Of a stretch of DNA of 64,000 nucleotides, positions 1-64,000 are shown in pieces (position 1 is the first letter of the stretch; each line of letters begins with the position of its first letter). The DNA lies in assembly GCA_022842245.1 (NCBI GenBank), contig JALHPZ010000001.1, forward strand, positions 1-64,000. Direction: 5' to 3'. Made by a program: the position numbers and the translations under genes. The DNA comes from Gemmataceae bacterium (GTDB lineage: Bacteria > Planctomycetota > Planctomycetia > Gemmatales > Gemmataceae). The notes under the pieces are model-generated. The model was given only the letters and a program-made list of their open reading frames with translations. It had not been told where the DNA came from and did no database searches.

Positions 1-339
1 GATCGCCCGCGCCGCCCGCACCGGCCGCGTCCGGCCCATCCATGCCGCCGCCCGGCCGAATCGCGTCGCGGGCCGACCGCCGGCGGACGGCGTTTCCGAA
101 CGGTCCCGGCCGAGGGCCGTGGCGATCGCCTTCGCGCTCACGTTGCCGAACGTCTCGGCGATCCGGTGCCAGTCGGTCGATTCGCCGGATCGGGGTTCAG
201 TCCGCGGCCCGGCCCGGCCCGCCTCCGTCGCGAGGGTCGCCGTCGCCGACGGCGGGCGGTTGGCCGCGAGCCGTTCCATTGTCGCGGACAGACGTTCGAG
301 GGCGGCCATCAATTCCGATTCGCTGCGGTCGATGCTCAT
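1..339 (-). CDS. hypothetical protein, 3' partial (runs off window). Translationally coupled just downstream of the terminase small-subunit gene
   Basis: ATG at 339..337 is preceded by GAAGGAG, 7 nt upstream, which overlaps the TGA stop (345..343) of the upstream gene. The frame stays open to the window edge (MSIDRSESELMAALERLSATMERLAANRPP...). Not in the supplied ORF list because it has no stop inside the window. No recognisable domain. Confidence 0.35.
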   Translation of the reverse strand, partial: MSIDRSESELMAALERLSATMERLAANRPPSATATLATEAGRAGPRTEPRSGESTDWHRIAETFGNVSAKAIATALGRDRSETPSAGGRPATRFGRAAAWMGRTRPVRAARAI

Positions 340-342
340 GGT

Positions 343-954
343 TCACTCCTTCGAGGGGGTTGGTTCGATTCCGAGTTCGGCGGCGACGAGCCGCCGGAGG
401 TCGGGCGAGAGCCGGCGGAGCAGGTCCGCGAGCGGGGCTTCGTCCCGGAACAGCCCGAGGTGACGGGCCAGCTTGTCGAGGGCGCCGAGTTTGTCGTGCA
501 TCGTCACTTCCCACTTTTCGATTCGGCCCTGTCCGTCAGGCAGCACCCGGACGGTGGCCTTGAGCGACCGGAGCGACTTCCGCGCTTCCGCCGTCACCTG
601 GCGGGCGGGCTTCAACCGGTGCGGTCCGTCGGCGGCGAAGTCCACCACGTCGCCGATGTCCCCGAACGCGATGGCCGCCAGCTCGCGCACGACGCGGTCC
701 GCGTCCTCCGCGCACCGGGCGCGGAGGCTCGCCTGCGCCGCACGCACTTCGCGGCGGACTGCCGGCACCCGGAGCAGCTTCGACGACTCCACGCACGCCG
801 AGCGGTAGGAGCGGGGGCGGCCGCGGACCATGCGGCCGAACGCCGCGAAGTACGCGCGCACGCCGTTCAGGTCGATGAGGTACTCGTCGACGAACCGCCG
901 GCGACGCGCGGCCGCGTCGGATCGGGATTCGGGAACTGGCGGAGTCTTCGCCAT
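343..954 (-). CDS. phage terminase small subunit homolog (Terminase_2 / P27-like family)
   Basis: 203 aa. Motif RRRRFVDEYLIDLNGVRAYFAAFG matches the conserved F-x-x-EYLIDLNxxxAxxxAG N-terminus of terminase small subunits. Later ELAAIAFGDIGDVVDF resembles the conserved ELAxIAFxDIxD segment. Confidence 0.6.
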   Translation of the reverse strand: MAKTPPVPESRSDAAARRRRFVDEYLIDLNGVRAYFAAFGRMVRGRPRSYRSACVESSKLLRVPAVRREVRAAQASLRARCAEDADRVVRELAAIAFGDIGDVVDFAADGPHRLKPARQVTAEARKSLRSLKATVRVLPDGQGRIEKWEVTMHDKLGALDKLARHLGLFRDEAPLADLLRRLSPDLRRLVAAELGIEPTPSKE

Positions 955-1436
955 GGCGCTCGCACCTTAGGGGTTCTCAGGGAGCCGGTGCAGATGCCCG
1001 CACCCCGGCCGGTCCGGTCGATGGACGTTCACCGGTGGTCGTCTGTTCCTGTCGCGCCTGAATTCGCGGCCCGTGATGGTCGTTTGGCGAGGAAGGCCCC
1101 TGTCGGCCCCGGATTCGCGTTCCGGGCTTCGTCCGGCTTTCCGGGCCATCCGGGGCGGCGATCGCGCGCCATTCGCGGCCGTAGCGCATCACGCGGCCCT
1201 CCGGTGAGTGGCGGGCGCGGCATCGACGAGCGAGAGGATGGCGAGGCGGATGGGTTCGGGCAGAGTGGTCCACGCGGCCACGACGCGGGCGAGGTCAGCA
1301 GGAACTGCACCGGATTCTGCACCGCACGATTTGATAGGTGAGCGTTTTTCGCTGGATTTCAAGGGCAAAACGTCGGGCGGTTCGAATCCCCGCAGGGTCA
1401 CATTGGCACCCCGACCGTGTCCGTCCGGGTGCGACA

Positions 1437-1485
1437 CAAGCCGACGGGAAGCCTTGTTTTCAAGGGTTCCCGTCGGCTTTGTTAT
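1437..1485 (+). terminator. nested stem-loop followed by a T-rich tract inside a ~750 bp noncoding, AT-richer region
   Basis: CGACGGGAA-gccttgttttcaaggg-TTCCCGTCG is a 9-bp stem enclosing a second small hairpin (ccttg tttt caagg), then GCTTTGTTATT. Function unknown (terminator, attenuator or ncRNA element). Confidence 0.25.
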
Positions 1486-1707
1486 TACATGCGGATCTCA
1501 CCCGATCCAAACGGACGCGGTCGATTTTCTACTTGATGGGGACTCAAGAACGGCGAGTGTCCGATTCGCCAACGTTGTCCAAGACATTGACTTGTGAGCC
1601 GCCGGAGCAATTCGATTTTAGGTCCGACACAATATAGAACCGGTACGGAAATCATCGTCCGCGAGTTCCTCTTCCCGATCCACTTGAAGCAATGATACAA
1701 CGGTGCC

Positions 1708-2298
1708 ATGCTTGCACGCATACTCGTTTCGCTGTTAATCTTCGGTATTGTCGCGGTGCCGCTGCTCTACCGCGTGTCCCAGGACAGGCGCTACCGGAAC
1801 CTGCACGTCGTCGAGGAGGGACGGCTCTACCGGAGCGGCCAGCTCACGCCGGAAGGGTTCGAACGGGTCCTTCGCGAGTTGCGCGTCGGGACCGTCGTGA
1901 GCATGCGCGAGACGAAGAACGAGAATCAGGAATATCAGGATGGATTCGAAGAGGAAATCTGCCGCCGGTTGGGGGTGCGCTACGAGCGGTTTGGCTACCT
2001 CGACTGGTCTGCGCCGGACGGCACAATGCCGGCGATGGCGAACATCCGGAAATTTCTACAGCTGTTCGACGACACGGACTCGCCGAAGCCGGTGCTCGTT
2101 CACTGCTTCGCGGGCATCCACCGCACGGGCGTGCACGTGGCGGCGTATCGGGTCGATCAAAACGGCTGGACGAACGCCGAGGCGATAGCGGAACTGCGTT
2201 GGATGGGGACGCGGCGGACGACGTTCGCGGACAATCTGGTGGAGTTCGTGCGCGCCTTGAAGCCTCGCGCGGTGGGCGGCGCGCGGCCGGAGCGGTAG
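1708..2298 (+). CDS. membrane-anchored dual-specificity / tyrosine protein phosphatase (CX5R, Siw14/Y_phosphatase2-like)
   Basis: 196 aa with an N-terminal TM helix. Active-site loop VHCFAGIHRTG (HCx5R+T/G). GRLYRSGQ...VGTVVSMR is typical of the plant/fungal-type DSP family. Paralogous to 3553..4602. Confidence 0.7.
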   Translation: MLARILVSLLIFGIVAVPLLYRVSQDRRYRNLHVVEEGRLYRSGQLTPEGFERVLRELRVGTVVSMRETKNENQEYQDGFEEEICRRLGVRYERFGYLDWSAPDGTMPAMANIRKFLQLFDDTDSPKPVLVHCFAGIHRTGVHVAAYRVDQNGWTNAEAIAELRWMGTRRTTFADNLVEFVRALKPRAVGGARPER

Positions 2299-2313
2299 AA
2301 TGCGGGTGTCGTC

Positions 2314-2398
2314 GCGAGGATGGCGGAATTGGCAGACGCACAAGATTTAGGTTCTTGCGGCCGTAAGGCTGTGGGGGTTCAAGTCCCCCTCCTCGCAA
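2314..2398 (+). tRNA. tRNA-Leu (anticodon TAG), class II with long variable arm
   Basis: Acceptor GCGAGGA/TCCTCGC; D-arm TGGCGGAATTGGCAGACGCA; anticodon stem CAAGA/TCTTG with loop TTTAGGT (anticodon TAG); long variable arm GGCCGTAAGGCTGT; T-arm GGGGGTTCAAGTCCCCC; discriminator A. Confidence 0.85.
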
Positions 2399-2441
2399 TT
2401 CGCCCCCATTCGGTCCTCTTCATCCGCAAGGCGCGTGTCCC

Positions 2442-2762
2442 ATGATCGACGGCTCCGACGATGTCGTGAAGGTGGCGGTCGGTACGCTCGCGGAGATCAA
2501 CGAACAAGCTGGCCGATTACACGCCGATGGCGTCCGTTGCCGGGTGGTCGGCGACGATCTCACGGCAGGTTTGGGTACGATGATTCCCGGATCCGTCGAA
2601 TTGTGGGTCCTGGCTGCGGACGCGGATCGCGCCGCCGCGGTTCTGTCCGGCGAATTCGACGCGCCGGATCGTCCGCCGTTTCCCCATCCGACTTCGGACC
2701 CGAAACCGGACCGCAGCGACGGTCCGCACCATTTTCCGACTCGGCATCGGCCGAGTAACTAA
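2442..2762 (+). CDS. hypothetical protein, DUF2007-like (putative signal-transducing protein fold) N-terminus with a Pro-rich tail
   Basis: 106 aa, starts right after the tRNA. VKVAVGTLAEINEQAGRLHADGVRCRVVGDD resembles DUF2007. Low-complexity C-terminus. Confidence 0.4.
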   Translation: MIDGSDDVVKVAVGTLAEINEQAGRLHADGVRCRVVGDDLTAGLGTMIPGSVELWVLAADADRAAAVLSGEFDAPDRPPFPHPTSDPKPDRSDGPHHFPTRHRPSN

Positions 2763-2837
2763 CTTCTCCAGTCGGGGAAGTCTGGCTCATTTCGCCAGAT
2801 TCCCCAAGCCGATGATACTCGCAAGGATTCCCAATCT

Positions 2838-3512
2838 TTGCGAGCCCCGGCCATGGCGCGCTGGGTATGGTTGCTCATTCCACTCGTCTGCGGCTGTGTT
2901 GCATTCCGCCCGCATGTCGCGCCGGAACCGGACGAGCCGATCGACCACCTAGCCCTCGCCGCGGACGCGCTCGATCGCGGCGACGAACGTACCGCCAGCT
3001 TGCGTTTCGCGGCCCACCTTCATGACTTCCCCGACGATGCCGCCACGCTGTTCCAACTGGCGGAACTGCTCTTCAAACAGGATCGTACCACCGAGGCGTA
3101 TCGCGAGTTCGAAGCGTTCGTGTCGGTCGCCCAACCCGCGACGGGGCCTGTCCGGAAGCTATTGCCACACGCCCATACCCGACTCATGCAGCTCGCGCAG
3201 GAGTCGGACGACGCGGCGGCGGAGCAACTCCACCGCGGCATCGGTCTAGTCGTCCTCGCGATGCAATGGGACGCTGCCCCGGATCGGGCGGACGATGGAT
3301 TGGAGCATCGGACGTTGATGAAAGCCGTTCGAGCCTTGAGGGCTGCGCGGGGCGCACATCCGGCCCGCGCGAATCTCTACCTCGCACTGGCGTACGATCG
3401 ACTGGGGCAACTTTCGGCCGTGCGATCCGCACTGCGGAACGCCGAGGCCGCCAACCCGTTCGCACTGACTCCCTGGGAGCGCGACCGGCTGGCCGCCCTC
3501 GGATCACAATGA
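2838..3512 (+). CDS. hypothetical lipoprotein with TPR-like helical repeats
   Basis: 224 aa. Signal peptide MRAPAMARWVWLLIPLVCGC. Alpha-helical Ala/Leu-rich body. Confidence 0.5.
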   Translation: MRAPAMARWVWLLIPLVCGCVAFRPHVAPEPDEPIDHLALAADALDRGDERTASLRFAAHLHDFPDDAATLFQLAELLFKQDRTTEAYREFEAFVSVAQPATGPVRKLLPHAHTRLMQLAQESDDAAAEQLHRGIGLVVLAMQWDAAPDRADDGLEHRTLMKAVRALRAARGAHPARANLYLALAYDRLGQLSAVRSALRNAEAANPFALTPWERDRLAALGSQ

Positions 3513-3552
3513 CCTTTCCAAGCCGCTCCGAATTTGGCAGACTCCGCCCCTT

Positions 3553-4602
3553 ATGCTACGCGATCTCCTTCGGCAGAAACTGCCCAAGCTCACCCTGCGT
3601 CGCCCACGTGCCCGCTCGGTCGTCCGCCTCGTACTCGTGCTGGCCTTGCTGCCGGTCGGGCTGGAGGCGGCACGCGTGCTCGTCGGGAATAACCGGCACG
3701 AGGTCCTGCCCGGCCGCGTCTATCGCAGCAACCAGCCGTCGCCGGCGGCGCTGCGCGAGTTCCTCGCCTCGCACGAGATCAAGACGGTCATCAACCTGCG
3801 CGGGCATTGTCCCGGCGATCACACGCCGTGGTACAAGGAGGAAATCCGCGCGACCAGCGAGTTGGGCGTCAGCCACGAGGACATCACGTTCAGTGCCAAC
3901 CGACTGCCGGCACCATCGGAATTGAAGCGTCTGGTCGAAGTGCTGGACCGGTCCGAATACCCGATCCTCTTCCACTGCAAGCAAGGGGCGGACCGCACCG
4001 GCCTGACGGCGGCGCTCGTCCTGTTGCTGTACACCGACGCCACGCTCGATCGCGCCCGGCGTCAGCTCTGGCCTCGCTATGGCCATTTCCGCTTCGGCCG
4101 TACAGCCGCGATGGACGAGTTCTACGACCGGTACGAATCCTGGCTCGCCGGCCGCGCCCACGCGCCGGCTCTCGTCCGCGAGTGGATCGCGAACCACTAC
4201 AGCCCCGGCCCCGCCTCGGGTACGCTGCTCGTGCGAGACGGAAAGGACACCTGGCCGGCGATACGTGGAGCATGGACTGCCGTGCCGGTCGTCGCACACA
4301 ACACCTCCGGCGAGGCGTGGGAGTTCCAGCCCGGCCATCATGCCGGCATCCACGTCGAATTCAGTATCTACAACCTCGCCGGCCACAAGGTCCACGCCGG
4401 GATGGCCGGGTTGTTCCGACGAACCGTCAAGCCCGGCGAGTCGATCGAACTGACGCTGGCGGTTCCGCCCATCGATCATCCTGGCGTCTACATCCTGCAC
4501 GCGGACTTGATGGACGGCACCGCCGCCGCCGTGCCGATCCGCCAAACGGGTTTCTACCAGTTCGGCTGCGACCCGCTCATGATGCATCTGGTCGTGAAAT
4601 GA
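3553..4602 (+). CDS. DSP/tyrosine phosphatase domain protein with extra C-terminal domain (paralog of 1708..2298)
   Basis: 349 aa with an N-terminal TM. GRVYRSNQ...IKTVINLRG and the FHCKQGADRTG CX5R loop align with the first phosphatase. Residues 180-349 are an uncharacterised domain. The overlapping minus-strand ORF 3556..4932 is judged a GC artefact. Confidence 0.65.
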   Translation: MLRDLLRQKLPKLTLRRPRARSVVRLVLVLALLPVGLEAARVLVGNNRHEVLPGRVYRSNQPSPAALREFLASHEIKTVINLRGHCPGDHTPWYKEEIRATSELGVSHEDITFSANRLPAPSELKRLVEVLDRSEYPILFHCKQGADRTGLTAALVLLLYTDATLDRARRQLWPRYGHFRFGRTAAMDEFYDRYESWLAGRAHAPALVREWIANHYSPGPASGTLLVRDGKDTWPAIRGAWTAVPVVAHNTSGEAWEFQPGHHAGIHVEFSIYNLAGHKVHAGMAGLFRRTVKPGESIELTLAVPPIDHPGVYILHADLMDGTAAAVPIRQTGFYQFGCDPLMMHLVVK

Positions 4603-4621
4603 CCGGCCCGGAGATTCCCGG

Positions 4622-5593
4622 ATGAATCTGCTCTCCGTCGTGATACCGCTCAAGGACGAGCGCGAAAACGTCAGGCCTCTGTACGAGAAACTCCGCGACG
4701 CCCTCCGCGGCGTGGCGAGGTGGGAAGTCGTTTTCGTGGACGACGGCAGCGGCGACGGCACCTTCGACGTTCTGACGGAACTGGCCGCGGTCGACCGGCG
4801 GGTGAAGGTGGTGCGGCTGCGGCGGAACTTCGGCCAGGCCGCCGCCACGCAGGCTGGATTCGACGTCGCTGCCGGCGACGTCATCGCCACCATGGACGGA
4901 GACGTGCAGAACGACCCCGCCGATCTGCCCATGATGCTTGCGAAGCTCGACGAAGGCTACGACGCCGTGCTCGGTCTGCGCGAGAAGCGGCAGGACAAGT
5001 TCCTCCTCCGGAAGGTGCCGAGCCTCTGCGCGAACTGGCTCATCCGCAAGGTGCTCGGCGTTCCCTTCAAAGACTTCGGCTGCGCCCTGCGCGTGGTGCG
5101 CCGCGAGTTCATCGACGGCCTCTCGCTCTACGGCGAGATGCATCGGTTCATCACGGCCCTGCTTATCCAACAGGGCGCAAAAGTCGCGCAGGTGCCCGTC
5201 CGCCACCATCCGCGCACGGCCGGGCAGTCGAAGTACAACCTCACGCGCACGATCCGCGTCGTCCTCGACCTGATGACCGTGAAGTTCCTTGCGAGCTATC
5301 AGACTCGTCCGATGCACCTCTTCGGGGGCGTCGGGTTGATCTTTCTCGCGCTCGGCCTCGTCAGCCTTCTCGCCAGCATCGTGATGAAGTACACCACCGG
5401 CCCCGGCATGACGGCGAACCCGCTCTTCCTCATCGGAGTGATGGTCGAATTGATCGGCGTGCAGTTCCTGAGCTTGGGCCTCATCGGCGAAGTCATGGCG
5501 CGCATCTATTTCGAGAGCCAGGGCAAACCGCCGTACGTGGTGCGAGACCGGCGGAACATCGACGAATCGGCGGGCATGCGTCGGGCCGCGTGA
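4622..5593 (+). CDS. family 2 glycosyltransferase (polyprenol-phosphate / dolichyl-phosphate sugar transferase, GtrB/ArnC/DPM1-like)
   Basis: 323 aa. VVIPLKDERENV...VVFVDDGSGDGT...ATMDGDVQNDP are classic GT2 DxD/DGS motifs. C-terminal TM helices. Confidence 0.85.
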   Translation: MNLLSVVIPLKDERENVRPLYEKLRDALRGVARWEVVFVDDGSGDGTFDVLTELAAVDRRVKVVRLRRNFGQAAATQAGFDVAAGDVIATMDGDVQNDPADLPMMLAKLDEGYDAVLGLREKRQDKFLLRKVPSLCANWLIRKVLGVPFKDFGCALRVVRREFIDGLSLYGEMHRFITALLIQQGAKVAQVPVRHHPRTAGQSKYNLTRTIRVVLDLMTVKFLASYQTRPMHLFGGVGLIFLALGLVSLLASIVMKYTTGPGMTANPLFLIGVMVELIGVQFLSLGLIGEVMARIYFESQGKPPYVVRDRRNIDESAGMRRAA

Positions 5594-5631
5594 TCGTGTA
5601 GAATAGCGGTTAGCCGACCGGAGGGGCGAGG

Positions 5632-5835
5632 ATGGCAAGCGAATTCGAACCGCGCGAGTACACGCCCGAAGAGCTTCGCAAGATCTATGCGAAATTCGAG
5701 AAGGAATTCACGTGTGAAAAGTTGATCGAGTACATCGAGGACGACGACAAAAAGTTTCCGATTGAGGACGTATTGGCCGAGGCGGAGGAAATCGTCCGTT
5801 CGTATGAACAATCGCCTAGGAAGAATCGGTCATGA
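5632..5835 (+). CDS. small acidic hypothetical protein, putative antitoxin of a TA-like cassette
   Basis: 67 aa. Lower-GC codon usage than the flanks. Stop overlaps the next ATG as ATGA (5832..5835). RBS-like GGAGGGG upstream. Confidence 0.4.
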   Translation: MASEFEPREYTPEELRKIYAKFEKEFTCEKLIEYIEDDDKKFPIEDVLAEAEEIVRSYEQSPRKNRS

Positions 5836-6150
5836 GTGGTGCGAATGACTCGTCGCATCCGCGCTATCGTGTGGTGCTGATTGGTCTCGCCAAGGAAGAA
5901 TTTCTCGCATTGGTCCGCCTTGCGTCCGAGGGGGAAAATCCCAACGATTAATCGACTCGCTCCGAGCCGCCGAAACCATTCTGGAGTCGAATCCGATCGC
6001 GGGTGGTGAACTGCTCTATCGACTGCACAAAATGAAGATGGTCATTTGCCGAATCGTCAGCCCGCCGCTTTACATCGAAAATGGCGTGCATTCCGATCGG
6101 CCCGTCGTCATCATCCGACGTGTGGCTACGCTTTGGCAAGGATTGGACTG
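5832..6150 (+). pseudogene. RelE/ParE-superfamily toxin-like gene interrupted by a -1 frameshift near 5945-5951
   Basis: Frame 0: MSGANDSSHPRYRVVLIGLAKEEFLALVRLASEGENPND*. It continues in another frame as ...LIDSLRAAETILESNPIAGGELLYRLHKMKMVICRIVSPPLYIENGVHSDRPVVIIRRVATLWQGLD*. Together these resemble the ParE layout (N-terminal Y-x-L...A...L helix, then P..G......YR.....V.I.RV). The shift sits at a GGGGAAAATCCCAACGATTAAT low-complexity run. Confidence 0.3.
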
Positions 6151-6187
6151 AACGAAACGGCCGCCCCGTTCGGAGCGGCCGGGAATC

Positions 6188-7287
6188 TTACAGCAAATTG
6201 ACCACGCGGTCGGCCAGGCCCTTCTCGCCCAGCACGACGCTGAGCTTGCCGCCGGCAGCCACGCGTTCCACCACCTCGAGTTCCCGCAGCTTGAGCAGCG
6301 TCGGGTTCTCGGCGAGCAGCTTCGCCGTGTTCGCCTGGTGACGCAGGGCGGCGGCCTCCTCGCGCCGGGTGATGACCGCGGCCTCCGCCGCCGTCCGGGC
6401 TTCGATAACGCGGTTGAGCAGGTCCTTCATCTCGCCGGGCAGGATGATGTCCCGCACGCCGAGCGCGACCAGCTCGAGGCCGACCGTCGCCGCCTTGGCC
6501 CGCGCGATCTCGGCGAGGTCCTTCGCCAGCGCGTCCTTGTCCGCCAGCAGCGCGTCGAGCGTGCGACCCCTACGGCGGCCCGCACGGCGAGCTGCACCTC
6601 GCGGTACAGCGCCTGCTTCGCGTCGTCGGTCACGGTCACGGCCCGAACGGGGTCGGCTACGCGGAACGCACCCACCGCCGTCAGCCGCAGCGTGACGCGG
6701 TCGGCCGTCAGCACCTCCTGGCCCGGCACCTCCAGCGCCTGCTCCCGGCGGTCAACGCGCGCGAGCTTCACCGCGCCGCGGTTCCGCCAGAAGGCGTACC
6801 GGCCCGGCGCCAGCGTCTCGACGTACCGGCCGTCGACGAACAGCACGCCCGCGTGATCCGCCGGCACGTCCTGCACGTCGAGTAGCGCGGCCGCGTTCTT
6901 GCCCGCCAGGATCGCGTCGCGGTCGGCGTGCGCGAAGCGCACGTCCACCAGCTTCACGATCTCCGTGCGGATGCGGCGGAAGCCCGTCCAGAGCGCGTAG
7001 CGACCCGGCGGCAGCACGGCGTCGAACCGGCCGTCGATCCAGACCAGCCCGCGCTCGTCGTCGGCGAGGTCGAGCACAACGGCCTTGCCCTCGAGCGCAC
7101 CGCTCGCGGCGATCAGGTCCAGCTGTTCGTGCGCCAGCCACGGCGCGCGCCGGCTTACGATCTCGATCGTCTCCCGGCCGAGCGGGTTCATCCGCCAGTA
7201 CACGCCCGGGTCGAGCAGGTTCTGGAATGCGCCGTCCCGGAATACGAGGCCGTACTCGAACGGACGAACGGTGATCGTGTGGAACAT
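6188..7287 (-). CDS. SPFH/band-7 (stomatin/prohibitin-like) domain protein with N-terminal triple repeat; frameshift in C4 run at 6567..6570
   Basis: ATG 7287..7285 with RBS GGGAGGA. N-terminal repeats FRDGAFQNLLDPGVYW, WIDGRFDAVLPPGRYALW and FVDGRYVETLAPGRYAFW. SPFH core REQALEVPGQEVLTADRVTLRLTAVGAFRV. The frame breaks after ...REVQLAVRAAVG; the C-terminal part (GRTLDALLADKDALAKDLAEIARAKAATVGLELVALGVRDIILPGEMKDLLNRVIEA...) continues in a -1 frame. Inserting one G into the GGGG run (C-run on plus strand) restores the frame. Confidence 0.7.
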
Positions 7288-7574
7288 GACATCCTCCCTC
7301 TTCCAATAAAAGCCGACGGCGGCGATGGACCGTGCGGACCGTCGCGGCCCGGCGAACCTCGCGGGAGCGGGCCGTCTGTTCCGCTCGGACCGACCACTCG
7401 CGGCTTCGAAGGTGGGCGCTTCGAAGCCGGTCGCGGGGCTGGAGCGGACGGAGGGACCGCCTGCGCGTCGATCGCGGGTGGGCCGGAACGGGCGAGCCGA
7501 GGCTCCCCCGCGCAATCCGATCGCCGCCGCCGGACGTGAGACGCAGTAGTTGCGTCGAGTCGAGCTTTTCAGAC

Positions 7575-7648
7575 TCGTTGGGTACCGGAGTCGAACCGGT
7601 AACTTCCAGATTCAGGATCTGGTGCTCTTACCATTTGAGCTAACCCTG
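7575..7648 (-). tRNA. tRNA-Gln(CUG)-like sequence with defective acceptor stem, probably a pseudogene or remnant
   Basis: Minus-strand read CCAGGGT-TA-GCTC-AAATGGTAA-GAGC-A-CCAGA-TCCTGAA-TCTGG-AAGTT-ACCGG-TTCGACT-CCGGT-ACCCAAC-G. The D-arm, anticodon arm (CTG) and T-arm (TTCGACT loop) are good. The acceptor stem pairs only 4 of 7 bp (CCAGGGT vs ACCCAAC) and position 33 is C, not U. Confidence 0.4.
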
Positions 7649-7805
7649 GGTGCATCGAAGCGGCCGGTTTCGAATCCGCAACGGAACGCGGCCCCGCGAC
7701 GGAGAGGCTCCGGCGGACCGCGCCGCACGGCCAAATCCGCGGCGACGCGTGGGAGAGGACAGGCGGGATGAAACGGGGTTCGGGCGAATCAGCACACTTA
7801 GAGAT

Positions 7806-7835
7806 GAAAACGGCGACGGTTCGAACCGTCGCCGT
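7806..7835 (-). terminator. rho-independent terminator downstream of sucD
   Basis: 10-bp stem ACGGCGACGG/CCGTCGCCGT with loop TTCGAA. Followed on the minus strand by TTTTCATCTC. Confidence 0.55.
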
Positions 7836-7853
7836 GGGAAGAGTCGTTGGTCG

Positions 7854-8768
7854 TTACTTTTTCTTCGCCGCGATGGCGCGCTGGACGGCGTCGCCGAGGT
7901 CGGCGGGAGTCGCGGCGACAGCGATGCCGGCCTTTTCGAGGGCCGCCACCTTCTCCTTCGCCGTGCCAGCGCTCGTGCTGGCGATGGCACCGGCGTGGCC
8001 CATGCGCCGGCCGGGCGGCGCGGTCTTCCCGGCGATGAAGGCGGCGACCGGCTTCTTGACGTGCTGCGCCACGTACGCCGCGGCGCGCTCCTCGGCGTCG
8101 CCGCCGATCTCGCCGATCATCAGGATCGCTTCGGTGCCGGGGTCCTCTTCGAACATCTTCAGGAGATCGATCTGGTTCGTGCCGATGATCGGGTCGCCGC
8201 CGATGCCGACGCAGGTGGACTGCGAATAGCCCATGCTGGAGAGCTGGAAGACGGCTTCGTAGGTGAGCGTTCCGGAGCGGCTGATGATGCCGATGCCGGT
8301 CTTGCCCGGTTCGGTGGGCTTGTGGATGTAGCCGGGCATGATGCCGATCTTGCACTGGCCGGGGGTGATGATACCGGGGCAGTTCGGGCCGATGAGCCGG
8401 CAGTCGGGCTTGGTCTGCAGGAAGCGCTTCGCCTTCGCCATGTCGAGGACGGGGATGCCCTCGGTGATGGCGACGATGAGCTTGATCCCGGCGTCGGCGG
8501 CTTCCATGATCGCGTCGGCGGCGAGGCCCGGCGGCACGAAGAGCATGCTCGCGTCGGCCCCCGTCTTCGCGACCGCTTCGGCGACGGTGTTGAAGACCGG
8601 CAATTCCTTGCCGCTCGTCGCCTTCCACATCATGCCGCCCTTCTTGGGCGTCACGCCGCCGACGAAATTGCTGCCGTATTCCAGACTGAGGTTCGTGTGC
8701 TTGGAGCCTTCGGAACCGGTAATCCCCTGCGTGATGACGCGGGTGTTCTTGTCGACGAGGATGCTCAT
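7854..8768 (-). CDS. sucD: succinyl-CoA synthetase (ADP-forming) alpha subunit
   Basis: 304 aa. [25 protein letters not shown]..., CoA-binding and ligase-CoA motifs ([29 protein letters not shown]). Confidence 0.95.
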
Positions 8769-8810
8769 TTCAGGGTCTCGAAAGTAGTCGGGAATGAATC
8801 GGATTGGTCG

Positions 8811-9620
8811 TCAATCCACTTTGATTTCGTCCACCAGCCATTCGTCGGGCCGTTCGCCGGCGACGAGTTTGAGGGCGAACGGTTTCTTGCCGCTGGCGTG
8901 GATCAGTTCGCCGGAGGCGGTGCCGCCTTCGGCTTTGGCGAGTTGATACCCGGTCGCGGTTCCGCGATAACCGTTCAATTTCGTTTTGAGGATACCGACG
9001 TTGAAGAGGCGGGTTTCCGATCCGAGGGCCGGCGCCAACGACTTCTTCAAGGCCACGGTCATCGTGCCGGCGGCGAGGTCGTCCTTGTGGCCGAGCAGGC
9101 CGTGCAGGAACGCCGTCGCTGCGAACGACTGGGGCGTGACGGTGGCAACGGATTCCGCGGGGGATAGCTCCGCGAGCGAGAACCAATCCACGGACCAGCG
9201 GTTTTCGTGCCGTACGAGCCGCAGCAGAAGGTGCAGGGGTTTCTCGGCCTTGATTTCGCCCGTGTAGAGTGCGACGGCGTCGATGCGCGGCGACGCGAGC
9301 GTGTATCCGCCGAGCTTGCCCTGGAACTGCTTGAGCCAGTTCTCGGCCGCGGCGTCGGAATAGCCGCGGGCCCGGTCGGCATCGAAGACCGGTTCAGCGA
9401 TCGCTTTCTTGAATTCCGCCCTCAGGTGCGCCGCAGTGGCTTTGCCGTCGTGCAGGGCCGCGAGGAAGTCCTTGGCGAATAGCGCGGCTTCGGGGCCGGG
9501 GTCGGACTTCGTCGGGACCGCGAGCGGAACGTCCGCGACCGGCGGTACTGGGGCCGCGGTCGGTTTCGAACAACCCACTGCGAGAATCATTCCGAGAAGA
9601 CACACGTCGCGTGCGACCAT
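8811..9620 (-). CDS. hypothetical lipoprotein inserted between sucC and sucD
   Basis: 269 aa. Signal peptide plus lipobox LAVGCS. No recognisable domain. Confidence 0.6.
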   Translation of the reverse strand: MVARDVCLLGMILAVGCSKPTAAPVPPVADVPLAVPTKSDPGPEAALFAKDFLAALHDGKATAAHLRAEFKKAIAEPVFDADRARGYSDAAAENWLKQFQGKLGGYTLASPRIDAVALYTGEIKAEKPLHLLLRLVRHENRWSVDWFSLAELSPAESVATVTPQSFAATAFLHGLLGHKDDLAAGTMTVALKKSLAPALGSETRLFNVGILKTKLNGYRGTATGYQLAKAEGGTASGELIHASGKKPFALKLVAGERPDEWLVDEIKVD

Positions 9621-9659
9621 TCGAACGTCCTTTCCGAATCTTAAGAGCGTTCCGAATGG

Positions 9660-10859
9660 TTACTTCGCCAGTTCCACCACGAGCTTCGCCGCTTCCGTCA
9701 ACCCTTTCGCCACGCGGATGGCTGGAAGTTCGTCCTTGACGCTGTTGAGGATCTCGCGCGCCTTCTCGACTTCGTTCCCTTCGAGGCGAACGACGACGGG
9801 GATCTTGAAGCCGACTTCGCGGCCGGCCTTTACGAGTGCCTCGGCAATCCGGGCGCAACTCGCGATACCGCCGAAGACGTTGACGAAGATCGCCTTCACT
9901 TTGTCATCGCTGAGGATGATGCGGAAGGCTTCGACGGCGTTCTCGGCGGTGACGCCTCCGCCGACGTCGAGGAAGTTTGCGGGGCTGCCGCCGTGGTGGT
10001 TCACGATGTCCATCGTGGCCATCGCGAGGCCAGCACCGTTGACGAGGCAGCCGATGTTGCCGTCGAGCTGGATGTAATTGAGGCTTGCCTTGGCGGCGCG
10101 GATTTCCGTGGGGTTTTCCTCACCCATGTCGCGCAGGGCCTGGACGTCCTTGTGGCGGAAGGTCGCGTTGTCGTCGAAGTCGATCTTCGCGTCCAGCACC
10201 ACCACGTCGCCCTTCTTCGTGACGGCGAGCGGGTTCACCTCGACGATGCTAGCGTCCTTCTCGAAGTAGACCTTCGAGAGCGCCATGAGGATCTTGACGA
10301 CGGAGCCGATCTGTTCGTTCGAGAAGCCGAGGTCGAACGCGAGTTTCTGCGCCTGAAAGGGCAGGAGGCCGGTCTCGGGGGCGACGTGGACCTTGAGAAT
10401 CTTTTCGGGGTGCTTGGCGGCGACCTCCTCGATGTCCATGCCGCCCTCGGCGGAAGCCATGACCATGGGCAGGCCGACCGATCGGTCGAGCACCATGCCG
10501 ACGTAGAACTCCTTGGCCGGTTCGGCGTCGGCCTGCACGATCAGCGTGGAGATCTTCTGGCCCTCCGGGCCGGTCTGTTTGGTCTTCAGCGAGTGCTTCA
10601 GCATCGCCTCGGCAACGGTTTTCGCCTTCTCTTTCGTCGGCACGAACTTCACGCCGCCGAGCTTGTCGGCGTAGCCCATGAGTTGTCCGGCCCCGCGGCC
10701 GCCGGCGTGCACCTGGGCCTTCACGACGGCCCCGCCGCCGTTACTGAGCTGATCGAACGCGGCTCCGACCTCGTCGGCGGTCTTGCAGACGACGTGCTTC
10801 GGCACCGGAGCGCCGTACGCGGCGAGGAGTTCCTTGGCCTGGTATTCGTGGACTTTCAT
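9660..10859 (-). CDS. sucC: succinyl-CoA synthetase (ADP-forming) beta subunit
   Basis: 399 aa. MKVHEYQAKELLAAYGAPVPK..., ATP-grasp N-terminus and ligase-CoA C-terminus. Confidence 0.95.
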   Translation of the reverse strand: MKVHEYQAKELLAAYGAPVPKHVVCKTADEVGAAFDQLSNGGGAVVKAQVHAGGRGAGQLMGYADKLGGVKFVPTKEKAKTVAEAMLKHSLKTKQTGPEGQKISTLIVQADAEPAKEFYVGMVLDRSVGLPMVMASAEGGMDIEEVAAKHPEKILKVHVAPETGLLPFQAQKLAFDLGFSNEQIGSVVKILMALSKVYFEKDASIVEVNPLAVTKKGDVVVLDAKIDFDDNATFRHKDVQALRDMGEENPTEIRAAKASLNYIQLDGNIGCLVNGAGLAMATMDIVNHHGGSPANFLDVGGGVTAENAVEAFRIILSDDKVKAIFVNVFGGIASCARIAEALVKAGREVGFKIPVVVRLEGNEVEKAREILNSVKDELPAIRVAKGLTEAAKLVVELAK

Positions 10860-10933
10860 CGGCGGTTCCCGCGGGTGATGGTGGGGAAGTTATAGGTGGG
10901 CCGTGCACTTGTGGGAGAGGGACCTCAACGCAA

Positions 10934-10963
10934 GAAGCCCGCGGACGATCGTCCGCGGGCTTC
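10934..10963 (-). terminator. perfect 30-nt palindrome (15-bp stem) downstream of the small Cys-rich protein gene
   Basis: GAAGCCCGCGGACGA-TCGTCCGCGGGCTTC. Weak U-tract on the minus strand (TTCTTGCGTT). Could alternatively be a protein-binding palindrome. Confidence 0.4.
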
Positions 10964-10981
10964 TCGTGGTCAACAAGTCAT

Positions 10982-11320
10982 TCAGTTACCGCCCTGGCCG
11001 TACATGAAGTAATCTCGCGGGCTGCGATTGAACGGGTGGGTCGGGAACACGAGTGTACCCGGCAACTGCATCGGCCCGGCCTGCGGGGCACAACCGCGGG
11101 GCCCGCATTTGTCGGTCCCGCAATTGCCGGTGCTACAATCGTCCTTCTTCTTCCAGAACATGATGCGCTTGACGATCGGGTTCCAGCCGTACTGGCCGAC
11201 GGTATTGCCGGGGCCGGCGGACGTGCCGGGCGCGGCGGCGGGCGGCGTGCCGAAGTCGGCCCGGACCTCGCCAGCGGCGAGCGCGGCGCAGGCGGCCACC
11301 GCGAACAGGTACTTCTTCAT
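10982..11320 (-). CDS. small secreted Cys-rich hypothetical protein
   Basis: ~112 aa from internal ATG 11320 (RBS GAGGA). Signal peptide MKKYLFAVAACAALAAGEVRA. Mature part has 4 Cys in DDCSTGNCGTDKCGPRGC. Confidence 0.5.
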   Translation of the reverse strand: MKKYLFAVAACAALAAGEVRADFGTPPAAAPGTSAGPGNTVGQYGWNPIVKRIMFWKKKDDCSTGNCGTDKCGPRGCAPQAGPMQLPGTLVFPTHPFNRSPRDYFMYGQGGN

Positions 11321-11414
11321 CGTGCGTTCCTCGCAAGGGTCGTTCGGGACCGTTGGAACTGATATCGGCCGAATAACCGGAACAACACGAATCAAAATCG
11401 GAAGGCCAGCAAGA

Positions 11415-12104
11415 TCAACGGCGAAACGCCGCCACAAAGGTGAGGACGACGCAGCAAACCGTGGAAATGAAGCAACTCACGGATGCCGTGGTCAGCCACG
11501 GACCGCCCAGGTTTTCTCCAAGCGGAACGCGAGGCAGATTCGCGCGCAGATCCCGTTCCAACTCGTCCCGCAGCCGCAAGTCGGGCAACAGTATCTTGAT
11601 CGTGACGTGGCTGAAGACCGAGAAGGTCGAGGTTTCGACCAGAGGCCGGTGATCGCTCCAGAGGTTGCCGAGGCGTTTGGCGTCGAGGCCGAGTCGTACG
11701 AGTGCGCGTCCAATGACCTCATCCACCGCCGGAGGGTGGACGTTATAGACGGCCAGGGAATTCCGCCGCGATCGCAACGTCAGGTAGGAACTGCCACCCA
11801 CCAGGAGCAAATAGGCGATTGGCGTGATCGCACTGGCGAGCTGCGCGTTCGCCCAGGCGTTCTGCAGGCCGGCGAAGCCTCCGCGCCGGAAGACGTTCGC
11901 GTTCGTCGCCGTCAGGCTGAGGAGAAACCCCGCGCACAGGATGAATCCGCAGATGCCCGAAAGGAGAGCCACGAAATCCCAGACACCGGATACGACGACG
12001 GGGCGTTCCCCGCGATTGACGGCCGCGAGCCAAAAGAGATAGAGCGTCAGCGGCGTGAAGCAGAGGATGCCCCCGGCGGCGAGAAACGGAAGGTCCTGTT
12101 GCAA
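11415..12104 (-). CDS. hypothetical integral membrane protein
   Basis: 229 aa with several hydrophobic helices (FLAAGGILCFTPLTLYLFWLAA, VWDFVALLSGICGFILCAGFLL, IAYLLLVGGSSYL, C-terminal TM). Confidence 0.5.
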   Translation of the reverse strand: MQQDLPFLAAGGILCFTPLTLYLFWLAAVNRGERPVVVSGVWDFVALLSGICGFILCAGFLLSLTATNANVFRRGGFAGLQNAWANAQLASAITPIAYLLLVGGSSYLTLRSRRNSLAVYNVHPPAVDEVIGRALVRLGLDAKRLGNLWSDHRPLVETSTFSVFSHVTIKILLPDLRLRDELERDLRANLPRVPLGENLGGPWLTTASVSCFISTVCCVVLTFVAAFRR

Positions 12105-12144
12105 GGGGGCGGCCTCGCGGTGCGGGTAGGAAATATTCTACAAG

Positions 12145-13197
12145 CTATCGCCAGCGGAACAGTTTCAGCGCGAGCGCGAAACTCGCGAGACCCCACGCGG
12201 TCAGGATCAGGCACGGCTGCACGATCGCGCCAAAACCCTCGCCGTCGTTCATCACGGCGCGTAGGCCGTTGATGAGTGTCGTCAGCGGCAAGGTCTGGAT
12301 GAACGGTTGGATCTCCGTCGGGAACCGATCGGCCGAGAAGAACACGCCCGACAAAAGGTACATCGGCAGCATCACCGCGTTCATCAGGCCCGACACCGTT
12401 TCGATCGTCTTCGCCCGGCACGCCACCAGCAACCCGATCCCCGCGAAACAGACGCCCCCGGCGAACATCATCGTGATGAACGCCAGCGGATTCCCGAAGA
12501 CGCGCACGCCGAAGACGAGATGCGCGAAGCCCCAGAAGATCACGATCTCGATGAACGTGAACACGAGCCGGCTGAGCATCAAACTCAGGAGGAAGTCCGA
12601 CTTGTTCATGGGCGTCGCGAGGAATCGCTTGAGCAACTTCCTCACGCGCATGTCGACGATGACGAAGCCGACGCCCCAGAGTCCGCCGCCCATCAGGTTC
12701 GTGCCGATCAGTCCGGGAATCAGGAAGTCGATGTACCGCCCGCCGACTTCGTCCAAATGCTGTTCCGTCGGTTTTGCGGCCTTCGGAAGCTGGCTCCGCA
12801 GCAGCACGTTGTCCACGGCGTTCTTCGCCAGTACCGCCTCCGGCCGGTTCGGTTCCACGAGGTAATCCGGCGCTCCCCCAGGCCGCGGCGTCACCACGAG
12901 GTCGGTCTTCGCCGTCCGCATCCGGTTGCGGGCGTTCGCTTCCAGTTCGAGGATCACTTCGATCCGTTCGTCCGCCGCGAGGGCTTCACGCATCGCCTCC
13001 GCCGCCGGCATTGCGCCGGGGCCGTCCGCCACGATGTCCACGCGGATCCGCTCCACCGGCCGGCTGCTGAATGCCGAGCCGAGGATCAGCGCGAGGATCA
13101 GCGGGAAACCGTAGACCCAGAACACGGCCGCCGGTTCGCGGTAGAACTCCCGGAACCGAGAAATGGTCAGCTGTTTCAGCGCGGCGATGTTCAGCAT
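12145..13197 (-). CDS. ABC-2 type transporter permease
   Basis: 350 aa from ATG 13197 (MLNIAALKQLTISRFREFYREP...). TGATG stop/start overlap with the ATPase gene. 6 TM ABC-2 architecture. Confidence 0.8.
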   Translation of the reverse strand: MLNIAALKQLTISRFREFYREPAAVFWVYGFPLILALILGSAFSSRPVERIRVDIVADGPGAMPAAEAMREALAADERIEVILELEANARNRMRTAKTDLVVTPRPGGAPDYLVEPNRPEAVLAKNAVDNVLLRSQLPKAAKPTEQHLDEVGGRYIDFLIPGLIGTNLMGGGLWGVGFVIVDMRVRKLLKRFLATPMNKSDFLLSLMLSRLVFTFIEIVIFWGFAHLVFGVRVFGNPLAFITMMFAGGVCFAGIGLLVACRAKTIETVSGLMNAVMLPMYLLSGVFFSADRFPTEIQPFIQTLPLTTLINGLRAVMNDGEGFGAIVQPCLILTAWGLASFALALKLFRWR

Positions 13198-14144
13198 CAC
13201 TTGTCTCCGTCGTCGCGGAGGTGGCGGCCGGTTAGCGAGACGAAGACGTCTTCGAGGGTGGCCGTGCGCGTCGTCAGCCCGGCGAGGGGCAGCGAGTGGT
13301 CGCGCAGGAAGTCCATGAGCGCCGGCAGCGCGGCGTGCGGCTCCTTCACGCCCAGCGCGTAGCCGTTGCCCTCGCCGCGCAGCGATTCGACGCCCGGCAG
13401 CGCCCGGCAGGCGTTCTGCTTCGATTCGTCGAAGGAGCCGTCGATCGTGAACTCGATGACGTGCTCGCCGCCGAGCTGGCGGATCAGTTCGCGCGGCGAA
13501 CCTTCCGCGATGATCTTGCCATGGTCGATGACGGCGATCCGGTCGCAGAGCCTTTCGGCTTCGTCCATATAGTGCGTGGTGACAACGACGGTGCGGCCGT
13601 CCTTCTTGAGCCCGCGGATCACATCCCAGAGCGAGCGCCGGGATTGCGGATCGAGGCCGGTCGTCGGTTCGTCGAGGAAGAGTAGTTCGGGCTTGCCGAC
13701 GAGCGCGCACGCCACGGCCAGCCGTTGCTTCTGCCCGCCGGAGAGCTTTTCGACCCGCGCGTGCGCCTTCTCCTCCAGGGAGACGGATCCGATGGCGTCG
13801 TCCACCGTCAGACCGTCACGGTAGAAGGAGCGGAACATCGTGACGACTTCCCGCACCGTCAGTTTGTCCGAAAGCCGCGTTTCCTGGAGGGAGATGCCGA
13901 TCTTTTCCCGGAGGGCCTTTTCGTCCCGCCGCCAGGTCTGGCCGAGGATTTCCACCTCGCCGTCGGTCGGATCAAGCAGGCCCTCGAGGATTTCGAGCGT
14001 GGTAGTCTTGCCCGCGCCGTTCGGGCCGAGCAGGCCGAAGCATTCGCCGGCGGGCACCTGGAGGTCGAGACCACGCACGGCTTCGACCGGCGGTTTGCCG
14101 GGATAGGTCTTGAAGAGCTTCCGGCAATGAATCGCGAGGGACAT
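13197..14144 (-). CDS. ABC transporter ATP-binding protein
   Basis: 315 aa. Walker A GPNGAGKTT, signature LSGGQKQRL, Walker B LLFLDEPTTGLD. Confidence 0.9.
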   Translation of the reverse strand: MSLAIHCRKLFKTYPGKPPVEAVRGLDLQVPAGECFGLLGPNGAGKTTTLEILEGLLDPTDGEVEILGQTWRRDEKALREKIGISLQETRLSDKLTVREVVTMFRSFYRDGLTVDDAIGSVSLEEKAHARVEKLSGGQKQRLAVACALVGKPELLFLDEPTTGLDPQSRRSLWDVIRGLKKDGRTVVVTTHYMDEAERLCDRIAVIDHGKIIAEGSPRELIRQLGGEHVIEFTIDGSFDESKQNACRALPGVESLRGEGNGYALGVKEPHAALPALMDFLRDHSLPLAGLTTRTATLEDVFVSLTGRHLRDDGDK

Positions 14145-14165
14145 GTCGCGATTATAGGAAGCCGG

Positions 14166-15302
14166 TCAAACCATCTGGAGTTCCCGGCCGCGCTTCCAGT
14201 TCCGTTCCGCCGGCGCCGACCGTACGACTTCGTGATAGAGGGTGTCCCGTTCCACGGGGATCCGGCCCGCTTCCTCGATCAGCCGGCGGAGTTGTGCCAC
14301 CGTCAACTCCTGTGGCGAGTCGCTGCCGGCAGCGTGGTAGATCGTCTCGTGCACCACCGTGCCGTCGATGTCGTCCGCCCCGTAGCTCTGCGCCACCTGC
14401 GCGATGTTGATAGTCAGCATCTGCCAGTAAGCCTTGATGTGCGGGAAGTTGTCGAGCATGAGTCGCGCGATCGCCATCTGTCGGAGGTTCATGATTCCCG
14501 ACGGCTTCGGCAGGTTCGCCCCGAGCGTGTTGTTCTCCGGGTGGAACGCGAGCGGGATGAACGTCTGGAAACCACCGGTTTCATCCTGAAGCGCCCGCAG
14601 CTTAAGCAGGTGGTCGATCCGGTGTTCCGGCTTCTCGATGTGGCCGTAGAGCATGGTTGCGTTCGACCTGCCGCCGAGTTCGTGCCACTCGCGGTGGACC
14701 CGCAACCACTGGTCTCCATCGGCCTTGTAGTCGCAGATCTTCTCGCGAACTTCCGGGTGGAAAATCTCCGCCCCTCCGCCGGGCAGTGAGCCGAGGCCGA
14801 CACTTTTCATGTCCGCGAGCAGTTCCTTGGTGGGGCGTTTCGTCAGTCGCTCGAACCAATCCCACTCCACCGCCGTCCACGCCTTCAGATGCAGTTCGGG
14901 GAAGTGGTCGTGGATATTCTTGATGATGTTGCGGTACCACTCGTACGGCAGCTGATGGTGTAAGCCGCCCACGATGTGCAGTTCCGTCGCGCCTTGCTCG
15001 TGCGCCTCGCGGGCTCGCTGCAGGATCTGTTCGTCCGACATCACATAGCCCTTCGGCGACTTCAGATCGGCGCGGAAGGAGCAGAACTGGCAGCGATAGA
15101 CACAGACATTCGTCGGGTTCAGATGCTGATTGACGTTGTAATACGTGACGTTGCCGTTGAGTTTCTCACGGACGAGGTTCGCCAGCTCGCCGAGGGTGTG
15201 CAGGTCGGCGCGTGTTTCCAGTGCCATGCCGTCATCGAATGAGAGGCGTTGACCCGTGTGGACCTTCTCGGCGATGGCGGACACGATCGGATCGGCGGTC
15301 AT
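14166..15302 (-). CDS. radical SAM enzyme of the futalosine menaquinone pathway (MqnE/MqnC, CofH-like family)
   Basis: 378 aa. CxxxCxxC cluster motif CVYRCQFC at residues 67-74. Overall CofH/MqnC/MqnE-like layout. Confidence 0.7.
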   Translation of the reverse strand: MTADPIVSAIAEKVHTGQRLSFDDGMALETRADLHTLGELANLVREKLNGNVTYYNVNQHLNPTNVCVYRCQFCSFRADLKSPKGYVMSDEQILQRAREAHEQGATELHIVGGLHHQLPYEWYRNIIKNIHDHFPELHLKAWTAVEWDWFERLTKRPTKELLADMKSVGLGSLPGGGAEIFHPEVREKICDYKADGDQWLRVHREWHELGGRSNATMLYGHIEKPEHRIDHLLKLRALQDETGGFQTFIPLAFHPENNTLGANLPKPSGIMNLRQMAIARLMLDNFPHIKAYWQMLTINIAQVAQSYGADDIDGTVVHETIYHAAGSDSPQELTVAQLRRLIEEAGRIPVERDTLYHEVVRSAPAERNWKRGRELQMV

Positions 15303-15468
15303 GGTCGGTTCGTCCTCGGATGGTTCATCATTTTACGAACCGCACGCCGGGTTGCCGCGCAACGGGCTTGCCGGGGCTTCCGGTTTTGCGGATCCGTTCA
15401 AGATTACCCATTCCTCCGTCCGATAAACGACGATGAGGCACCATCGTTTTTCGGGCGGAGGGTTTTCC

Positions 15469-16983
15469 ATGTCGTCTTTCCGAACGTGGACCCTCCTTGC
15501 GCTGGGATCGCTCGCCGCGCCGGCCGCGGCCCAGGACCGCACGCGGTACTCGCCGCAACTGGATATTGGCTTCCCCGTCCCGGCCGAAGTGAAAGACCTG
15601 AACCCGCGGCCGGCGAAGCTCCGCCTATATTCGTCCGTCAACCGCGGCGCGTTCGCGATGGTGTCCGAGCGCGCCATCGACGACCTCGCGCCGATCGCCG
15701 GACGTCGCCCCGGATTCCAGTATTCCGCCAAGGCCGATGGGGAAGAAGAATTCGCCGTCCAACTCGTCTATGCCGACGGGACCGTCAGCCCGTCCGCGGA
15801 GAAGTTGCGGACCGAGTTCCGCGTCATCTTCGATACGCGCCCGCCGGCCGTGAGTTTGAACGCCGACGGGGCCACGACGGTGGCGTGGAGTGCGCAGGAC
15901 GAGAACCTGGATGCCGATGGGATCAAACTGGAATGCCGCTGGCAAAACGGCGATTCCGCTTGGCACTCGGTCCCGAAACCCCGCGCCGGCTTCGCCGCGC
16001 GCGACCGCTACACCTGGGCCAACCTCGCCCGCGAAAACCGCATTCTCGAAGTCCGCGTCACGGCCAAGGACAAGGCCGGGCACGAAACCTCGTCCCGCAT
16101 CGTGCGCCTGCCGTCCACCGGGGGGGAACCGAAGGATGATGGATTTGTGCCGCGCGGCGCCGAGCGCCTCCCGGTCGGCAGCGGCGGCGGGCGACTCGCC
16201 GACGACGTGCCCGGCCAGCCGCAGATCATCTACGTCAATCGCAAGGAACTCACGATCAAGTCGAAGCTCCAGACCGTCACGCGCTCCGGCGTCTCGGCCG
16301 TGCACCTCTTCGCCAAACCCGTAACCGCCAACCCGAACGGTGCCTGGTCGCTCGCGAAGAAGCAACCCTGCAACATCCAGTATCAGGAGCCGAACCCGTC
16401 GGTCGAAATCCCATTCCTCGCGCCCGATGATGGCCGCTACGGCTTCATCGTCATCCCCGAAAGCGGGGCCGGGAACCGCGACCGCGACCCCGTCAACAAC
16501 GCCATCGCGCAGCACCTCGTCGAAGTGGATACGAAGCCGCCCGTCGTGAAGGTCCGCCGCACGACGGCGATCCCCGGCGGAAACACCGGCACGAAGCTCG
16601 AGATCGAATGGGACGCCGACGACTTGAACATGATGACCGACCCGATCGTGATCGAGTACGCGACGGAGAAGACGGCGAACCAGTGGATCTCGATCGCGGA
16701 GCGGATTCCGAATTCGCGGCGGTACGTGTGGGAGGTGCCTGAGAAGACGCCGTTCAAGATCTTCGTGAAGGTGCGGGCGACGGACAAGGCGACGAACACG
16801 GGGGAGGCGATCACGAACGAGGCGGTTGTGATCGACCTCGACAAGCCGTCGGCGACGATCGAGCACGTGCGGCCGATCGGCGGCCTCTCGCCGAGCGCCA
16901 TCCCGCCGACCGGTGAGCGTCCGCCGCTGAGCGCGACGCCGTCGGTGCTGTCCGTGCCAGATCTGACGAAGACGGGGAAGTAA
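15469..16983 (+). CDS. secreted hypothetical protein (beta-rich, Ig-like repeats likely)
   Basis: ~505 aa from MSSFRTWTLLALGSLAAPAAAQ, a signal peptide. No recognisable catalytic motif. Confidence 0.6.
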   Translation: MSSFRTWTLLALGSLAAPAAAQDRTRYSPQLDIGFPVPAEVKDLNPRPAKLRLYSSVNRGAFAMVSERAIDDLAPIAGRRPGFQYSAKADGEEEFAVQLVYADGTVSPSAEKLRTEFRVIFDTRPPAVSLNADGATTVAWSAQDENLDADGIKLECRWQNGDSAWHSVPKPRAGFAARDRYTWANLARENRILEVRVTAKDKAGHETSSRIVRLPSTGGEPKDDGFVPRGAERLPVGSGGGRLADDVPGQPQIIYVNRKELTIKSKLQTVTRSGVSAVHLFAKPVTANPNGAWSLAKKQPCNIQYQEPNPSVEIPFLAPDDGRYGFIVIPESGAGNRDRDPVNNAIAQHLVEVDTKPPVVKVRRTTAIPGGNTGTKLEIEWDADDLNMMTDPIVIEYATEKTANQWISIAERIPNSRRYVWEVPEKTPFKIFVKVRATDKATNTGEAITNEAVVIDLDKPSATIEHVRPIGGLSPSAIPPTGERPPLSATPSVLSVPDLTKTGK

Positions 16984-16987
16984 ATAA

Positions 16988-17010
16988 AAACGGCGGGCCG
17001 AAGCCCGCCG
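16988..17010 (-). terminator. hairpin terminator for the minus-strand isomerase gene (possibly bidirectional)
   Basis: Stem CGGCGGGC, loop cgaa, stem GCCCGCCG, flanked by an A-run on the plus strand (TTTTTATTTA on the minus strand). Confidence 0.5.
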
Positions 17011-17030
17011 CTCGATGATTCGCCTTCCGC

Positions 17031-17792
17031 TCACACCAGCGATTCCAGCAGGTACTTCAGCTTCCGCACTTCGGGTTCGACCGGGTACTCGTCGTTCGGC
17101 ACGGCGCGGACGTCCACGGTGAGGGCGCGGTCGTAGCGGCAGCGGTCCAGGTGGGTGACGAGCTTGCCGTACTCCAGTTCGCCGAGGCCGACGCGCACTT
17201 GGAACGCATCGGGCTTCGACGCCGAATCGCGCAGGCGGACATGGCGGACGTACGGGTAGAGCTTGTCGAAGTCGACCGGCCCGCGTTCGCCGGCGATGTA
17301 GTAGCTGGGGTCGAGCGTCAGGCCGAGGCCGGGGACACGCTTGCACAGCTCGATGGCGCCGGCCGGTTCGGCCGTGAGCGTTGTCGAGTTCGTTTCGACG
17401 GTCAGGATGACGCCCTCCGTTTGGGCGATCTCGACCCAATCCTGGAGGCGGGCGACGTCGGCGTCGACGTCGCCGTCCTTTGGGGCGGCGAGGACGGAGA
17501 CCACCGGCACGGTGAGCAGGCGCGCCAGCCGGCAGACGCCGCGGAACTGTTTGCGGATGTCGGCGCCGTCGAGGGCGGCGAAACGGGCGTGAATGGCGGC
17601 GAAGGCGACGTTGGTGGCCTTGAGCTTCTGAACGATCTTTGTCAGGTCGCCAGTCAGGTCGGACGGTTTCAGGTGCGGGCCGTCCTCGTGGATGGCGAGG
17701 TCGGCCTTGGTGAAGTTCATTTCGCGTATGGTCTTCAGGGCTTCGTCGAGCGGATGCTGGGCGAAGCAAAGCGTGGAACAGGCAACGTACAC
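17031..17792 (-). CDS. sugar phosphate isomerase/epimerase (xylose-isomerase-like TIM barrel)
   Basis: 253 aa from GTG 17792 (RBS GGAGG 8 nt upstream): VYVACSTLCFAQHPLDEALKTIREMNF.... The long ORF extension to 19187 is judged an artefact. Confidence 0.6.
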   Translation of the reverse strand: MYVACSTLCFAQHPLDEALKTIREMNFTKADLAIHEDGPHLKPSDLTGDLTKIVQKLKATNVAFAAIHARFAALDGADIRKQFRGVCRLARLLTVPVVSVLAAPKDGDVDADVARLQDWVEIAQTEGVILTVETNSTTLTAEPAGAIELCKRVPGLGLTLDPSYYIAGERGPVDFDKLYPYVRHVRLRDSASKPDAFQVRVGLGELEYGKLVTHLDRCRYDRALTVDVRAVPNDEYPVEPEVRKLKYLLESLV

Positions 17793-18042
17793 GGCGCAGG
17801 CCTCCGTGAAAGCGCGCCGCGGCCGAAGCCGGGGCGCGTTCCCCCAATGTGTCGCGACGCCGCCGTTTCCCCTGTCGGCGGCGCGCGGTCCCGGAATGAG
17901 GCGTGGGAAATAGCCGGGCGAAAAATGACCCGCAAGGAAATTCCCTTCGAATTGTGAGAAATACACGCGACTGCTCTCGCGTTTCCGGCAAGGGAACGCT
18001 ATCGCGGCGGGCCGGGGAACCGGGGCGATTCGGAGGCGCGAC

Positions 18043-18396
18043 ATGACCGCGAAGGACGGGGCGAACTGGCAAGCGACGCTGGCCGAGGTGGAGCGATCGA
18101 TCGACGACTGCCTCGCGGCACTGGCGAAGTACGAATCGGCCTTCGCGAAGGTGCTGCACGAGCCGGTCCCGCCGGTGCCCGCGCGGCCGCTGCCCGCGCC
18201 GACCGCCGCCTGGGACGACACGCTGGCCGATGCGGCGCGGCGCACGGATGAAGTCGAGCAACTCCTCGACGAGCAGGAGCGAGTCTGGGGCCGCTGGCGG
18301 CAGGCGCTCGGCCAGTGGCAACGCACTCTCGACGCCCTGCCGCCCGGCACCGTCGGCCGGACACCGCTTACCGCCACGGCTACAACGGCTCCATGA
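18043..18396 (+). CDS. hypothetical protein translationally coupled to ispD
   Basis: 117 aa. RBS GGAGG 7 nt upstream. Stop overlaps the ispD ATG (ATGA). Confidence 0.45.
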   Translation: MTAKDGANWQATLAEVERSIDDCLAALAKYESAFAKVLHEPVPPVPARPLPAPTAAWDDTLADAARRTDEVEQLLDEQERVWGRWRQALGQWQRTLDALPPGTVGRTPLTATATTAP

Positions 18397-19133
18397 GCGA
18401 CTTCGCCGTCATCCTCCCCGCCGCCGGTTCGTCCACCCGGTTCGGCGGACTCGAAAAGAAACCCTTCACGAGCCTCGACGGCCGACCGATCTGGCTCCGC
18501 TCCTGCGAACTCTTCTGGACGCGCCCCGACGTCGCGCGCGTCTACATCGTGATTGCCCCCGAAGACGGCGAGGTCTTCCGCGCCCGCTTCGGGCACCTGC
18601 TGCTGTTCGCGAACGCCGAGATCGTCGAGGGCGGGGCGGAGCGCTTCGAATCGGTGGCGAACGCGCTGGCGCGGGTGCCGGCGGAGGTGCCGTTCGTGGC
18701 GGTGCACGACGCAGTGCGGCCGCTGGTGGCGCCCCGGCAGATCGACGCGGTGTTCGCGAAGGCGCGCGAGACGGGTGCGGCGATGCTCGGCGTGCCGCTG
18801 GCGGACACCCTCAAACGGGTCGAGGGGGATGTCGTGCGCGGCACGGTGCCCCGCGCCGGGCTGTGGCAGGCGCAGACGCCGCAGGTCTTCCGGCGGGACT
18901 GGCTCGTCGAGGCCTACGCGAATCGGGGGCAGCTGTGCACCGCCATCACCGACGATGCGCAGTTGCTGGAGGCGGGCGGCCGCGCCGTCGCGATGGTGCC
19001 GGGGACGGCGGCGAACTTCAAGATCACAACGCAGGACGACCTCGCGCTCGCCGAGGCGGTGGTGCGATCGCGCGCGAAGCCGGTGGAGGAGAAGCCGCCC
19101 GCCCGCGGCTTCGGCGACGAGGCCGAGTGGTGA
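18393..19133 (+). CDS. ispD: 2-C-methyl-D-erythritol 4-phosphate cytidylyltransferase
   Basis: 246 aa. MSDFAVILPAAGSSTRFGG..KPF, ...VAVHDAVRPLV, ...TDDAQLLE motifs. Confidence 0.85.
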   Translation: MSDFAVILPAAGSSTRFGGLEKKPFTSLDGRPIWLRSCELFWTRPDVARVYIVIAPEDGEVFRARFGHLLLFANAEIVEGGAERFESVANALARVPAEVPFVAVHDAVRPLVAPRQIDAVFAKARETGAAMLGVPLADTLKRVEGDVVRGTVPRAGLWQAQTPQVFRRDWLVEAYANRGQLCTAITDDAQLLEAGGRAVAMVPGTAANFKITTQDDLALAEAVVRSRAKPVEEKPPARGFGDEAEW

Positions 19134-19687
19134 AGCGGTGCGGCCGAGTGAGTCCGCCGCCTTCGCGCCACCCCCCGGCGGACCCACTCGCGTTTTCCGG
19201 AATCGCCGTAGTTGGGTAACGACTTACGGCGAATTCCGGCGATTGCGGGACATCATGGAGCGAAGATTTCTCGATCCGCGACGATCGCGACTTCCAGCAG
19301 GACCTGACCTGATGAACAATGCCGAGCCTACGTTTTCGAGTGTGAAGCGGAAGTTTGGCGAAGCGTTCCGGGCCAAGTCCGACACTCCGCTGCCGAACTC
19401 AGTGCCGGCCTAGTTCGTCTGCCACAACTATGTTGTCTTTATCCGAGATGATGTGCGCGATGGGGATCGCGGTCGAATTCGGCGGCAGAACGGGACTGGG
19501 GCCGGAGAGCGAACGTCCGTGGATCGTCCGGTTTCCGGGCAATTGACCAAGGGCCTCTCGACGACGGAACTGCGGATGCTGATAAAGTTGACAAGCAGGG
19601 AGGTATCCTACAAGAAGACCACTTGATTCTGACGACCGAATGGCGCACAATTGAACAGTCATCACCGAAGTGGAGTGAAACCTGATA

Positions 19688-20215
19688 ATGCGTCGGCCAG
19701 GTAAGACGTACCGCGAAGGCGAGAACATCGAGGCGTGCAACCTGCCGAAGCCTCGCGTGGAAGACTACGCTCGTCGCGTCGCCGATCTGTTCGGTTTCAA
19801 AGTAGGCGGCGACATTACCGAAATCGTGGTGATGCTCGGCGGTACGATCCACTACCGCGAACTCGACGAACTGGTCGGCGAGAACGGCTCGATTTTTGTT
19901 CACGGGGCGCTGGACTTCGATATTCTCCTGCCAATGTACACAAGCCCGAATCGCGACAGATTCACTATTGCCCACGAGTTGGGGCACTACTTTCTTCACG
20001 CTGGTCAAGGCAAAGTCCCCGTGGTAGCGTACCGTAGCGGGTCCACTCGTATCGAGTGGGAAGCGAACTGGTTTGCGGCATCGCTGCTCATGCCACTCGA
20101 CAAGTTTGGCGATGCACTTCAAGAGTACGAAGGCGATGTCGAACAAGTGGCATTCAAATTTGGCGTTTCTGTCGAGGCTGCTACAGTGAGAAAAAATGCC
20201 ATCGGAAACCGATGA
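19688..20215 (+). CDS. ImmA/IrrE-family (COG2856, Peptidase_M78-like) zinc metallopeptidase, standalone (no HTH partner detected)
   Basis: 175 aa. HEXXH zinc motif within NRDRFTIAHELGHYFLH (H96/E97/H100). EANWFAASLLMP and VAFKFGVSVEAATVR match conserved ImmA segments. Lies in an AT-richer island. Confidence 0.8.
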   Translation: MRRPGKTYREGENIEACNLPKPRVEDYARRVADLFGFKVGGDITEIVVMLGGTIHYRELDELVGENGSIFVHGALDFDILLPMYTSPNRDRFTIAHELGHYFLHAGQGKVPVVAYRSGSTRIEWEANWFAASLLMPLDKFGDALQEYEGDVEQVAFKFGVSVEAATVRKNAIGNR

Positions 20216-21158
20216 GAAGTGGCGATGGAAACTTCGCCTGTTCGCCAGCGCGGATTTGGTCGGCTCCACCGCCTACAAAGTCAACCAATCACGAAACAAG
20301 ACGCCCGATTGGGCGTCTACCTTCCGCGAATTTTTCAACGACTTCCCGGCCTATCTCCTGAAGCAATACGAGGCACTTCCATCATCGAAGCATGGTAAGT
20401 GCCCGAAGACAGCACTGAAACCTTGGAAATTCCTTGGCGATGAGTGCCTTTTCGAGACCGAACTTGCCACACACCAGGATTCTGCCTTCCATGTCATGGC
20501 TTTTAAGCACGCCATCAAGCGATTCCCCGAACGTTGGAAGGAAAAGGGCACCCCGCTGCTTCTAAAAGGAACGATGTGGATTGCTGGGTTTCCAGTGGGT
20601 AACAGAGAACTGACACTTCGGTCGGATGGCCGGGATATCACCGACTACATTGGACCGTCCATCGACACTGGTTTCCGCATAACAAAATTCTCCTCCGAAC
20701 GAAAGCTCGCCTTGTCCGTTGACCTGTGCCTGTTGCTTGTGGAGGCGCTGGATGTTCTTGAGTGGTACAAGGAGAGTCATCAGATCGCGATTCGGTTTTC
20801 CGGGTGTGAGCCGCTCAAGGGTGTTCTAGACGGCAAGCCTTATCCGGTGATCTATCTGCATCTCTTTGATGGCGTGAAGACGACGGAAGAGGAACTACTG
20901 GAAGTCTCGCACGAGACGAACACGAACAAGCTCAAGAAGTACCTGCGAGAGTACGTCGATGCCCATCTACACCGCCCGTTCATGGCGACTGACACTAACG
21001 AAAAATTTCGGATTGTCCCGGATGGTTTTGAAATAAGACGAGAAGCGATGCGGTCTGATGAAGAAGGTCGAGATTTCGGCAAGCAACAATCTGCCGCAGT
21101 TCCTTCCCCGGAAGGGGCAGTAATAGAACTCGATCCACCCGTCGAAAAATCTAAGTGA
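20196..21158 (+). CDS. class III nucleotidyl cyclase-like protein (adenylate/guanylate cyclase fold) with uncharacterised C-terminal ~120-aa extension
   Basis: 320 aa, overlaps the ImmA gene by 20 nt. LFASADLVGSTAY matches the first metal-Asp motif (F-x-D-I-x-G-F-T). KPWKFLGDECLF matches the K-x-x-GD motif. GTMWIAGFPVGNRELT matches the IGIHTGPVVAGVIG position. DYIGPSIDTGFRITKF matches the YDVWGDTVNTASRMES position. Confidence 0.7.
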   Translation: MPSETDEKWRWKLRLFASADLVGSTAYKVNQSRNKTPDWASTFREFFNDFPAYLLKQYEALPSSKHGKCPKTALKPWKFLGDECLFETELATHQDSAFHVMAFKHAIKRFPERWKEKGTPLLLKGTMWIAGFPVGNRELTLRSDGRDITDYIGPSIDTGFRITKFSSERKLALSVDLCLLLVEALDVLEWYKESHQIAIRFSGCEPLKGVLDGKPYPVIYLHLFDGVKTTEEELLEVSHETNTNKLKKYLREYVDAHLHRPFMATDTNEKFRIVPDGFEIRREAMRSDEEGRDFGKQQSAAVPSPEGAVIELDPPVEKSK

Positions 21159-21460
21159 CTGTTGGCATACCAGAGAGAATTGCCGTTCACTCATCCTGTA
21201 CTTTTATTCCTCCCCATCCGGCACTTTTAATCGCCCGTCTACCACGCGCTCATTCCCGCCCTGCTTTCCGTCTACAAACGTCTAGTTAGCCCCTCCCGCG
21301 GCCGGGTTTCCTTCCGAAATCGCGCCGAAAACGGACTTTTTCCCCTTCGCGCGGTTGCACGCGGATACTGAACACAGGTATAGTATCTCCAGACGAGACC
21401 ACTGGGGAGTTCGGCACACGCCGCGACCACCCCGGCGGACGGCGACACCAGGAGGCGATC

Positions 21461-21907
21461 ATGGAAAGCTGGCGCAACGTCTGGCGGAACGGATTCGTTC
21501 CCACCCTCTCGGAACCGGGACTCGCGGCCCTCCGCGACGCCCTCCGCGGCGACGACGCCCGACTCACCCAGGGGTCCACCACCACGCCGCCGCCCTTGCT
21601 CTGCGTGCAGGACTGGCCGTGTGAAGGGGCGTGCGCCCTCGGCTTCTGCGGCTGGCAGGGGGAAGGACTCACGACCGTCGGCGAAGTCGAAGAGTACTTC
21701 GCCAAATCCTGCTACGAGGCGGACCACCGTCTGGGCGAGCCGGCGGCGTGCCGGCACTTTCTCAACTGGTTCGACGATACGCCGCGCGGCGCGATGCGGC
21801 GCGAGTTGCTGGCGGAAGTGGAGCTGGCGCTGGCGACGCGGGTGCCGGTGGAGCGGAAGACGCCGAAGGCCAAGCCGGCGGCGGCTGTGAAGACGGCGGC
21901 GGCCTGA
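21461..21907 (+). CDS. hypothetical protein
   Basis: 148 aa. RBS CAGGAGG. High-GC native codon usage. Cys cluster CVQDWPCEGACALGFC. Confidence 0.5.
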   Translation: MESWRNVWRNGFVPTLSEPGLAALRDALRGDDARLTQGSTTTPPPLLCVQDWPCEGACALGFCGWQGEGLTTVGEVEEYFAKSCYEADHRLGEPAACRHFLNWFDDTPRGAMRRELLAEVELALATRVPVERKTPKAKPAAAVKTAAA

Positions 21908-21977
21908 AACCAATGCGGAATTCGGAATGCGGAATGAAAACCAAGACCCAACCATCATCAACCGTGGAGCGATAGCC

Positions 21978-22331
21978 ATGATCTGCACGAATGTTGAATC
22001 GAACGCGAAGGTGTGCAAGAACTGCGGGCGGGCGAAGGTCAACCGGCCGCGTGGGCTGTGCTGGACCTGCTACTACGCCCCCGGCGTCAAGGACCGGTAC
22101 CCGAGCACGAGCAAGTACGCCCGGCGAGGCGAGGGGAACTTCACGGGCAACGCCCCGCTGCCGACGATCCCGACGACGGTGCCGCCGGGGACGCCGGAGA
22201 AGCTGGAAGTGCTGGCGCGGCGGGCGAAGCTGAAGCAGGCGCTCTGGCACCCGCTGGACGCGACGTACGCCGGCGACCCGCGCCCGGCCGAGTGGCTGGC
22301 GAAGCACGACCGCCACGACCTGGCGGCGTGA
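21978..22331 (+). CDS. zinc-ribbon hypothetical protein
   Basis: ~117 aa from MICTNVESNAKVCKNCGRAKVNRPRGLCWTCYY (CxxC...CxxC). RBS GGAG. Confidence 0.5.
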   Translation: MICTNVESNAKVCKNCGRAKVNRPRGLCWTCYYAPGVKDRYPSTSKYARRGEGNFTGNAPLPTIPTTVPPGTPEKLEVLARRAKLKQALWHPLDATYAGDPRPAEWLAKHDRHDLAA

Positions 22332-22488
22332 GAATCGGTGGACCGTTTCGGCGGGGAGGGACAGCTCCGCCGAGAGGAGCCCGCGGCGGGACAGGAAGCG
22401 TCCGCCGCGGGTGGTTTCATTTGCCGTAATGCCAATCACGATGCTATGAGACATTGACCGCGATCCGGGATCTCGATATCGCCGTGGA

Positions 22489-22689
22489 ATGAATATCCGG
22501 ATCCCAATTGCATTGGCGCTGACATTCACCTCTTCGGTTTTGGCTTCGGGTTGCCGCTACAAAACCTGCGAAGGCTGGGACCCGCCGGAAAAGCAACCGA
22601 ATGTGTTCGCTGAGCTCGCGGGCAATGAAAACCATCAATGGCAGATCAGTGGGCGACTCGACTTACCTCTGACCAAACAAGACGAGTAG
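22489..22689 (+). CDS. small putative lipoprotein
   Basis: 66 aa. Signal-like N-terminus ending in ASGC. Lower-GC patch. Confidence 0.3.
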   Translation: MNIRIPIALALTFTSSVLASGCRYKTCEGWDPPEKQPNVFAELAGNENHQWQISGRLDLPLTKQDE

Positions 22690-22749
22690 ACATGGCAAAA
22701 GGCTCGACGGTGTAATCCAGATCCAGCAATTCGGCGAAGTGTCCGATCA

Positions 22750-22998
22750 TCACGCTGCAAATTGGTCGATCTCCCGGAGTCGCGCCATGACCTGTTCCGG
22801 GGTATACCATTTCGCGTTGGGATCGTCCCGAATGCGTTCCAGTTCCTCGATCGTCACACCGAATTCGTGAATCCAGCGTTCGCCGGCGCGGGCGGGGAAG
22901 AACTGGCCGACGACCTCCCCGGCGGCGTTCTTGATTTCCACGGCGGAGCCGGCCGTCAGTTGGGCCAGAAGGTTGGCATCGTTGATCGTGATCGACAT
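22750..22998 (-). CDS. hypothetical small protein (82 aa)
   Basis: ATG 22998 with RBS GGGGAGA: MSITINDANLLAQLTAGSAVEIKNAAGEVVGQFF.... A 34-codon ORF follows in another frame. Confidence 0.4.
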   Translation of the reverse strand: MSITINDANLLAQLTAGSAVEIKNAAGEVVGQFFPARAGERWIHEFGVTIEELERIRDDPNAKWYTPEQVMARLREIDQFAA

Positions 22999-23213
22999 GG
23001 CGGTCTCCCCAAAACACTCGTTGTGAATTTTACTGGACCGTGGCCGGAAATTGAACAACATTCCTCGTTCGCCGCACCCATGAGAAACCGGTGAAGACGC
23101 TCCAATGCGTTATTGTCCCGCCGCAAGGGGAACGGTAAACTAGATTGATCGGTACGACGCCGTATCGTTTCCCGCCGCCAACCTGCCTGGCGGGGACGTG
23201 CCGATCCTCGACG

Positions 23214-25577
23214 ATGGAATCCATGAAGCCGATTGCTTGCCTGACACTGTTCGGGTTGGTCGCCGCCGGAGTGTACCTGGCGCCGGGTTCGAAGCCGCGC
23301 GAGACGGCAGCCGCCGAACCGGCGAAGAGCGACCAAAAGGCGTACGAGACGAAGATCGTCCCGTTCCTGAAGACGTACTGCAACAACTGCCACAACGAGA
23401 AGAAGGCCGGCGGGGGGCTGGACCTCGAGTTCTACAAGACCGAGGCGATCGCGAAGAAGGACCGCAAGACCTGGGAGCATATCCAGCAGCTGGTGACCGC
23501 CGGCGAGATGCCGAAGGCGAAGAGCAAGCAGCCGACGGCGGACGAGAAGGCGTTTTTCGTCGGTTGGATCGAGCAGAACCTGACGAAGGTGGACTGCGCC
23601 GGGCCGAAGGACCCCGGCCGCGTGACGATCCGCCGGCTCAACCGCGCGGAGTACAACAACACCATCCGCGACCTCTGCGGCGTCGACTTCAAGCCCGCTG
23701 AGAATTTCCCGTCCGACGACGTCGGCTACGGGTTCGACAACATCGGCGACGTGCTGTCCGTGCAGCCGATCCTGATCGAGAAGTACATGGCCGCGGCCGA
23801 CTCGATCCTCGAGCAGGCGATCGTGCCGCTCGACGGCATCAAGTCCAGCAACCAGATCTACCGCCCGCAGCAGATCCTCACGATCCCGCGCACCGCCAAG
23901 ACCCGCGAGACCGACGCGAGGGGCCGCGAGATCCGCCGCATCGTCTTCACCGAGGAAGGCTCGGCGTTCATCGAGAAGTTCAACTTCCCCGCCGAGGGCG
24001 AGTACATCCTCCGCATCCGTGCGTGGGGCACGAAGGTCGGCGGCGAAGATCCGAAGGCGATCTTCCGGATCGACGGGAAGGACATGAAGACCTTCACGGT
24101 GGACGCGCCGCAGGACAAGCCGAAGACGTTCGAGACGAAGGCGCGCGTGACGGCCGGGGAGAACAAGCGCGTGGCGGTGGCGTTTGCGAACGCCTTCACG
24201 GACAAGGAATCGAAGAAGAGCCGGACGCTGGGCATCGAAACGATCGAAGTGGAGGGGCCGCTTGGCGGGGCGCGGAAGCCGCTGCCGGACGCGATGAAGC
24301 TGCTCATCAAGGTGGTGCCGACGGAGGACGGACAAAAGCGGTCCGCGGCGGAAGCGAGCCTGTCGAACTTCGCGAGCCGGGCATTCCGTCGTCCGGTGAA
24401 GCCGGACGAGATGCAACGTCTGATGAAGCTGTTCGACCTCGCCGACCAGCAAGGCGACAAGTTCGAGCAGGCGATGAAGCTGCCGCTGAAGGCGATCCTC
24501 GTGTCGCCGCACTTCCTCTTCCGCATCGAGGAGGACCCGAAGAACCCGAACGACGCGAAGGCGATCTCGGAATTCGAACTGGCGACGCGGCTGTCGTATT
24601 TCCTCTGGTCGACGATGCCGGACGAGGAATTGTTCCGCCTCGCCGGCGCCGGCGAGTTGCGGAAGCCCGGCGTGCTGCAATCGCAAGTGAAGCGGATGCT
24701 GAAGGACCCGAAGGCGTCGGCCATGACGAAGAACTTCGCCGGGCAATGGCTGATGCTGCGGAACATCCTGACGCTCTCGCCCGACCCGAACACCTTCCGC
24801 ACGTGGGACGAATCGCTGCGCAGCTCGATCATCCGCGAGACGGAGCTGTTCTTCGAGCACATCGTCCAGGAAGACAGGAAGGTCCTCGAATTCCTGGACG
24901 CGAACTACACGTTCCTCAACGACCGGCTGTCGTGGCACTACGGCATTCCGGGCGTGAAGGGGGGCGAGTTCCGCAAGGTGACGCTGCCGGACGCGAAGCG
25001 CGGCGGCCTCGTGACGCAATCGAGCATCCTGCTCGTGACCTCGAACCCGACGCGGACCTCGCCGGTGAAGCGAGGAAAGTGGGTCTACGAGAACATCCTC
25101 GGCCTGACGGCCCCGCCGCCGGCACCGGACGTGCCCGAACTGGAAAAGACCGTGCTCAAGGGCACCCTGCGCCAGCGGATGGAGCAGCACCGGGCGAACC
25201 CCAGCTGCGCCGGATGCCACGAGAAGCTCGACCCGCTCGGATTTGGACTCGAGAACTTCGACGCCATCGGAAAGTGGCGCGAGCTGGACGAAGGCACGAA
25301 GATCGACGCCAGCGGCGTCCTCCCGGACGGCGCAAAATTCAACGGCCCGGCCGAACTCCGCAAAGTGCTGATGGGTAAGGCGGACCTGTTCCGCCGCTGC
25401 CTGTCGGAAAAACTGTTGACCTTCGCCTTGGGGCGTGGTCTAGAGTATTACGACAAATGCGTCCTCGACGACCTCGTGAAAAAGCTGAAAACCGGGGAAG
25501 ACCGCTTCTCCGCGCTGGTATTGGCCATTGTGGAAACCGACGCGTTCCAGAAGCGACGCGGCAAACGGAGCGAATGA
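23214..25577 (+). CDS. PSCyt (cytochrome-c-like CxxCH) + DUF1549/DUF1553 (PSD1) domain protein
   Basis: ~788 aa. Signal peptide. Heme-binding-like CNNCHN. Characteristic Planctomycete family paired with DUF1501. Confidence 0.85.
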   Translation: MESMKPIACLTLFGLVAAGVYLAPGSKPRETAAAEPAKSDQKAYETKIVPFLKTYCNNCHNEKKAGGGLDLEFYKTEAIAKKDRKTWEHIQQLVTAGEMPKAKSKQPTADEKAFFVGWIEQNLTKVDCAGPKDPGRVTIRRLNRAEYNNTIRDLCGVDFKPAENFPSDDVGYGFDNIGDVLSVQPILIEKYMAAADSILEQAIVPLDGIKSSNQIYRPQQILTIPRTAKTRETDARGREIRRIVFTEEGSAFIEKFNFPAEGEYILRIRAWGTKVGGEDPKAIFRIDGKDMKTFTVDAPQDKPKTFETKARVTAGENKRVAVAFANAFTDKESKKSRTLGIETIEVEGPLGGARKPLPDAMKLLIKVVPTEDGQKRSAAEASLSNFASRAFRRPVKPDEMQRLMKLFDLADQQGDKFEQAMKLPLKAILVSPHFLFRIEEDPKNPNDAKAISEFELATRLSYFLWSTMPDEELFRLAGAGELRKPGVLQSQVKRMLKDPKASAMTKNFAGQWLMLRNILTLSPDPNTFRTWDESLRSSIIRETELFFEHIVQEDRKVLEFLDANYTFLNDRLSWHYGIPGVKGGEFRKVTLPDAKRGGLVTQSSILLVTSNPTRTSPVKRGKWVYENILGLTAPPPAPDVPELEKTVLKGTLRQRMEQHRANPSCAGCHEKLDPLGFGLENFDAIGKWRELDEGTKIDASGVLPDGAKFNGPAELRKVLMGKADLFRRCLSEKLLTFALGRGLEYYDKCVLDDLVKKLKTGEDRFSALVLAIVETDAFQKRRGKRSE

Positions 25578-25578
25578 C

Positions 25579-26925
25579 ATGCGAGCGATTTCCCGCCGGA
25601 CGATGCTGAAGGGTGTGGGCACCGCCGTGGCGCTGCCGTGGCTCGAAGGCCTGGCCCGCGCCGCCGCCCCGTCGGCCGCGGCCGCCGTCACCCCGCCGCG
25701 CCGCCTCGCCTTCGTCTACGTCCCCAACGGCGTGGTCGTGCCCGACTGGTTCCCGAAGTCCGAAGGCAAGCTCGGCGACCTCCCCGACATCCTCAAGCCG
25801 CTCGCGCCGTTCAAGGACTCGCTCAACGTCCTCTCGAACATGACGCTCGACAAGGCCCGCGCCAACGGCGACGGCCCCGGCGACCACGCCCGCGCCATGT
25901 CCACCTTCCTCACCGGCCGTCAGCCCCGCAAGACCCACGGCGCCGACATCCGCATCGGCATCTCCGCCGACCAGCACGTCGCCAACGCCATCGGCGACCA
26001 GACGCGCTTCCCCTCGCTCGAACTCGGCATCGAGCGCGGCCAGCAGGCCGGGAACTGCGACTCCGGCTACAGCTGCGCCTACTCCTCGAACCTTTCCTGG
26101 CGCGGCGAGGCGACCCCGAACGCCAAGGAGACCGACCCGAAGGCGGTGTTCGACCGGCTCTTCGGCGGCAACGACCCGAAGGAACTCGCCGCCGCGCGGG
26201 CCAAGCGGGACCTCTACAACAAGTCGGTCCTCGACTTCGTGATGGACGACGCGAAGAGCCTCTCGAAGACCCTCGGCCAGGGCGACCAGCGGAAGCTGGA
26301 CGAATACCTGACGGCCGTGCGGGAAGTGGAAGACCGCATCCAGAAGGTGAAGAAGCTGAACGCCGAGCGGAAGCCGGTGCCGAAGCCGAACATGGAAGCC
26401 CCGAGCGGCATCCCGAAGGAGTTCTCCGAACACGTGCGCCTGATGGCGGACCTGATGGTCCTCGCCTTCCAGACCGACCTCACGCGCATCGCCACGCTGC
26501 CGATCGCCAACGACGGCAGCAACCGGCCGTACAAGACCATCGGCGTCTCGGAAGGCCACCACGAACTTTCGCACCACGGCCGCAATCAGGACAAGCTCGC
26601 CAAGCTGAAGAAGATCAACACGCACCACATGGAGCAGTTCGCCTACCTCGTCGAGAAGATGAGCAAGGTGAAGGAGGCCAACGGCACGACCCTGCTGGAC
26701 AACATCATGATGGTCTACGGCAGCGGCATCGGCGACGGCGACCGCCACAACCACGACGAACTGCCGATCCTGCTGGTCGGCAAGGGCGGCGGCAGCATCG
26801 AAGGCGGCCGGCACATCAAGGCCGCCCGCGAAACGCCGCTGATGAACCTCTACCTTGCCCTCTTCGAGCGGATGGGCGCCCCGATCACCCGCTTCGGCGA
26901 CAGCACCGGCGTGCTGAAGATCTGA
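25579..26925 (+). CDS. DUF1501 (sulfatase-like) protein with Tat signal
   Basis: 449 aa. MRAISRRTMLKGVGTAVALPWLEGLARA twin-arginine signal. Start ATG 2 nt after the upstream stop. Confidence 0.85.
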   Translation: MRAISRRTMLKGVGTAVALPWLEGLARAAAPSAAAAVTPPRRLAFVYVPNGVVVPDWFPKSEGKLGDLPDILKPLAPFKDSLNVLSNMTLDKARANGDGPGDHARAMSTFLTGRQPRKTHGADIRIGISADQHVANAIGDQTRFPSLELGIERGQQAGNCDSGYSCAYSSNLSWRGEATPNAKETDPKAVFDRLFGGNDPKELAAARAKRDLYNKSVLDFVMDDAKSLSKTLGQGDQRKLDEYLTAVREVEDRIQKVKKLNAERKPVPKPNMEAPSGIPKEFSEHVRLMADLMVLAFQTDLTRIATLPIANDGSNRPYKTIGVSEGHHELSHHGRNQDKLAKLKKINTHHMEQFAYLVEKMSKVKEANGTTLLDNIMMVYGSGIGDGDRHNHDELPILLVGKGGGSIEGGRHIKAARETPLMNLYLALFERMGAPITRFGDSTGVLKI

Positions 26926-26949
26926 GACGGGGAGCGATGAAACGCGAAC

Positions 26950-26985
26950 GCCCGGCGGCCACGCCGGGCGGCTCCTTGTTTATTG
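26950..26985 (+). terminator. rho-independent terminator after the DUF1501 gene
   Basis: Stem GCCCGGCG, loop gcca, stem CGCCGGGC, then GGCTCCTTGTTTATTG. Confidence 0.55.
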
Positions 26986-27111
26986 CCCAGTCCAATAGGC
27001 ATTCGCAATTCTCAACCGGCGATTCTCTTACAACACACGTAACTTTTAGTTTTTGCTTGACTGATTGATTGGCAATAACGATAATGCATTACTCGTCAGA
27101 GCGACGACACG

Positions 27112-28338
27112 ATGCGTTATCGACACTATCATCGTATGGCCAATTCGAACACCGCCACCGGCTGCGGATCTTTATTGCTTTTTACATTTATTCTTGGTGC
27201 CTGCTCCGGGCTCTTGCCTAAATCGCCCACTAGGGAGCAGTTGGAAGACGCACGAAATCGAGGCAAGACAGCGGCAATCGATTCTGGGCTAATACAAGGC
27301 GAGCATGATGGATACTGGAAATCTCATGAGGCCGCAAGAAGTGTATCGTACAATGCGAAGCTAAGCGAACTTATTAAGCAGAAAAAATACCGCAGGCCGC
27401 TATTGGCAACGACAACCGTCGTATTGACCTTTGCTATTATTGGCTACGTCGCTCAGTGGATATTTTTGTACATTCTCCGCGTTAGCGGATGTTTCGCCGA
27501 TATCGATTGGATATTACTGCCAAAAAACTTGTCGACGATTGAGCTTACGAAACTCCCCTCGCCCAATAGTACTGCCAGCCGCATATTGCCTTCGATTCTT
27601 TTTACCGCATTTGTCTTGCAATTCGCGAGTTGCAAGAATCCAGAAGATCGCGCATGGCAACAAGGCTATGAAGCAAGTCGCTCAACAGCTTATTTAGAAG
27701 GATGGGAAAAGGGTTCTGCGGCCGGCAAAAAGATTGGTGCCGAAGTTGGAATATTGAACGCTGAGGCAGCCGCCAAGAACGGCACAGACGCCAGTTTTTA
27801 TACCACGCATGCTTATTCAGCATTCCTGTTCGGGGTAACAATTGGACTCTGCCTGCAATACAGCCTGCTGGCAATATGCGGGCATACCGGAAGCATCCCG
27901 GAATTCTATTTGCTACTGGTCGTGCCAGCGGCAAGTCGCAGCTTGTCATATTCAATTATGTTACAACAAAGGCGTCTATTGACATGGTGGCAGAGTCAGT
28001 CAGCAAGGCTGCAAGCAGAAAAGCAATACAAATTAGCACAATTGCAGGCGGTCCAGGATATTTTTATCAAAAAAGCTACAGTAGCACAAAGCATTGAAGA
28101 AGCCGGCCTGAGGCACATTCTTGTTCTTGCTCAGAAAGAGGCCGATGCGATACTTGGTGCAGAGATGGATTTAACTACTGCGGCCCAAGGCCCGGCCGAC
28201 CACCAAAGTCCTTCGGGCAAACAAGTAAGTGCAGCTTGCCCTTATTGTGGCCGAGAAAACAAATACGCGATCTCTGAATCCGGCAAAGTCGCCACTTGCA
28301 TTTTTGACAAGTGTCGAAGGCGAATCGTCCTTCCATAA
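27112..28338 (+). CDS. hypothetical 4-TM membrane protein with internally duplicated N-terminal segments and a C-terminal zinc ribbon
   Basis: 408 aa. Markedly AT-richer codon usage. TM helices (LLATTTVVLTFAIIGYVAQWIFLYIL; ILPSILFTAFVLQFA; AYSAFLFGVTIGLCLQYSLLAI; FYLLLVVPAASRSLSY). C-terminal CPYCGREN...CIFDKCRR. Confidence 0.5.
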   Translation: MRYRHYHRMANSNTATGCGSLLLFTFILGACSGLLPKSPTREQLEDARNRGKTAAIDSGLIQGEHDGYWKSHEAARSVSYNAKLSELIKQKKYRRPLLATTTVVLTFAIIGYVAQWIFLYILRVSGCFADIDWILLPKNLSTIELTKLPSPNSTASRILPSILFTAFVLQFASCKNPEDRAWQQGYEASRSTAYLEGWEKGSAAGKKIGAEVGILNAEAAAKNGTDASFYTTHAYSAFLFGVTIGLCLQYSLLAICGHTGSIPEFYLLLVVPAASRSLSYSIMLQQRRLLTWWQSQSARLQAEKQYKLAQLQAVQDIFIKKATVAQSIEEAGLRHILVLAQKEADAILGAEMDLTTAAQGPADHQSPSGKQVSAACPYCGRENKYAISESGKVATCIFDKCRRRIVLP

Positions 28339-28415
28339 TCTGGCAGGATAAGCCATTATAACATGCGACAGGATTCCAGCAATCAACCGCCACCTGACAC
28401 ACAAGGAGTTGCAAA

Positions 28416-29000
28416 ATGACGGATCCAGAAGATAATAAGACAAAGAATACTGACTGGAGTATTGTCGAGTCTCGTATCAAACGCAGAGAGGCTGAACATC
28501 TGCAGAATGACCTTTTGGCGATTCCTTCGGCAAAAAACCGTGAGTCAAAAAACGACAGTTCGATCGTGCCGCAAGAGATTGCCGTGTCTTTGCCAGATAC
28601 GGAAACCCCGCGTGGTATCATTCAACAATATAGAAAGAACAAGATTGACCGAAAGACAGCTCTGGATGCTGTTCAAGCACAGTACAATGCGCAATTAGAC
28701 GCGCTAAGGTATCAGCTTAAGAGGGCTGTTTCCGTATCAAATGCAAGAGCAGACCATATTGCAGAAGAATTTCTTAAAAAATTAGATTCGGAGCACCTTC
28801 AGGTGCTCAAAGATCTTGGCTTGAGAAACGCAGAGACACGAGCTACAGCCCTTATCCAGGTGCGAGATATGATTGCAGCGAAATTAGTCGAAGTCCAGAG
28901 TAAAAAATGGCCAATGCCGTTAATCGAAAGGACTATTGACGATTTGTTGGATTTAGAAAAGCGAGTCTGTGCCGAAATGATGAAGGAGTTGGGTCAATAA
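28416..29000 (+). CDS. hypothetical coiled-coil protein (island gene)
   Basis: 194 aa, AT-rich, charged and helical. No recognisable motif. Confidence 0.45.
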   Translation: MTDPEDNKTKNTDWSIVESRIKRREAEHLQNDLLAIPSAKNRESKNDSSIVPQEIAVSLPDTETPRGIIQQYRKNKIDRKTALDAVQAQYNAQLDALRYQLKRAVSVSNARADHIAEEFLKKLDSEHLQVLKDLGLRNAETRATALIQVRDMIAAKLVEVQSKKWPMPLIERTIDDLLDLEKRVCAEMMKELGQ

Positions 29001-29046
29001 GCTACAATATTACTTGCAAACGGTCTCAAGTTGGAGGGTCAATGGA

Positions 29047-29396
29047 TTAACTTCTTCGATCCACGTATGTGTCGAAGAACTTGATATATTTCACTCGTCT
29101 CGGCTCGAACCGCTCGTTTTCCATCGCACAAGTACCACGATCGTTGTGCAAGATGCCGATCGTGACTTCCGGTTCGTGGTCGCAGGAGCTGTCTGCCCAT
29201 TCGACTTTGACACCGCCTTCGCGGCCGGGAGTTACGAAGATATCGGTTTGAACGGATCGGCTTTGCATCTTTGCGAGAAGCCTCACGAATTCTTTCGCCA
29301 GCTCGATCGCCTTTGGAAAGATGTGGCGGCCGCATATTAATCCCAGTTTTCGGGCAGCGATTTCATCGCTTCCAGTTGTTCGATCGGCGTCGCCAT
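29047..29396 (-). pseudogene. frameshifted gene remnant
   Basis: ATG 29396 with RBS GAGGGAG gives MATPIEQLEAMKSLPENWD*. Reading continues in a -1 frame as ICGRHIFPKAIELAKEFVRLLAKMQSRSVQTDIFVTPGREGGVKVEWADSSCDHEPEVTIGILHNDRGTCAMENERFEPRRVKYIKFFDTYVDRRS*. Confidence 0.3.
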
Positions 29397-29545
29397 CGGT
29401 ACTCTCCCTCGACAGTACCCATGATACGCCAATCTTGCGTATCGGTCGCCCCCGATCCGGGCAATGACGACGGGATCGCCCGCGACTATCACAGCGGTTG
29501 CGGCGAGTGCGGCCGCGTACGATTCCACACTCCGCGAAGCCAACC

Positions 29546-30034
29546 ATGACCGCCGACGACGTGATCCGCATCCTGAACCTGCAGCCGCATCCGGTCGAAG
29601 AGGGATTCTTCCGCGAGATCTACCGCAGCGACCGCACCGTGCCCGCGTACGGCGGCACGCGTTCGCTCGCCACCACGATCTACTACCTGCTGAAGCCGGG
29701 GCATGTCTCCGAATTACACGTCCTGCCCGGGGACGAGATCTTCCACTTCTACCTCGGTTCGCCGGTGACGATGCTTCAACTGCACCCGAACGGCACGGGA
29801 CGGGAAATCGTGCTGGGACATGACCTGCCCGCCGGGCAGGTGCCGCAGCTCGTGGTGCCCGCCGGCGTCTGGCAGGGGACGCGCCTCGTCGGCAACGACG
29901 GCTTCGCGCTCTTGGGCGCGACGATGGCGCCGGGCTTCGACTACACCGACTACGTCGGCGGGTCGCGGGCCGAGCTGACCGCGCGGTGGCCGGACCACGC
30001 CGACGCGATCGCCCGGCTGACGCCGCGCGGGTGA
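29546..30034 (+). CDS. cupin-domain protein (DUF985/cupin_5-like)
   Basis: ~162 aa from MTADDVIRILNLQPHPVEEGFFRE. Typical of the cupin_5 family. Confidence 0.7.
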   Translation: MTADDVIRILNLQPHPVEEGFFREIYRSDRTVPAYGGTRSLATTIYYLLKPGHVSELHVLPGDEIFHFYLGSPVTMLQLHPNGTGREIVLGHDLPAGQVPQLVVPAGVWQGTRLVGNDGFALLGATMAPGFDYTDYVGGSRAELTARWPDHADAIARLTPRG

Positions 30035-30035
30035 C

Positions 30036-31316
30036 TCACACCATCAGCGGTTTCATCGATTCCGACTTCGCTTCGTCCCGCTTAAGGTCCTCGATCAGTG
30101 GCCAGAGGTCGTCGATGTCATCCTTGAAGAGGTTGCCGATGAGCACGTCGGTGATGAGGCCCTTGCGGTCCGGGTTGCGGCGGACGAGCTTGCCGAAGTT
30201 CAGGCCTTCGTAGAACTCGCAGACCAGCCGGCGCATCCGGTCCATCCCCTTCGTATATTCCGGTTCCCAAGCCCGCAGGCGGGATTCGGACACGTCCTCG
30301 TCGGCGAGCGCGTCGCTGATGCAATCGGCCGCCATGCGCGCGGACGTGAGCGCGAGGAGCACCCCGGAGGAATAGAGGGGGTCGAGGAAGCCAAAGGCGT
30401 CGCCCACCAGCACCCAACCGTCGCCGGCGGCCTTCTTGGCGCGGTAGGAGTATTCTTTCTGCGCGCGGAAGACGTCGCAACGCTGGGCGTTCGCCAGCCG
30501 GGGTTGCAGGCCGGGGCAGCGGGCGACCTCCTCGAAGTAGATCGACTCCAGGTCCTTGGCCTCGCGATTCTGGAAGAGATAGTCGTACCCGGCCACCACG
30601 CCGACGCTCAGGATGTCGTCGTGCAGCGGGATGTACCAGAACCAGCCTTTCTTCCCCTGTGTTTGCAGCACGATCGTGGCGCCTTCGTCCCGTCCGATGT
30701 CGCGGTACGCTCCTTTCCAATAGGTCCAGACGGCGGCCTTCTTCAGCACCGGATCCCACTCTCGCAGGTTCAGGCGATCGATGATCAGCGACGACTGCCC
30801 GCTGGCGTCCACGACGACCTTCGACTTCACGATCCGTTCGGGACCGTCGGCGGGCTTCACGCGCACGCCCACGGCGCGCGAGCCTTCGAAGAGCACTTCG
30901 AGCACGCGGGCGCCTTCGTGCACCGCCACCCCGTGATCGCGGGCATTGTTCAGGAGGGCGTGGTCGAACTCGCTGCGGCGGACCTGCCAGGTCTGGGAGG
31001 ATTCGTGCGGCTCGTGGTCCACGAAGTAGAACGGTTCCGAGAGCTTGCCGCGTTCGTTGACGAACTGCACGGAATACTTCTTGATGAAGTGGCTGCCCTT
31101 CATCTTGTCGAGCAGGCCGAGGCGCTTGAGGGTGTGGTAGGTGTGCGGGATGAGCGATTCGCCGATGTGGAATCGCGGGAATCGCTCGCGCTCGAACAGT
31201 TCGACCTTGTGGCCATTCTGGGCGAGCAGGGTGGCGGCCGCGCTGCCGGACGGACCGCCGCCAATCACAACGACATCGGGGGCACTCATGGCGTCTCCGC
31301 GTTCGGGTGAGTCCAT
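30036..31316 (-). CDS. FAD-dependent halogenase-like oxidoreductase (flavin-dependent halogenase motifs present)
   Basis: 426 aa (alternative start at 31289). GxGxxG in VVVIGGGPSGS. WxWxIP motif in KGWFWYIPL. FxxPxxSxG motif in GFLDPLYSSGV. Confidence 0.7.
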   Translation of the reverse strand: MDSPERGDAMSAPDVVVIGGGPSGSAAATLLAQNGHKVELFERERFPRFHIGESLIPHTYHTLKRLGLLDKMKGSHFIKKYSVQFVNERGKLSEPFYFVDHEPHESSQTWQVRRSEFDHALLNNARDHGVAVHEGARVLEVLFEGSRAVGVRVKPADGPERIVKSKVVVDASGQSSLIIDRLNLREWDPVLKKAAVWTYWKGAYRDIGRDEGATIVLQTQGKKGWFWYIPLHDDILSVGVVAGYDYLFQNREAKDLESIYFEEVARCPGLQPRLANAQRCDVFRAQKEYSYRAKKAAGDGWVLVGDAFGFLDPLYSSGVLLALTSARMAADCISDALADEDVSESRLRAWEPEYTKGMDRMRRLVCEFYEGLNFGKLVRRNPDRKGLITDVLIGNLFKDDIDDLWPLIEDLKRDEAKSESMKPLMV

Positions 31317-31372
31317 AATCTAGCTAGATCATCCTAGTCCACGCGGATTCGCGATTTCCAACAGGGCCGAAC

Positions 31373-33031
31373 ATGCTCGCGACTCTCCTGCTGACGGCCG
31401 GCCTGCTGGCGGCCCCGAACGAGACGGCGTCCGCCGACCTCGTTGTCGTGAATGCCCGGGTCTGGACCGGAAACCCGAAGTTCCCCGAAGCCGAAGCGAT
31501 CGCCGTCAAACAGGGGAAGATCCTGTACGTCGGGTCGACGGCGGCGGTGCGGTCGCTGGTCGGGCCGTTCACGCTGCGCACGATCGACGCGGGCGGGCGG
31601 CGGGTGGTGCCGGGGTTCTTCGATAGCCACCTACACCTGCTCGGCGGCGGTCGGTCTCTGGCGCAAGTCGATTTGAAGGACGCGAAGGACGAAGCCGAGT
31701 TCGGCCGACGCATCCGGGAGTTCGACGGCAAGACGCCGCGCGACCGCTGGCTGCTCGGTGGCAACTGGGACCACGACCGCGCCTTCGCCGGCGCGCTGCC
31801 CACGGCGGCGATGCTCGACAAGTACGCTCCGAACCGCCCCGCCTTCCTCCGCCGCTACGACGGCCACATGGCCCTCGCCAACTCCGCCGCGCTCAAGCTC
31901 GCCGGCATCACCAAGGACACGAAGGACCCGCCCGGCGGTGTCATCGAACGCCTTGCCGACGGTTCGCCCAGCGGCATCCTCAAAGACAACGCGATGGACC
32001 TGCTGGACAAGCTGATTCCCGAGCCGAACGCCGAGGAGATTCGCGAAGCCGTCCTCGCCGCCGCGAAGGCGTGCGCGGCCCAGGGGATCACCAGCGTCAC
32101 CGACATGGACGGCAGCGCACCCGTCACGCGGCGGGCGCTCTTCCGCACGCTTCAGGATCTCGACCGCGCCGGCCAGCTCGACGTGCGCGTCGACCTCCGC
32201 TGGCCCATCGCCGCCGCCAGCGAACTCGCCACGCTCGGCGTGAAGGCGAACTTCGGTACGAACTTCGTCCGCATCGGCGGCGTGAAGGGCTTCATGGACG
32301 GCTCGCTCGGCTCCAGCACCGCCATGATGTTCGCGCCGTACGATTCGAACCCGAAGACCTCCGGCGTGTTCGTCACCGAACCGGCCGCGATGCGGGGCCT
32401 GATCCGCACGGCGAACGATGCCGGCCTCTCCATCGGTATCCACGCCATCGGGGACCGGGCGAACGCCGAACTGCTCGCGCTCTATGCCGAGGCCGGGAAC
32501 GGTTCGCGCCGCTTCCGGATCGAGCACGCCCAGCACCTGCGGCCGGAGGACTACGCGAAGTTCAAGGCCGGGGGCGTGGTCGCGTCGATGCAGCCGTACC
32601 ACGTGGTGGACGATGGGCGCTGGGCGGAGGGGCGCATCGGGGCGAAGCGCTGCCAGTCGAGTTATGCGTTCCGCTCGCTGCTGGACGCCGGGGCCGTGCT
32701 GGCGTTCGGCTCCGACTGGCCGGTCGCGCCGCTCAACGTCCTCGAAGGGATCGACGCGGCAGTGAACCGCCGCACGCTGGATGGCAAGCACCCGATGGGC
32801 TGGTTCCCCGAACAGCGCATCACCGCGGCCGAGGCGCTGCGGGCCTACACCGCCGGCAGCGCCTACGCGGCCTTCCAGGAGAACGAGAAGGGAGTCTTGA
32901 AGATCGGAACGCTGGCGGACTTCGTGATTCTGTCCGCCGACATTCTCGCGGACGGCAATCGCGATCTCATCGGCAAGGCAAAAGTGGACGCGACCGTGCT
33001 GGATGGTCGCGTCGTGTACGAACGAAAATGA
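31373..33031 (+). CDS. amidohydrolase-family metal-dependent hydrolase (Amidohydro_3-like), secreted
   Basis: 552 aa with signal peptide. HxH metal motif (FFDSHLHLLGGG). Conserved ...GIHAIGDRA..., ...FRIEHAQH..., ...AFGSDWPV... segments. Confidence 0.85.
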   Translation: MLATLLLTAGLLAAPNETASADLVVVNARVWTGNPKFPEAEAIAVKQGKILYVGSTAAVRSLVGPFTLRTIDAGGRRVVPGFFDSHLHLLGGGRSLAQVDLKDAKDEAEFGRRIREFDGKTPRDRWLLGGNWDHDRAFAGALPTAAMLDKYAPNRPAFLRRYDGHMALANSAALKLAGITKDTKDPPGGVIERLADGSPSGILKDNAMDLLDKLIPEPNAEEIREAVLAAAKACAAQGITSVTDMDGSAPVTRRALFRTLQDLDRAGQLDVRVDLRWPIAAASELATLGVKANFGTNFVRIGGVKGFMDGSLGSSTAMMFAPYDSNPKTSGVFVTEPAAMRGLIRTANDAGLSIGIHAIGDRANAELLALYAEAGNGSRRFRIEHAQHLRPEDYAKFKAGGVVASMQPYHVVDDGRWAEGRIGAKRCQSSYAFRSLLDAGAVLAFGSDWPVAPLNVLEGIDAAVNRRTLDGKHPMGWFPEQRITAAEALRAYTAGSAYAAFQENEKGVLKIGTLADFVILSADILADGNRDLIGKAKVDATVLDGRVVYERK

Positions 33032-33035
33032 TCGT

Positions 33036-33584
33036 TTACGGCTTCTTGATCTCGATCAACTCCGTCTTCGTGCTCACGTCGCCAGCCTTGCTCACGCTCT
33101 TCACCAGGCCACCCGGCACGTCGTCCGACAACCACGTCTGACCTTCGTGGTTTCCGTCCTTCGTCTTCGTCGTGTACTTCATCCAGGTCGTCTTCACCTC
33201 CATGCCGCCGATCTTCAGCGTTTCCTTGCCCTCTTCCTTCTTCACGTCCGGCGTCTCGATCTTCGGGTCCTTGCCGTCCTTCGGCTTCGGCACGTCGAAG
33301 GTCTTCGGTACGTCCTGCTTCATCGCGGGTGCCTTGAACTCCATGCCGTTGATCTTCGTGATGGTTTCGACTTCGATGACGCACTTGTCCGCGCCGACTT
33401 CGACGAGCTTGGAGACGATCACGATCTCGGACTTCATCTTGTTGAATTCGCTCTCGGTCTTCATGGAGATCTGCGTGCCGGGCTTGAACTTGGACCAGCT
33501 CTTGAAGGCCGGGTTGTCGACCGGATCGGCCGAGGCGGTGGAGACGATAACGAGGCACAGGGTGCTGACGAGAAGCGTTCGCAT
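33036..33584 (-). CDS. secreted Lys-rich hypothetical protein
   Basis: 182 aa. Signal peptide MRTLLVSTLCLVIVSTASA. Confidence 0.55.
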   Translation of the reverse strand: MRTLLVSTLCLVIVSTASADPVDNPAFKSWSKFKPGTQISMKTESEFNKMKSEIVIVSKLVEVGADKCVIEVETITKINGMEFKAPAMKQDVPKTFDVPKPKDGKDPKIETPDVKKEEGKETLKIGGMEVKTTWMKYTTKTKDGNHEGQTWLSDDVPGGLVKSVSKAGDVSTKTELIEIKKP

Positions 33585-33607
33585 CGCGGGAGTCCTTCGG
33601 TGCGGGC

Positions 33608-33640
33608 GAAAAAAAGCCCGGAGGGAGCGTCCCTCCGGGC
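33608..33640 (-). terminator. rho-independent terminator downstream of sppA
   Basis: 11-bp stem GCCCGGAGGGA, loop gcg, stem TCCCTCCGGGC. Followed on the minus strand by TTTTTTTC. Confidence 0.6.
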
Positions 33641-33661
33641 CAAGAGATTATCGGAATCGGC

Positions 33662-35518
33662 TCACTTGAATTCAACGGAGTACGGCAGGAGCGCCTTGAC
33701 GAAGTCCTTGCGCGTGTTGAGCAGCGGGGCGGCCATGCGCAGGGCCTTTTCCATGCCGGGCAGCTGGAGGGCGGAAACTTCCATCTTACCGAACGGCATC
33801 TTGGCTTCGCCTTCCATGAGTTGCTCGATGAAGGACGACGCCTTCGGCAGGATCAGGAGTTCCATTTCCTTGGACGGATCGATGCCCGCGAACTTCTTGG
33901 CGCCGGCGATGGCGTCGTCCAGCGTGCCGAGTTCGTCCACGAGGCCGTTCGCCTTCGCCTGGCGACCGGTCCAGACGCGACCGCTGGCGATCTTGAGGAG
34001 TTTCTCCTTGGTCATGTCGACGCCCGCGGCCTTGCGCCCTTCGACCGCCTTCGAGGTGAACTGGTCGTACACCGCTTCGACGATCTCGGTCATCGACTTC
34101 CGCTCGGACTCGGTCCAGGGGAAGGTGCTGGAGGTGACGCCGGTGTTCTTGCCGCGGGAGACGACTTCGGTCTTCATGCCGCCCCATTCCTCGAGGCCGC
34201 CGGTGACGAGCTTGAGGCCGAAGACGCCGATGGACCCGGTGATCGTGCCCGGTTCGGCGTAGATCTTCTTGCAGCCCATGCTGATGTAGTAACCGCCGCT
34301 GGCGGCGACGTCGCCCATGCTGGCGACGATCGGCTTCTTGCAGTTGATGATCTCCCGCCACATCACGTCGCTGGCGAGGGCGGAGCCGCCGGGGCTGTCG
34401 ACGCGGAGGACGATCGCCTTGACGGTGTCGTTCTTCTCGGCCTGGCGGATGGCGGCGACGATCGTCTCGGAGCCGACCGACTGGCCGCCGAGCAGCGGGT
34501 TGCCGCCGCCCGACTTGCCGGAGTTGATCGAGCCGACCGCGTAGATGACGGCGATCTTCGGTTCCTTCGATTCGCGAACGGTCTTGCCGCCGCCGCCCAT
34601 CATCTCCAGGAGCGCGAAAGGGTTGGACAGGTCGAGCTTCTGCGCCTTCGGCTTGCCGTAGTTCCGTTCGACCTTCACGGCCTTGGCACCGAGGCCCTTG
34701 GCCATCGTGTCCGCGAACTGGTCGTCGTAGACGATGCTGTCCACGAGTCCGAGCGACTTGGCTTTCGTCGCGGTGAACGGGCCTTGGTCAATGATCTCCT
34801 TCACCTTCGCGGCGTCGAGCTTGCGGCCCTTCGCGATCGGGTTCACCATTTCGTTCGTGAAGTTGTCGTCGAGCATCGACTCGATCTGCTCGCGGTTCTC
34901 CTTGCTCATGCTGTCGCGGAGGAACGGCTCGACGGCGGCCTTGTAGTCGCCGACCTTGAGCACGTCCGCCTTGAGCTTCAGCAGTTCGAGCGTGTTCTTG
35001 TAGAAGGTGACTTCGGCGCGCATGCCGACCAGTTCGATGCCGCCGGATTCCGGCAGGGCGATCGCGTCGCACTCGACGGCGAGCAGGTAGGCCTTCGAGG
35101 AGTAGTCCTCGGCATAGGCGAAGACTTTCTTGCCGGTCTTCTTGAAATTGGCGATGGCGGCCCGGAGTTCGTGGAGCTTGCCGTAACCGGCCGAGAAGCC
35201 TTCGAGGTCCAGATAGAGGCCGGCGATGTTGTCGTCCTTGGCGGCCTTCTTGATCCGGCCGAGCATCATGCCGAAGTTTTCTTCGGGCGGGCCGAAGAGC
35301 GATTCGGCCGGGACCGGGGATTCATCCAGATCGCCGCCGAACTTGATGTGGGCGACGCGGACGGTGCCGGCGTCCGCTTTCGCGTCTTTTTTGTCGGCCT
35401 TCTTGTCCGCAGCGGCAGGCTTGGCATCCTCGCCTTTGCCTTTGAACGGGTTTTGGGCGAACGCCGCCACGCCGGACAATCCGGCGGCGAGCGCGACTGC
35501 CGTGAGCCATCGCTTCAT
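33662..35518 (-). CDS. sppA: signal peptide peptidase SppA (protease IV, S49 family, 67K type)
   Basis: 618 aa. Signal peptide. Two S49 repeats with a catalytic Ser context (DVAASGGYYIS) and Lys (GSINSGKSGG). Confidence 0.9.
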   Translation of the reverse strand: MKRWLTAVALAAGLSGVAAFAQNPFKGKGEDAKPAAADKKADKKDAKADAGTVRVAHIKFGGDLDESPVPAESLFGPPEENFGMMLGRIKKAAKDDNIAGLYLDLEGFSAGYGKLHELRAAIANFKKTGKKVFAYAEDYSSKAYLLAVECDAIALPESGGIELVGMRAEVTFYKNTLELLKLKADVLKVGDYKAAVEPFLRDSMSKENREQIESMLDDNFTNEMVNPIAKGRKLDAAKVKEIIDQGPFTATKAKSLGLVDSIVYDDQFADTMAKGLGAKAVKVERNYGKPKAQKLDLSNPFALLEMMGGGGKTVRESKEPKIAVIYAVGSINSGKSGGGNPLLGGQSVGSETIVAAIRQAEKNDTVKAIVLRVDSPGGSALASDVMWREIINCKKPIVASMGDVAASGGYYISMGCKKIYAEPGTITGSIGVFGLKLVTGGLEEWGGMKTEVVSRGKNTGVTSSTFPWTESERKSMTEIVEAVYDQFTSKAVEGRKAAGVDMTKEKLLKIASGRVWTGRQAKANGLVDELGTLDDAIAGAKKFAGIDPSKEMELLILPKASSFIEQLMEGEAKMPFGKMEVSALQLPGMEKALRMAAPLLNTRKDFVKALLPYSVEFK

Positions 35519-35705
35519 GAAATTCGTCCTCGATCGAAGGATGTTTGAACGGGGTACGGGAATGGGTTCATTGTAGGAGACGATTCGACGGGCGCGGGTT
35601 GGCCTTTACGGTGTCTTTGCGATCGTGCTAGCTTTTCGCACCGGCGCGAAGGGAGAATCTCCACCCCCGCCCGTAGTACCCCGTCTCGGCCAGGAAGGTT
35701 TCGCC

Positions 35706-37328
35706 ATGAACCGGCGATGGAATCTGGGCCTGTGGTTCGTTCTCGCGGCCGCACTCGGCGCCGTCGGCCAACCGCCCGCCGACGAACGCCCGCCGATCGA
35801 GGACCCGGAGGTCCAACAAGCCCAGAATCTCGAATCGCCGGTCCGGCCCGGTCGACGGGTCTGGAACGGTCAACTCACGTCGTTGCAAGGCCCGGTTCCC
35901 GCGCCGACGTCGACCGTCGAGAACCGCCCCCCCGCGAGCCTGCCGCCGCAGCCGCCGACGCCGACGGTGCAGATTTCCGTGCTGGTGCCGCGCGACCATC
36001 CGCCGGGGCAGGACATTCCCTGCACGATCACCGTGACGAACGCGACCACAGCCGAGGCGCATCGCGTGGTCGTGCGCCTCGGCGAACTCGAAGGCGCCCA
36101 AACGATTGCGGCGGACCCGAAGCCGGCCGATGCGCAATCGCTGAACTGGAGTTTCAAGGTTCTCAAAGGGAACGAGAGCCAGAAGATCGAGCTGAAGCTG
36201 CGGCCGCTGGCGAACGCGAGCAGTGTATCGGTGAAGGCCTTTGTTTCCTTCGAGCATGGTCAGGCCGTCAAGACGACGCTGAGCGAACCCAAGTTGACAG
36301 TAAAGACCGAACTTCCGAAACAGGCGACGTCCGACCAGCCGGTGGCGGTGCGCGTGATGGTCCGCAACGGCGGTCGGGTGCCGATCGTCGGTGCCAAGCT
36401 GACGCAGACGCTCGGCGACGGATTCGAGTTCCATAAGGACATCGCCGGCGGCGAGGCGACGAAGCAGGCGAACCAGCGGCTCTGGACGATCGGAACGATC
36501 CAGCCGGGCGAGACGAAGACGCTGCAATACCTCGTGACGGCCACGAAGGGCCGGGCGCTGCGCGTGCTCTCCGTGGTGGACGCCGAGGGGAAGCTGCAAG
36601 CGAACGACACGGCCGAGACGACCGTTCTGGATGCGAACCTCCGCGTGCAGCTCAGCGGCGACGGCAAGGCGAACGGGGAGCAGACGGCCCACTACGAAGC
36701 CACCGTGACGAACACGGGTACCGTTCCGCTCGAAAATGTCCGGCTCGCCGGTGCCGTGCCGGACGACTGCCGGCTGACGAAGATGACGCGCGGCGGCAAG
36801 GAGTACCAGGGCCAGGTTCTCTGGACGATCCCGAAGCTGGCACCGGGCGAGAGCCAGTCCTTCCGTTGGGGCTTGCAGTGTCTGGGCGGAGGCCGCCGTG
36901 CCGTGCGCGCCGTCGCGACCGCGCGCGGCCTCGAAGACGTCGCCCGGACCGAAACCGTCTTCCCCGGCACGGCCAACCTCAGCTGGCAGTCGAATTTCGA
37001 CCGCGACACGGTCGCCATCGACCAGCAGGGCGTCTTCACCGTGGTCGTCCGCAACAGCGGCACGGAGGCGGCGGGCAACGCGCGGCTGACCATCACCCTG
37101 CCGAAGGGGTCCGTCAGCCTCGTGCAGGCCAGCCCGCTCTACAAGCAAACCGGTGAAACGGTGGCGTTCGAGCCGCGGTCGATCGCGGCGGGGAAGTCCG
37201 AAACGTTCACGATCACCTTCCGCGGCGAGCAGTACGGCCGGGCGTATTTCAGCGCCAAACTCACCGCCGACGCCCTCGGCGACCGCCCACTCGGGGCGGA
37301 GAAGTACGTGGAGGTGACGCGGCGGTAG
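35706..37328 (+). CDS. secreted DUF11-repeat (conserved repeat domain) protein
   Basis: ~540 aa from MNRRWNLGLWFVLAAALGAVG. Repeated xTVTNxGxxxAxNVxL modules (TITVTNATTAEAHRVVV; YEATVTNTGTVPLENVRL; FTVVVRNSGTEAAGNARL). Confidence 0.7.
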   Translation: MNRRWNLGLWFVLAAALGAVGQPPADERPPIEDPEVQQAQNLESPVRPGRRVWNGQLTSLQGPVPAPTSTVENRPPASLPPQPPTPTVQISVLVPRDHPPGQDIPCTITVTNATTAEAHRVVVRLGELEGAQTIAADPKPADAQSLNWSFKVLKGNESQKIELKLRPLANASSVSVKAFVSFEHGQAVKTTLSEPKLTVKTELPKQATSDQPVAVRVMVRNGGRVPIVGAKLTQTLGDGFEFHKDIAGGEATKQANQRLWTIGTIQPGETKTLQYLVTATKGRALRVLSVVDAEGKLQANDTAETTVLDANLRVQLSGDGKANGEQTAHYEATVTNTGTVPLENVRLAGAVPDDCRLTKMTRGGKEYQGQVLWTIPKLAPGESQSFRWGLQCLGGGRRAVRAVATARGLEDVARTETVFPGTANLSWQSNFDRDTVAIDQQGVFTVVVRNSGTEAAGNARLTITLPKGSVSLVQASPLYKQTGETVAFEPRSIAAGKSETFTITFRGEQYGRAYFSAKLTADALGDRPLGAEKYVEVTRR

Positions 37329-37393
37329 GCGATTGTTCGCGCAAGATTCGTCGGGTATCATTCCTGAAACGAGATTGATCGGGAGGCGACACC

Positions 37394-37630
37394 ATGACAG
37401 CCGAGTACTTCGACGATCTTGTGAATACGCTCTGTGATTCTCGACCGTTTCGAATCTTCACGATCGAGTTGAACGGCGGAGAGCGAATCGAAGTGGATCA
37501 TCCGCGCGCCGTCATGAATAAGAACGGCTTGGTGATGTTTTTTACGCCCGGCGGCAAGCCGATGTGGTTCGATCAGACCAGTGTGAACAAGATCGTTTAT
37601 GACAGGAACGAAACGGCTGCGAATAGTTGA
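37394..37630 (+). CDS. hypothetical small protein
   Basis: 78 aa. RBS GGGAGG. Confidence 0.4.
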   Translation: MTAEYFDDLVNTLCDSRPFRIFTIELNGGERIEVDHPRAVMNKNGLVMFFTPGGKPMWFDQTSVNKIVYDRNETAANS

Positions 37631-37631
37631 A

Positions 37632-38378
37632 ATGCAAATCGAACGTGAATTCGGCGTCCCCTTCCCGGGTCGTATTCTTCCGCAAAACAAGTGGACGCAG
37701 ACGGCGCTCAAGGCGATGCCGGCCGAAGGTCGGCTGAACTGGCACGAACTCTTCGGCCGCGAGGCGCCCGTCGTGCTCGACCTCGGCTGCGGCAACGGGC
37801 GATCCACCATCCTCAGCGCCGTCTCGCGTCCCACCCACGACCACCTCGGCACCGACATCCTCCCCGTCGTCATCCGCTACGCCCGCAAGCGCGGGAACCA
37901 GCGCGGCCTCGCGAACCTCAGGTTCGCCGTCCTCGGCGCCCACGAACTGCTGGAACAGTATGTCGAACCGAACAGTGTCGCCGAAATTCACATCTACCAT
38001 CCGCAACCGTATTACGACCCGAAACAGATCCATCGACGCCTGATCACGCCGGAATTCCTCGCACTCGTCCACCGGTCCCTGCAACCCGGCGGCACGATCG
38101 TGATCCAGACGGACAATCCCGGCTACGCGAACTACCTGCGGGACGTGCTGCCGGTGTTCTTCGACTTCCACGAGCGCATCGGCCGCTGGCCCGACGCGCC
38201 CAAGGGCCGCACGCGCCGCGAGATCCTCGCCCTCAAGAAGAAGCTGCCGATCTTCCGCGGGTCCGGTACGGCGAAGACGGACCTTTCGACCGAGGACGCG
38301 GTGCGCCTGGCGGAATCACTGCCGCCGCCGACCTTCGACGCCGACCGCCGCCTGCGCGACCTTGACCGGCTGGCGTAA
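37632..38378 (+). CDS. trmB: tRNA (guanine-N7)-methyltransferase
   Basis: ~248 aa (alternative start 37599). SAM-binding VVLDLGCGNGRS. Conserved ...IHIYHPQPY... TrmB motif. Confidence 0.8.
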   Translation: MQIEREFGVPFPGRILPQNKWTQTALKAMPAEGRLNWHELFGREAPVVLDLGCGNGRSTILSAVSRPTHDHLGTDILPVVIRYARKRGNQRGLANLRFAVLGAHELLEQYVEPNSVAEIHIYHPQPYYDPKQIHRRLITPEFLALVHRSLQPGGTIVIQTDNPGYANYLRDVLPVFFDFHERIGRWPDAPKGRTRREILALKKKLPIFRGSGTAKTDLSTEDAVRLAESLPPPTFDADRRLRDLDRLA

Positions 38379-38491
38379 GCGCCATTTCCCCCCGACGCGG
38401 AGTCGGGTACACTGTCCCCTGCGACGACGCACCCGTGCCGTCCGCGGCCGTGCCGCGACCGACCGTAACTTTTTTCGTGGAGTATCGAGCC

Positions 38492-38842
38492 ATGTCCGAT
38501 GCCGCCAAGTCCGAAGTGCCGCTGACCCCCGCCTCGGGGCAGCCCGCGTCGATCCAGATTCCGGTCGACGCCTCGAAGATGCAAACCGTCTACGCGAACT
38601 TCTTTCGCCTGAGCCTGAGCAGCTCGATGGAGGAAGTGCTCGTCGACATCGGCCTCCACACCGGCATCATGCAATCGCAGAACGTGGCCGAGCCGCTCCA
38701 GTTCACGCACCGGCTGGTGTTGAACCCGTTCGTCGCGAAGCGGCTGATGGAATCGCTGCGGCAGATCATCCTGCGGCACGAACAACTCTTCGGCGTGCTC
38801 GAAGTCGACGCCCAGAAGCGCCTCCGCGCCCGTCCGCAGTAG
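38492..38842 (+). CDS. DUF3467-like hypothetical protein
   Basis: ~116 aa from MSDAAKSEV. ...TVYANFFRLSLSSSMEEVLVDIG... resembles DUF3467. Confidence 0.5.
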   Translation: MSDAAKSEVPLTPASGQPASIQIPVDASKMQTVYANFFRLSLSSSMEEVLVDIGLHTGIMQSQNVAEPLQFTHRLVLNPFVAKRLMESLRQIILRHEQLFGVLEVDAQKRLRARPQ

Positions 38843-39799
38843 TCAGAGTTCGATCGTCCGGCCGACCTGGCGCTCGACGGCGAGTTGAACCACTTTCGCC
38901 GCCGTCGCCACGTCTTCGACGCCGAGGCCGAGCGACTTGAACGTCGTGATGTCCGCGGGCGATTCCCGGCCGGGAATGCGCCCCGCGACGATATGCGCCA
39001 ACTCCTGCACGTCCGCCCAGCCGAAGACGTGGTCCTGCATCGCGGCCACGAAGTCCCCGGCTTCGATCCGCGCCTGGTCCTTGCTGTCGGCGCAGATGAG
39101 GTTCGAGCGGCGGAAGACCTCCGCGTCGGCTTCGCATTTGCTCAGGAAGTTCGAGCCGGCGAGATTGACGTGCGTGCCGGGGGCGATCCAGTCGCCCAGG
39201 AGCACCGGTTCGCGGCTGGTCGTGGCGGTGCAGAGGATATCCAATCCGCGTGCGGCGTCTTCGGGCCGCGCGGCGGCCTCGACCGGCAGGCCGAGCACCC
39301 TGGTCATTTCCTTCGCGAAGGCCTCGCGATTCGCCGGATCCCGACTGTACACGACCGCCCGCGCGATCGTTCGCACCTTGCAGACCGCTTCGAGCTGGGT
39401 GCGGGCCTGTTTGCCGGTGCCGAACAGGCCGACGGTGGCGGCGTCCTTGCGGGCGAGCTTCTTCGTGGCCACGCCGCTCGCCGCTCCGGTACGGACGGCG
39501 CCGAGGTGATCGGCTTCGAGGATCGCGGTGAGGTCCCCGGTCTTCGGGTGGAAGAGGAAAACCTTGAACTGGGCCGGGAACTTACCGGTGGTGTACGCCT
39601 TGAGGCCGATCGCGCCGAGCGTCTTCGCCGCAGCCGGCAGGCAGTGCAGCATGACATGGTCGGTCTGGCACCGCGAACGCGGCACGTTGACCGCTTCGTC
39701 GAGCGACAGCTTCCGAAAGGCGGCCTCCACCGCCTCCAGCGCGAGATCCATCGTCAACAGCGAGCGGACATCCGTTTCCGTCAGGTAGAGCACGGACAT
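38843..39799 (-). CDS. ornithine cyclodeaminase / mu-crystallin family protein
   Basis: 318 aa. NAD-binding GLFGTGKQA and OCD-family N-terminus. Confidence 0.85.
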   Translation of the reverse strand: MSVLYLTETDVRSLLTMDLALEAVEAAFRKLSLDEAVNVPRSRCQTDHVMLHCLPAAAKTLGAIGLKAYTTGKFPAQFKVFLFHPKTGDLTAILEADHLGAVRTGAASGVATKKLARKDAATVGLFGTGKQARTQLEAVCKVRTIARAVVYSRDPANREAFAKEMTRVLGLPVEAAARPEDAARGLDILCTATTSREPVLLGDWIAPGTHVNLAGSNFLSKCEADAEVFRRSNLICADSKDQARIEAGDFVAAMQDHVFGWADVQELAHIVAGRIPGRESPADITTFKSLGLGVEDVATAAKVVQLAVERQVGRTIEL

Positions 39800-39830
39800 G
39801 GCGAACTCCCGCGACGGCTGGGGCCGTCGC

Positions 39831-41036
39831 TCACGCCGCGGTGGCGAGCCAGGACTTGAGCTTCGCGAGGCCGGCTTCGATCGTCGGCCGGCCCGTCGCG
39901 AACGACATCCGCACGAACCCTTCCGCGCCGAACGCGATCCCCGGCACGAGGTTCACGTGCGACTGTTCCAGCAGGGCCGTGCAGAAGCTCATCGAATCCA
40001 CCACCTTCACGCCACCGAACGACTTCCCGAAATAATCCGACACGTCGAAGAAGGCGTAGAACGCCCCCTCGGCGTCGAACACCTTCAATCCGGGGATCTC
40101 TTTGAGCAGCTTCGTGACGAGGTCGCGGCGGATCGAGAACTCCGCGTGCATGTCGGCGATGCACTTGGCCGATTCCGGCGACTCGAGCGCCACCACCATC
40201 GCCGCCTGGCTGACGCTCGACGGGCAGCTCGTCTCCTGGCTCTGCACGTTGTCCATCGCCTTGACGAGGTGCGCCGGTGCCACGGTCCAGCCGATGCGCC
40301 AGCCGGTCATCGCGTAGCTCTTGCTCGCCCCGCTGATCGTGATCGTCCGCTCGCGCAGCTCCGGCCGCAGCGTCACGATGCACGTCGGCTTCGCGTTCCC
40401 GTAGCAAAGTTGCTCGTAGATCTCGTCCGAAAGGATGTTCACGTCCGGGTGCTGGAGCACCACGTCCACAAGGGCTTCCAGTTCGCCCTTCGTATAGACC
40501 GCGCCCGTCGGGTTGCTCGGCGAGTTGATCATCACCAGTCGCGTCTTCGGCGTGATGGCGGCCTTCAGCTGCGCCGGCGTCATCTTGAACCCGGCCGCCA
40601 GCGTGGTCGGCACGAGTATGTAGCTCGCTCCGGTCATGCTCACGAGGTCCGAGTAGCTCACCCAGTACGGCGCCGGGATGATCACTTCGTCGCCGGGGCC
40701 GACGGTCGCCGCGAGCGCGTTGTGGATGCTGTGCTTGGCGCCGTTGGACACGAGCACGTGCTCCGGACCGCACTCGAAGCCGTAGGTGCGCCCGTACCAC
40801 TTCGCGATCGCCTTCTTGAGTTCGGCCGTGCCACCGGCGGGCGTGTAGTGCGTCTGGCCCTTCGCCATCGCCTCCGTCGCCGCATCGCAAATGTGCTTCG
40901 GGGTATTGAAGTCCGGCTCCCCGAGGCTGAAATCGTAGACGGTGATCCCCTTCGCCTTCAACTCCCGCGCCTTGGCGCCGGCGGCAAGAGTGGCGGAGGG
41001 TTTGACGGAATCAGCCAGACGGGAAACTCGGATCAT
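39831..41036 (-). CDS. aspartate/aromatic aminotransferase (class I PLP-dependent)
   Basis: 401 aa. ...VYDFSLGEPDFNTPKHI..., PLP-lysine context SGASKSYAMTGWRIGW. Confidence 0.9.
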   Translation of the reverse strand: MIRVSRLADSVKPSATLAAGAKARELKAKGITVYDFSLGEPDFNTPKHICDAATEAMAKGQTHYTPAGGTAELKKAIAKWYGRTYGFECGPEHVLVSNGAKHSIHNALAATVGPGDEVIIPAPYWVSYSDLVSMTGASYILVPTTLAAGFKMTPAQLKAAITPKTRLVMINSPSNPTGAVYTKGELEALVDVVLQHPDVNILSDEIYEQLCYGNAKPTCIVTLRPELRERTITISGASKSYAMTGWRIGWTVAPAHLVKAMDNVQSQETSCPSSVSQAAMVVALESPESAKCIADMHAEFSIRRDLVTKLLKEIPGLKVFDAEGAFYAFFDVSDYFGKSFGGVKVVDSMSFCTALLEQSHVNLVPGIAFGAEGFVRMSFATGRPTIEAGLAKLKSWLATAA

Positions 41037-41107
41037 CGGACGCTCGACGGTGGAAGTTCGGGCCTACCCGCCTAACATCGTATCCATTCGCCGCACGAAC
41101 GGAAGAC

Positions 41108-42391
41108 ATGCACGTCGCGCATTTCCTGCAACGGTACCCGCCGGCGCTCGGCGGCAGCGAGGCGTATTTCGCCCGCCTGACGGAGTACCTGCGCGCGGCC
41201 GGGGATACGGTCACTGTCTTCACGTCGACGGCCGTGGAATTGAGTGAAATGTGGTTTCGGGCACCCACACCTTCGGAGGGGGAGGGCCGGGGTGGGGGGG
41301 ACGGCGTGCGCGTAGAGCTTACCGTGCCAACCGTCCCCCCCACCCTAACCCTCCCCCTCACGGAGGGAGGGGACAATGCCGACATCCGCCGTTATCGTCC
41401 CCTGACCTTCCCCGGCCGGCGGTACGTCCTCAAAGCCCTTTCGCTGATTCCCAATCGCCGGCTGCAAGCCCTCACGCTGCCGTGCAATCCGGTCTGCCCC
41501 GTCATGTGGCGCGACGCCGGCGCGTTCGACGGCCCGCTCGACGCCGTTCACGCGACCGCGTTCCCCTACACCTTCCCGATCGCCTGCGGACTGAGATTGG
41601 CAAGACGGCGAAAGGTGCCGTTCTTTCTCACGCCATTTCTGCATCTCGGCGACCCGAACGACCCGAACGACCGCACGCGCCGGCAGTACACGTCCCCGGT
41701 GCTGCGCTGGCTCCTGCGACAAGCCGACGGCGTCTTCGTGCAAACGGTAGGCGAGCGCCGCGCCGTCATCGACCTGGGTGTGCCGGAATCGCGCGTAATC
41801 CTGCAAGGTTTGGGAGTCGATGCGGGGGAATGCACCGGCGGCGACCGCGATGGCACGAGGATGAAGTGGGGCGTTCGCCCGGAGGAGCTTGTCGTCGGCC
41901 ACCTCGCGAACCTAAGCGAGGAAAAGGGAACCATCGATCTGCTGAAGGCAAAGCCCGACGCCCGCATCGTGCTGGCCGGGCCGGCGATGCCAAACTTCGA
42001 GCGGTTCTGGCGGACATACCCGCACAAGGATCGCGTCGTGCGCCTTGGCGTGCTTTCGGAAGCGGAGAAGCGAGATTTCTTCGCCGGCATCGATGTCTTC
42101 TGCCTGCCATCGCGATCCGATTCGTTCGGCCTCGTTCTTCTGGAGGCGTGGGCGAACGCGAAACCGGTGGCGGTCTATCGCGCCGGCGGACCGGCCGATC
42201 TGGTCCGCGATGGAGTCGACGGAATTGTCGCCGATTGCAACCCGGCATCGCTTGCGCAGGGAATGCGGGCGTTCGCCGATCCGACGCGCCGGGCAGCGAT
42301 GGGATCTTCCGGCCGCGAACGTGTCCTGCGAGACTTTCGCTGGCCGGAAAAACTCGCAACCGTCCGCAACGCCCTGCGCGCCCGCGCCTAA
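41108..42391 (+). CDS. family 1 (GT4-type) glycosyltransferase
   Basis: 427 aa. N-terminal GGSE motif. C-terminal ...FCLPSRSDSFGLVLLEAWANAKPVAV... (E-x7-E region). Gly-rich low-complexity insert. Confidence 0.85.
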   Translation: MHVAHFLQRYPPALGGSEAYFARLTEYLRAAGDTVTVFTSTAVELSEMWFRAPTPSEGEGRGGGDGVRVELTVPTVPPTLTLPLTEGGDNADIRRYRPLTFPGRRYVLKALSLIPNRRLQALTLPCNPVCPVMWRDAGAFDGPLDAVHATAFPYTFPIACGLRLARRRKVPFFLTPFLHLGDPNDPNDRTRRQYTSPVLRWLLRQADGVFVQTVGERRAVIDLGVPESRVILQGLGVDAGECTGGDRDGTRMKWGVRPEELVVGHLANLSEEKGTIDLLKAKPDARIVLAGPAMPNFERFWRTYPHKDRVVRLGVLSEAEKRDFFAGIDVFCLPSRSDSFGLVLLEAWANAKPVAVYRAGGPADLVRDGVDGIVADCNPASLAQGMRAFADPTRRAAMGSSGRERVLRDFRWPEKLATVRNALRARA

Positions 42392-45075
42392 TCGAACTTT
42401 TTCTTCAGCTTCTCGACCTCCGCATCCTTGCCCTGCGCCGTCAGCGCGTCCACGAGCGCGTTGCGGGCGTCCTCGCTGGCCACGTCGATCATGAGCGCAT
42501 CCCGGGCGAAGGTCTCCGCGTCCTTGTACTGCTTCGCCTCCAGCGCCGCCTTGGCGAGTTTCACGCGCCCGGCCAGTTCGTCCGGATCGCGCGAGACGAT
42601 CTCCTTCAACACCGCCACGAGCTTCGCGGAGTCCTTCGTCGCCGTGTAGAGTCGTACGAGCTGTTCGTTCCAGTCGCCGTCAAGCGGGGCAAGCTGGCGG
42701 CCCTTCTCCAGCAACTCGCTCGCCTTGTCGTACTGCTCGGCATCGAGGTGGAACTTGGCCACGAGGTTGATCAACCGCACGTCCTCCGGCGATTCCTTGA
42801 GGGCGCCTTCGAGCAGTTCCTTCGCGCCGTCCTCGTCGCCGGCGCGGACGAGCAGACGTGCCTTGAGCAGGCTCGCGAGCGGGTGGCCCTTCTTCTTCAG
42901 CAGGGCCGCGTCGATCAGCTTGCGGGCTTCGTTCGCCTTGTTCCGCCGGAGAAGTTGCTCCGCCAGCCGCGCCGCCAGATCCGCGTCCTCGGGGTTCTTC
43001 TTCTGCGCCTCGGTCAGTTCCTCGAAGGTCATCGGTTTCTCGTCCGGCTTCTTCGCCTTCTTCGGCGCGCCGCGGTACGGTTTCAGCACCTCCTCGACAT
43101 GCTCGCGGTAGCCCTTTTCAAACGTCGCCTTGTCCACCCCGCACGCCAGCTTGATCGCCGCGCCGGTGTCCAGCCCGTCCCGGTAGGCGTTCAGGATCTT
43201 CCCCACGGCCGCCTGACCGTGCGCCTTCACGAGGTACTCCACGTAGAGCTGGCTCTGGCAGTACGCCAGGCCCCACTCCGACTGATCCTTCGGCTTCGCG
43301 AAGCCCATCATCACCGTGTCCAGGTTGAACAGCGTGTTCTCGTCCGCCCGCTCGCGCAGCGTCGCCATCCAGTCCAGCGGGCGCTGCATCTGCTCGTTCT
43401 GCACGGCCAGGCCCTCCGTCAGCCAGTGCGGGCAGAGGAAGTCGGTCTGCGCGAGGTTGAAGATGTGCGTCACCTCGTGGCGGATGACGCGACCCCAGTT
43501 GAACGGCTTCCGCAACCCCTGCGCCGTCGGCGACGCCATCGCCACCACGCGGCCCGTACACGCGCCGATCGTGTGCAGGTCCGGCAGGCCCACCGTGCGA
43601 CCGCTGAACATGTCGTGACGGTTGAACACTTCGATGGGGATGCGCCCGACCGGTTCGTAGCCGAACTGCTTCTTCAGGTCTTCGTGCGTTTCCTCCAGAT
43701 AGTCCGCGAGGAAGCCCGCGAGAACGCGGTCCGTCTCCTTGTCGAATTTGAGGTCGTAGTGCGCCGTCTGAATCACCGTGTACTTGGAGAGATGGTCGAT
43801 GACCTTTCGCATGTTCGCGACGCGGACGTTGAACGGGTCGGCCTTGAAGGCGCTATCGAGGATCTCCTTGCCTTCCTTCTCCTTGCCGAGCCGCATGTAG
43901 AGCAGCCCGAGGCTCGTGCGCGGCGCGGCGTACTTCGGGCGAAGTTCCGTCGCCTTCTTGAAGTACCCTTCCGCCTGAAGGTACAACTTGCGGTCTTCGA
44001 GGTACTCCGCCAGTTCGTGATAGAACTCCGCCGGTTTCGCGTCGTAGCCGGCGGCCTCCTTCGCCAGCGCGTCGAACTCTGTCGTCTTCCGTTGAAGCAC
44101 ATAGCACGCCGCCAGCTTACCGAGGGTGATGGCGTCGCGCGGGTTCACCTCCTTCGCCGCCAGCAGCAGCTTTTCCGCCCCGGCGTAGTCCCCGCCCATG
44201 AACTGGATGTTCGCCTTCAACCGCAGGGCGCTCCGCAGCTTCGGGTTCTGCTTCAACGCCTCGTCCGCGAACTGTTCCGCTTCCTTCAACTCGAACTTCT
44301 GCAGCGCCGCCTCGCCCTTGCCCACGATCGCCTCGGCCGCGTTCGGGTTGATCTTCAACGCGCCGTCGAACCCCTCGACCGCCTGTGGACGGTTGTACTT
44401 CTCCAGCAGCAACTGCCCGGCGTACAACTCGGCGCGCCAGCACTCCGGTTCATACTTGAGCGCGTCGCCGTAGATCTCGCGGAGGATGAAGCGGAACTGG
44501 TTGCTGATGCTGTTCCAGCGGGCGTTTTCAGTGGCCGCGAGTCCGATCACCAGCAGCGTGTCCGGGTCGACGATGTCCTTGTCCGCCTGGCTCGCGGCGT
44601 TGTAGGCGCGGATGAACCAGCGCATCTGATCGTAGCCGGAGTCGGTATCGCCCTTGTCCCGTGCGAGGCGAGCCTTGGTCCAGCGCGCGAGGAAGTGGTC
44701 TTCCTGAATCTTCAGCGCCGCCTCGGCGTCGGCGGAGGCTTCGTCCCATCGGCCCAGCTCGAAGGCGAGATCGGCGCGGGCCGCGAGCAGGTCGGGGCTT
44801 TTCGCAAACGTCTTCAATGCGTCCGCGAGCGCCGTCAGGCCCTTCTCGTATTCCCCCTCCTCGCGCCAGGCGGCCGCCGTGCCGATCGCCGCGGCCGGGC
44901 CGTGCTTCGCGTCCGCGAGGAACTTCGCGTATTCGGCGCGGGCCTCGGCGTAGTTCCCCTTGTTTAGCCGCAGCCGGGCTTCCGCGAGCGGACTTTTCGG
45001 GGCGGTCTTTTTGTCCTGGGAATTCAAACCCGCCGCCGCGAGGACGAGCAGGCCGAAGGCGAGTGCGTGGCGCAT
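42388..45075 (-). CDS. secreted TPR-repeat protein with HExxH zinc-peptidase (peptidase MA-like) domain
   Basis: 895 aa. Signal peptide. Many TPR units. VIRHEVTHIFNLAQTDF carries HEVTH. Confidence 0.8.
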   Translation of the reverse strand: MRHALAFGLLVLAAAGLNSQDKKTAPKSPLAEARLRLNKGNYAEARAEYAKFLADAKHGPAAAIGTAAAWREEGEYEKGLTALADALKTFAKSPDLLAARADLAFELGRWDEASADAEAALKIQEDHFLARWTKARLARDKGDTDSGYDQMRWFIRAYNAASQADKDIVDPDTLLVIGLAATENARWNSISNQFRFILREIYGDALKYEPECWRAELYAGQLLLEKYNRPQAVEGFDGALKINPNAAEAIVGKGEAALQKFELKEAEQFADEALKQNPKLRSALRLKANIQFMGGDYAGAEKLLLAAKEVNPRDAITLGKLAACYVLQRKTTEFDALAKEAAGYDAKPAEFYHELAEYLEDRKLYLQAEGYFKKATELRPKYAAPRTSLGLLYMRLGKEKEGKEILDSAFKADPFNVRVANMRKVIDHLSKYTVIQTAHYDLKFDKETDRVLAGFLADYLEETHEDLKKQFGYEPVGRIPIEVFNRHDMFSGRTVGLPDLHTIGACTGRVVAMASPTAQGLRKPFNWGRVIRHEVTHIFNLAQTDFLCPHWLTEGLAVQNEQMQRPLDWMATLRERADENTLFNLDTVMMGFAKPKDQSEWGLAYCQSQLYVEYLVKAHGQAAVGKILNAYRDGLDTGAAIKLACGVDKATFEKGYREHVEEVLKPYRGAPKKAKKPDEKPMTFEELTEAQKKNPEDADLAARLAEQLLRRNKANEARKLIDAALLKKKGHPLASLLKARLLVRAGDEDGAKELLEGALKESPEDVRLINLVAKFHLDAEQYDKASELLEKGRQLAPLDGDWNEQLVRLYTATKDSAKLVAVLKEIVSRDPDELAGRVKLAKAALEAKQYKDAETFARDALMIDVASEDARNALVDALTAQGKDAEVEKLKKKFD

Positions 45076-45102
45076 GGAGCGGTTCCGTCGGAGGGGACCC
45101 TT

Positions 45103-46365
45103 TCACGGTACCGGCGAACCGGCCCGACTGCAACGGTCCGGTTGCGCCGTCGTGATCGCGTACCGCGCTCGCCGGTTGGGCCATTCGTGTTCCGACAGCG
45201 TCGACGGATCGCGGAACAGCCGGGCGTAGTCGTCCACGACGCACGCGAAAAGGCTTTCGTGATCGCGGTGGAGCGCGTCGGGAACGACGAGGCGGATCGC
45301 ATCGCCGGCGGTCCGGGCGGATAAACCCGGGAATTCCGTTTGCCGGCGGGCACACCAGTCGAGGACCGAGGAAAGCAGACCTTGGCTCGCCGGGCGGATC
45401 GCGATCGTGCGCCGGCCGTCCGGCGACTGCTCGGAATGGACGGCGCACCGGCTGCCGAGCGCGACGATCGCGTGCCAGTCGCCGCCCGGGTACTCGACTT
45501 CCCAGCGTGTCGTGACGCGCACGGGTACGCCGCAAAGGGTGAAATCGACGGTGCCGTTCCCCGCGTAGCGCAGGCGTTCGCCGTCGCGGTCCATTTCGGG
45601 CGGGAACTCCGGTAAGCCCGTGATCGTTTCGAAATCGCCTCGCCCGACCAGGAGCGGCCAGCGCTTCGAGGAGGCAACGCGCAGGTCGTTCGTCCCATCG
45701 GGCGCGATCGCGAGGAACGCCAGGTCGACCAGATGCGTGCCGACGTCCGCGAGGGAATCGCCGGCCACGCGCGCGTCGAACCACCACGCCGGCCGGCGCA
45801 GCGGCGCGCCGGCGACCGTTTTCTTCAGACAGTGGACGCTCTCGAGGGAAAAGGATTTCCACTCGCCGAAGATCGCCGGTTCGCGCGTGAGTTCAAGGAG
45901 CAGGCGATTCGTCGTCTCATGTCGCTCCGTCATCAGGTCCCACGCGACGAGGCCGTGCGATTCGGCAATTGACTGCGCCCGTTCCAGCATCGGAATGTCC
46001 GCGGAGTCGATCACCCATGGCTTGTCGGCGAGGATGTTCAGCCCCGCTTCGAGGGCGAGGAGGATCAGGTCGATCTTCGGCTTGTTCCGCCCCGCGATCA
46101 GCGCGGTGTTTCCAAAGGGTTCCCGTCGAAAGCGATCGCGCCAATCGGTGCCCGACTCGATCGACACGATCCAATCGGTGGGATCGTCCGCCCGCAGGTT
46201 GAAGGATTCTACCGTGCGCCGGAACCGGTCGAGGTCGTCGCCCGCGGGCGCGAAGACGTGCACAACCGGATCGACATCCGCCCGGCGGCGCTTCAGCGCG
46301 AGCGCCGCGTGGAAGTGCCCGGGGTCGAGAATGACGAATCGGATCGGCTCGCGGTTTTCCGGCAT
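45103..46365 (-). CDS. Gfo/Idh/MocA-family NAD(P)-dependent oxidoreductase
   Basis: 420 aa. N-terminal Rossmann IRFVILDPGHFHA. The EKP-like segment appears as ADKPWVIDSAD. Confidence 0.7.
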   Translation of the reverse strand: MPENREPIRFVILDPGHFHAALALKRRRADVDPVVHVFAPAGDDLDRFRRTVESFNLRADDPTDWIVSIESGTDWRDRFRREPFGNTALIAGRNKPKIDLILLALEAGLNILADKPWVIDSADIPMLERAQSIAESHGLVAWDLMTERHETTNRLLLELTREPAIFGEWKSFSLESVHCLKKTVAGAPLRRPAWWFDARVAGDSLADVGTHLVDLAFLAIAPDGTNDLRVASSKRWPLLVGRGDFETITGLPEFPPEMDRDGERLRYAGNGTVDFTLCGVPVRVTTRWEVEYPGGDWHAIVALGSRCAVHSEQSPDGRRTIAIRPASQGLLSSVLDWCARRQTEFPGLSARTAGDAIRLVVPDALHRDHESLFACVVDDYARLFRDPSTLSEHEWPNRRARYAITTAQPDRCSRAGSPVP

Positions 46366-46434
46366 GTGCGGCGATGTCCGAAGTAGAATTCCCCGATACT
46401 TTCCGTCCGTGTCTCATTATGCGGAGCGAGCGCG

Positions 46435-47535
46435 ATGGGCGTGCGATTTGTCATGGTCGGTGGATTCCTCGGCGCGGGCAAGACAACCACGCTCGCGCGG
46501 CTGGCGCGGCAGTACCAGGCGCGCGGGCACCGCGTCGGACTCGTCACCAACGATCAGGCGCACGATCTCGTCGACACGAACAACCTGCGATCCCAGGGCT
46601 TCGCGGTGCAGGAGGTGCCGGGCGCCTGCTTCTGCTGCCGCTTCGACGATCTCGTGAACCGCGTCGGCGCGCTCGAATCGTCCGAACGGCCCGACGTGAT
46701 CCTCGCCGAGCCGGTCGGCAGTTGCACCGACCTCGTCGCGACGGTGGTGCAACCGCTCAAGGACCTCTACGCCGGCCGGTTCGCCGTCGCCCCCTACGCG
46801 GTGCTCTTCAAGCCGAGCCACGGGTTGAAGATCCTCGCCGGGGGCAAGTCGGGCTTCTCGCCAAAGGCGGCGTACATCTTCACCAAGCAACTCGAAGAGG
46901 CCGACGCGATCGTGGTCAACCGCATCGACGAGATCGCGCCGGAGGAACTGGACCGGTTGTCGGAACTCCTCGCGGAGCGATTCCCGGGCACGCCGGTGCT
47001 GAAGGTCTCCGCGCTGACCGGTGCCGGATTCGAACCACTCGTCGAACTGCTCGATCAGGATGGCGGGTTCGGCCGGAAAATCCTCGATATCGACTACGAT
47101 ACTTACGCCGAGGGTGAAGCCGAACTCGGCTGGCTGAACTCGTCGGTCCGGTTGGATTCGACCGCGGGCTTTCCGCTCGATTCGCTACTGATCGCCGTCG
47201 TGAACGGCCTGCAGGCCGTCCTCAACCGACTCGGCGGCGAGGTGGCGCACCTGAAAGTGATCGGCCAGGACGACGGCGGCGCGTTCGGCGTCGCCAACGT
47301 CGTCAGCGGCGATTCCCCCGCGAAGCTCTCGCTCGCCTCCGGCAGCACGGCGCGCGAGGCCGACCTGATCGTGAACGCCCGCGTGGCAATCGACCCGGAC
47401 ATGCTGGACGCCGAGGTGAAGCGAATCGTTTCGGACGAATGCGCGAAGCTCGGCATCGTGCCGACCTTCCTGCAAAGCCAGAGCCTGCGCCCCGGGCGCC
47501 CGGTGCCGACGCACCGCTACGCGACGGCGAAGTGA
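46435..47535 (+). CDS. CobW/HypB/UreG (G3E) family GTPase, CobW-like with CxCC motif
   Basis: 366 aa. Walker A GGFLGAGKTT. GACFCCRFDDL (CxCC). ...IVVNRID... G4-like segment. Confidence 0.8.
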   Translation: MGVRFVMVGGFLGAGKTTTLARLARQYQARGHRVGLVTNDQAHDLVDTNNLRSQGFAVQEVPGACFCCRFDDLVNRVGALESSERPDVILAEPVGSCTDLVATVVQPLKDLYAGRFAVAPYAVLFKPSHGLKILAGGKSGFSPKAAYIFTKQLEEADAIVVNRIDEIAPEELDRLSELLAERFPGTPVLKVSALTGAGFEPLVELLDQDGGFGRKILDIDYDTYAEGEAELGWLNSSVRLDSTAGFPLDSLLIAVVNGLQAVLNRLGGEVAHLKVIGQDDGGAFGVANVVSGDSPAKLSLASGSTAREADLIVNARVAIDPDMLDAEVKRIVSDECAKLGIVPTFLQSQSLRPGRPVPTHRYATAK

Positions 47536-47580
47536 TCGGGCAAAATGTCGCCGGCCACGGGACGGTCGGCACCGAAAGCG

Positions 47581-47624
47581 AAACGCCAACCGGGGGACGT
47601 TTGTCCCCCGGTTGGCGTTTCGGG
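47581..47624. terminator. bidirectional terminator between the cobW-like gene and rpoC
   Basis: Perfect 18-bp stem AAACGCCAACCGGGGGAC / GTCCCCCGGTTGGCGTTT with loop GTTT. Confidence 0.6.
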
Positions 47625-47641
47625 TTACCCCGTCATGATCG

Positions 47642-52003
<4,362 letters not shown>

Positions 52004-52060
52004 ATCGAAACTCCCGATTGAGAGTGAATGTTCAAGGAAGGAAGAAGTTGCGGACGGAAG

Positions 52061-52082
52061 CCCTCCCATGATCATGGGAGGG
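52061..52082 (-). promoter_or_regulatory. perfect 22-nt palindrome in the rpoB-rpoC intergenic region (attenuator or processing hairpin)
   Basis: CCCTCCCATGATCATGGGAGGG equals its own reverse complement. Lies 10 nt after the rpoB stop. Confidence 0.5.
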
Positions 52083-52091
52083 CTTGTTATC

Positions 52092-55850
<3,759 letters not shown>

Positions 55851-56273
55851 CGGCAAACTCCTGGGTCCAACGAATCGACGGTCCGGCAAGTGCCCCCCGT
55901 CGGCGGACGAACGGGCCTTGCATCGGTGGTCGGAAGACGTTATTTCTGAGGGATCGGTCGGCGGACGCCGGGCACCAACGCAACAATCCCGCGCCGGGAC
56001 ACTCCCCATTCAAGGGAGGTTCGCGGAACGGGGCAGTATTGGGCCGGGGTGTGTATCGGGAAGTTCATCGAGCGCAGGAGCGAGTGGGTCGCGTGCATTT
56101 TCACCACTGCTTTTGCGTTGCGGTTTGCGAAGGCGGGCAGGCCCGACGGCGCAATCCGGGTAAAAAAAGCAACTTCTCCGCCAGATTAAGATGATACGCC
56201 TGTTCGGCGAGTCCGTCGATAGTCAACGGCACATTTTTTGCGAACCATTCGCTTAACCCCCGGAAAAGCAAGT

Positions 56274-56326
56274 GAAATCCCGTGCCAAATTCGGGATTTT
56301 CCGGAGGAAATTTTGTGGGATTTCCG
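56274..56326 (+). promoter_or_regulatory. cluster of short inverted and direct repeats in the long intergenic region between rpoB and the TonB-dependent-receptor-like gene
   Basis: GAAATCCC-gtgccaaattc-GGGATTTTC inverted repeat, GGAAAT-tttgtggg-ATTTCC inverted repeat, and GGGATTT(T)CCG occurring twice. AT-richer than the surroundings. Confidence 0.3.
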
Positions 56327-56501
56327 CGCGGATCGAGCCAGGCGCGTGCCGCGCGAATCTGGGCAAGGCCGCGCGGTCCCGATGAATGCGCGGATTCCAC
56401 GGACGAAACCGATTTTTCCATTTCGTTGAACTTTGTCGCTTGTTCCACCCGATTTAGCGAGTACCAACCGGCCGCTGCGCCGCGCGAGGGGAGAACGTCA
56501 C

Positions 56502-59156
56502 ATGAAACGGAATCGCTGGAAGTCGGCAACGGGGTGCCTCGCCACGGTCCTGATCGGCGCGAACGCGGCGACGGCCCAATCGCCGAAGGATCCGCCGCAG
56601 GCCCCGAAATCGCTCGGCGCACCGGTCGTTCCGATTCCGGTCGAATTGCCCAAGGTGCCCGGCGGCGAACTGAAACTCGTGAAACAGCCGCCGAACGAAG
56701 AACTCCCGGCCGCGACGCAGCCGGTGACGCCGACCGCGCCGACTCCCACAGCTCCGGCTCCCGCGCCGGCCCCCGCCGCACCGGCGGCCGGCGGCTCCTC
56801 CAGCACCGTGAATGTGTCCGGTTCGGACCCGTCCGGCGCCGCCGCTCCCACCGCGGGCGGCGGACAACCCACCCAAGCCCTCAACGCCTCCGACCTCGGC
56901 GGGCTGCTCGGCAAGTCCGATCAGGCCACCGGCGTCGAGGTGCAACGCCGCAACGCCATCAGCAGCGACCCGCGCATCCGCGGCCTGCGCAACGGCCAGT
57001 ACCTCGCCCTCGGCGACGGCGTTCCGTACTTCCCCGGCCGTCTCGACCTCGATACGCCGGTCTCCAAGTTCTACCCCGCCATGGTCCGTGACGTGCAAGT
57101 GTTCCGCGGGCCCTTCACCACGCTCCTCGGGCCAGGCTTCGGCTTCATCAATATCGGTACCGTCAACGCGCCCCGCTCCAAGAACGGCGGCACCGAATAC
57201 CACGGCATCTCGTCCCTCGGCTACCAGACCAACGGCGAGCAGTACAACGCCCTCCAGGTCGTGACCGCCGCCGGTTCGAACTGGGGCTTCCGCGGCAGCT
57301 ACAACATCCTGCAGGGGAACGACTACGCCGACGGCGGCGGCAACAAGATCCCCGCCAGCTACCTCTCCAACAACTTCAACGTCGCCCTCGGCTACGACCT
57401 GTCGGAAGACGTGACTGTCGACTTCAAGGGCCTGCGCACCTTCCAGAGCAACCTGGAGTTCCCCGGCCTGTACTTCGACGTCGACGCCTCCGATACCGAA
57501 GCCTACAACACGCGCATCACGGCCCGGAATTTCGGCCCCTTCGACGTCTTCACGACGGACCTCTGGTACAACGTCTCGACGACCAGCGGCAGCACGCGGG
57601 GTGGAGCGAAGAAGGCGTTCGTCAACCAACTCCTTCGCTTCGCGTTCGAGGAGCCGTTCCTGAGTCGCCGGCCCGACGGCACGCCGGACCTCCTACAGGG
57701 GCGGCGCGGTTTCGGCTTCAATGACCAGTCCACTACCCGCTTCGCGGAGCGCTCGATTGGCTATCGCTTCAACGGCCAGTGGGGGAACAATACGGATGAA
57801 CTGACCCTGTTCATGGGCACCGACCTCAACGTCTTCGGCCAGCACCTGACCGAAAACATCATGTTCACGCAATTGGCCGGTCCGCCGATCCAGACCTCGA
57901 ATCCGCCAGGGTCCACCCTGCCGTCGAACGTGATTACGCAGACCCAACAGATTCCGAAGTCCAACAGCTACAACCCTGGTTTGTTCCTCGAAGGGATGTT
58001 GCCGCTCAACGATCGCCTCAAAATCAAGGGCGGCGGTCGGATCGACTACGTTCGAACGAGCAGCAACAATCGCGTCATTACCGGCAACGTCGATCTCTTC
58101 GGCGACCCGCAGAACCCAGGGCTGGTCGATGCGCAGGGCCGCTTCATGCTCGATCCGAGTGTGTACTCGGTGGATCCTTCACCGATCGCCGCGAATCCTT
58201 TCACCCGAGAACTGGACCGCAATTTCACGCTCTATGCCGGCTTCGCCACCGCCGAGTACAAGATTTCCCAAGAGACGACGCTCTTCGCCGGCTACGGCTA
58301 TGCGGAACGCGCGCCGAACCTGACGGAACTCTACACCGCCGGCCCGTTCCTCGGCGTGCTGCAGACCGGCACCAGCCGCGTCATCGGCGATCCGAACCTC
58401 TCCAAGGAACGGATGCACCACATCGATATCGGCCTGCGGTACGACACCGACTACCTGAAGTTCGGCATCAGCGGCTTCTACGCCATGATCCAGGACTACA
58501 TCACCTACGACGCGAACCGCGTCTCGCAACTCGGCCTCTCGCAGGTGACCTTCACGAACACCGACCTCGCCACCCTGGCCGGTACGGAACTGTTCATGCA
58601 GGCGAACGTCACGAAATGGTTCTCGCCGTTTGCCACTCTCAGCTACGTGCAGGGGATCGACCAAACGCACGTCGACAACCGTCGCGGCACGGTCTTCAAC
58701 CGTGTCGATGCGAACGGCACGCCGTTCACCAGCCGACTCGACAGCAGCCGGCGGCGCGATCCGGCGACCGGTGCCGCCGCCACCGATACCGAACCGCTGC
58801 CGAACATCCCGCCCATGGAAACCCGGCTCGGCTTCCGCATCCACGGCAGCGACCCGGTCCCGAAGTGGCAGATCGAAGTGGTCTCGCGGATTGTCAGCGG
58901 CCAGAATGCCATCGCCCGCAGCCTCGGCGAAATCGCGACGCCCGGCTTCAGCACGATCGACCTGCGGGGCTACTACCAGCTGAACGAGAACCTGCTGCTG
59001 ACGGGCGGCGTGGAAAACCTCGGTGATCGGCTGTACCGCGAACACCTTGACCCGATCGCCGCCAACCAGCTGCGGAGCCTGACGGGCGAGGGCAGCATCC
59101 CGGTGCTCTTCCGTCCGGGGACCAACTTCTTCTTCAACGTGCAGTACAAGTACTGA
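56502..59156 (+). CDS. TonB-dependent-receptor-like outer-membrane beta-barrel protein (plug + barrel)
   Basis: ~884 aa from MKRNRWKSATGCLATVLIGANAATA, a signal peptide. Pro/Ala-rich linker. Plug-like TGVEVQRRNAISSDPRIRGLRNGQY..VDGVPY. Terminal aromatic-rich beta strand FFNVQYKY. Confidence 0.65.
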   Translation: MKRNRWKSATGCLATVLIGANAATAQSPKDPPQAPKSLGAPVVPIPVELPKVPGGELKLVKQPPNEELPAATQPVTPTAPTPTAPAPAPAPAAPAAGGSSSTVNVSGSDPSGAAAPTAGGGQPTQALNASDLGGLLGKSDQATGVEVQRRNAISSDPRIRGLRNGQYLALGDGVPYFPGRLDLDTPVSKFYPAMVRDVQVFRGPFTTLLGPGFGFINIGTVNAPRSKNGGTEYHGISSLGYQTNGEQYNALQVVTAAGSNWGFRGSYNILQGNDYADGGGNKIPASYLSNNFNVALGYDLSEDVTVDFKGLRTFQSNLEFPGLYFDVDASDTEAYNTRITARNFGPFDVFTTDLWYNVSTTSGSTRGGAKKAFVNQLLRFAFEEPFLSRRPDGTPDLLQGRRGFGFNDQSTTRFAERSIGYRFNGQWGNNTDELTLFMGTDLNVFGQHLTENIMFTQLAGPPIQTSNPPGSTLPSNVITQTQQIPKSNSYNPGLFLEGMLPLNDRLKIKGGGRIDYVRTSSNNRVITGNVDLFGDPQNPGLVDAQGRFMLDPSVYSVDPSPIAANPFTRELDRNFTLYAGFATAEYKISQETTLFAGYGYAERAPNLTELYTAGPFLGVLQTGTSRVIGDPNLSKERMHHIDIGLRYDTDYLKFGISGFYAMIQDYITYDANRVSQLGLSQVTFTNTDLATLAGTELFMQANVTKWFSPFATLSYVQGIDQTHVDNRRGTVFNRVDANGTPFTSRLDSSRRRDPATGAAATDTEPLPNIPPMETRLGFRIHGSDPVPKWQIEVVSRIVSGQNAIARSLGEIATPGFSTIDLRGYYQLNENLLLTGGVENLGDRLYREHLDPIAANQLRSLTGEGSIPVLFRPGTNFFFNVQYKY

Positions 59157-59204
59157 TCGGGAACGCGATCGAGTCGAGGCCGGCGGAGTCCGCTCCGTCG
59201 GCCT

Positions 59205-60863
59205 TTATGTTTTCAGGTCCTTGAAGAACTGCAGGTAGACGATGCCGCCGATGATCGCCACGAGGAGCGCCGCGGCGACGTAGAGCAGGCCGGCCCACTG
59301 GGAATACGATCGGTCTTCGATGATCGATTCGGCGGACCAGCTAACCGAGCTTTGGGATTCGGTGAGTCGTTGGAAGACGCCGGCGACGAACGCCTGGTGC
59401 TTTTCGTCGCGCCCGGTGGCGGCGAGGTAGCAACCGGCGAGGAGCGGCAGGGCCGCGAGGCCATCGCCGACGACCGCCGAAGTTTCCACGGGCATCCCGC
59501 GGGCCATGACGCGCCCCAGGCGGGGGCCTCGGAGGAACATCTCGTGGAGGAACGCGAAGAGTTTCTGGTTGTAGGGCGGAACGAACGGACCGCTGCGCAC
59601 GTCCGGCGGCCAGTCGAGCCGCAGGTATTTGATCACCCACGACGCCAATACGTTCATGCGGATCCAGTCGGCGGCCTGTTCCATGACCTCGGGAATTTCC
59701 TCGGGCGGCCGATCCGGCACGACCGGCAAGCGCTGGCCGATCCGCGCCTTGAGCATCTCTTTGGGGAAACCCCGGCGGAACTCGTCGAAGCCGGGTGCCT
59801 GTTCGAGGTCGCAGACCATGAGGAAGTGGGCGTAGCGCTGGCGGAACACGGCCCGCGCCGTCGCGAGATCGGTCGCCAGCACGCCGAGCGCGTTCCGGCA
59901 GATCTCGTCGGTTTCGAGCGCGGCCCACGGCAGCAGCACCATGACGCCATTCAACGGGCACCAGGGGCGGCGGTCGCGGGCAATCAGCTTGCAGAGGAAC
60001 GCAAGGCGGCGCGGCCCGAGGGCAAGCAGTTCGTTCGACAGATTAATGTGCCGCGTGCCGCCGCCCGCCTTCGTCGTCTGGATCATCTCGCCCAGTTCGC
60101 GCAGGCGGGCATCCTCGTCGGGCGTGAGCGGGCGATCGCTTTGGATCTGCAATAGCCGATAGAACTCGTCCTGGACTTTTTCGTCGACCCCCTGGAGCGC
60201 CTGGCCGGGGGTGATGGTCGCGCCAGCGCCGGCGGCGCCGGCGCCCACGTCGAAGCCGCCGATCTCCGGATTCGCCAGCGCGTCGGCGAAGCTGCCCCAC
60301 GTGGACGCCCCGGAGCAGCAGACGAAGATCGCGTCCGGCCCGGCGAAGATCCGCAAGGGGGAATCGACGGCGAGCGGTGCCCGGACTTCGATCCGCTGCC
60401 CGGAGGCGAGGAACAACGCGTCGTCGCCGGCGTTCGGTCGGCCGATGACGAGATAGAGCGGCGCGTCCCCGAGCTTGTAACCGCTCTGGGCGAGCTTTCG
60501 GATGGCGTCGTCCCAGGCGGATTCGATGTCCGGGAATTCGGCGGCGTCGCCGCGGTTGAAGAGCTTCCACCAGAAGTAGCCGAGCCACGTGATGACGTAG
60601 ATCAGCAGGAAGATCAGCGGGAGATAGATCTCCTTGATCGCGTTGGTCGCCCGCGACTTCAACAGGTTCTGAACGAACGGTTGTTTGTTGAGATACCAAA
60701 GACCATAGAAGATGACGGCGAGGATGATGGCGTGGACGAGGAGGCGGAACCACTTCGGCCAGGTGCGGAAGTCGGCGGCTTCCGCGAAGATCGGAAGAAC
60801 GATGCCGACGAGTCCGCGAATCCAGGCCACGAACGTGGCGCCCATCATGACGATCGATTGCAT
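59205..60863 (-). CDS. TssM/IcmF N-terminal-domain-like inner-membrane protein, truncated (no periplasmic domain), degenerate P-loop
   Basis: 552 aa. 2-3 N-terminal TM helices, a ~400-aa cytoplasmic domain with LYLVIGRPNAGDDALFLAS at the position of the TssM Walker A (GPxGxGKS/T), one C-terminal TM (WAGLLYVAAALLVAIIGGIVYLQFF), then the protein ends. Confidence 0.55.
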   Translation of the reverse strand: MQSIVMMGATFVAWIRGLVGIVLPIFAEAADFRTWPKWFRLLVHAIILAVIFYGLWYLNKQPFVQNLLKSRATNAIKEIYLPLIFLLIYVITWLGYFWWKLFNRGDAAEFPDIESAWDDAIRKLAQSGYKLGDAPLYLVIGRPNAGDDALFLASGQRIEVRAPLAVDSPLRIFAGPDAIFVCCSGASTWGSFADALANPEIGGFDVGAGAAGAGATITPGQALQGVDEKVQDEFYRLLQIQSDRPLTPDEDARLRELGEMIQTTKAGGGTRHINLSNELLALGPRRLAFLCKLIARDRRPWCPLNGVMVLLPWAALETDEICRNALGVLATDLATARAVFRQRYAHFLMVCDLEQAPGFDEFRRGFPKEMLKARIGQRLPVVPDRPPEEIPEVMEQAADWIRMNVLASWVIKYLRLDWPPDVRSGPFVPPYNQKLFAFLHEMFLRGPRLGRVMARGMPVETSAVVGDGLAALPLLAGCYLAATGRDEKHQAFVAGVFQRLTESQSSVSWSAESIIEDRSYSQWAGLLYVAAALLVAIIGGIVYLQFFKDLKT

Positions 60864-60884
60864 GGCAGTCCGCGGTAAGGGGGC

Positions 60885-61562
60885 TTAGTCGTTCTTCGAG
60901 AGATACTGCGCGAGGACGGCGGCGCCGGCGAACAACCCGGCGGCGACGACGACCATCAGCGCGCGGCCGGCGGTGCGGAAGCGATCGCGTCCGCGCAGCG
61001 CCGGCACGTGCGTCTTCATGCCGAGGTCGGCCGGCATCCGGAATTCCTGCTGGTGCGACGTGATGACGCGGCGGCGGACCCGCTCGACCCATTCCGGCGG
61101 ATTCAACAAGCCCGGGTCGCCGCGGAAGCCGAGCATCACGCACCAGAGATAGGCCTCGACCGCCTCGGCACCGGGGCGTTTTTCGGCGAGGTCGGCCTGG
61201 AGCCAGAAGCGCCAGGCCCGTTCCTGCCCGCCGCCATACAGTTCCGCTTCGAGCGACTTTTCCTTCCACGCGCGGGACCACGATCCGTTGGCGGCCGCGA
61301 CGTCGTTGATGAAGATTTCATCGAGCCAGCAGGCGAGCGCGTAGCGCACGCCGAGGAAATCGGTCGCCGTCGGCTGCACCGGCCGCGGGACGTTGTCACC
61401 GTAGTCGGGGTGGCCGCGCACGGAGCCGTCGGCCCAGAGCATCGACTTCAGTTTCGAGTTCTCCGCGTCCAGCAGCACGCTCTCGCCGCTCAGGATCCGA
61501 TCCTTGAGGCTCATGCCGTAGGCCAGGACCTGGAGAACGTGACTGGTCAGTTCGTGCGCCAT
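60885..61562 (-). CDS. tssL: DotU/TssL-family protein (type VI/IVB secretion membrane-complex subunit homolog)
   Basis: 225 aa. Cytoplasmic DotU-like helical domain (LWCVMLGFRGD-like segment YLWCVMLGFRGDPG) and a single C-terminal TM (ALMVVVAAGLFAGAAVLAQYL). Confidence 0.65.
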   Translation of the reverse strand: MAHELTSHVLQVLAYGMSLKDRILSGESVLLDAENSKLKSMLWADGSVRGHPDYGDNVPRPVQPTATDFLGVRYALACWLDEIFINDVAAANGSWSRAWKEKSLEAELYGGGQERAWRFWLQADLAEKRPGAEAVEAYLWCVMLGFRGDPGLLNPPEWVERVRRRVITSHQQEFRMPADLGMKTHVPALRGRDRFRTAGRALMVVVAAGLFAGAAVLAQYLSKND

Positions 61563-61581
61563 CGAGCGAGGCTCCCGCCGA

Positions 61582-63003
61582 TCAGGCCTTCGGAGGAATG
61601 ATGTAGAGGGTGAAGCGAAGGATCGGCTGCCGGTTCGGCTGACCCTTGATCATGACATCGCGCTTGCCTTCGAGGTCGCCGGCCAGCAACCGTTCGTTCA
61701 GGCGGATCGCCACGCGGCGGGTCCGCTGCACGAACGGCCATTCCTCCTTGGTCGCCTCGATCGAGAAGTACGTGTCTTTCTTCGTGATGGGAAGGACGCG
61801 GGGCGGCTGCGGTTCGTGGCGGAAGATCATGCCGCGGTGGCCGCGGGCGTAGACCTCCTCCACGCGGTCCGACGACGCGATCTTCATGTTCATCTGGCCG
61901 CTGGTCAGCAGGGCGATGACCTCGGCGCTCGCCAGGTTCGATTCGACGCCGACGTACATCTGCCAGCCGGTCGCGAGCCACGGCTCGTCCATTTCGACCT
62001 GCATCTGCAGGCCCTTGCCGCTGAACGGTCGCTGTTGAAACTTGCGGTCGGCCCCGATCATGTTCAGGAGCTGGTCGAGGATGCGCTTGAGTTCGAAGAA
62101 CCCGTTCCCGAGATCGTCGTGGTCGTAGTCGACGAGTTCCGGGCAGACGCGATCGGATCCGAAGATCGCCAACTGGCCGATCAGCCGGCAGAGTTCGGTG
62201 AAGGCGAAGAGCGGGTGGTGGCCGTTGGTGCGGGCGAGGATGCGCGTGACGGACGCCGCTTCGTTGAGCAGGCGGACCTGTTCGAACATCAGCCGCGCTT
62301 CCGGGTCGGTGTCCTGGAAGGTGATTTCGCGGTCGCGGACGGTCGTCCCGAGATCGCGGACCAGCGAGCCGATCTTGTAGTAGATCGGCTGGAGGATGTC
62401 GTTGCGGAGTTCCGGCCAGGCTTCGCAGACCAGGATCGGCGGAATGTAGGTCCGGTTGAGGATCGGTGCGGTATCGCCCTGCGTCGATCGCGTGAGCGTC
62501 GCGATGGGGAGCGTTTCGTAGCCGGCGGAGTCCTGACCGGTGATGAGGAGCGAGAGGTTGAGACGCCGGAACTGGAGGGGGCGTTCGTTCTTGCCGTCGT
62601 TCTCGTCGGGAACGCGGGCATCGGATTCGATGCGGTAGCGTTTGTCTTCGTCGTTGGTGCCGCCGACGTTGACGCGGCCGACTTCGAGGGTCGGCACGGC
62701 GAGCATCACTTCGATCTGGCTCTGCTGCTCGAAGGCGGGGCGCAGGTCGAGTTCGCGGAGGTTGCAGTCCTCCGGGACGCGGACGATGGTGCCGTCGCGC
62801 ATGCGGGCCTGGAGCGAGCCGACGACGAAGCGGAAGTTCTTGAGGGCGTCGCGGTCGATCTCGATCCGACGGATGCCCCAGTTGTAGGGGGCGTCCCAGC
62901 GGCTGGAGAGACGGGTGTAGTCGGCCCAATACCGGTCGGACGCCTGGAAATGGTGGGGGCGAAGGAACATCCCCTCGTGCCAGTAGACCGGTAGGGTTCG
63001 CAT
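61582..63003 (-). CDS. tssK: TssK-family protein (type VI secretion baseplate subunit homolog)
   Basis: ~473 aa from MRTLPVYWHEGMFLRPHHFQASDRYW, which matches the conserved TssK N-terminus (VxWxEGMxLxPQHFQQxDRY). The ORF opens at 63102. Confidence 0.75.
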   Translation of the reverse strand: MRTLPVYWHEGMFLRPHHFQASDRYWADYTRLSSRWDAPYNWGIRRIEIDRDALKNFRFVVGSLQARMRDGTIVRVPEDCNLRELDLRPAFEQQSQIEVMLAVPTLEVGRVNVGGTNDEDKRYRIESDARVPDENDGKNERPLQFRRLNLSLLITGQDSAGYETLPIATLTRSTQGDTAPILNRTYIPPILVCEAWPELRNDILQPIYYKIGSLVRDLGTTVRDREITFQDTDPEARLMFEQVRLLNEAASVTRILARTNGHHPLFAFTELCRLIGQLAIFGSDRVCPELVDYDHDDLGNGFFELKRILDQLLNMIGADRKFQQRPFSGKGLQMQVEMDEPWLATGWQMYVGVESNLASAEVIALLTSGQMNMKIASSDRVEEVYARGHRGMIFRHEPQPPRVLPITKKDTYFSIEATKEEWPFVQRTRRVAIRLNERLLAGDLEGKRDVMIKGQPNRQPILRFTLYIIPPKA

Positions 63004-63189
63004 GTTGCTTTCCGAGACGCCACGGGCCGGGACCGGCCATCGCCCCCGTAGGTATACCCGATGGAACCACGCCAGTGAAGGGGCGGATTGTCGGGATCGC
63101 AATCCGGACCGGCGGGCGGATGCCGGTTCGTATCATGGTAGCAATCGCGTCGGGAGGCCCCGCGCGAGGGAGGCGCCGAGCGAGTCGAC

Positions 63190-64000
63190 CATGAATAGCG
63201 ACGACTGGTGGAAGGGCGGGCGCGCCGACGCGATGCTGGACATCGTGGCGGAGCGGTTCACGCCTCGGCGGTGGCGGTTGTTGGGCACGGCGTGCCTGCG
63301 GCGCCGTTGGGACTTGCTGCCCGAGGGCGAACTGCGGGCCGCCGTGGAGGAGATCGAGGCCAACGCCGAGGCCCCGAGCGCGTCTTTTGCCGCGAACCGC
63401 CGAAAATCCATCGCCCGCGCACTGCCCGACCTGGTGGCGCAGGCCACCGCCGACACCGAATCTCTCGTGCGCGGCGCGGCGATGGACGCCGTGGCGGAAC
63501 CGAACCCCAACGCGCCGGCGCTGCCGTTATTCCTGGCGGCGGGGCGGTACGCGGCCTCGGCCGAGGCGCAGGCGGGTCGACCGGTCGAACTCGCCGCGGC
63601 CGCGGTCCTCGCGCTCTTGGACGAACCGGGACGCGACGCGACACTCCGCGCCGCGCAGGGGATCGAAGATGCGCTGGCCGCCCGCGTCGCCTGCGCCCGG
63701 GCGGTATCCACCGCCCTCCGATTGAAGCAGCAGGGCGACGAACTCGCCGACTCCGCCGCGAGCGCGAAGAACAAGCGGATCGAACTCGCGAAGGCCGAAG
63801 AGATCGTCCGTCGCACGCAGGAGCAGGACGACAACCGCCTGCTCGACGCCGACGGGGCGGACCGCGCCGCCCGCAAGGCGATCGCGCGATTCCTCCACGA
63901 ACTCGTCGGCGATCCCTTCAGCGATTACCGCTTTGAAGCGGCCTGGCGAACCGAGACCGTCACAAACCTCGCGCGGGCGATCGAGGCCGAAAGAGCCTTT
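63190..64000 (+). CDS. hypothetical Ala/Arg-rich helical protein, 3' partial, divergent from the tssK-like operon
   Basis: ATG 63190 (MNSDDWWKGGRADAMLDIVAERFTPRRWRLLGTACLRRRWDLL...). Open to the window end. Not in the supplied ORF list (no stop). Confidence 0.45.

Follow-up and report, generated by a model that had tools for sequence, protein, structure and literature searches.

The locus studied here raises the question of what an ImmA-type zinc peptidase and a nucleotidyl-cyclase-like protein do together in a two-gene cassette that has neither a helix-turn-helix (HTH) repressor nor an effector beside it. We analysed the cassette in its window, that is, the whole 64-kb stretch of DNA under study, and compared it with related loci in other genomes and prophages. 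Both open reading frames lie on the forward strand, gene 1 at 19688..20215 (175 aa) and gene 2 at 20196..21158 (320 aa), exactly as given in the initial annotation. Together with their spacers, and with nothing else, they make up a low-GC patch (19200..21300, unstranded) in which GC dips to 0.50-0.58, compared with 0.65-0.75 on either side in the composition profile. Computed for the island, its flanks and the whole window, GC is ~54% in the patch and ~63-64% in the flanks; the two genes alone have 53.4%, against 63.0% in the 10-kb flanks. The left neighbor is ispD (18315..19133, forward strand; Pfam IspD, 2.8e-58), a native gene of GC 0.70-0.75 that lies outside the module. The GC profile thus bears out the low-GC island after ispD that had been noticed initially, and we share the view that it is foreign: in the most likely reading, which belongs to an overall explanation held with moderate confidence, the patch arrived by horizontal transfer as a self-contained module of two genes.

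In the 554-bp spacer between ispD and gene 1 (19134..19687, unstranded), neither a gene nor an RNA family nor a promoter of the sigma-70 type could be recognised. None of its open reading frames of at least 20 aa matched any Pfam family at E<=10, in agreement with the initial claim that no HTH gene lies upstream. Rfam returned no riboswitch or other RNA match in the spacers at E<=1, a scan limited to sigma-70 consensus sites found no promoter around the pair, and terminator-like sites around it occurred at chance level and within genes. The spacer sequence is not conserved with that of the closest relative (locus L112) nor with any other locus. One peptide encoded there, ...EPTFSSVKRKFGEAFRAKSDT..., suggested a transposase remnant, a candidate that we rejected: Pfam gave no match, tblastn against plasmids gave nothing meaningful, and no similar sequence was found at other loci. 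The flanking direct repeats once proposed as island boundaries are not above chance; they are absent from the repeat finder output, and 11-13 nt matches comparable to them are common throughout the region. An exact 11-mer at 19173 and 21430 was also discarded as a mark of the island ends, its occurrence being close to chance expectation in GC-rich DNA.

Gene 1 encodes an ImmA-like M78 zinc metallopeptidase (Pfam Peptidase_M78, 1e-21), which upholds the family call made from its motifs. The protein is made up of the peptidase domain plus a short helical terminus and has neither a GAF nor an HTH domain. In the translation, the HEXXH zinc-binding and catalytic motif (H96, E97, H100) is encoded at 19973..19987 and the third zinc ligand, E125, at 20060-20062, both on the forward strand; the corresponding set in CapP comprises the ligands H97, H101 and E128 plus E98 (bioRxiv 10.64898/2026.05.16.725639). 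No cysteine switch was found in gene 1. HExxH is kept in 55 of 57 partner peptidases, and so is E125 (55/57). In the two with a degenerate HEXXH the pairing with the cyclase is retained, suggesting that cleavage may not always be required. PADLOC matched gene 1 to capP (4.9e-27, model positions 4-151 of 242) and to RmrA (1.6e-14), in both cases over the peptidase part only, and PHROG matched it to a metallo-protease (2.4e-19). Its nearest solved structure is CapP (7t5t, E 1e-8), aligned over CapP residues 84-177 of 291.

The two genes overlap by 20 nt (20196..20215, forward strand), as had been reported: gene 1 ends in ...AAC CGA TGA, with its stop codon at 20213-20215, and the ATG of gene 2 is at 20196. 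An overlap of this kind would fit translational coupling within an operon. The junction is equally tight in related loci (-65 to +80 nt), and in L112 it is likewise an overlap of 20 nt.

Gene 2 belongs to an unannotated family. Although the initial annotation had called it a cyclase and proposed the Pfam Guanylate_cyc profile as a check, this profile detected neither gene 2 nor 56 of its relatives, even at E<=10. An hhalign comparison with an alignment of 40 canonical cyclases was non-significant (E 0.24), as was that with one canonical cyclase; a PDB profile search with gene 2 returned nothing, and no PADLOC model, PycC included, matched it at E<=1. We nevertheless judge the cyclase call to be right, on the basis of fold and not of Pfam. 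The structural model contains the fold of a cyclase-homology domain, with a beta-alpha-beta-beta-alpha-beta core and a dimerisation arm, and the order of its secondary-structure elements delimits the predicted domain to about residues 10-222 (20223..20861, forward strand). Gene 2 is accordingly assigned, by predicted fold, to the class III nucleotidyl cyclases.

As there is no sequence-profile link to canonical cyclases, the roles proposed for individual residues follow from topology and from the register of established class III motifs. In a local hhalign register, within an overall alignment that is non-significant, DYIGPSIDTGFR pairs with DIWGDAVNTASR. The putative active-site codons, all on the forward strand, are those of D20 (20253-20255), K78 (20427-20429), D82 (20439-20441), D150 (20643-20645), D157 (20664-20666) and R161 (20676-20678), among which D20, D82, K78, D150 and R161 fall at the positions expected for class III motifs. 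A class III active site comprises two metal-binding Asp, a pair that specifies the substrate, and an Asn and an Arg for the transition state. The motifs that had been singled out in gene 2 at first are real and correspond to invariant positions of the family. D20, K78, D82, E83, D157 and R161 do not vary in 107 relatives, position 150 is Asp in 104 and Glu in 3 of them, and K124 is kept in 106. The Lys78/Asp150 specificity pair appears to be of the adenylyl cyclase type, which would make ATP the likeliest substrate. Where canonical cyclases have an Asn that contacts ribose, this family invariably has Asp (D157), so its chemistry may differ.

Beyond the cyclase domain, which ends at about residue 222, the protein continues for ~100 aa, somewhat less than the ~120-aa extension first described. 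Some 70 aa of these are confidently modelled helices and the remaining ~30 aa form a tail. The helical part (residues 223-291; 20862..21068, forward strand) matched no known family; it was modelled with a pLDDT of 94-97, with helices at 243-257 and 278-291, and carries a semi-conserved R-P-F motif around residue 261, P261 being present in 76 of 107 relatives. The tail (residues 292-320; 21069..21155, forward strand) is acidic and proline-rich, and in the model its residues 301-320 have no secondary structure (pLDDT 81-86). The cyclase tail has a median length of 41 aa in proteins accompanied by a peptidase (n=86) compared with 14 aa in those without one (n=21; Mann-Whitney 1e-8), the latter coming mostly from one clade. 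The peptidase may use this region as a handle or as a site of cleavage. The suggestion that the extension is an output domain found no support, given that it matches no family and is shorter in peptidase-less relatives.

The survey of homologue neighborhoods, advised at the outset, revealed that the co-occurrence of peptidase and cyclase is conserved. The peptidase gene directly precedes the cyclase gene, in the same orientation, at 62 of 80 loci drawn from the genomes of at least 10 phyla, at 27 of 28 loci of prophages or viruses, and in all nine contexts of a subfamily whose cyclase is fused to NUDIX; these counts are lower bounds, neighbors having been called by naive ORF finding, and the surveyed loci are not phylogenetically independent. 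Identity matrices of the two proteins are correlated (Mantel r = 0.65, with 0 of 2000 permutations as high), indicating co-inheritance. No conserved third gene emerged from all-against-all neighbor clustering, nor from Pfam scans that covered the closest gene on either side of the pair and the small ORFs ahead of it. What is conserved in this large family, which had no annotation before, is the two-gene core; its cyclase has ~2,200 representatives at 50% identity. One clade, in the Caulobacterales, has the cyclase without the peptidase, at a site in the chromosome that is conserved and close to pyrE, spoT and rpoZ, which indicates that the enzyme can function without its partner. In the literature searched, whose scope was that of papers open without subscription, the pairing is undescribed, and it is absent from Makarova 2009, the NetFlax paper and its supplements, a 2026 domain-centric defence screen and the 2026 Pucsar survey.

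The pair is mobile and carried by prophages. Its GC is below that of its flanks in 69 of 72 loci (mean 9 points lower, p = 6e-13), and its neighbors are heterogeneous among loci. The closest relative, L112 (60% identity), adjoins phage terminase genes, and its nucleotide similarity to the window is limited to the two coding sequences; the best genomic relative from the same phylum is only 47% identical. In the Leptospira phage LE1, the pair corresponds to gp81/gp80 and lies in the immunity region. Many other loci are flanked by housekeeping genes and have no further genes of mobile elements.

As in the window, an HTH partner is generally missing from related loci: about 4 of the 70 genes nearest upstream encode an HTH domain, as do no more than a handful of the 150 small ORFs upstream. 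At some loci the nearest upstream gene encodes a CI or S24 repressor. The LE1 pair is ~500 nt from a CI repressor gene, in what is annotated as the immunity region, and L112 has an XRE gene ~1 kb upstream. At locus L106, an XRE (HTH-family) repressor gene stands directly ahead of the operon and a separate ImmA adjoins the integrase, indicating that the peptidase of the pair is not the prophage's own induction protease.

The link of this core to Pycsar is real and comes from relatives with PycTM next door. The same core lies beside a bona fide PycTM effector in Bacillota prophages and in two proteobacterial loci. PycTM adjoins it at L106, L109, L115/116, L117, L120 and L121, with scores of 7e-36 for the PADLOC 2TM effector, 9e-26 for PycTM and 42.9 bits for Pfam PycTM. 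In many PycTM-bearing loci the cyclase is fused to NUDIX; PycTM-like genes also adjoin the pair in the non-NUDIX loci L021 and L074. Bacillus prophages contain a native three-gene version, PycTM - peptidase - cyclase-NUDIX. At other loci, the neighbors are those of defence islands, namely SMODS, Eco57I/MmeI, Mrr, TIR_2 and DruA. The arrangement had been described initially as distinct but related to cyclic-nucleotide defence, and the PycTM neighbors support this view. No PycTM or PycTIR effector adjoins the window's pair, as is also the case in most two-gene loci, and no PycTM-like ORF was found in the whole window. The early statement that there is no effector consequently holds beside the pair and, across the window, for PycTM-type proteins, the only ones covered by the scan.

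Based on these data, we find it moderately probable that the peptidase-cyclase module is a mobile nucleotide-signalling system of phage defence, present here in a minimal, effector-less form; the family probably represents a branch of cyclic-nucleotide phage defence that has not been described before. Its most likely function would be defence of the abortive-infection type through a nucleotide second messenger. The cyclase would be the signal generator, using most likely ATP, and the peptidase its dedicated post-translational regulator. With no repressor on hand to be cleaved, the peptidase probably has the cyclase itself as its partner or substrate, plausibly through the C-terminal region of the latter. 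Direct action of the peptidase on the cyclase, by cleavage or binding, is the most economical proposal, and the direction of control that it implies is likewise conjectural. In related versions, the adjacent membrane effector PycTM would read the signal. In the window, the absence of an effector leaves the signalling role with no visible receiver, and the output would have to rely on a receptor whose gene lies elsewhere or on nucleotide turnover by the cyclase. We infer the enzymatic activity, the substrate and the defence phenotype. A more daring version, which we put forward only tentatively, is that the M78 peptidase gates the cyclase by proteolysis or binding at its C-terminus and that the two-gene form is a complete minimal immune or addiction module, its output being either the nucleotide turnover of the cyclase or a surge of some common messenger, for instance cAMP.

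The module differs from the systems that it resembles. In contrast to Pycsar, its cyclases are missed by Pfam Guanylate_cyc and by every PADLOC model, they appear to combine the Lys/Asp specificity pair of adenylyl cyclases with an Asp in place of the conserved Asn, and the adjacent effector is absent from the window and from most two-gene loci. Moreover, the M78 peptidase is an obligate partner here, and the August 2026 survey of antiphage cNMP cyclases has no entry for such an association. The alternative first offered, a minimal or degenerate Pycsar module regulated by CapP, is unsupported in that form, since the core recurs in most of the loci surveyed, its catalytic residues are invariant, and the peptidase has neither the GAF domain of CapP nor a CapH beside it. 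Gene 1 is most similar to CapP and has the same HEXXH...E zinc site, and in size and domain content it resembles ImmA (175 aa compared with ~170 aa). Unlike CapP (291 aa), it has no C-terminal GAF domain and therefore no groove between peptidase and GAF, where CapP and IrrE bind ssDNA. In CapP/CapH and IrrE/DdrO the repressor substrate is an adjacent HTH protein, and ImmA lies beside an ImmR-type repressor, whereas no repressor adjoins gene 1 or most of its relatives and its constant neighbor is an enzyme. A possible mode of action, as distinct from membership, is offered by type II CBASS, in which Cap2 and Cap3 act on the C-terminus of the CD-NTase (PMC11153139). This is a precedent for a zinc metallopeptidase of a defence operon acting directly on a signalling nucleotidyltransferase by way of its C-terminal tail. 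Pycsar-like-4 is similar in this respect, its cyclases being associated with E2/JAB (2026 survey). Nevertheless, Cap3 is a JAB/JAMM and not an M78 peptidase and works with an E1/E2-like ligase, absent here, and CD-NTases have a Pol-beta fold, as opposed to the class III cyclase fold predicted for gene 2.

Among the other explanations, the least unlikely, though one that we do not favor, is an addiction module akin to Rosmerta, in which a cyclase-fold toxin would be neutralised by an M78 antitoxin and no second-messenger receiver would be involved. Toxicity could arise from ATP consumption or from a toxic nucleotide, and neutralisation from binding or continuous cleavage. Rosmerta is also a two-gene, mobile and phage-associated system that joins an ImmA-type peptidase domain to a variable partner, and ImmA-domain proteins are confirmed antitoxins of many unrelated toxins (PMC10440598). 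The tight coupling of the pair with the putative antitoxin first, its patchy, AT-rich and mobile distribution, the match of gene 1 to the peptidase part of RmrA, the two peptidases that remain paired without HEXXH and the missing effector at most loci would all suit such a role. However, RmrA (~370-400 aa) has the N-terminal HTH usual for autoregulation of this type, while gene 1 lacks it and covers only positions ~203-284 of the model, and the cyclase-fold partner is outside the PADLOC RmrT models. PycTM is not a feature of Rosmerta, and its adjacency in several clades is hard to explain unless the cyclase product signals; neither would an unguarded toxin be expected to persist, as the peptidase-less cyclases stably do in Caulobacterales. 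The same PycTM association is left unexplained if the pair is a regulator of mobile elements, whose M78 peptidase cleaves a repressor of the ImmR/CI type from another site of the prophage or island, under the control of a cyclase-fold sensor of some cue, the window's copy being a stranded remnant of such an element. ImmA/ImmR, IrrE/DdrO and CapP/CapH do act by repressor cleavage, and the repressor genes near the pair in LE1, L112 and L106 and among the nearest upstream genes of some other loci would accord with it. Yet HTH neighbors are exceptional, many loci sit amid housekeeping genes devoid of other mobile-element genes, and L106 has its own ImmA beside the integrase, all of which makes this regulator improbable.

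Slightly more doubtful is a Pycsar-like order of events, in which the cyclase senses infection and its nucleotide activates the M78 peptidase as the effector, degrading cellular or phage proteins. Nucleotide-activated proteases do exist in other defence systems, as in the cases of the Lon-SAVED protein CalpL and SAVED-CHAT (type III CRISPR and CBASS), and in the two-gene loci no conserved protein other than the peptidase accompanies the cyclase. Nevertheless, gene 1 is a bare peptidase domain of 175 aa in which no nucleotide-binding module is recognisable, catalytic degeneration is seen in a few peptidases, and the relatives bearing PycTM keep the peptidase, so that it is not simply interchangeable with an effector. 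Finally, we consider it very improbable that the pair is an ordinary housekeeping signalling unit or a decaying, non-functional insertion. The solo homologue of Caulobacterales, at its fixed site, indicates that domestication is possible, and around the window's pair neither promoter nor terminator could be recognised, but the promoter scan covered sigma-70 consensus sites only. Against this reading, the GC of the pair is 10 points under that of its flanks, its same-phylum relatives are distant and the closest relative overall is phage-borne, and both reading frames are intact, with all catalytic residues present.

If the preferred explanation, a mobile nucleotide-signalling defence module, is true, a large and broad branch, with its many prophage carriers, would be added to cyclic-nucleotide antiviral signalling, one overlooked by profile-based tools and by the latest surveys. 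Peptidases of the ImmA/IrrE/CapP type would gain a role beyond the cutting of HTH repressors, that is, the control of an enzyme, and direct gating would represent a post-translational switch new to bacterial nucleotide immune signalling. Whether a signal generator can work with no dedicated receiver is a question prompted by the effector-less form of the window. The three-gene version of Bacillus prophages provides a tractable system for studying how protease, cyclase and membrane effector are wired together, and two families now listed as 'hypothetical protein' would acquire a testable function.

Gene 1 (19688..20215, 175 aa) and gene 2 (20196..21158, 320 aa) are co-directional on the forward strand, where the initial annotation had read them. 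The TGA stop of gene 1 lies at 20213-20215 and the ATG of gene 2, preceded by a purine-rich stretch, at 20196, and the two therefore overlap by 20 nt. The lower-GC patch reported after ispD (18315..19133; Pfam IspD, 2.8e-58) was recovered in the composition profile, with GC of 0.50-0.58 across ~19200-21300 against 0.65-0.75 on both sides (pair 53.4%, 10-kb flanks 63.0%, whole window 64.3%). The direct repeats proposed as island borders are no better than chance. Rightward, 21461 is the start of the next gene that has a good AGGAGG ribosome site. Directly after the ispD stop we found a hairpin at 19145-19190 (15-nt arms, 93% complementary, 16-nt loop), followed by a second at 19197-19248 (17-nt arms, 82% complementary); the two may serve as a terminator or insulator separating ispD from the cassette. 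A second low-GC patch (22350-23250, GC 0.55-0.59), about 1 kb 3' of the cassette, carries two small ORFs, 22489-22689 (+), with the lipoprotein-like signal MNIRIPIALALTFTSSVLASGC, and 22750-23061 (-), of 103 aa and with no match in a PHROG search.

The earlier reading that the pair has neither an HTH gene upstream nor an effector beside it was upheld. In the 554-bp spacer 5' of gene 1, no ORF matched Pfam at E<=10, an Rfam search gave no match, a scan for sigma-70-type promoters found none, and there was no similarity to any of the other loci compared. The whole 64-kb window contains no ORF resembling PycTM, the Pycsar membrane effector, and no second copy of the peptidase or cyclase family.

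The product of gene 1 is a zinc peptidase of the M78 family (Pfam Peptidase_M78, 1e-21; PHROG 'metallo-protease', 2.4e-19) with H96, E97, H100 and E125 present and no cysteine switch, which bears out its assignment to the ImmA/COG2856 type. The nearest solved structure is CapP (7t5t, E 1e-8), aligned over its residues 84-177 of 291. In CapP a peptidase domain (1-141) is followed by an HTH-like domain (142-182) and a GAF domain (182-288), and ssDNA is sensed in the groove between peptidase and GAF (Calloji et al., bioRxiv 10.64898/2026.05.16.725639). Gene 1 ends short of the GAF domain, so a groove of the CapP type is impossible. CapP is nearest to gene 1 among known systems, but gene 1 lacks both its GAF domain and CapH; by size and content ImmA is the nearer of the two, being similar in size, but with ImmR absent here. 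The HEXXH motif is degenerate in 2 of 57 partner peptidases. One, at L078 (a locus of a relative; 5290-5931), has IAQMLGH in place of HELGH, so its zinc site is lost, and it is still paired with an intact cyclase; the other shows H96Q/E97A-type changes.

Gene 2 is highly divergent. PADLOC recovered only half of the pair, matching gene 1 to capP (4.9e-27), and gene 2 matched no Pfam, NCBIfam or PADLOC model; its sole library match was phrog_18024 ('unknown function', 1.2e-32). We found 132 relatives among 5.8 billion proteins, all 'hypothetical' and without a Pfam domain, and searching 1.84 billion cluster representatives with a profile gave 2,235 matches at E<=1e-3, of which 1,996 at E<=1e-10. 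The family is sharply bounded, without leakage into canonical cyclases. The proposed class III cyclase identity stands for the fold: the AlphaFold2 model built from 56 relatives (pLDDT 93, pTM 0.89) matched CyaB in Foldseek (E 1e-9, probability 1.00, target TM 0.73). It does not extend to the sequence models, since 0/56 family members matched Guanylate_cyc at E<=10 and hhalign against 40 canonical cyclases was non-significant (E 0.24).

Class III cyclases carry two metal-binding aspartates, a transition-state arginine and a conserved asparagine, and in adenylyl cyclases a Lys/Asp pair confers adenine specificity. In gene 2, D20 (SADLVGST) and D82 (WKFLGDE) would be the metal-binding aspartates, K78 and D150 a putative adenylyl-cyclase-like adenine pair and R161 the likely transition-state arginine, with D157 probably in the place of the canonical asparagine. 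These roles come from the top local hhalign register, which aligns DYIGPSIDTGFR with canonical DIWGDAVNTASR within an overall non-significant alignment, together with secondary-structure order and established motifs rather than residue-level superposition. Across 107 relatives from genomic loci there is no variation at D20, K78, D82, E83, D157 and R161, position 150 is Asp in 104 and Glu in three, and K124 is kept in 106; such conservation implies strong selection on the site. The predicted Asn-to-Asp change is a signature of the family. Past the cyclase domain, which ends at about residue 222 (LKGV...YP), the C-terminal extension estimated at ~120 aa proved to be ~70 confidently modelled helical residues with no family assignment, followed by an acidic, proline-rich tail of ~30. 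Some family members end differently: the relative P0061 weakly matches a Tudor domain of the PcrA/UvrD type (CarD/TRCF RID-like; residues 374-412; Pfam 19.5 bits, under the 23.9 cut-off), and two Sphingomonas cyclases (L020, L039) have weak C-terminal SAP matches. Both domain types bind RNA polymerase or DNA.

The two genes form a conserved unit, as the suggested survey of homologue neighbourhoods showed. In GTDB, with one genome per species, relatives occurred in 220 stretches; among the best 80 of these, an M78 peptidase of the same subfamily lies directly upstream on the same strand in 62, with gaps of -65 to +80 nt. Genes were called as naive longest ORFs, and therefore neighbour counts are lower bounds; the loci are phylogenetically related, so the counts are not independent events. 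The hosts of these best 80 include Planctomycetota, Spirochaetota, Armatimonadota, Verrucomicrobiota, Acidobacteriota, Myxococcota, Lentisphaerota, Campylobacterota and Alpha-, Beta- and Gammaproteobacteria; further searches added Bacillota, Desulfobacterota, Fibrobacterota and one actinobacterial plasmid. In IMG/VR the pair is present in 27/28 loci, chiefly prophages of sequenced isolates. The identity matrices of the two proteins are correlated (Mantel r 0.65, reached by 0/2000 permutations), indicating that the genes travel together. All-against-all clustering of neighbouring ORFs returned peptidase and cyclase as the only conserved families, and neither clustering nor scans of the nearest neighbours found a third conserved gene; those neighbours range from GroEL, UvrA, UvrB, GyrB and ribonucleotide reductase to transposases, integrase, PIN, HicB, MmeI/Eco57I and DruA. 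At L016 (Leptonemataceae), a 1,732-aa protein (39-5234) with a C-terminal canonical Guanylate_cyc domain, the canonical cyclase used in our profile comparison, lies directly upstream of the module, probably by coincidence.

The family is mobile and carried by prophages. GC of the pair is lower than that of its surroundings in 69/72 loci (mean 9 points, p = 6e-13). The relative closest to gene 2 (60% identity) is on a metagenomic phage contig, where a peptidase of 175 aa and the cyclase share a 20-nt overlap, as in the window, and genes for the small and large terminase follow. Nucleotide similarity to the window begins 20 nt into gene 1 and stops within gene 2, and being restricted to the two coding sequences it indicates that the mobile unit is just these two genes. 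In Leptospira phage LE1 (NC_048892.1, 71825-73540), the 'hypothetical' gp80 of the annotated immunity region is the cyclase-like protein, and gp81 (175 aa; 'transcriptional regulator / immunity region protein') is, by position and length, presumably the M78 peptidase. On Leptospira plasmids, RefSeq labels the two proteins 'ImmA/IrrE family metallo-endopeptidase' and 'hypothetical protein'.

Relatives of the module are repeatedly and independently associated with the cyclic-nucleotide-gated membrane effector PycTM. Pycsar/CBASS 2TM effectors were found by PADLOC among 132 immediate neighbours. Two Bacillota prophages (L106, L109) have an operon that reads PycTM, M78 peptidase, cyclase; the first gene matches PADLOC '2TM effector' (7e-36) and PycTM (9e-26) and Pfam PycTM at 42.9 bits (cut-off 27.2), and the cyclase has a C-terminal NUDIX domain, whose NUDIX box appears degenerate in both. 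At least 277 proteins belong to this NUDIX-fused subfamily at E<=1e-10, and their annotations go no further than 'NUDIX domain-containing protein' or 'hypothetical protein'. The peptidase is directly upstream in 9/9 contexts, and PycTM is adjacent in all six from Bacillota (Geobacillus, L109, B. subtilis, Brevibacillus, B. thuringiensis, Lysinibacillus), as the operon's first gene or convergent just downstream; the three-gene module spans L106:6827-9392, L109:6766-9314, L115:2922-5416, L121:2418-4916, L117:3463-5945 and L120:2962-5493. The other three contexts have no PycTM and lie near defence genes or a helicase (TIR_2, Mrr, a HigBA-like pair, SMODS, Eco57I/MmeI enzymes, UvrD-like helicase). 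Two proteobacterial loci of the non-NUDIX type, from Brevundimonas (L021; Pfam PycTM 31.4 bits) and Sphingomonas (L074; 32% identity to the Lysinibacillus PycTM, E 6e-19), have a PycTM-like gene tail-to-tail with the cyclase.

Some cyclases lack the peptidase. In Phenylobacterium and other Caulobacterales (L041, L043-L047, L049, L055, L058, L062, L063, L065, L069, L070, L073, L079; ~6001-6960 in most), a solitary cyclase-like gene is kept at a chromosomal position that is conserved among them, near pyrE, pdxJ/acpS, rpoZ and spoT. These proteins have every catalytic residue intact and a short C-terminus, and may be a domesticated version. Cyclase tails have a median of 41 residues with the peptidase against 14 without (p = 1e-8), a comparison resting on very few independent events, since most proteins without the peptidase belong to a single Caulobacterales clade. 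In a Pirellulaceae MAG (L002:3387-4994, -), the cyclase-like gene nearest the paired type has no peptidase; a 535-aa ORF a few hundred nt upstream, a candidate insertion-sequence transposase, points to secondary loss.

Among known systems, Pycsar would be closest to the module in working mode, but the window pair is not recognized by PycC models and has no adjacent effector. A minimal or degenerate CapP-regulated Pycsar module is not supported in that form, since a large family conserves just this two-gene core and the peptidase has neither GAF nor CapH; the link to Pycsar holds insofar as PycTM lies beside the core of relatives. A survey of antiphage cNMP cyclases from August 2026 covers Pycsar-1, -2, -3, Pycsar-like-4 and Pucsar; the associations it gives are TIR, 3TM, E2/JAB, WYL and STAND, with neither M78 nor NUDIX among them. 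Its JAB association for Pycsar-like-4 cyclases and the type II CBASS metallopeptidase Cap3, acting on the tail of the immune nucleotidyltransferase (PMC11153139), are mechanistic precedents, but peptidase and enzyme folds differ from those of the module. Makarova 2009, the NetFlax paper with its supplements and a domain-centric defence screen of 2026 do not mention the pairing, and keyword searches were negative too; in the freely accessible literature searched, family and pairing are undescribed.

A plain toxin-antitoxin module is rather unlikely; gene 1 matches the Rosmerta antitoxin RmrA (PADLOC, 1.6e-14), in its peptidase half only. We give still less credit to a mobile-element accessory for repressor cleavage. 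In LE1 some 500 nt separate gp81/gp80 from gp79, which encodes the CI repressor; HTH domains occur in ~4/70 nearest upstream genes and in just a handful of the 150 small ORFs lying no more than 450 nt upstream. L106 has a separate ImmA beside its integrase, plus an XRE repressor, and therefore the peptidase of its trio is not simply the prophage induction protease. The remaining alternatives are more doubtful yet.

We lean towards a nucleotide-signalling module of defence type that is regulated by its peptidase. Its elements are a predicted cyclase fold, in which the nucleotide-site signature is conserved, and an ImmA-like peptidase as co-inherited partner, without a repressor partner. The cyclase would make a nucleotide messenger, probably from ATP, and the peptidase may act on the cyclase itself, because no HTH substrate is available; the longer tails beside the peptidase point weakly to the cyclase C-terminal region. 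The peptidase might be an activator, cutting off an inhibitory segment upon infection, or a safety catch holding the cyclase off, and the two degenerate HEXXH motifs hint that binding may sometimes be enough. In the effector-less form of the window, the output would come from a receptor encoded elsewhere or from the enzyme's own nucleotide turnover.

Follow-up and report, generated by a model that had tools for sequence, protein, structure and literature searches.

A tightly packed tssK-tssL-tssM trio near one end of the 64,000 nt stretch of Gemmataceae DNA analysed here (the window) probably encodes the anchor and baseplate-docking module of a split, Planctomycetota-type T6SS whose tail and baseplate genes lie at another locus. 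This reading is preferred because relatives have separate tail loci, because Pirellulales carry the same trio within full T6SS clusters, and because the trio is not decayed. The TssM encoded here is a short form with a degenerate P-loop and no periplasmic domain; the trio is most likely a variant of T6SS whose short TssM is not described in the open-access literature searched, where no paper or preprint was found that deals with a TssM lacking the periplasmic domain or with this planctomycete trio.

All three genes lie on the minus strand with gaps of only 19 and 21 nt between them (Table 1), an arrangement reported in the first-pass annotation of this DNA, and the flanking genes named there, a convergent TonB-dependent-receptor-like gene and a divergent hypothetical gene, are both present on the sides where it placed them. 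The divergent gene has no Pfam match and is conserved in close relatives only. A GC-rich hairpin in the 48-nt gap between the receptor-like gene and tssM is possibly a bidirectional terminator, but it is weak evidence for one, since two terminator-like sites were seen in the region and 2.8 are expected from shuffling. The absence of further T6SS genes, claimed originally for about 3 kb on each side, extends to the whole window: with T6SS proteins of Pirellulales and Limnoglobus as queries, tblastn found no TssA, B, C, E, F or G and no Hcp, PAAR or TagJ in the 64 kb. Two other ideas about the locus found no support. Homologues of the convergent TonB-dependent receptor occur close to the trio in 11 loci, and the receptor was considered as an outer-membrane partner; it diverges fast (70 of 888 amino acids changed relative to L016, the nearest relative) and resembles an ordinary metal/haem receptor. 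A role in anti-phage defence was rejected on the outcome of a PADLOC search, in which TssK and TssL matched none of the defence models and TssM gave a single non-specific 2TM match (E=0.0077).

Table 1. The tssK-tssL-tssM trio and flanking features, in window coordinates
Feature	Coordinates	Strand	Remarks
tssK	61582..63003	-	473 aa from likely ATG 63003; mechanical ORF to TTG 63102; connector of baseplate and membrane; TIGR03353, PF05936
tssL/dotU	60885..61562	-	225 aa; DotU domain (cytoplasmic), single C-terminal TM helix; PF09850
short tssM	59205..60863	-	552 aa; hydrophobic N-terminus, GTPase-fold domain, IcmF-related_N, C-terminal TM
GC-rich hairpin	59176..59205		13 bp stem; terminator-like scan
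TonB-dependent-receptor-like gene	56433-59156		convergent to trio
divergent hypothetical gene	start 63191	+	340 aa as read in relative L016

The identification of the first gene as tssK, made initially from its N-terminus, is well founded. Its product scores 271.6 bits against TIGR03353 (cutoff 100; residues 5-439) and matches Pfam T6SS_VasE (PF05936) at 1.3e-75, and phmmer aligns it to solved TssK structures (5y0e residues 7-430, 5m30 residues 6-411, E=3.4e-29). Residues 6-437 align with 5y0e, the N-terminal VYWHEGMFLRPHHFQ motif included; this is nearly the entire chain, and the tssK protein is therefore complete. By these sequence alignments it appears to keep the full-length architecture of solved TssK, with shoulder, neck and head domains. 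The second gene product, proposed to be of DotU/TssL type with a single C-terminal TM helix, scores 49.1 bits against PF09850 (gathering score 27) and has one hydropathy peak at residues 201-219 of 225. Its TIGR03349 score of 36.1 bits falls under the cutoff of 89.95, which marks the protein as a divergent member of the DotU family; its match to the DotU structure 6y4r is weak, and it carries no peptidoglycan-binding extension. Fusions of TssL with the short TssM exist in other genomes (P0069 and P0070), and this supports direct contact between the two proteins.

The third protein bears out the earlier description of TssM-like N-terminal topology with a degenerate Walker A. It has hydrophobic segments at about residues 4-22, 41-59, 79-97 and 526-544 of 552, a cytoplasmic P-loop NTPase fold lies between the membrane segments, and the sequence GRPNAGDD (residues 141-148) occupies the beta1-loop-alpha1 position of the G-domain fold in an AF2 model. 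The chain stops 8 residues past the last TM segment and so lacks a periplasmic domain, as had been noticed; a Pfam scan found neither IcmF-related PF06761 nor IcmF_C PF06744. The earlier point holds that a TssM of this kind is unable to build the canonical trans-envelope channel. The match to PF14331 is borderline (25.1 bits, gathering score 25.0), orthologues score 44-48 bits, and the domain is precomputed for 70 of 70 homologues. TIGR03348 does not match the window TssM; judged by E-value (E<=0.01, best 3.1e-10), it gives partial matches to 13 of 26 family members. The short TssM belongs to a large family, common across Planctomycetota, whose members share a GTPase-like fold in which the P-loop is dead; it has 911 clusters at E<=1e-30. 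No aligned canonical Walker A motif (GxxxxGK[ST]) was found in 80 family members, and a GKS/EKA-like remnant occurs in only a few Pirellulales sequences.

Where the tail genes might be is indicated by relatives. In the complete genome of Limnoglobus roseus, whose trio is 66-76% identical to that of the window and has the same neighbours, the trio lies at 8.08 Mb and a tail locus at 7.37-7.39 Mb, about 700 kb away; it contains PAAR, TssA, TssC, four Hcp, TssE, TssF and TssG genes and lacks K, L and M. (The L. roseus TssC sequence used as query came from the supplement of PMC9230969.) Likewise, in the MAG CAYVRB the trio, 91-96% identical to the window's, is on contig 323, and a tail locus with the same gene set, again without TssK, TssL and TssM, is on contig 10. 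Thus, of the two alternatives offered originally, the one that saw the trio as the membrane component of a system whose other genes lie elsewhere is supported in the closest examinable genomes, whose tail loci are missing exactly these three genes. The description of the trio as an orphan holds locally, for the 64 kb, and fails genome-wide in L. roseus and CAYVRB; the trio looks orphaned because these bacteria keep T6SS genes in separate places. The window's own genome would also carry a tail locus, to judge from these relatives with 66-96% identical trio proteins. In both tail loci TssC directly follows TssA, and no TssB, VgrG or ClpV was found within 10 kb (20 kb covered); a 182-aa ORF before the L. 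roseus TssA was considered as TssB and discarded, having no similarity and no Pfam match. A Pirellulales TssC searched against a large protein database gave at least 120 matches, those listed all being Pirellulales-like; the near TssC matches include a 90% cluster of two members (MAG CAYVRB and Logan assemblies of sequencing runs) and P0195 from another MAG.

The distribution of the three-gene arrangement in Planctomycetota, which the first-pass annotation had proposed to survey, was followed across 81 loci spanning Gemmataceae, Isosphaeraceae, Pirellulales, Planctomycetaceae and Kuenenia. The K-L-M order and strand are kept in the great majority of them; the genes are rearranged in Kuenenia, and some loci have an L-M pair without K. 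Tail genes occur within 10 kb of the trio in about 16 of the 81, and a further 6 have a TssA gene. In Pirellulales the K-L-short-M trio lies inside full T6SS clusters, and tail genes adjoin the trio in L055, L065, L067, L070, L071, L075 and L081; in L075 and L071 a Pfam scan identified TssA (ImpA_N), TssB (VipA), two TssC (VipB), TagJ (ImpE), TssE (gp25) and TssF, while tail genes in the other trio-adjoining loci were assigned by tblastn. L074 and L082 have a partial tail set. A TssA gene adjoins the trio in sister Gemmataceae and Fimbriiglobus loci; it is divergent and beside tssK in L007, L008, L010 and L011, and near tssK in Singulisphaera.

The other original alternative was that the trio is a repurposed or undescribed TssKLM-like module of the inner membrane. 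Independently of T6SS, such a module would anchor or regulate some other apparatus (for example a different contractile or surface one) where it stands alone. Many Isosphaeraceae and Gemmataceae loci indeed show no tail gene in the surrounding 10 kb, some L-M pairs lack an accompanying K, and no TssB was found beside TssC in the nearest tail loci. The trio also has conserved neighbours that are not T6SS genes: giant single-TM proteins of roughly 1400-1700 aa adjoin it in 28 of the 81 loci (the window has none), and Ser/Thr kinase-FGE fusions do so in 15. However, both kinds of neighbour are also found in loci with full T6SS clusters, and the kinases argue for a T6SS role, since T6SS is known to be regulated by PpkA-type kinases and by TagR, an FGE-like protein. 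Moreover, in the nearest complete genome K, L and M are precisely the genes missing from the tail locus, and in a neighbor-joining tree of TssK the tail-linked and unlinked loci are interleaved, with the window clade sister to a TssA-linked clade and no separate unlinked lineage. The TssK also appears to be full length and to keep the N-terminal region by which TssFG is bound in systems that have been characterised. With the trio inside complete Pirellulales clusters and TssA adjoining it elsewhere, an independent function seems unlikely.

A T6SS membrane complex in decay, left as a remnant or duplicate and with its tssM cut by a premature stop, might be suspected from a TssM of about half the canonical length that has lost its Walker A, and from the tssK of Fimbriiglobus ruber, which is broken into two ORFs. 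Against this, members of the short TssM family are of uniform length (the best 150 of the 911 clusters fall at roughly 450-630 aa), a conserved TM helix closes the proteins, and the same short form operates in complete clusters. The trio is, in addition, under very strong purifying selection. Compared with its 95%-identical relative L016 it shows 111 nucleotide differences and a single amino acid change across 1250 codons; tssK and tssL have no amino acid differences (39 and 18 synonymous nucleotide differences, respectively), and rpoB in the same comparison has 5 changes in 1249 aa. Against L004, dN/dS of the trio is 0.04-0.09. No full-length TssM was seen in any tail locus examined, and so the picture by which the first-pass annotation would have been overturned, a complete T6SS with full-length TssM of which the trio is a decayed duplicate, is not what was found. 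Decay is effectively refuted and can be given hardly any weight. It is just as improbable that the genes encode accessory proteins of a Dot/Icm-like type IVB system as in Legionella: the DotU and IcmF families do occur in both T4BSS and T6SS (PMC2660368), but T6SS-specific TssK is in the same operon, relatives have TssA and T6SS tail genes linked to the trio, clustering found no Dot/Icm gene in the 81 loci, and Legionella IcmF retains its periplasmic domain.

If the trio is the anchor and docking module of a split T6SS, TssL and the short TssM would, by analogy with their counterparts in E. coli and Agrobacterium, form an inner-membrane complex, and TssK trimers would dock the TssEFG/VgrG baseplate on the cytoplasmic faces of these two proteins. 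The set encoded elsewhere would supply TssA, TssC, Hcp, TssE, TssF, TssG and PAAR, and, from the known roles of its components, a TssBC/Hcp tail would polymerise from the docked baseplate and then fire. For some systems at least, models make nucleotide binding by TssM a step of assembly; the GTPase-like domain here would have lost its nucleotide chemistry and may serve as a scaffold. Passage through the envelope would have to do without TssJ and the periplasmic domain of TssM, the spike either punching through with no pre-formed conduit or using one supplied by non-homologous proteins, for which the giant single-TM proteins beside the trio in relatives are candidates. These giants do not appear to be a detached TssM periplasmic domain: they have no IcmF Pfam domains and no profile match to a TssM in the PDB, and only a C-terminal CarboxypepD_reg-like beta-sandwich was recognised in them.

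A broader generalisation, that Planctomycetota T6SSs as a whole rely on an anchor confined to the inner membrane, made of TssL and a pseudo-GTPase TssM and having neither a periplasmic conduit nor TssJ, and cross the envelope channel-free or by way of the giant proteins, is offered tentatively, as somewhat more doubtful than not. The planctomycete periplasm can be much enlarged, so a canonical conduit would fit poorly. Should the generalisation be true, it would define a new architectural subtype of T6SS, with at least 900 protein clusters across the phylum. The trio with its short, dead-P-loop TssM is conserved between close relatives as tightly as RNA polymerase, and the retention of TssK and TssL with a conserved, cut-off TssM in full clusters across Planctomycetota therefore makes a natural test of which membrane-complex parts are dispensable. 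It also has a bearing on the way planctomycetes, with their unusual envelope, accommodate a contractile machine. T6SS finders based on gene clusters will miss or mis-score such systems, because the genes are scattered and the TssM fails standard full-length models.

Among known systems, the canonical T6SS-i (E. coli EAEC Sci-1, with TssJ-TssL-TssM plus TssK; PDB 5m30, 6hs7-type) is similar in its full-length, clearly homologous TssK, in a TssL with a cytoplasmic DotU domain and one TM, in the N-terminal TMs, cytoplasmic NTPase-fold domain, IcmF-related_N and following TM of TssM, and in the typical K-L-M gene order. In models of the proteobacterial type, the TssM periplasmic domain and TssJ are the exit channel for tube and spike. 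That domain, of roughly 700 aa (IcmF-related and IcmF_C; conduit and TssJ binding), is absent from the short TssM, which has also lost Walker A; no TssJ was recognised among the conserved neighbour clusters (neighbour clustering only), and in the window lineage the trio is unlinked from tail genes. The Legionella Dot/Icm T4BSS likewise has DotU and IcmF family proteins as inner-membrane partners, but it has no TssK and its IcmF is full length, and the relatives of the window trio are linked to T6SS genes. Bacteroidota T6SS-iii and Amoebophilus T6SS-iv perform contractile secretion without a TssJLM trans-envelope channel, so such a channel is not mandatory. Neither has any TssL or TssM homologue, whereas the planctomycete trio has TssL as well as TssM's cytoplasmic/inner-membrane half; T6SS-iii does keep a TssK, so that retention of TssK alone is no difference from it. 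The Acinetobacter T6SS reportedly has a TssM of full length, supplemented by periplasmic accessory proteins. Its membrane complex is a non-canonical T6SS-i one that departs from TssJLM (PMC10564176); the planctomycete complex departs from TssJLM as well, but here it is TssM's own periplasmic part that is missing. Finally, the interrupted tssM of Citrobacter rodentium is reported to give length variants (PMC4256274), including a TssM without the C-terminal periplasmic part, its frameshift being rescued to give a functionally required full-length protein; in contrast, the planctomycete short TssM is the sole form and is conserved phylum-wide.

ORF calls bear out the three tightly spaced minus-strand genes described in the first-pass annotation, with gaps of 19 and 21 nt between them (their coordinates and those of other features are collected in the table). 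Judged by profile matches, the first gene product is a clear member of the TssK family (TIGR03353, 271.6 bits against a cutoff of 100; Pfam T6SS_VasE, 1.3e-75), and its alignment with the solved TssK structures 5y0e and 5m30 spans its full length. The likely tssK start is the ATG at 63003 (MRTLPVYWHEGMFLRPHHFQ...), which gives a 473 aa protein that matches its homologues in length; the TTG at 63102 merely marks the mechanical start of the ORF. The second product, which had likewise been read correctly as a DotU/TssL protein with one C-terminal transmembrane (TM) segment (residues 201–219), is a divergent family member. In the profile searches, TIGR03353, PF09850 (49 bits; gathering score 27) and, at the borderline, IcmF-related_N (25.1 against the Pfam threshold of 25.0, for the third protein) gave matches, whereas the NCBIfam DotU model scored below its cutoff.

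The third protein (552 aa, no NCBIfam match in the profile search) is, on sequence grounds, a homologue of TssM's N-terminal half, and its modelled fold is a G-domain with a dead P-loop (GRPNAGDD). It has hydrophobic segments at about residues 4–22, 41–59, 79–97 and 526–544, and since just eight residues follow the last of these, the canonical TssM periplasmic domain is absent, as had been proposed. This "short TssM" fails three defining TssM features: the equivalog model, the Walker A motif and the periplasmic domain. No further T6SS gene was detectable across the whole 64-kb window, which extends the earlier observation that there were none nearby. The first-pass description of the trio is borne out in all its details.

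The short TssM is not peculiar to this genome but belongs to a large and uniform family. A word-indexed search found 70 homologues, the full-length ones about 540–580 aa long and all with PF14331; those of Limnoglobus roseus and Fimbriiglobus ruber are labeled "IcmF/TssM N-terminal domain-containing" by NCBI, and two of the 70 are DotU-IcmF_N fusions (P0069 and P0070). The TssM equivalog model TIGR03348 matched half of the aligned members weakly. An HMM scan of 1.84 billion representatives yielded 911 clusters at E ≤ 1e-30, and the best 150 of these are all 381–629 aa long. Short tssM genes are duplicated in tandem in some genomes. One genome per species was scanned for loci, and 80 of 127 confirmed loci were kept; these span Gemmataceae, Isosphaeraceae (Singulisphaera, Aquisphaera and Tundrisphaera), Pirellulales (Bremerella and Pirellula), Planctomycetaceae and Kuenenia.

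The arrangement is conserved in the great majority of 81 loci, with tssK and tssL directly upstream of short tssM, co-oriented with it and in unchanged order. Clustering of all flanking ORFs, together with tblastn probes, separated four types of context. The first, mostly in Pirellulales and Planctomycetaceae, is a full T6SS cluster in which a divergent giant protein gene is followed by those for TssK, TssL, short TssM, a sigma-70-like protein, TssA, TssB, TssC, a second TssC, TagJ/ImpE, TssE, TssF and TssG (identities confirmed by Pfam); no full-length TssM is present within these clusters. In the second (28 loci, some also with tail genes), the trio adjoins at least one single-TM protein of about 1400–1700 aa, with or without a full cluster and often as a tandem pair. 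In the third, a divergent TssA gene accompanies the trio (Gemmataceae STL-PLA22 and three Fimbriiglobus MAGs); the Singulisphaera trio has a TssA gene at a distance of 3.5 kb. In the fourth, that of the window's clade, the trio is alone. A neighbor-joining tree built on TssK intermingles loci with and without linked tail genes; it places the window's clade as the sister group of the TssA-linked one, and "orphan" trios form no separate lineage in it. The sigma-70-family gene between short tssM and tssA in the Pirellulales clusters (11 loci) is preceded in nine loci by a conserved 137-aa ORF with no Pfam match, and the two may be a dedicated regulator pair. The F. ruber tssK is broken up into two ORFs that overlap in different frames, which is a frameshift or sequencing error.

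A T6SS sheath protein of L. roseus PX52 has been listed in a study of sheath proteins, with its sequence in a supplement (PMC9230969), and its use as a query recovered the L. roseus protein and the surrounding tail locus. By tblastn this locus contains no TssK, TssL or TssM. The L. roseus trio, which has the same convergent TonB-receptor neighbor as the window, is about 700 kb away. MAG CAYVRB, whose trio (L004) is 91–96% identical to that of the window, has this tail locus as well, on a contig (L085) other than that of the trio. Tail locus and trio are complementary: precisely the three core genes of the latter are missing from the former. TssC follows TssA directly in both tail loci, and no TssB, VgrG or ClpV was found within the 20 kb fetched at each; a 182-aa ORF upstream of TssA was considered for TssB and is not TssB. 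The usual TssA-TssB-TssC order is found in L088, from a more distant relative. The system of the L. roseus/CAYVRB clade is either encoded in more than two loci or incomplete.

It is chiefly this complementarity that supports an interpretation of the window trio as the unlinked membrane and docking module of a T6SS encoded elsewhere, an alternative already raised in the first-pass annotation; we consider it probable, the host's own tail locus being extrapolated from relatives. Among the TssC database hits that could be traced, none came from the window's own genome. The term "orphan" holds locally, where the trio does stand alone, but not at the genome scale, given the gene scattering and the distant tail locus in L. 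roseus; planctomycete genomes are known to show little operon clustering. The other suggestion, that the trio has been repurposed, would also suit its local isolation, but with complementary tail loci in L. roseus and CAYVRB it is unlikely.

The public sequence nearest to the window is a contig of MAG Gemmataceae bacterium ACE_PLA22 (L016; about 95% DNA identity). Between the two, tssK has 39 nucleotide differences and tssL 18, neither with any amino acid change, and tssM has 54 with one; by comparison, 5 of 1249 residues differ in rpoB, 11 of 270 in the divergent neighbor and 70 of 888 in the convergent receptor. With a dN/dS of 0.04–0.09 against L004, the trio is under very strong purifying selection, which rules out a decaying remnant. 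The receptor changes quickly where the trio does not, so a functional link seems unlikely. In 11 loci, most of them from Gemmataceae, such a receptor-like gene occurs close to the trio (the window, L004, L005, L006, L007, L010, L014, L019, L020, L021 and L026), in varying position and orientation. The divergent neighbor, Ala- and Arg-rich with no Pfam match, has a conserved counterpart upstream of tssK in the closest relatives alone, with 62% identity in L. roseus. The 85 residues at its C-terminus reappear at unrelated sites in two other loci (L002 and L034), which suggests a repeated domain family.

Features of the window and of related loci (L-numbers denote loci from other genomes)
Feature	Locus	Coordinates	Strand	Remarks
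tssK, tssL/dotU, short tssM	window	59205-63102	-	three ORFs
TonB-dependent-receptor-like gene	window	56433-59156	+	convergent with trio
Divergent neighbor	window	63191-64000	+	
Divergent neighbor, whole gene	L016	6651-7673	-	340 aa
rpoB	window	52092-56009	-	just past receptor gene
rpoC	window	47642-52075	-	just past receptor gene
tRNA gene	window	2314-2397	+	the two are the sole Rfam matches in the window
tRNA gene	window	7580-7646	-	
Tail locus	L. roseus chromosome	7.371-7.393 Mb		PAAR, TssA, TssC, four Hcp, TssE, TssF, TssG; FGE-sulfatase-domain protein, response regulator, hybrid kinase, ParA-like protein
Trio	L. roseus chromosome	8.08-8.10 Mb		
TssC directly after TssA	L084 (L. roseus)	8864-11476		48-nt gap
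TssC directly after TssA	L085 (CAYVRB)	3968-6584		48-nt gap
Stand-alone FGE-sulfatase gene	L084 (L. roseus)	17917-18789	+	after tssG
Giant single-TM protein	L075	2350-7224	-	
Giant single-TM proteins	L033	11785-16668; 16746-21539	-	
Giant single-TM protein	L021	11657-16573	-	
Giant single-TM protein	L067	2190-6605	-	
Kinase-FGE-sulfatase fusion	L048	4550-6898	-	
Kinase-FGE-sulfatase fusion	L060	11666-15523	+	
Ser/Thr kinase with TPR repeats	L056	5252-9325	+	
sigma-70-family gene	L075	11655-12314	+	
sigma-70-family gene	L063	11929-12648	+	
137-aa ORF	L076	7951-8364		
Split tssK	L002 (F. ruber)	7630-8100; 8028-9077		
Short tssM duplicates	L031	3095-4648; 5630-6961		
Short tssM duplicates	L037	10001-11350; 11761-13143		

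By analogy with the characterized systems of E. coli and Agrobacterium, TssL and short TssM would form an inner-membrane complex, and the TssL-short TssM fusions found elsewhere fit a direct contact between the two. TssK would join the cytoplasmic side of both to the TssEFG/VgrG baseplate, with TssBC/Hcp polymerizing from the latter, and the TssM G-domain would be a scaffold with no enzymatic role. The giant proteins, none of which is encoded in the window, start with a short stretch rich in Arg, followed by a single TM segment and then about 1500 residues, and are candidates for a periplasmic partner of short TssM. In sequence they showed no relationship to the periplasmic domain of TssM, and their sole Pfam-type match is a C-terminal CarboxypepD_reg-like beta-sandwich. 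Beyond the TM segment, a conserved VSAHG...KLLxLD block looks caspase/CHAT-like by eye.

T6SS genes have been known in Rhodopirellula since 2009 (PMC2660368), and a later survey of three planctomycetes found many in R. baltica only (PMC5394234). We found no description of a TssM devoid of periplasmic domain and active P-loop, or of the split organization, in the open-access literature. The lasting interest lies in what appears to be a T6SS variant found throughout the phylum, with a TssM devoid of a periplasmic conduit. Ser/Thr protein kinases adjoin the trio in 15 loci, some of them fused to FGE-sulfatase domains. In other bacteria, such as Pseudomonas, the PpkA/TagR phosphorylation pathway regulates T6SS through TssL or Fha. 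The kinase and FGE neighbors of the trio and of the tail locus resemble this PpkA/TagR regulation of the Pseudomonas T6SS.
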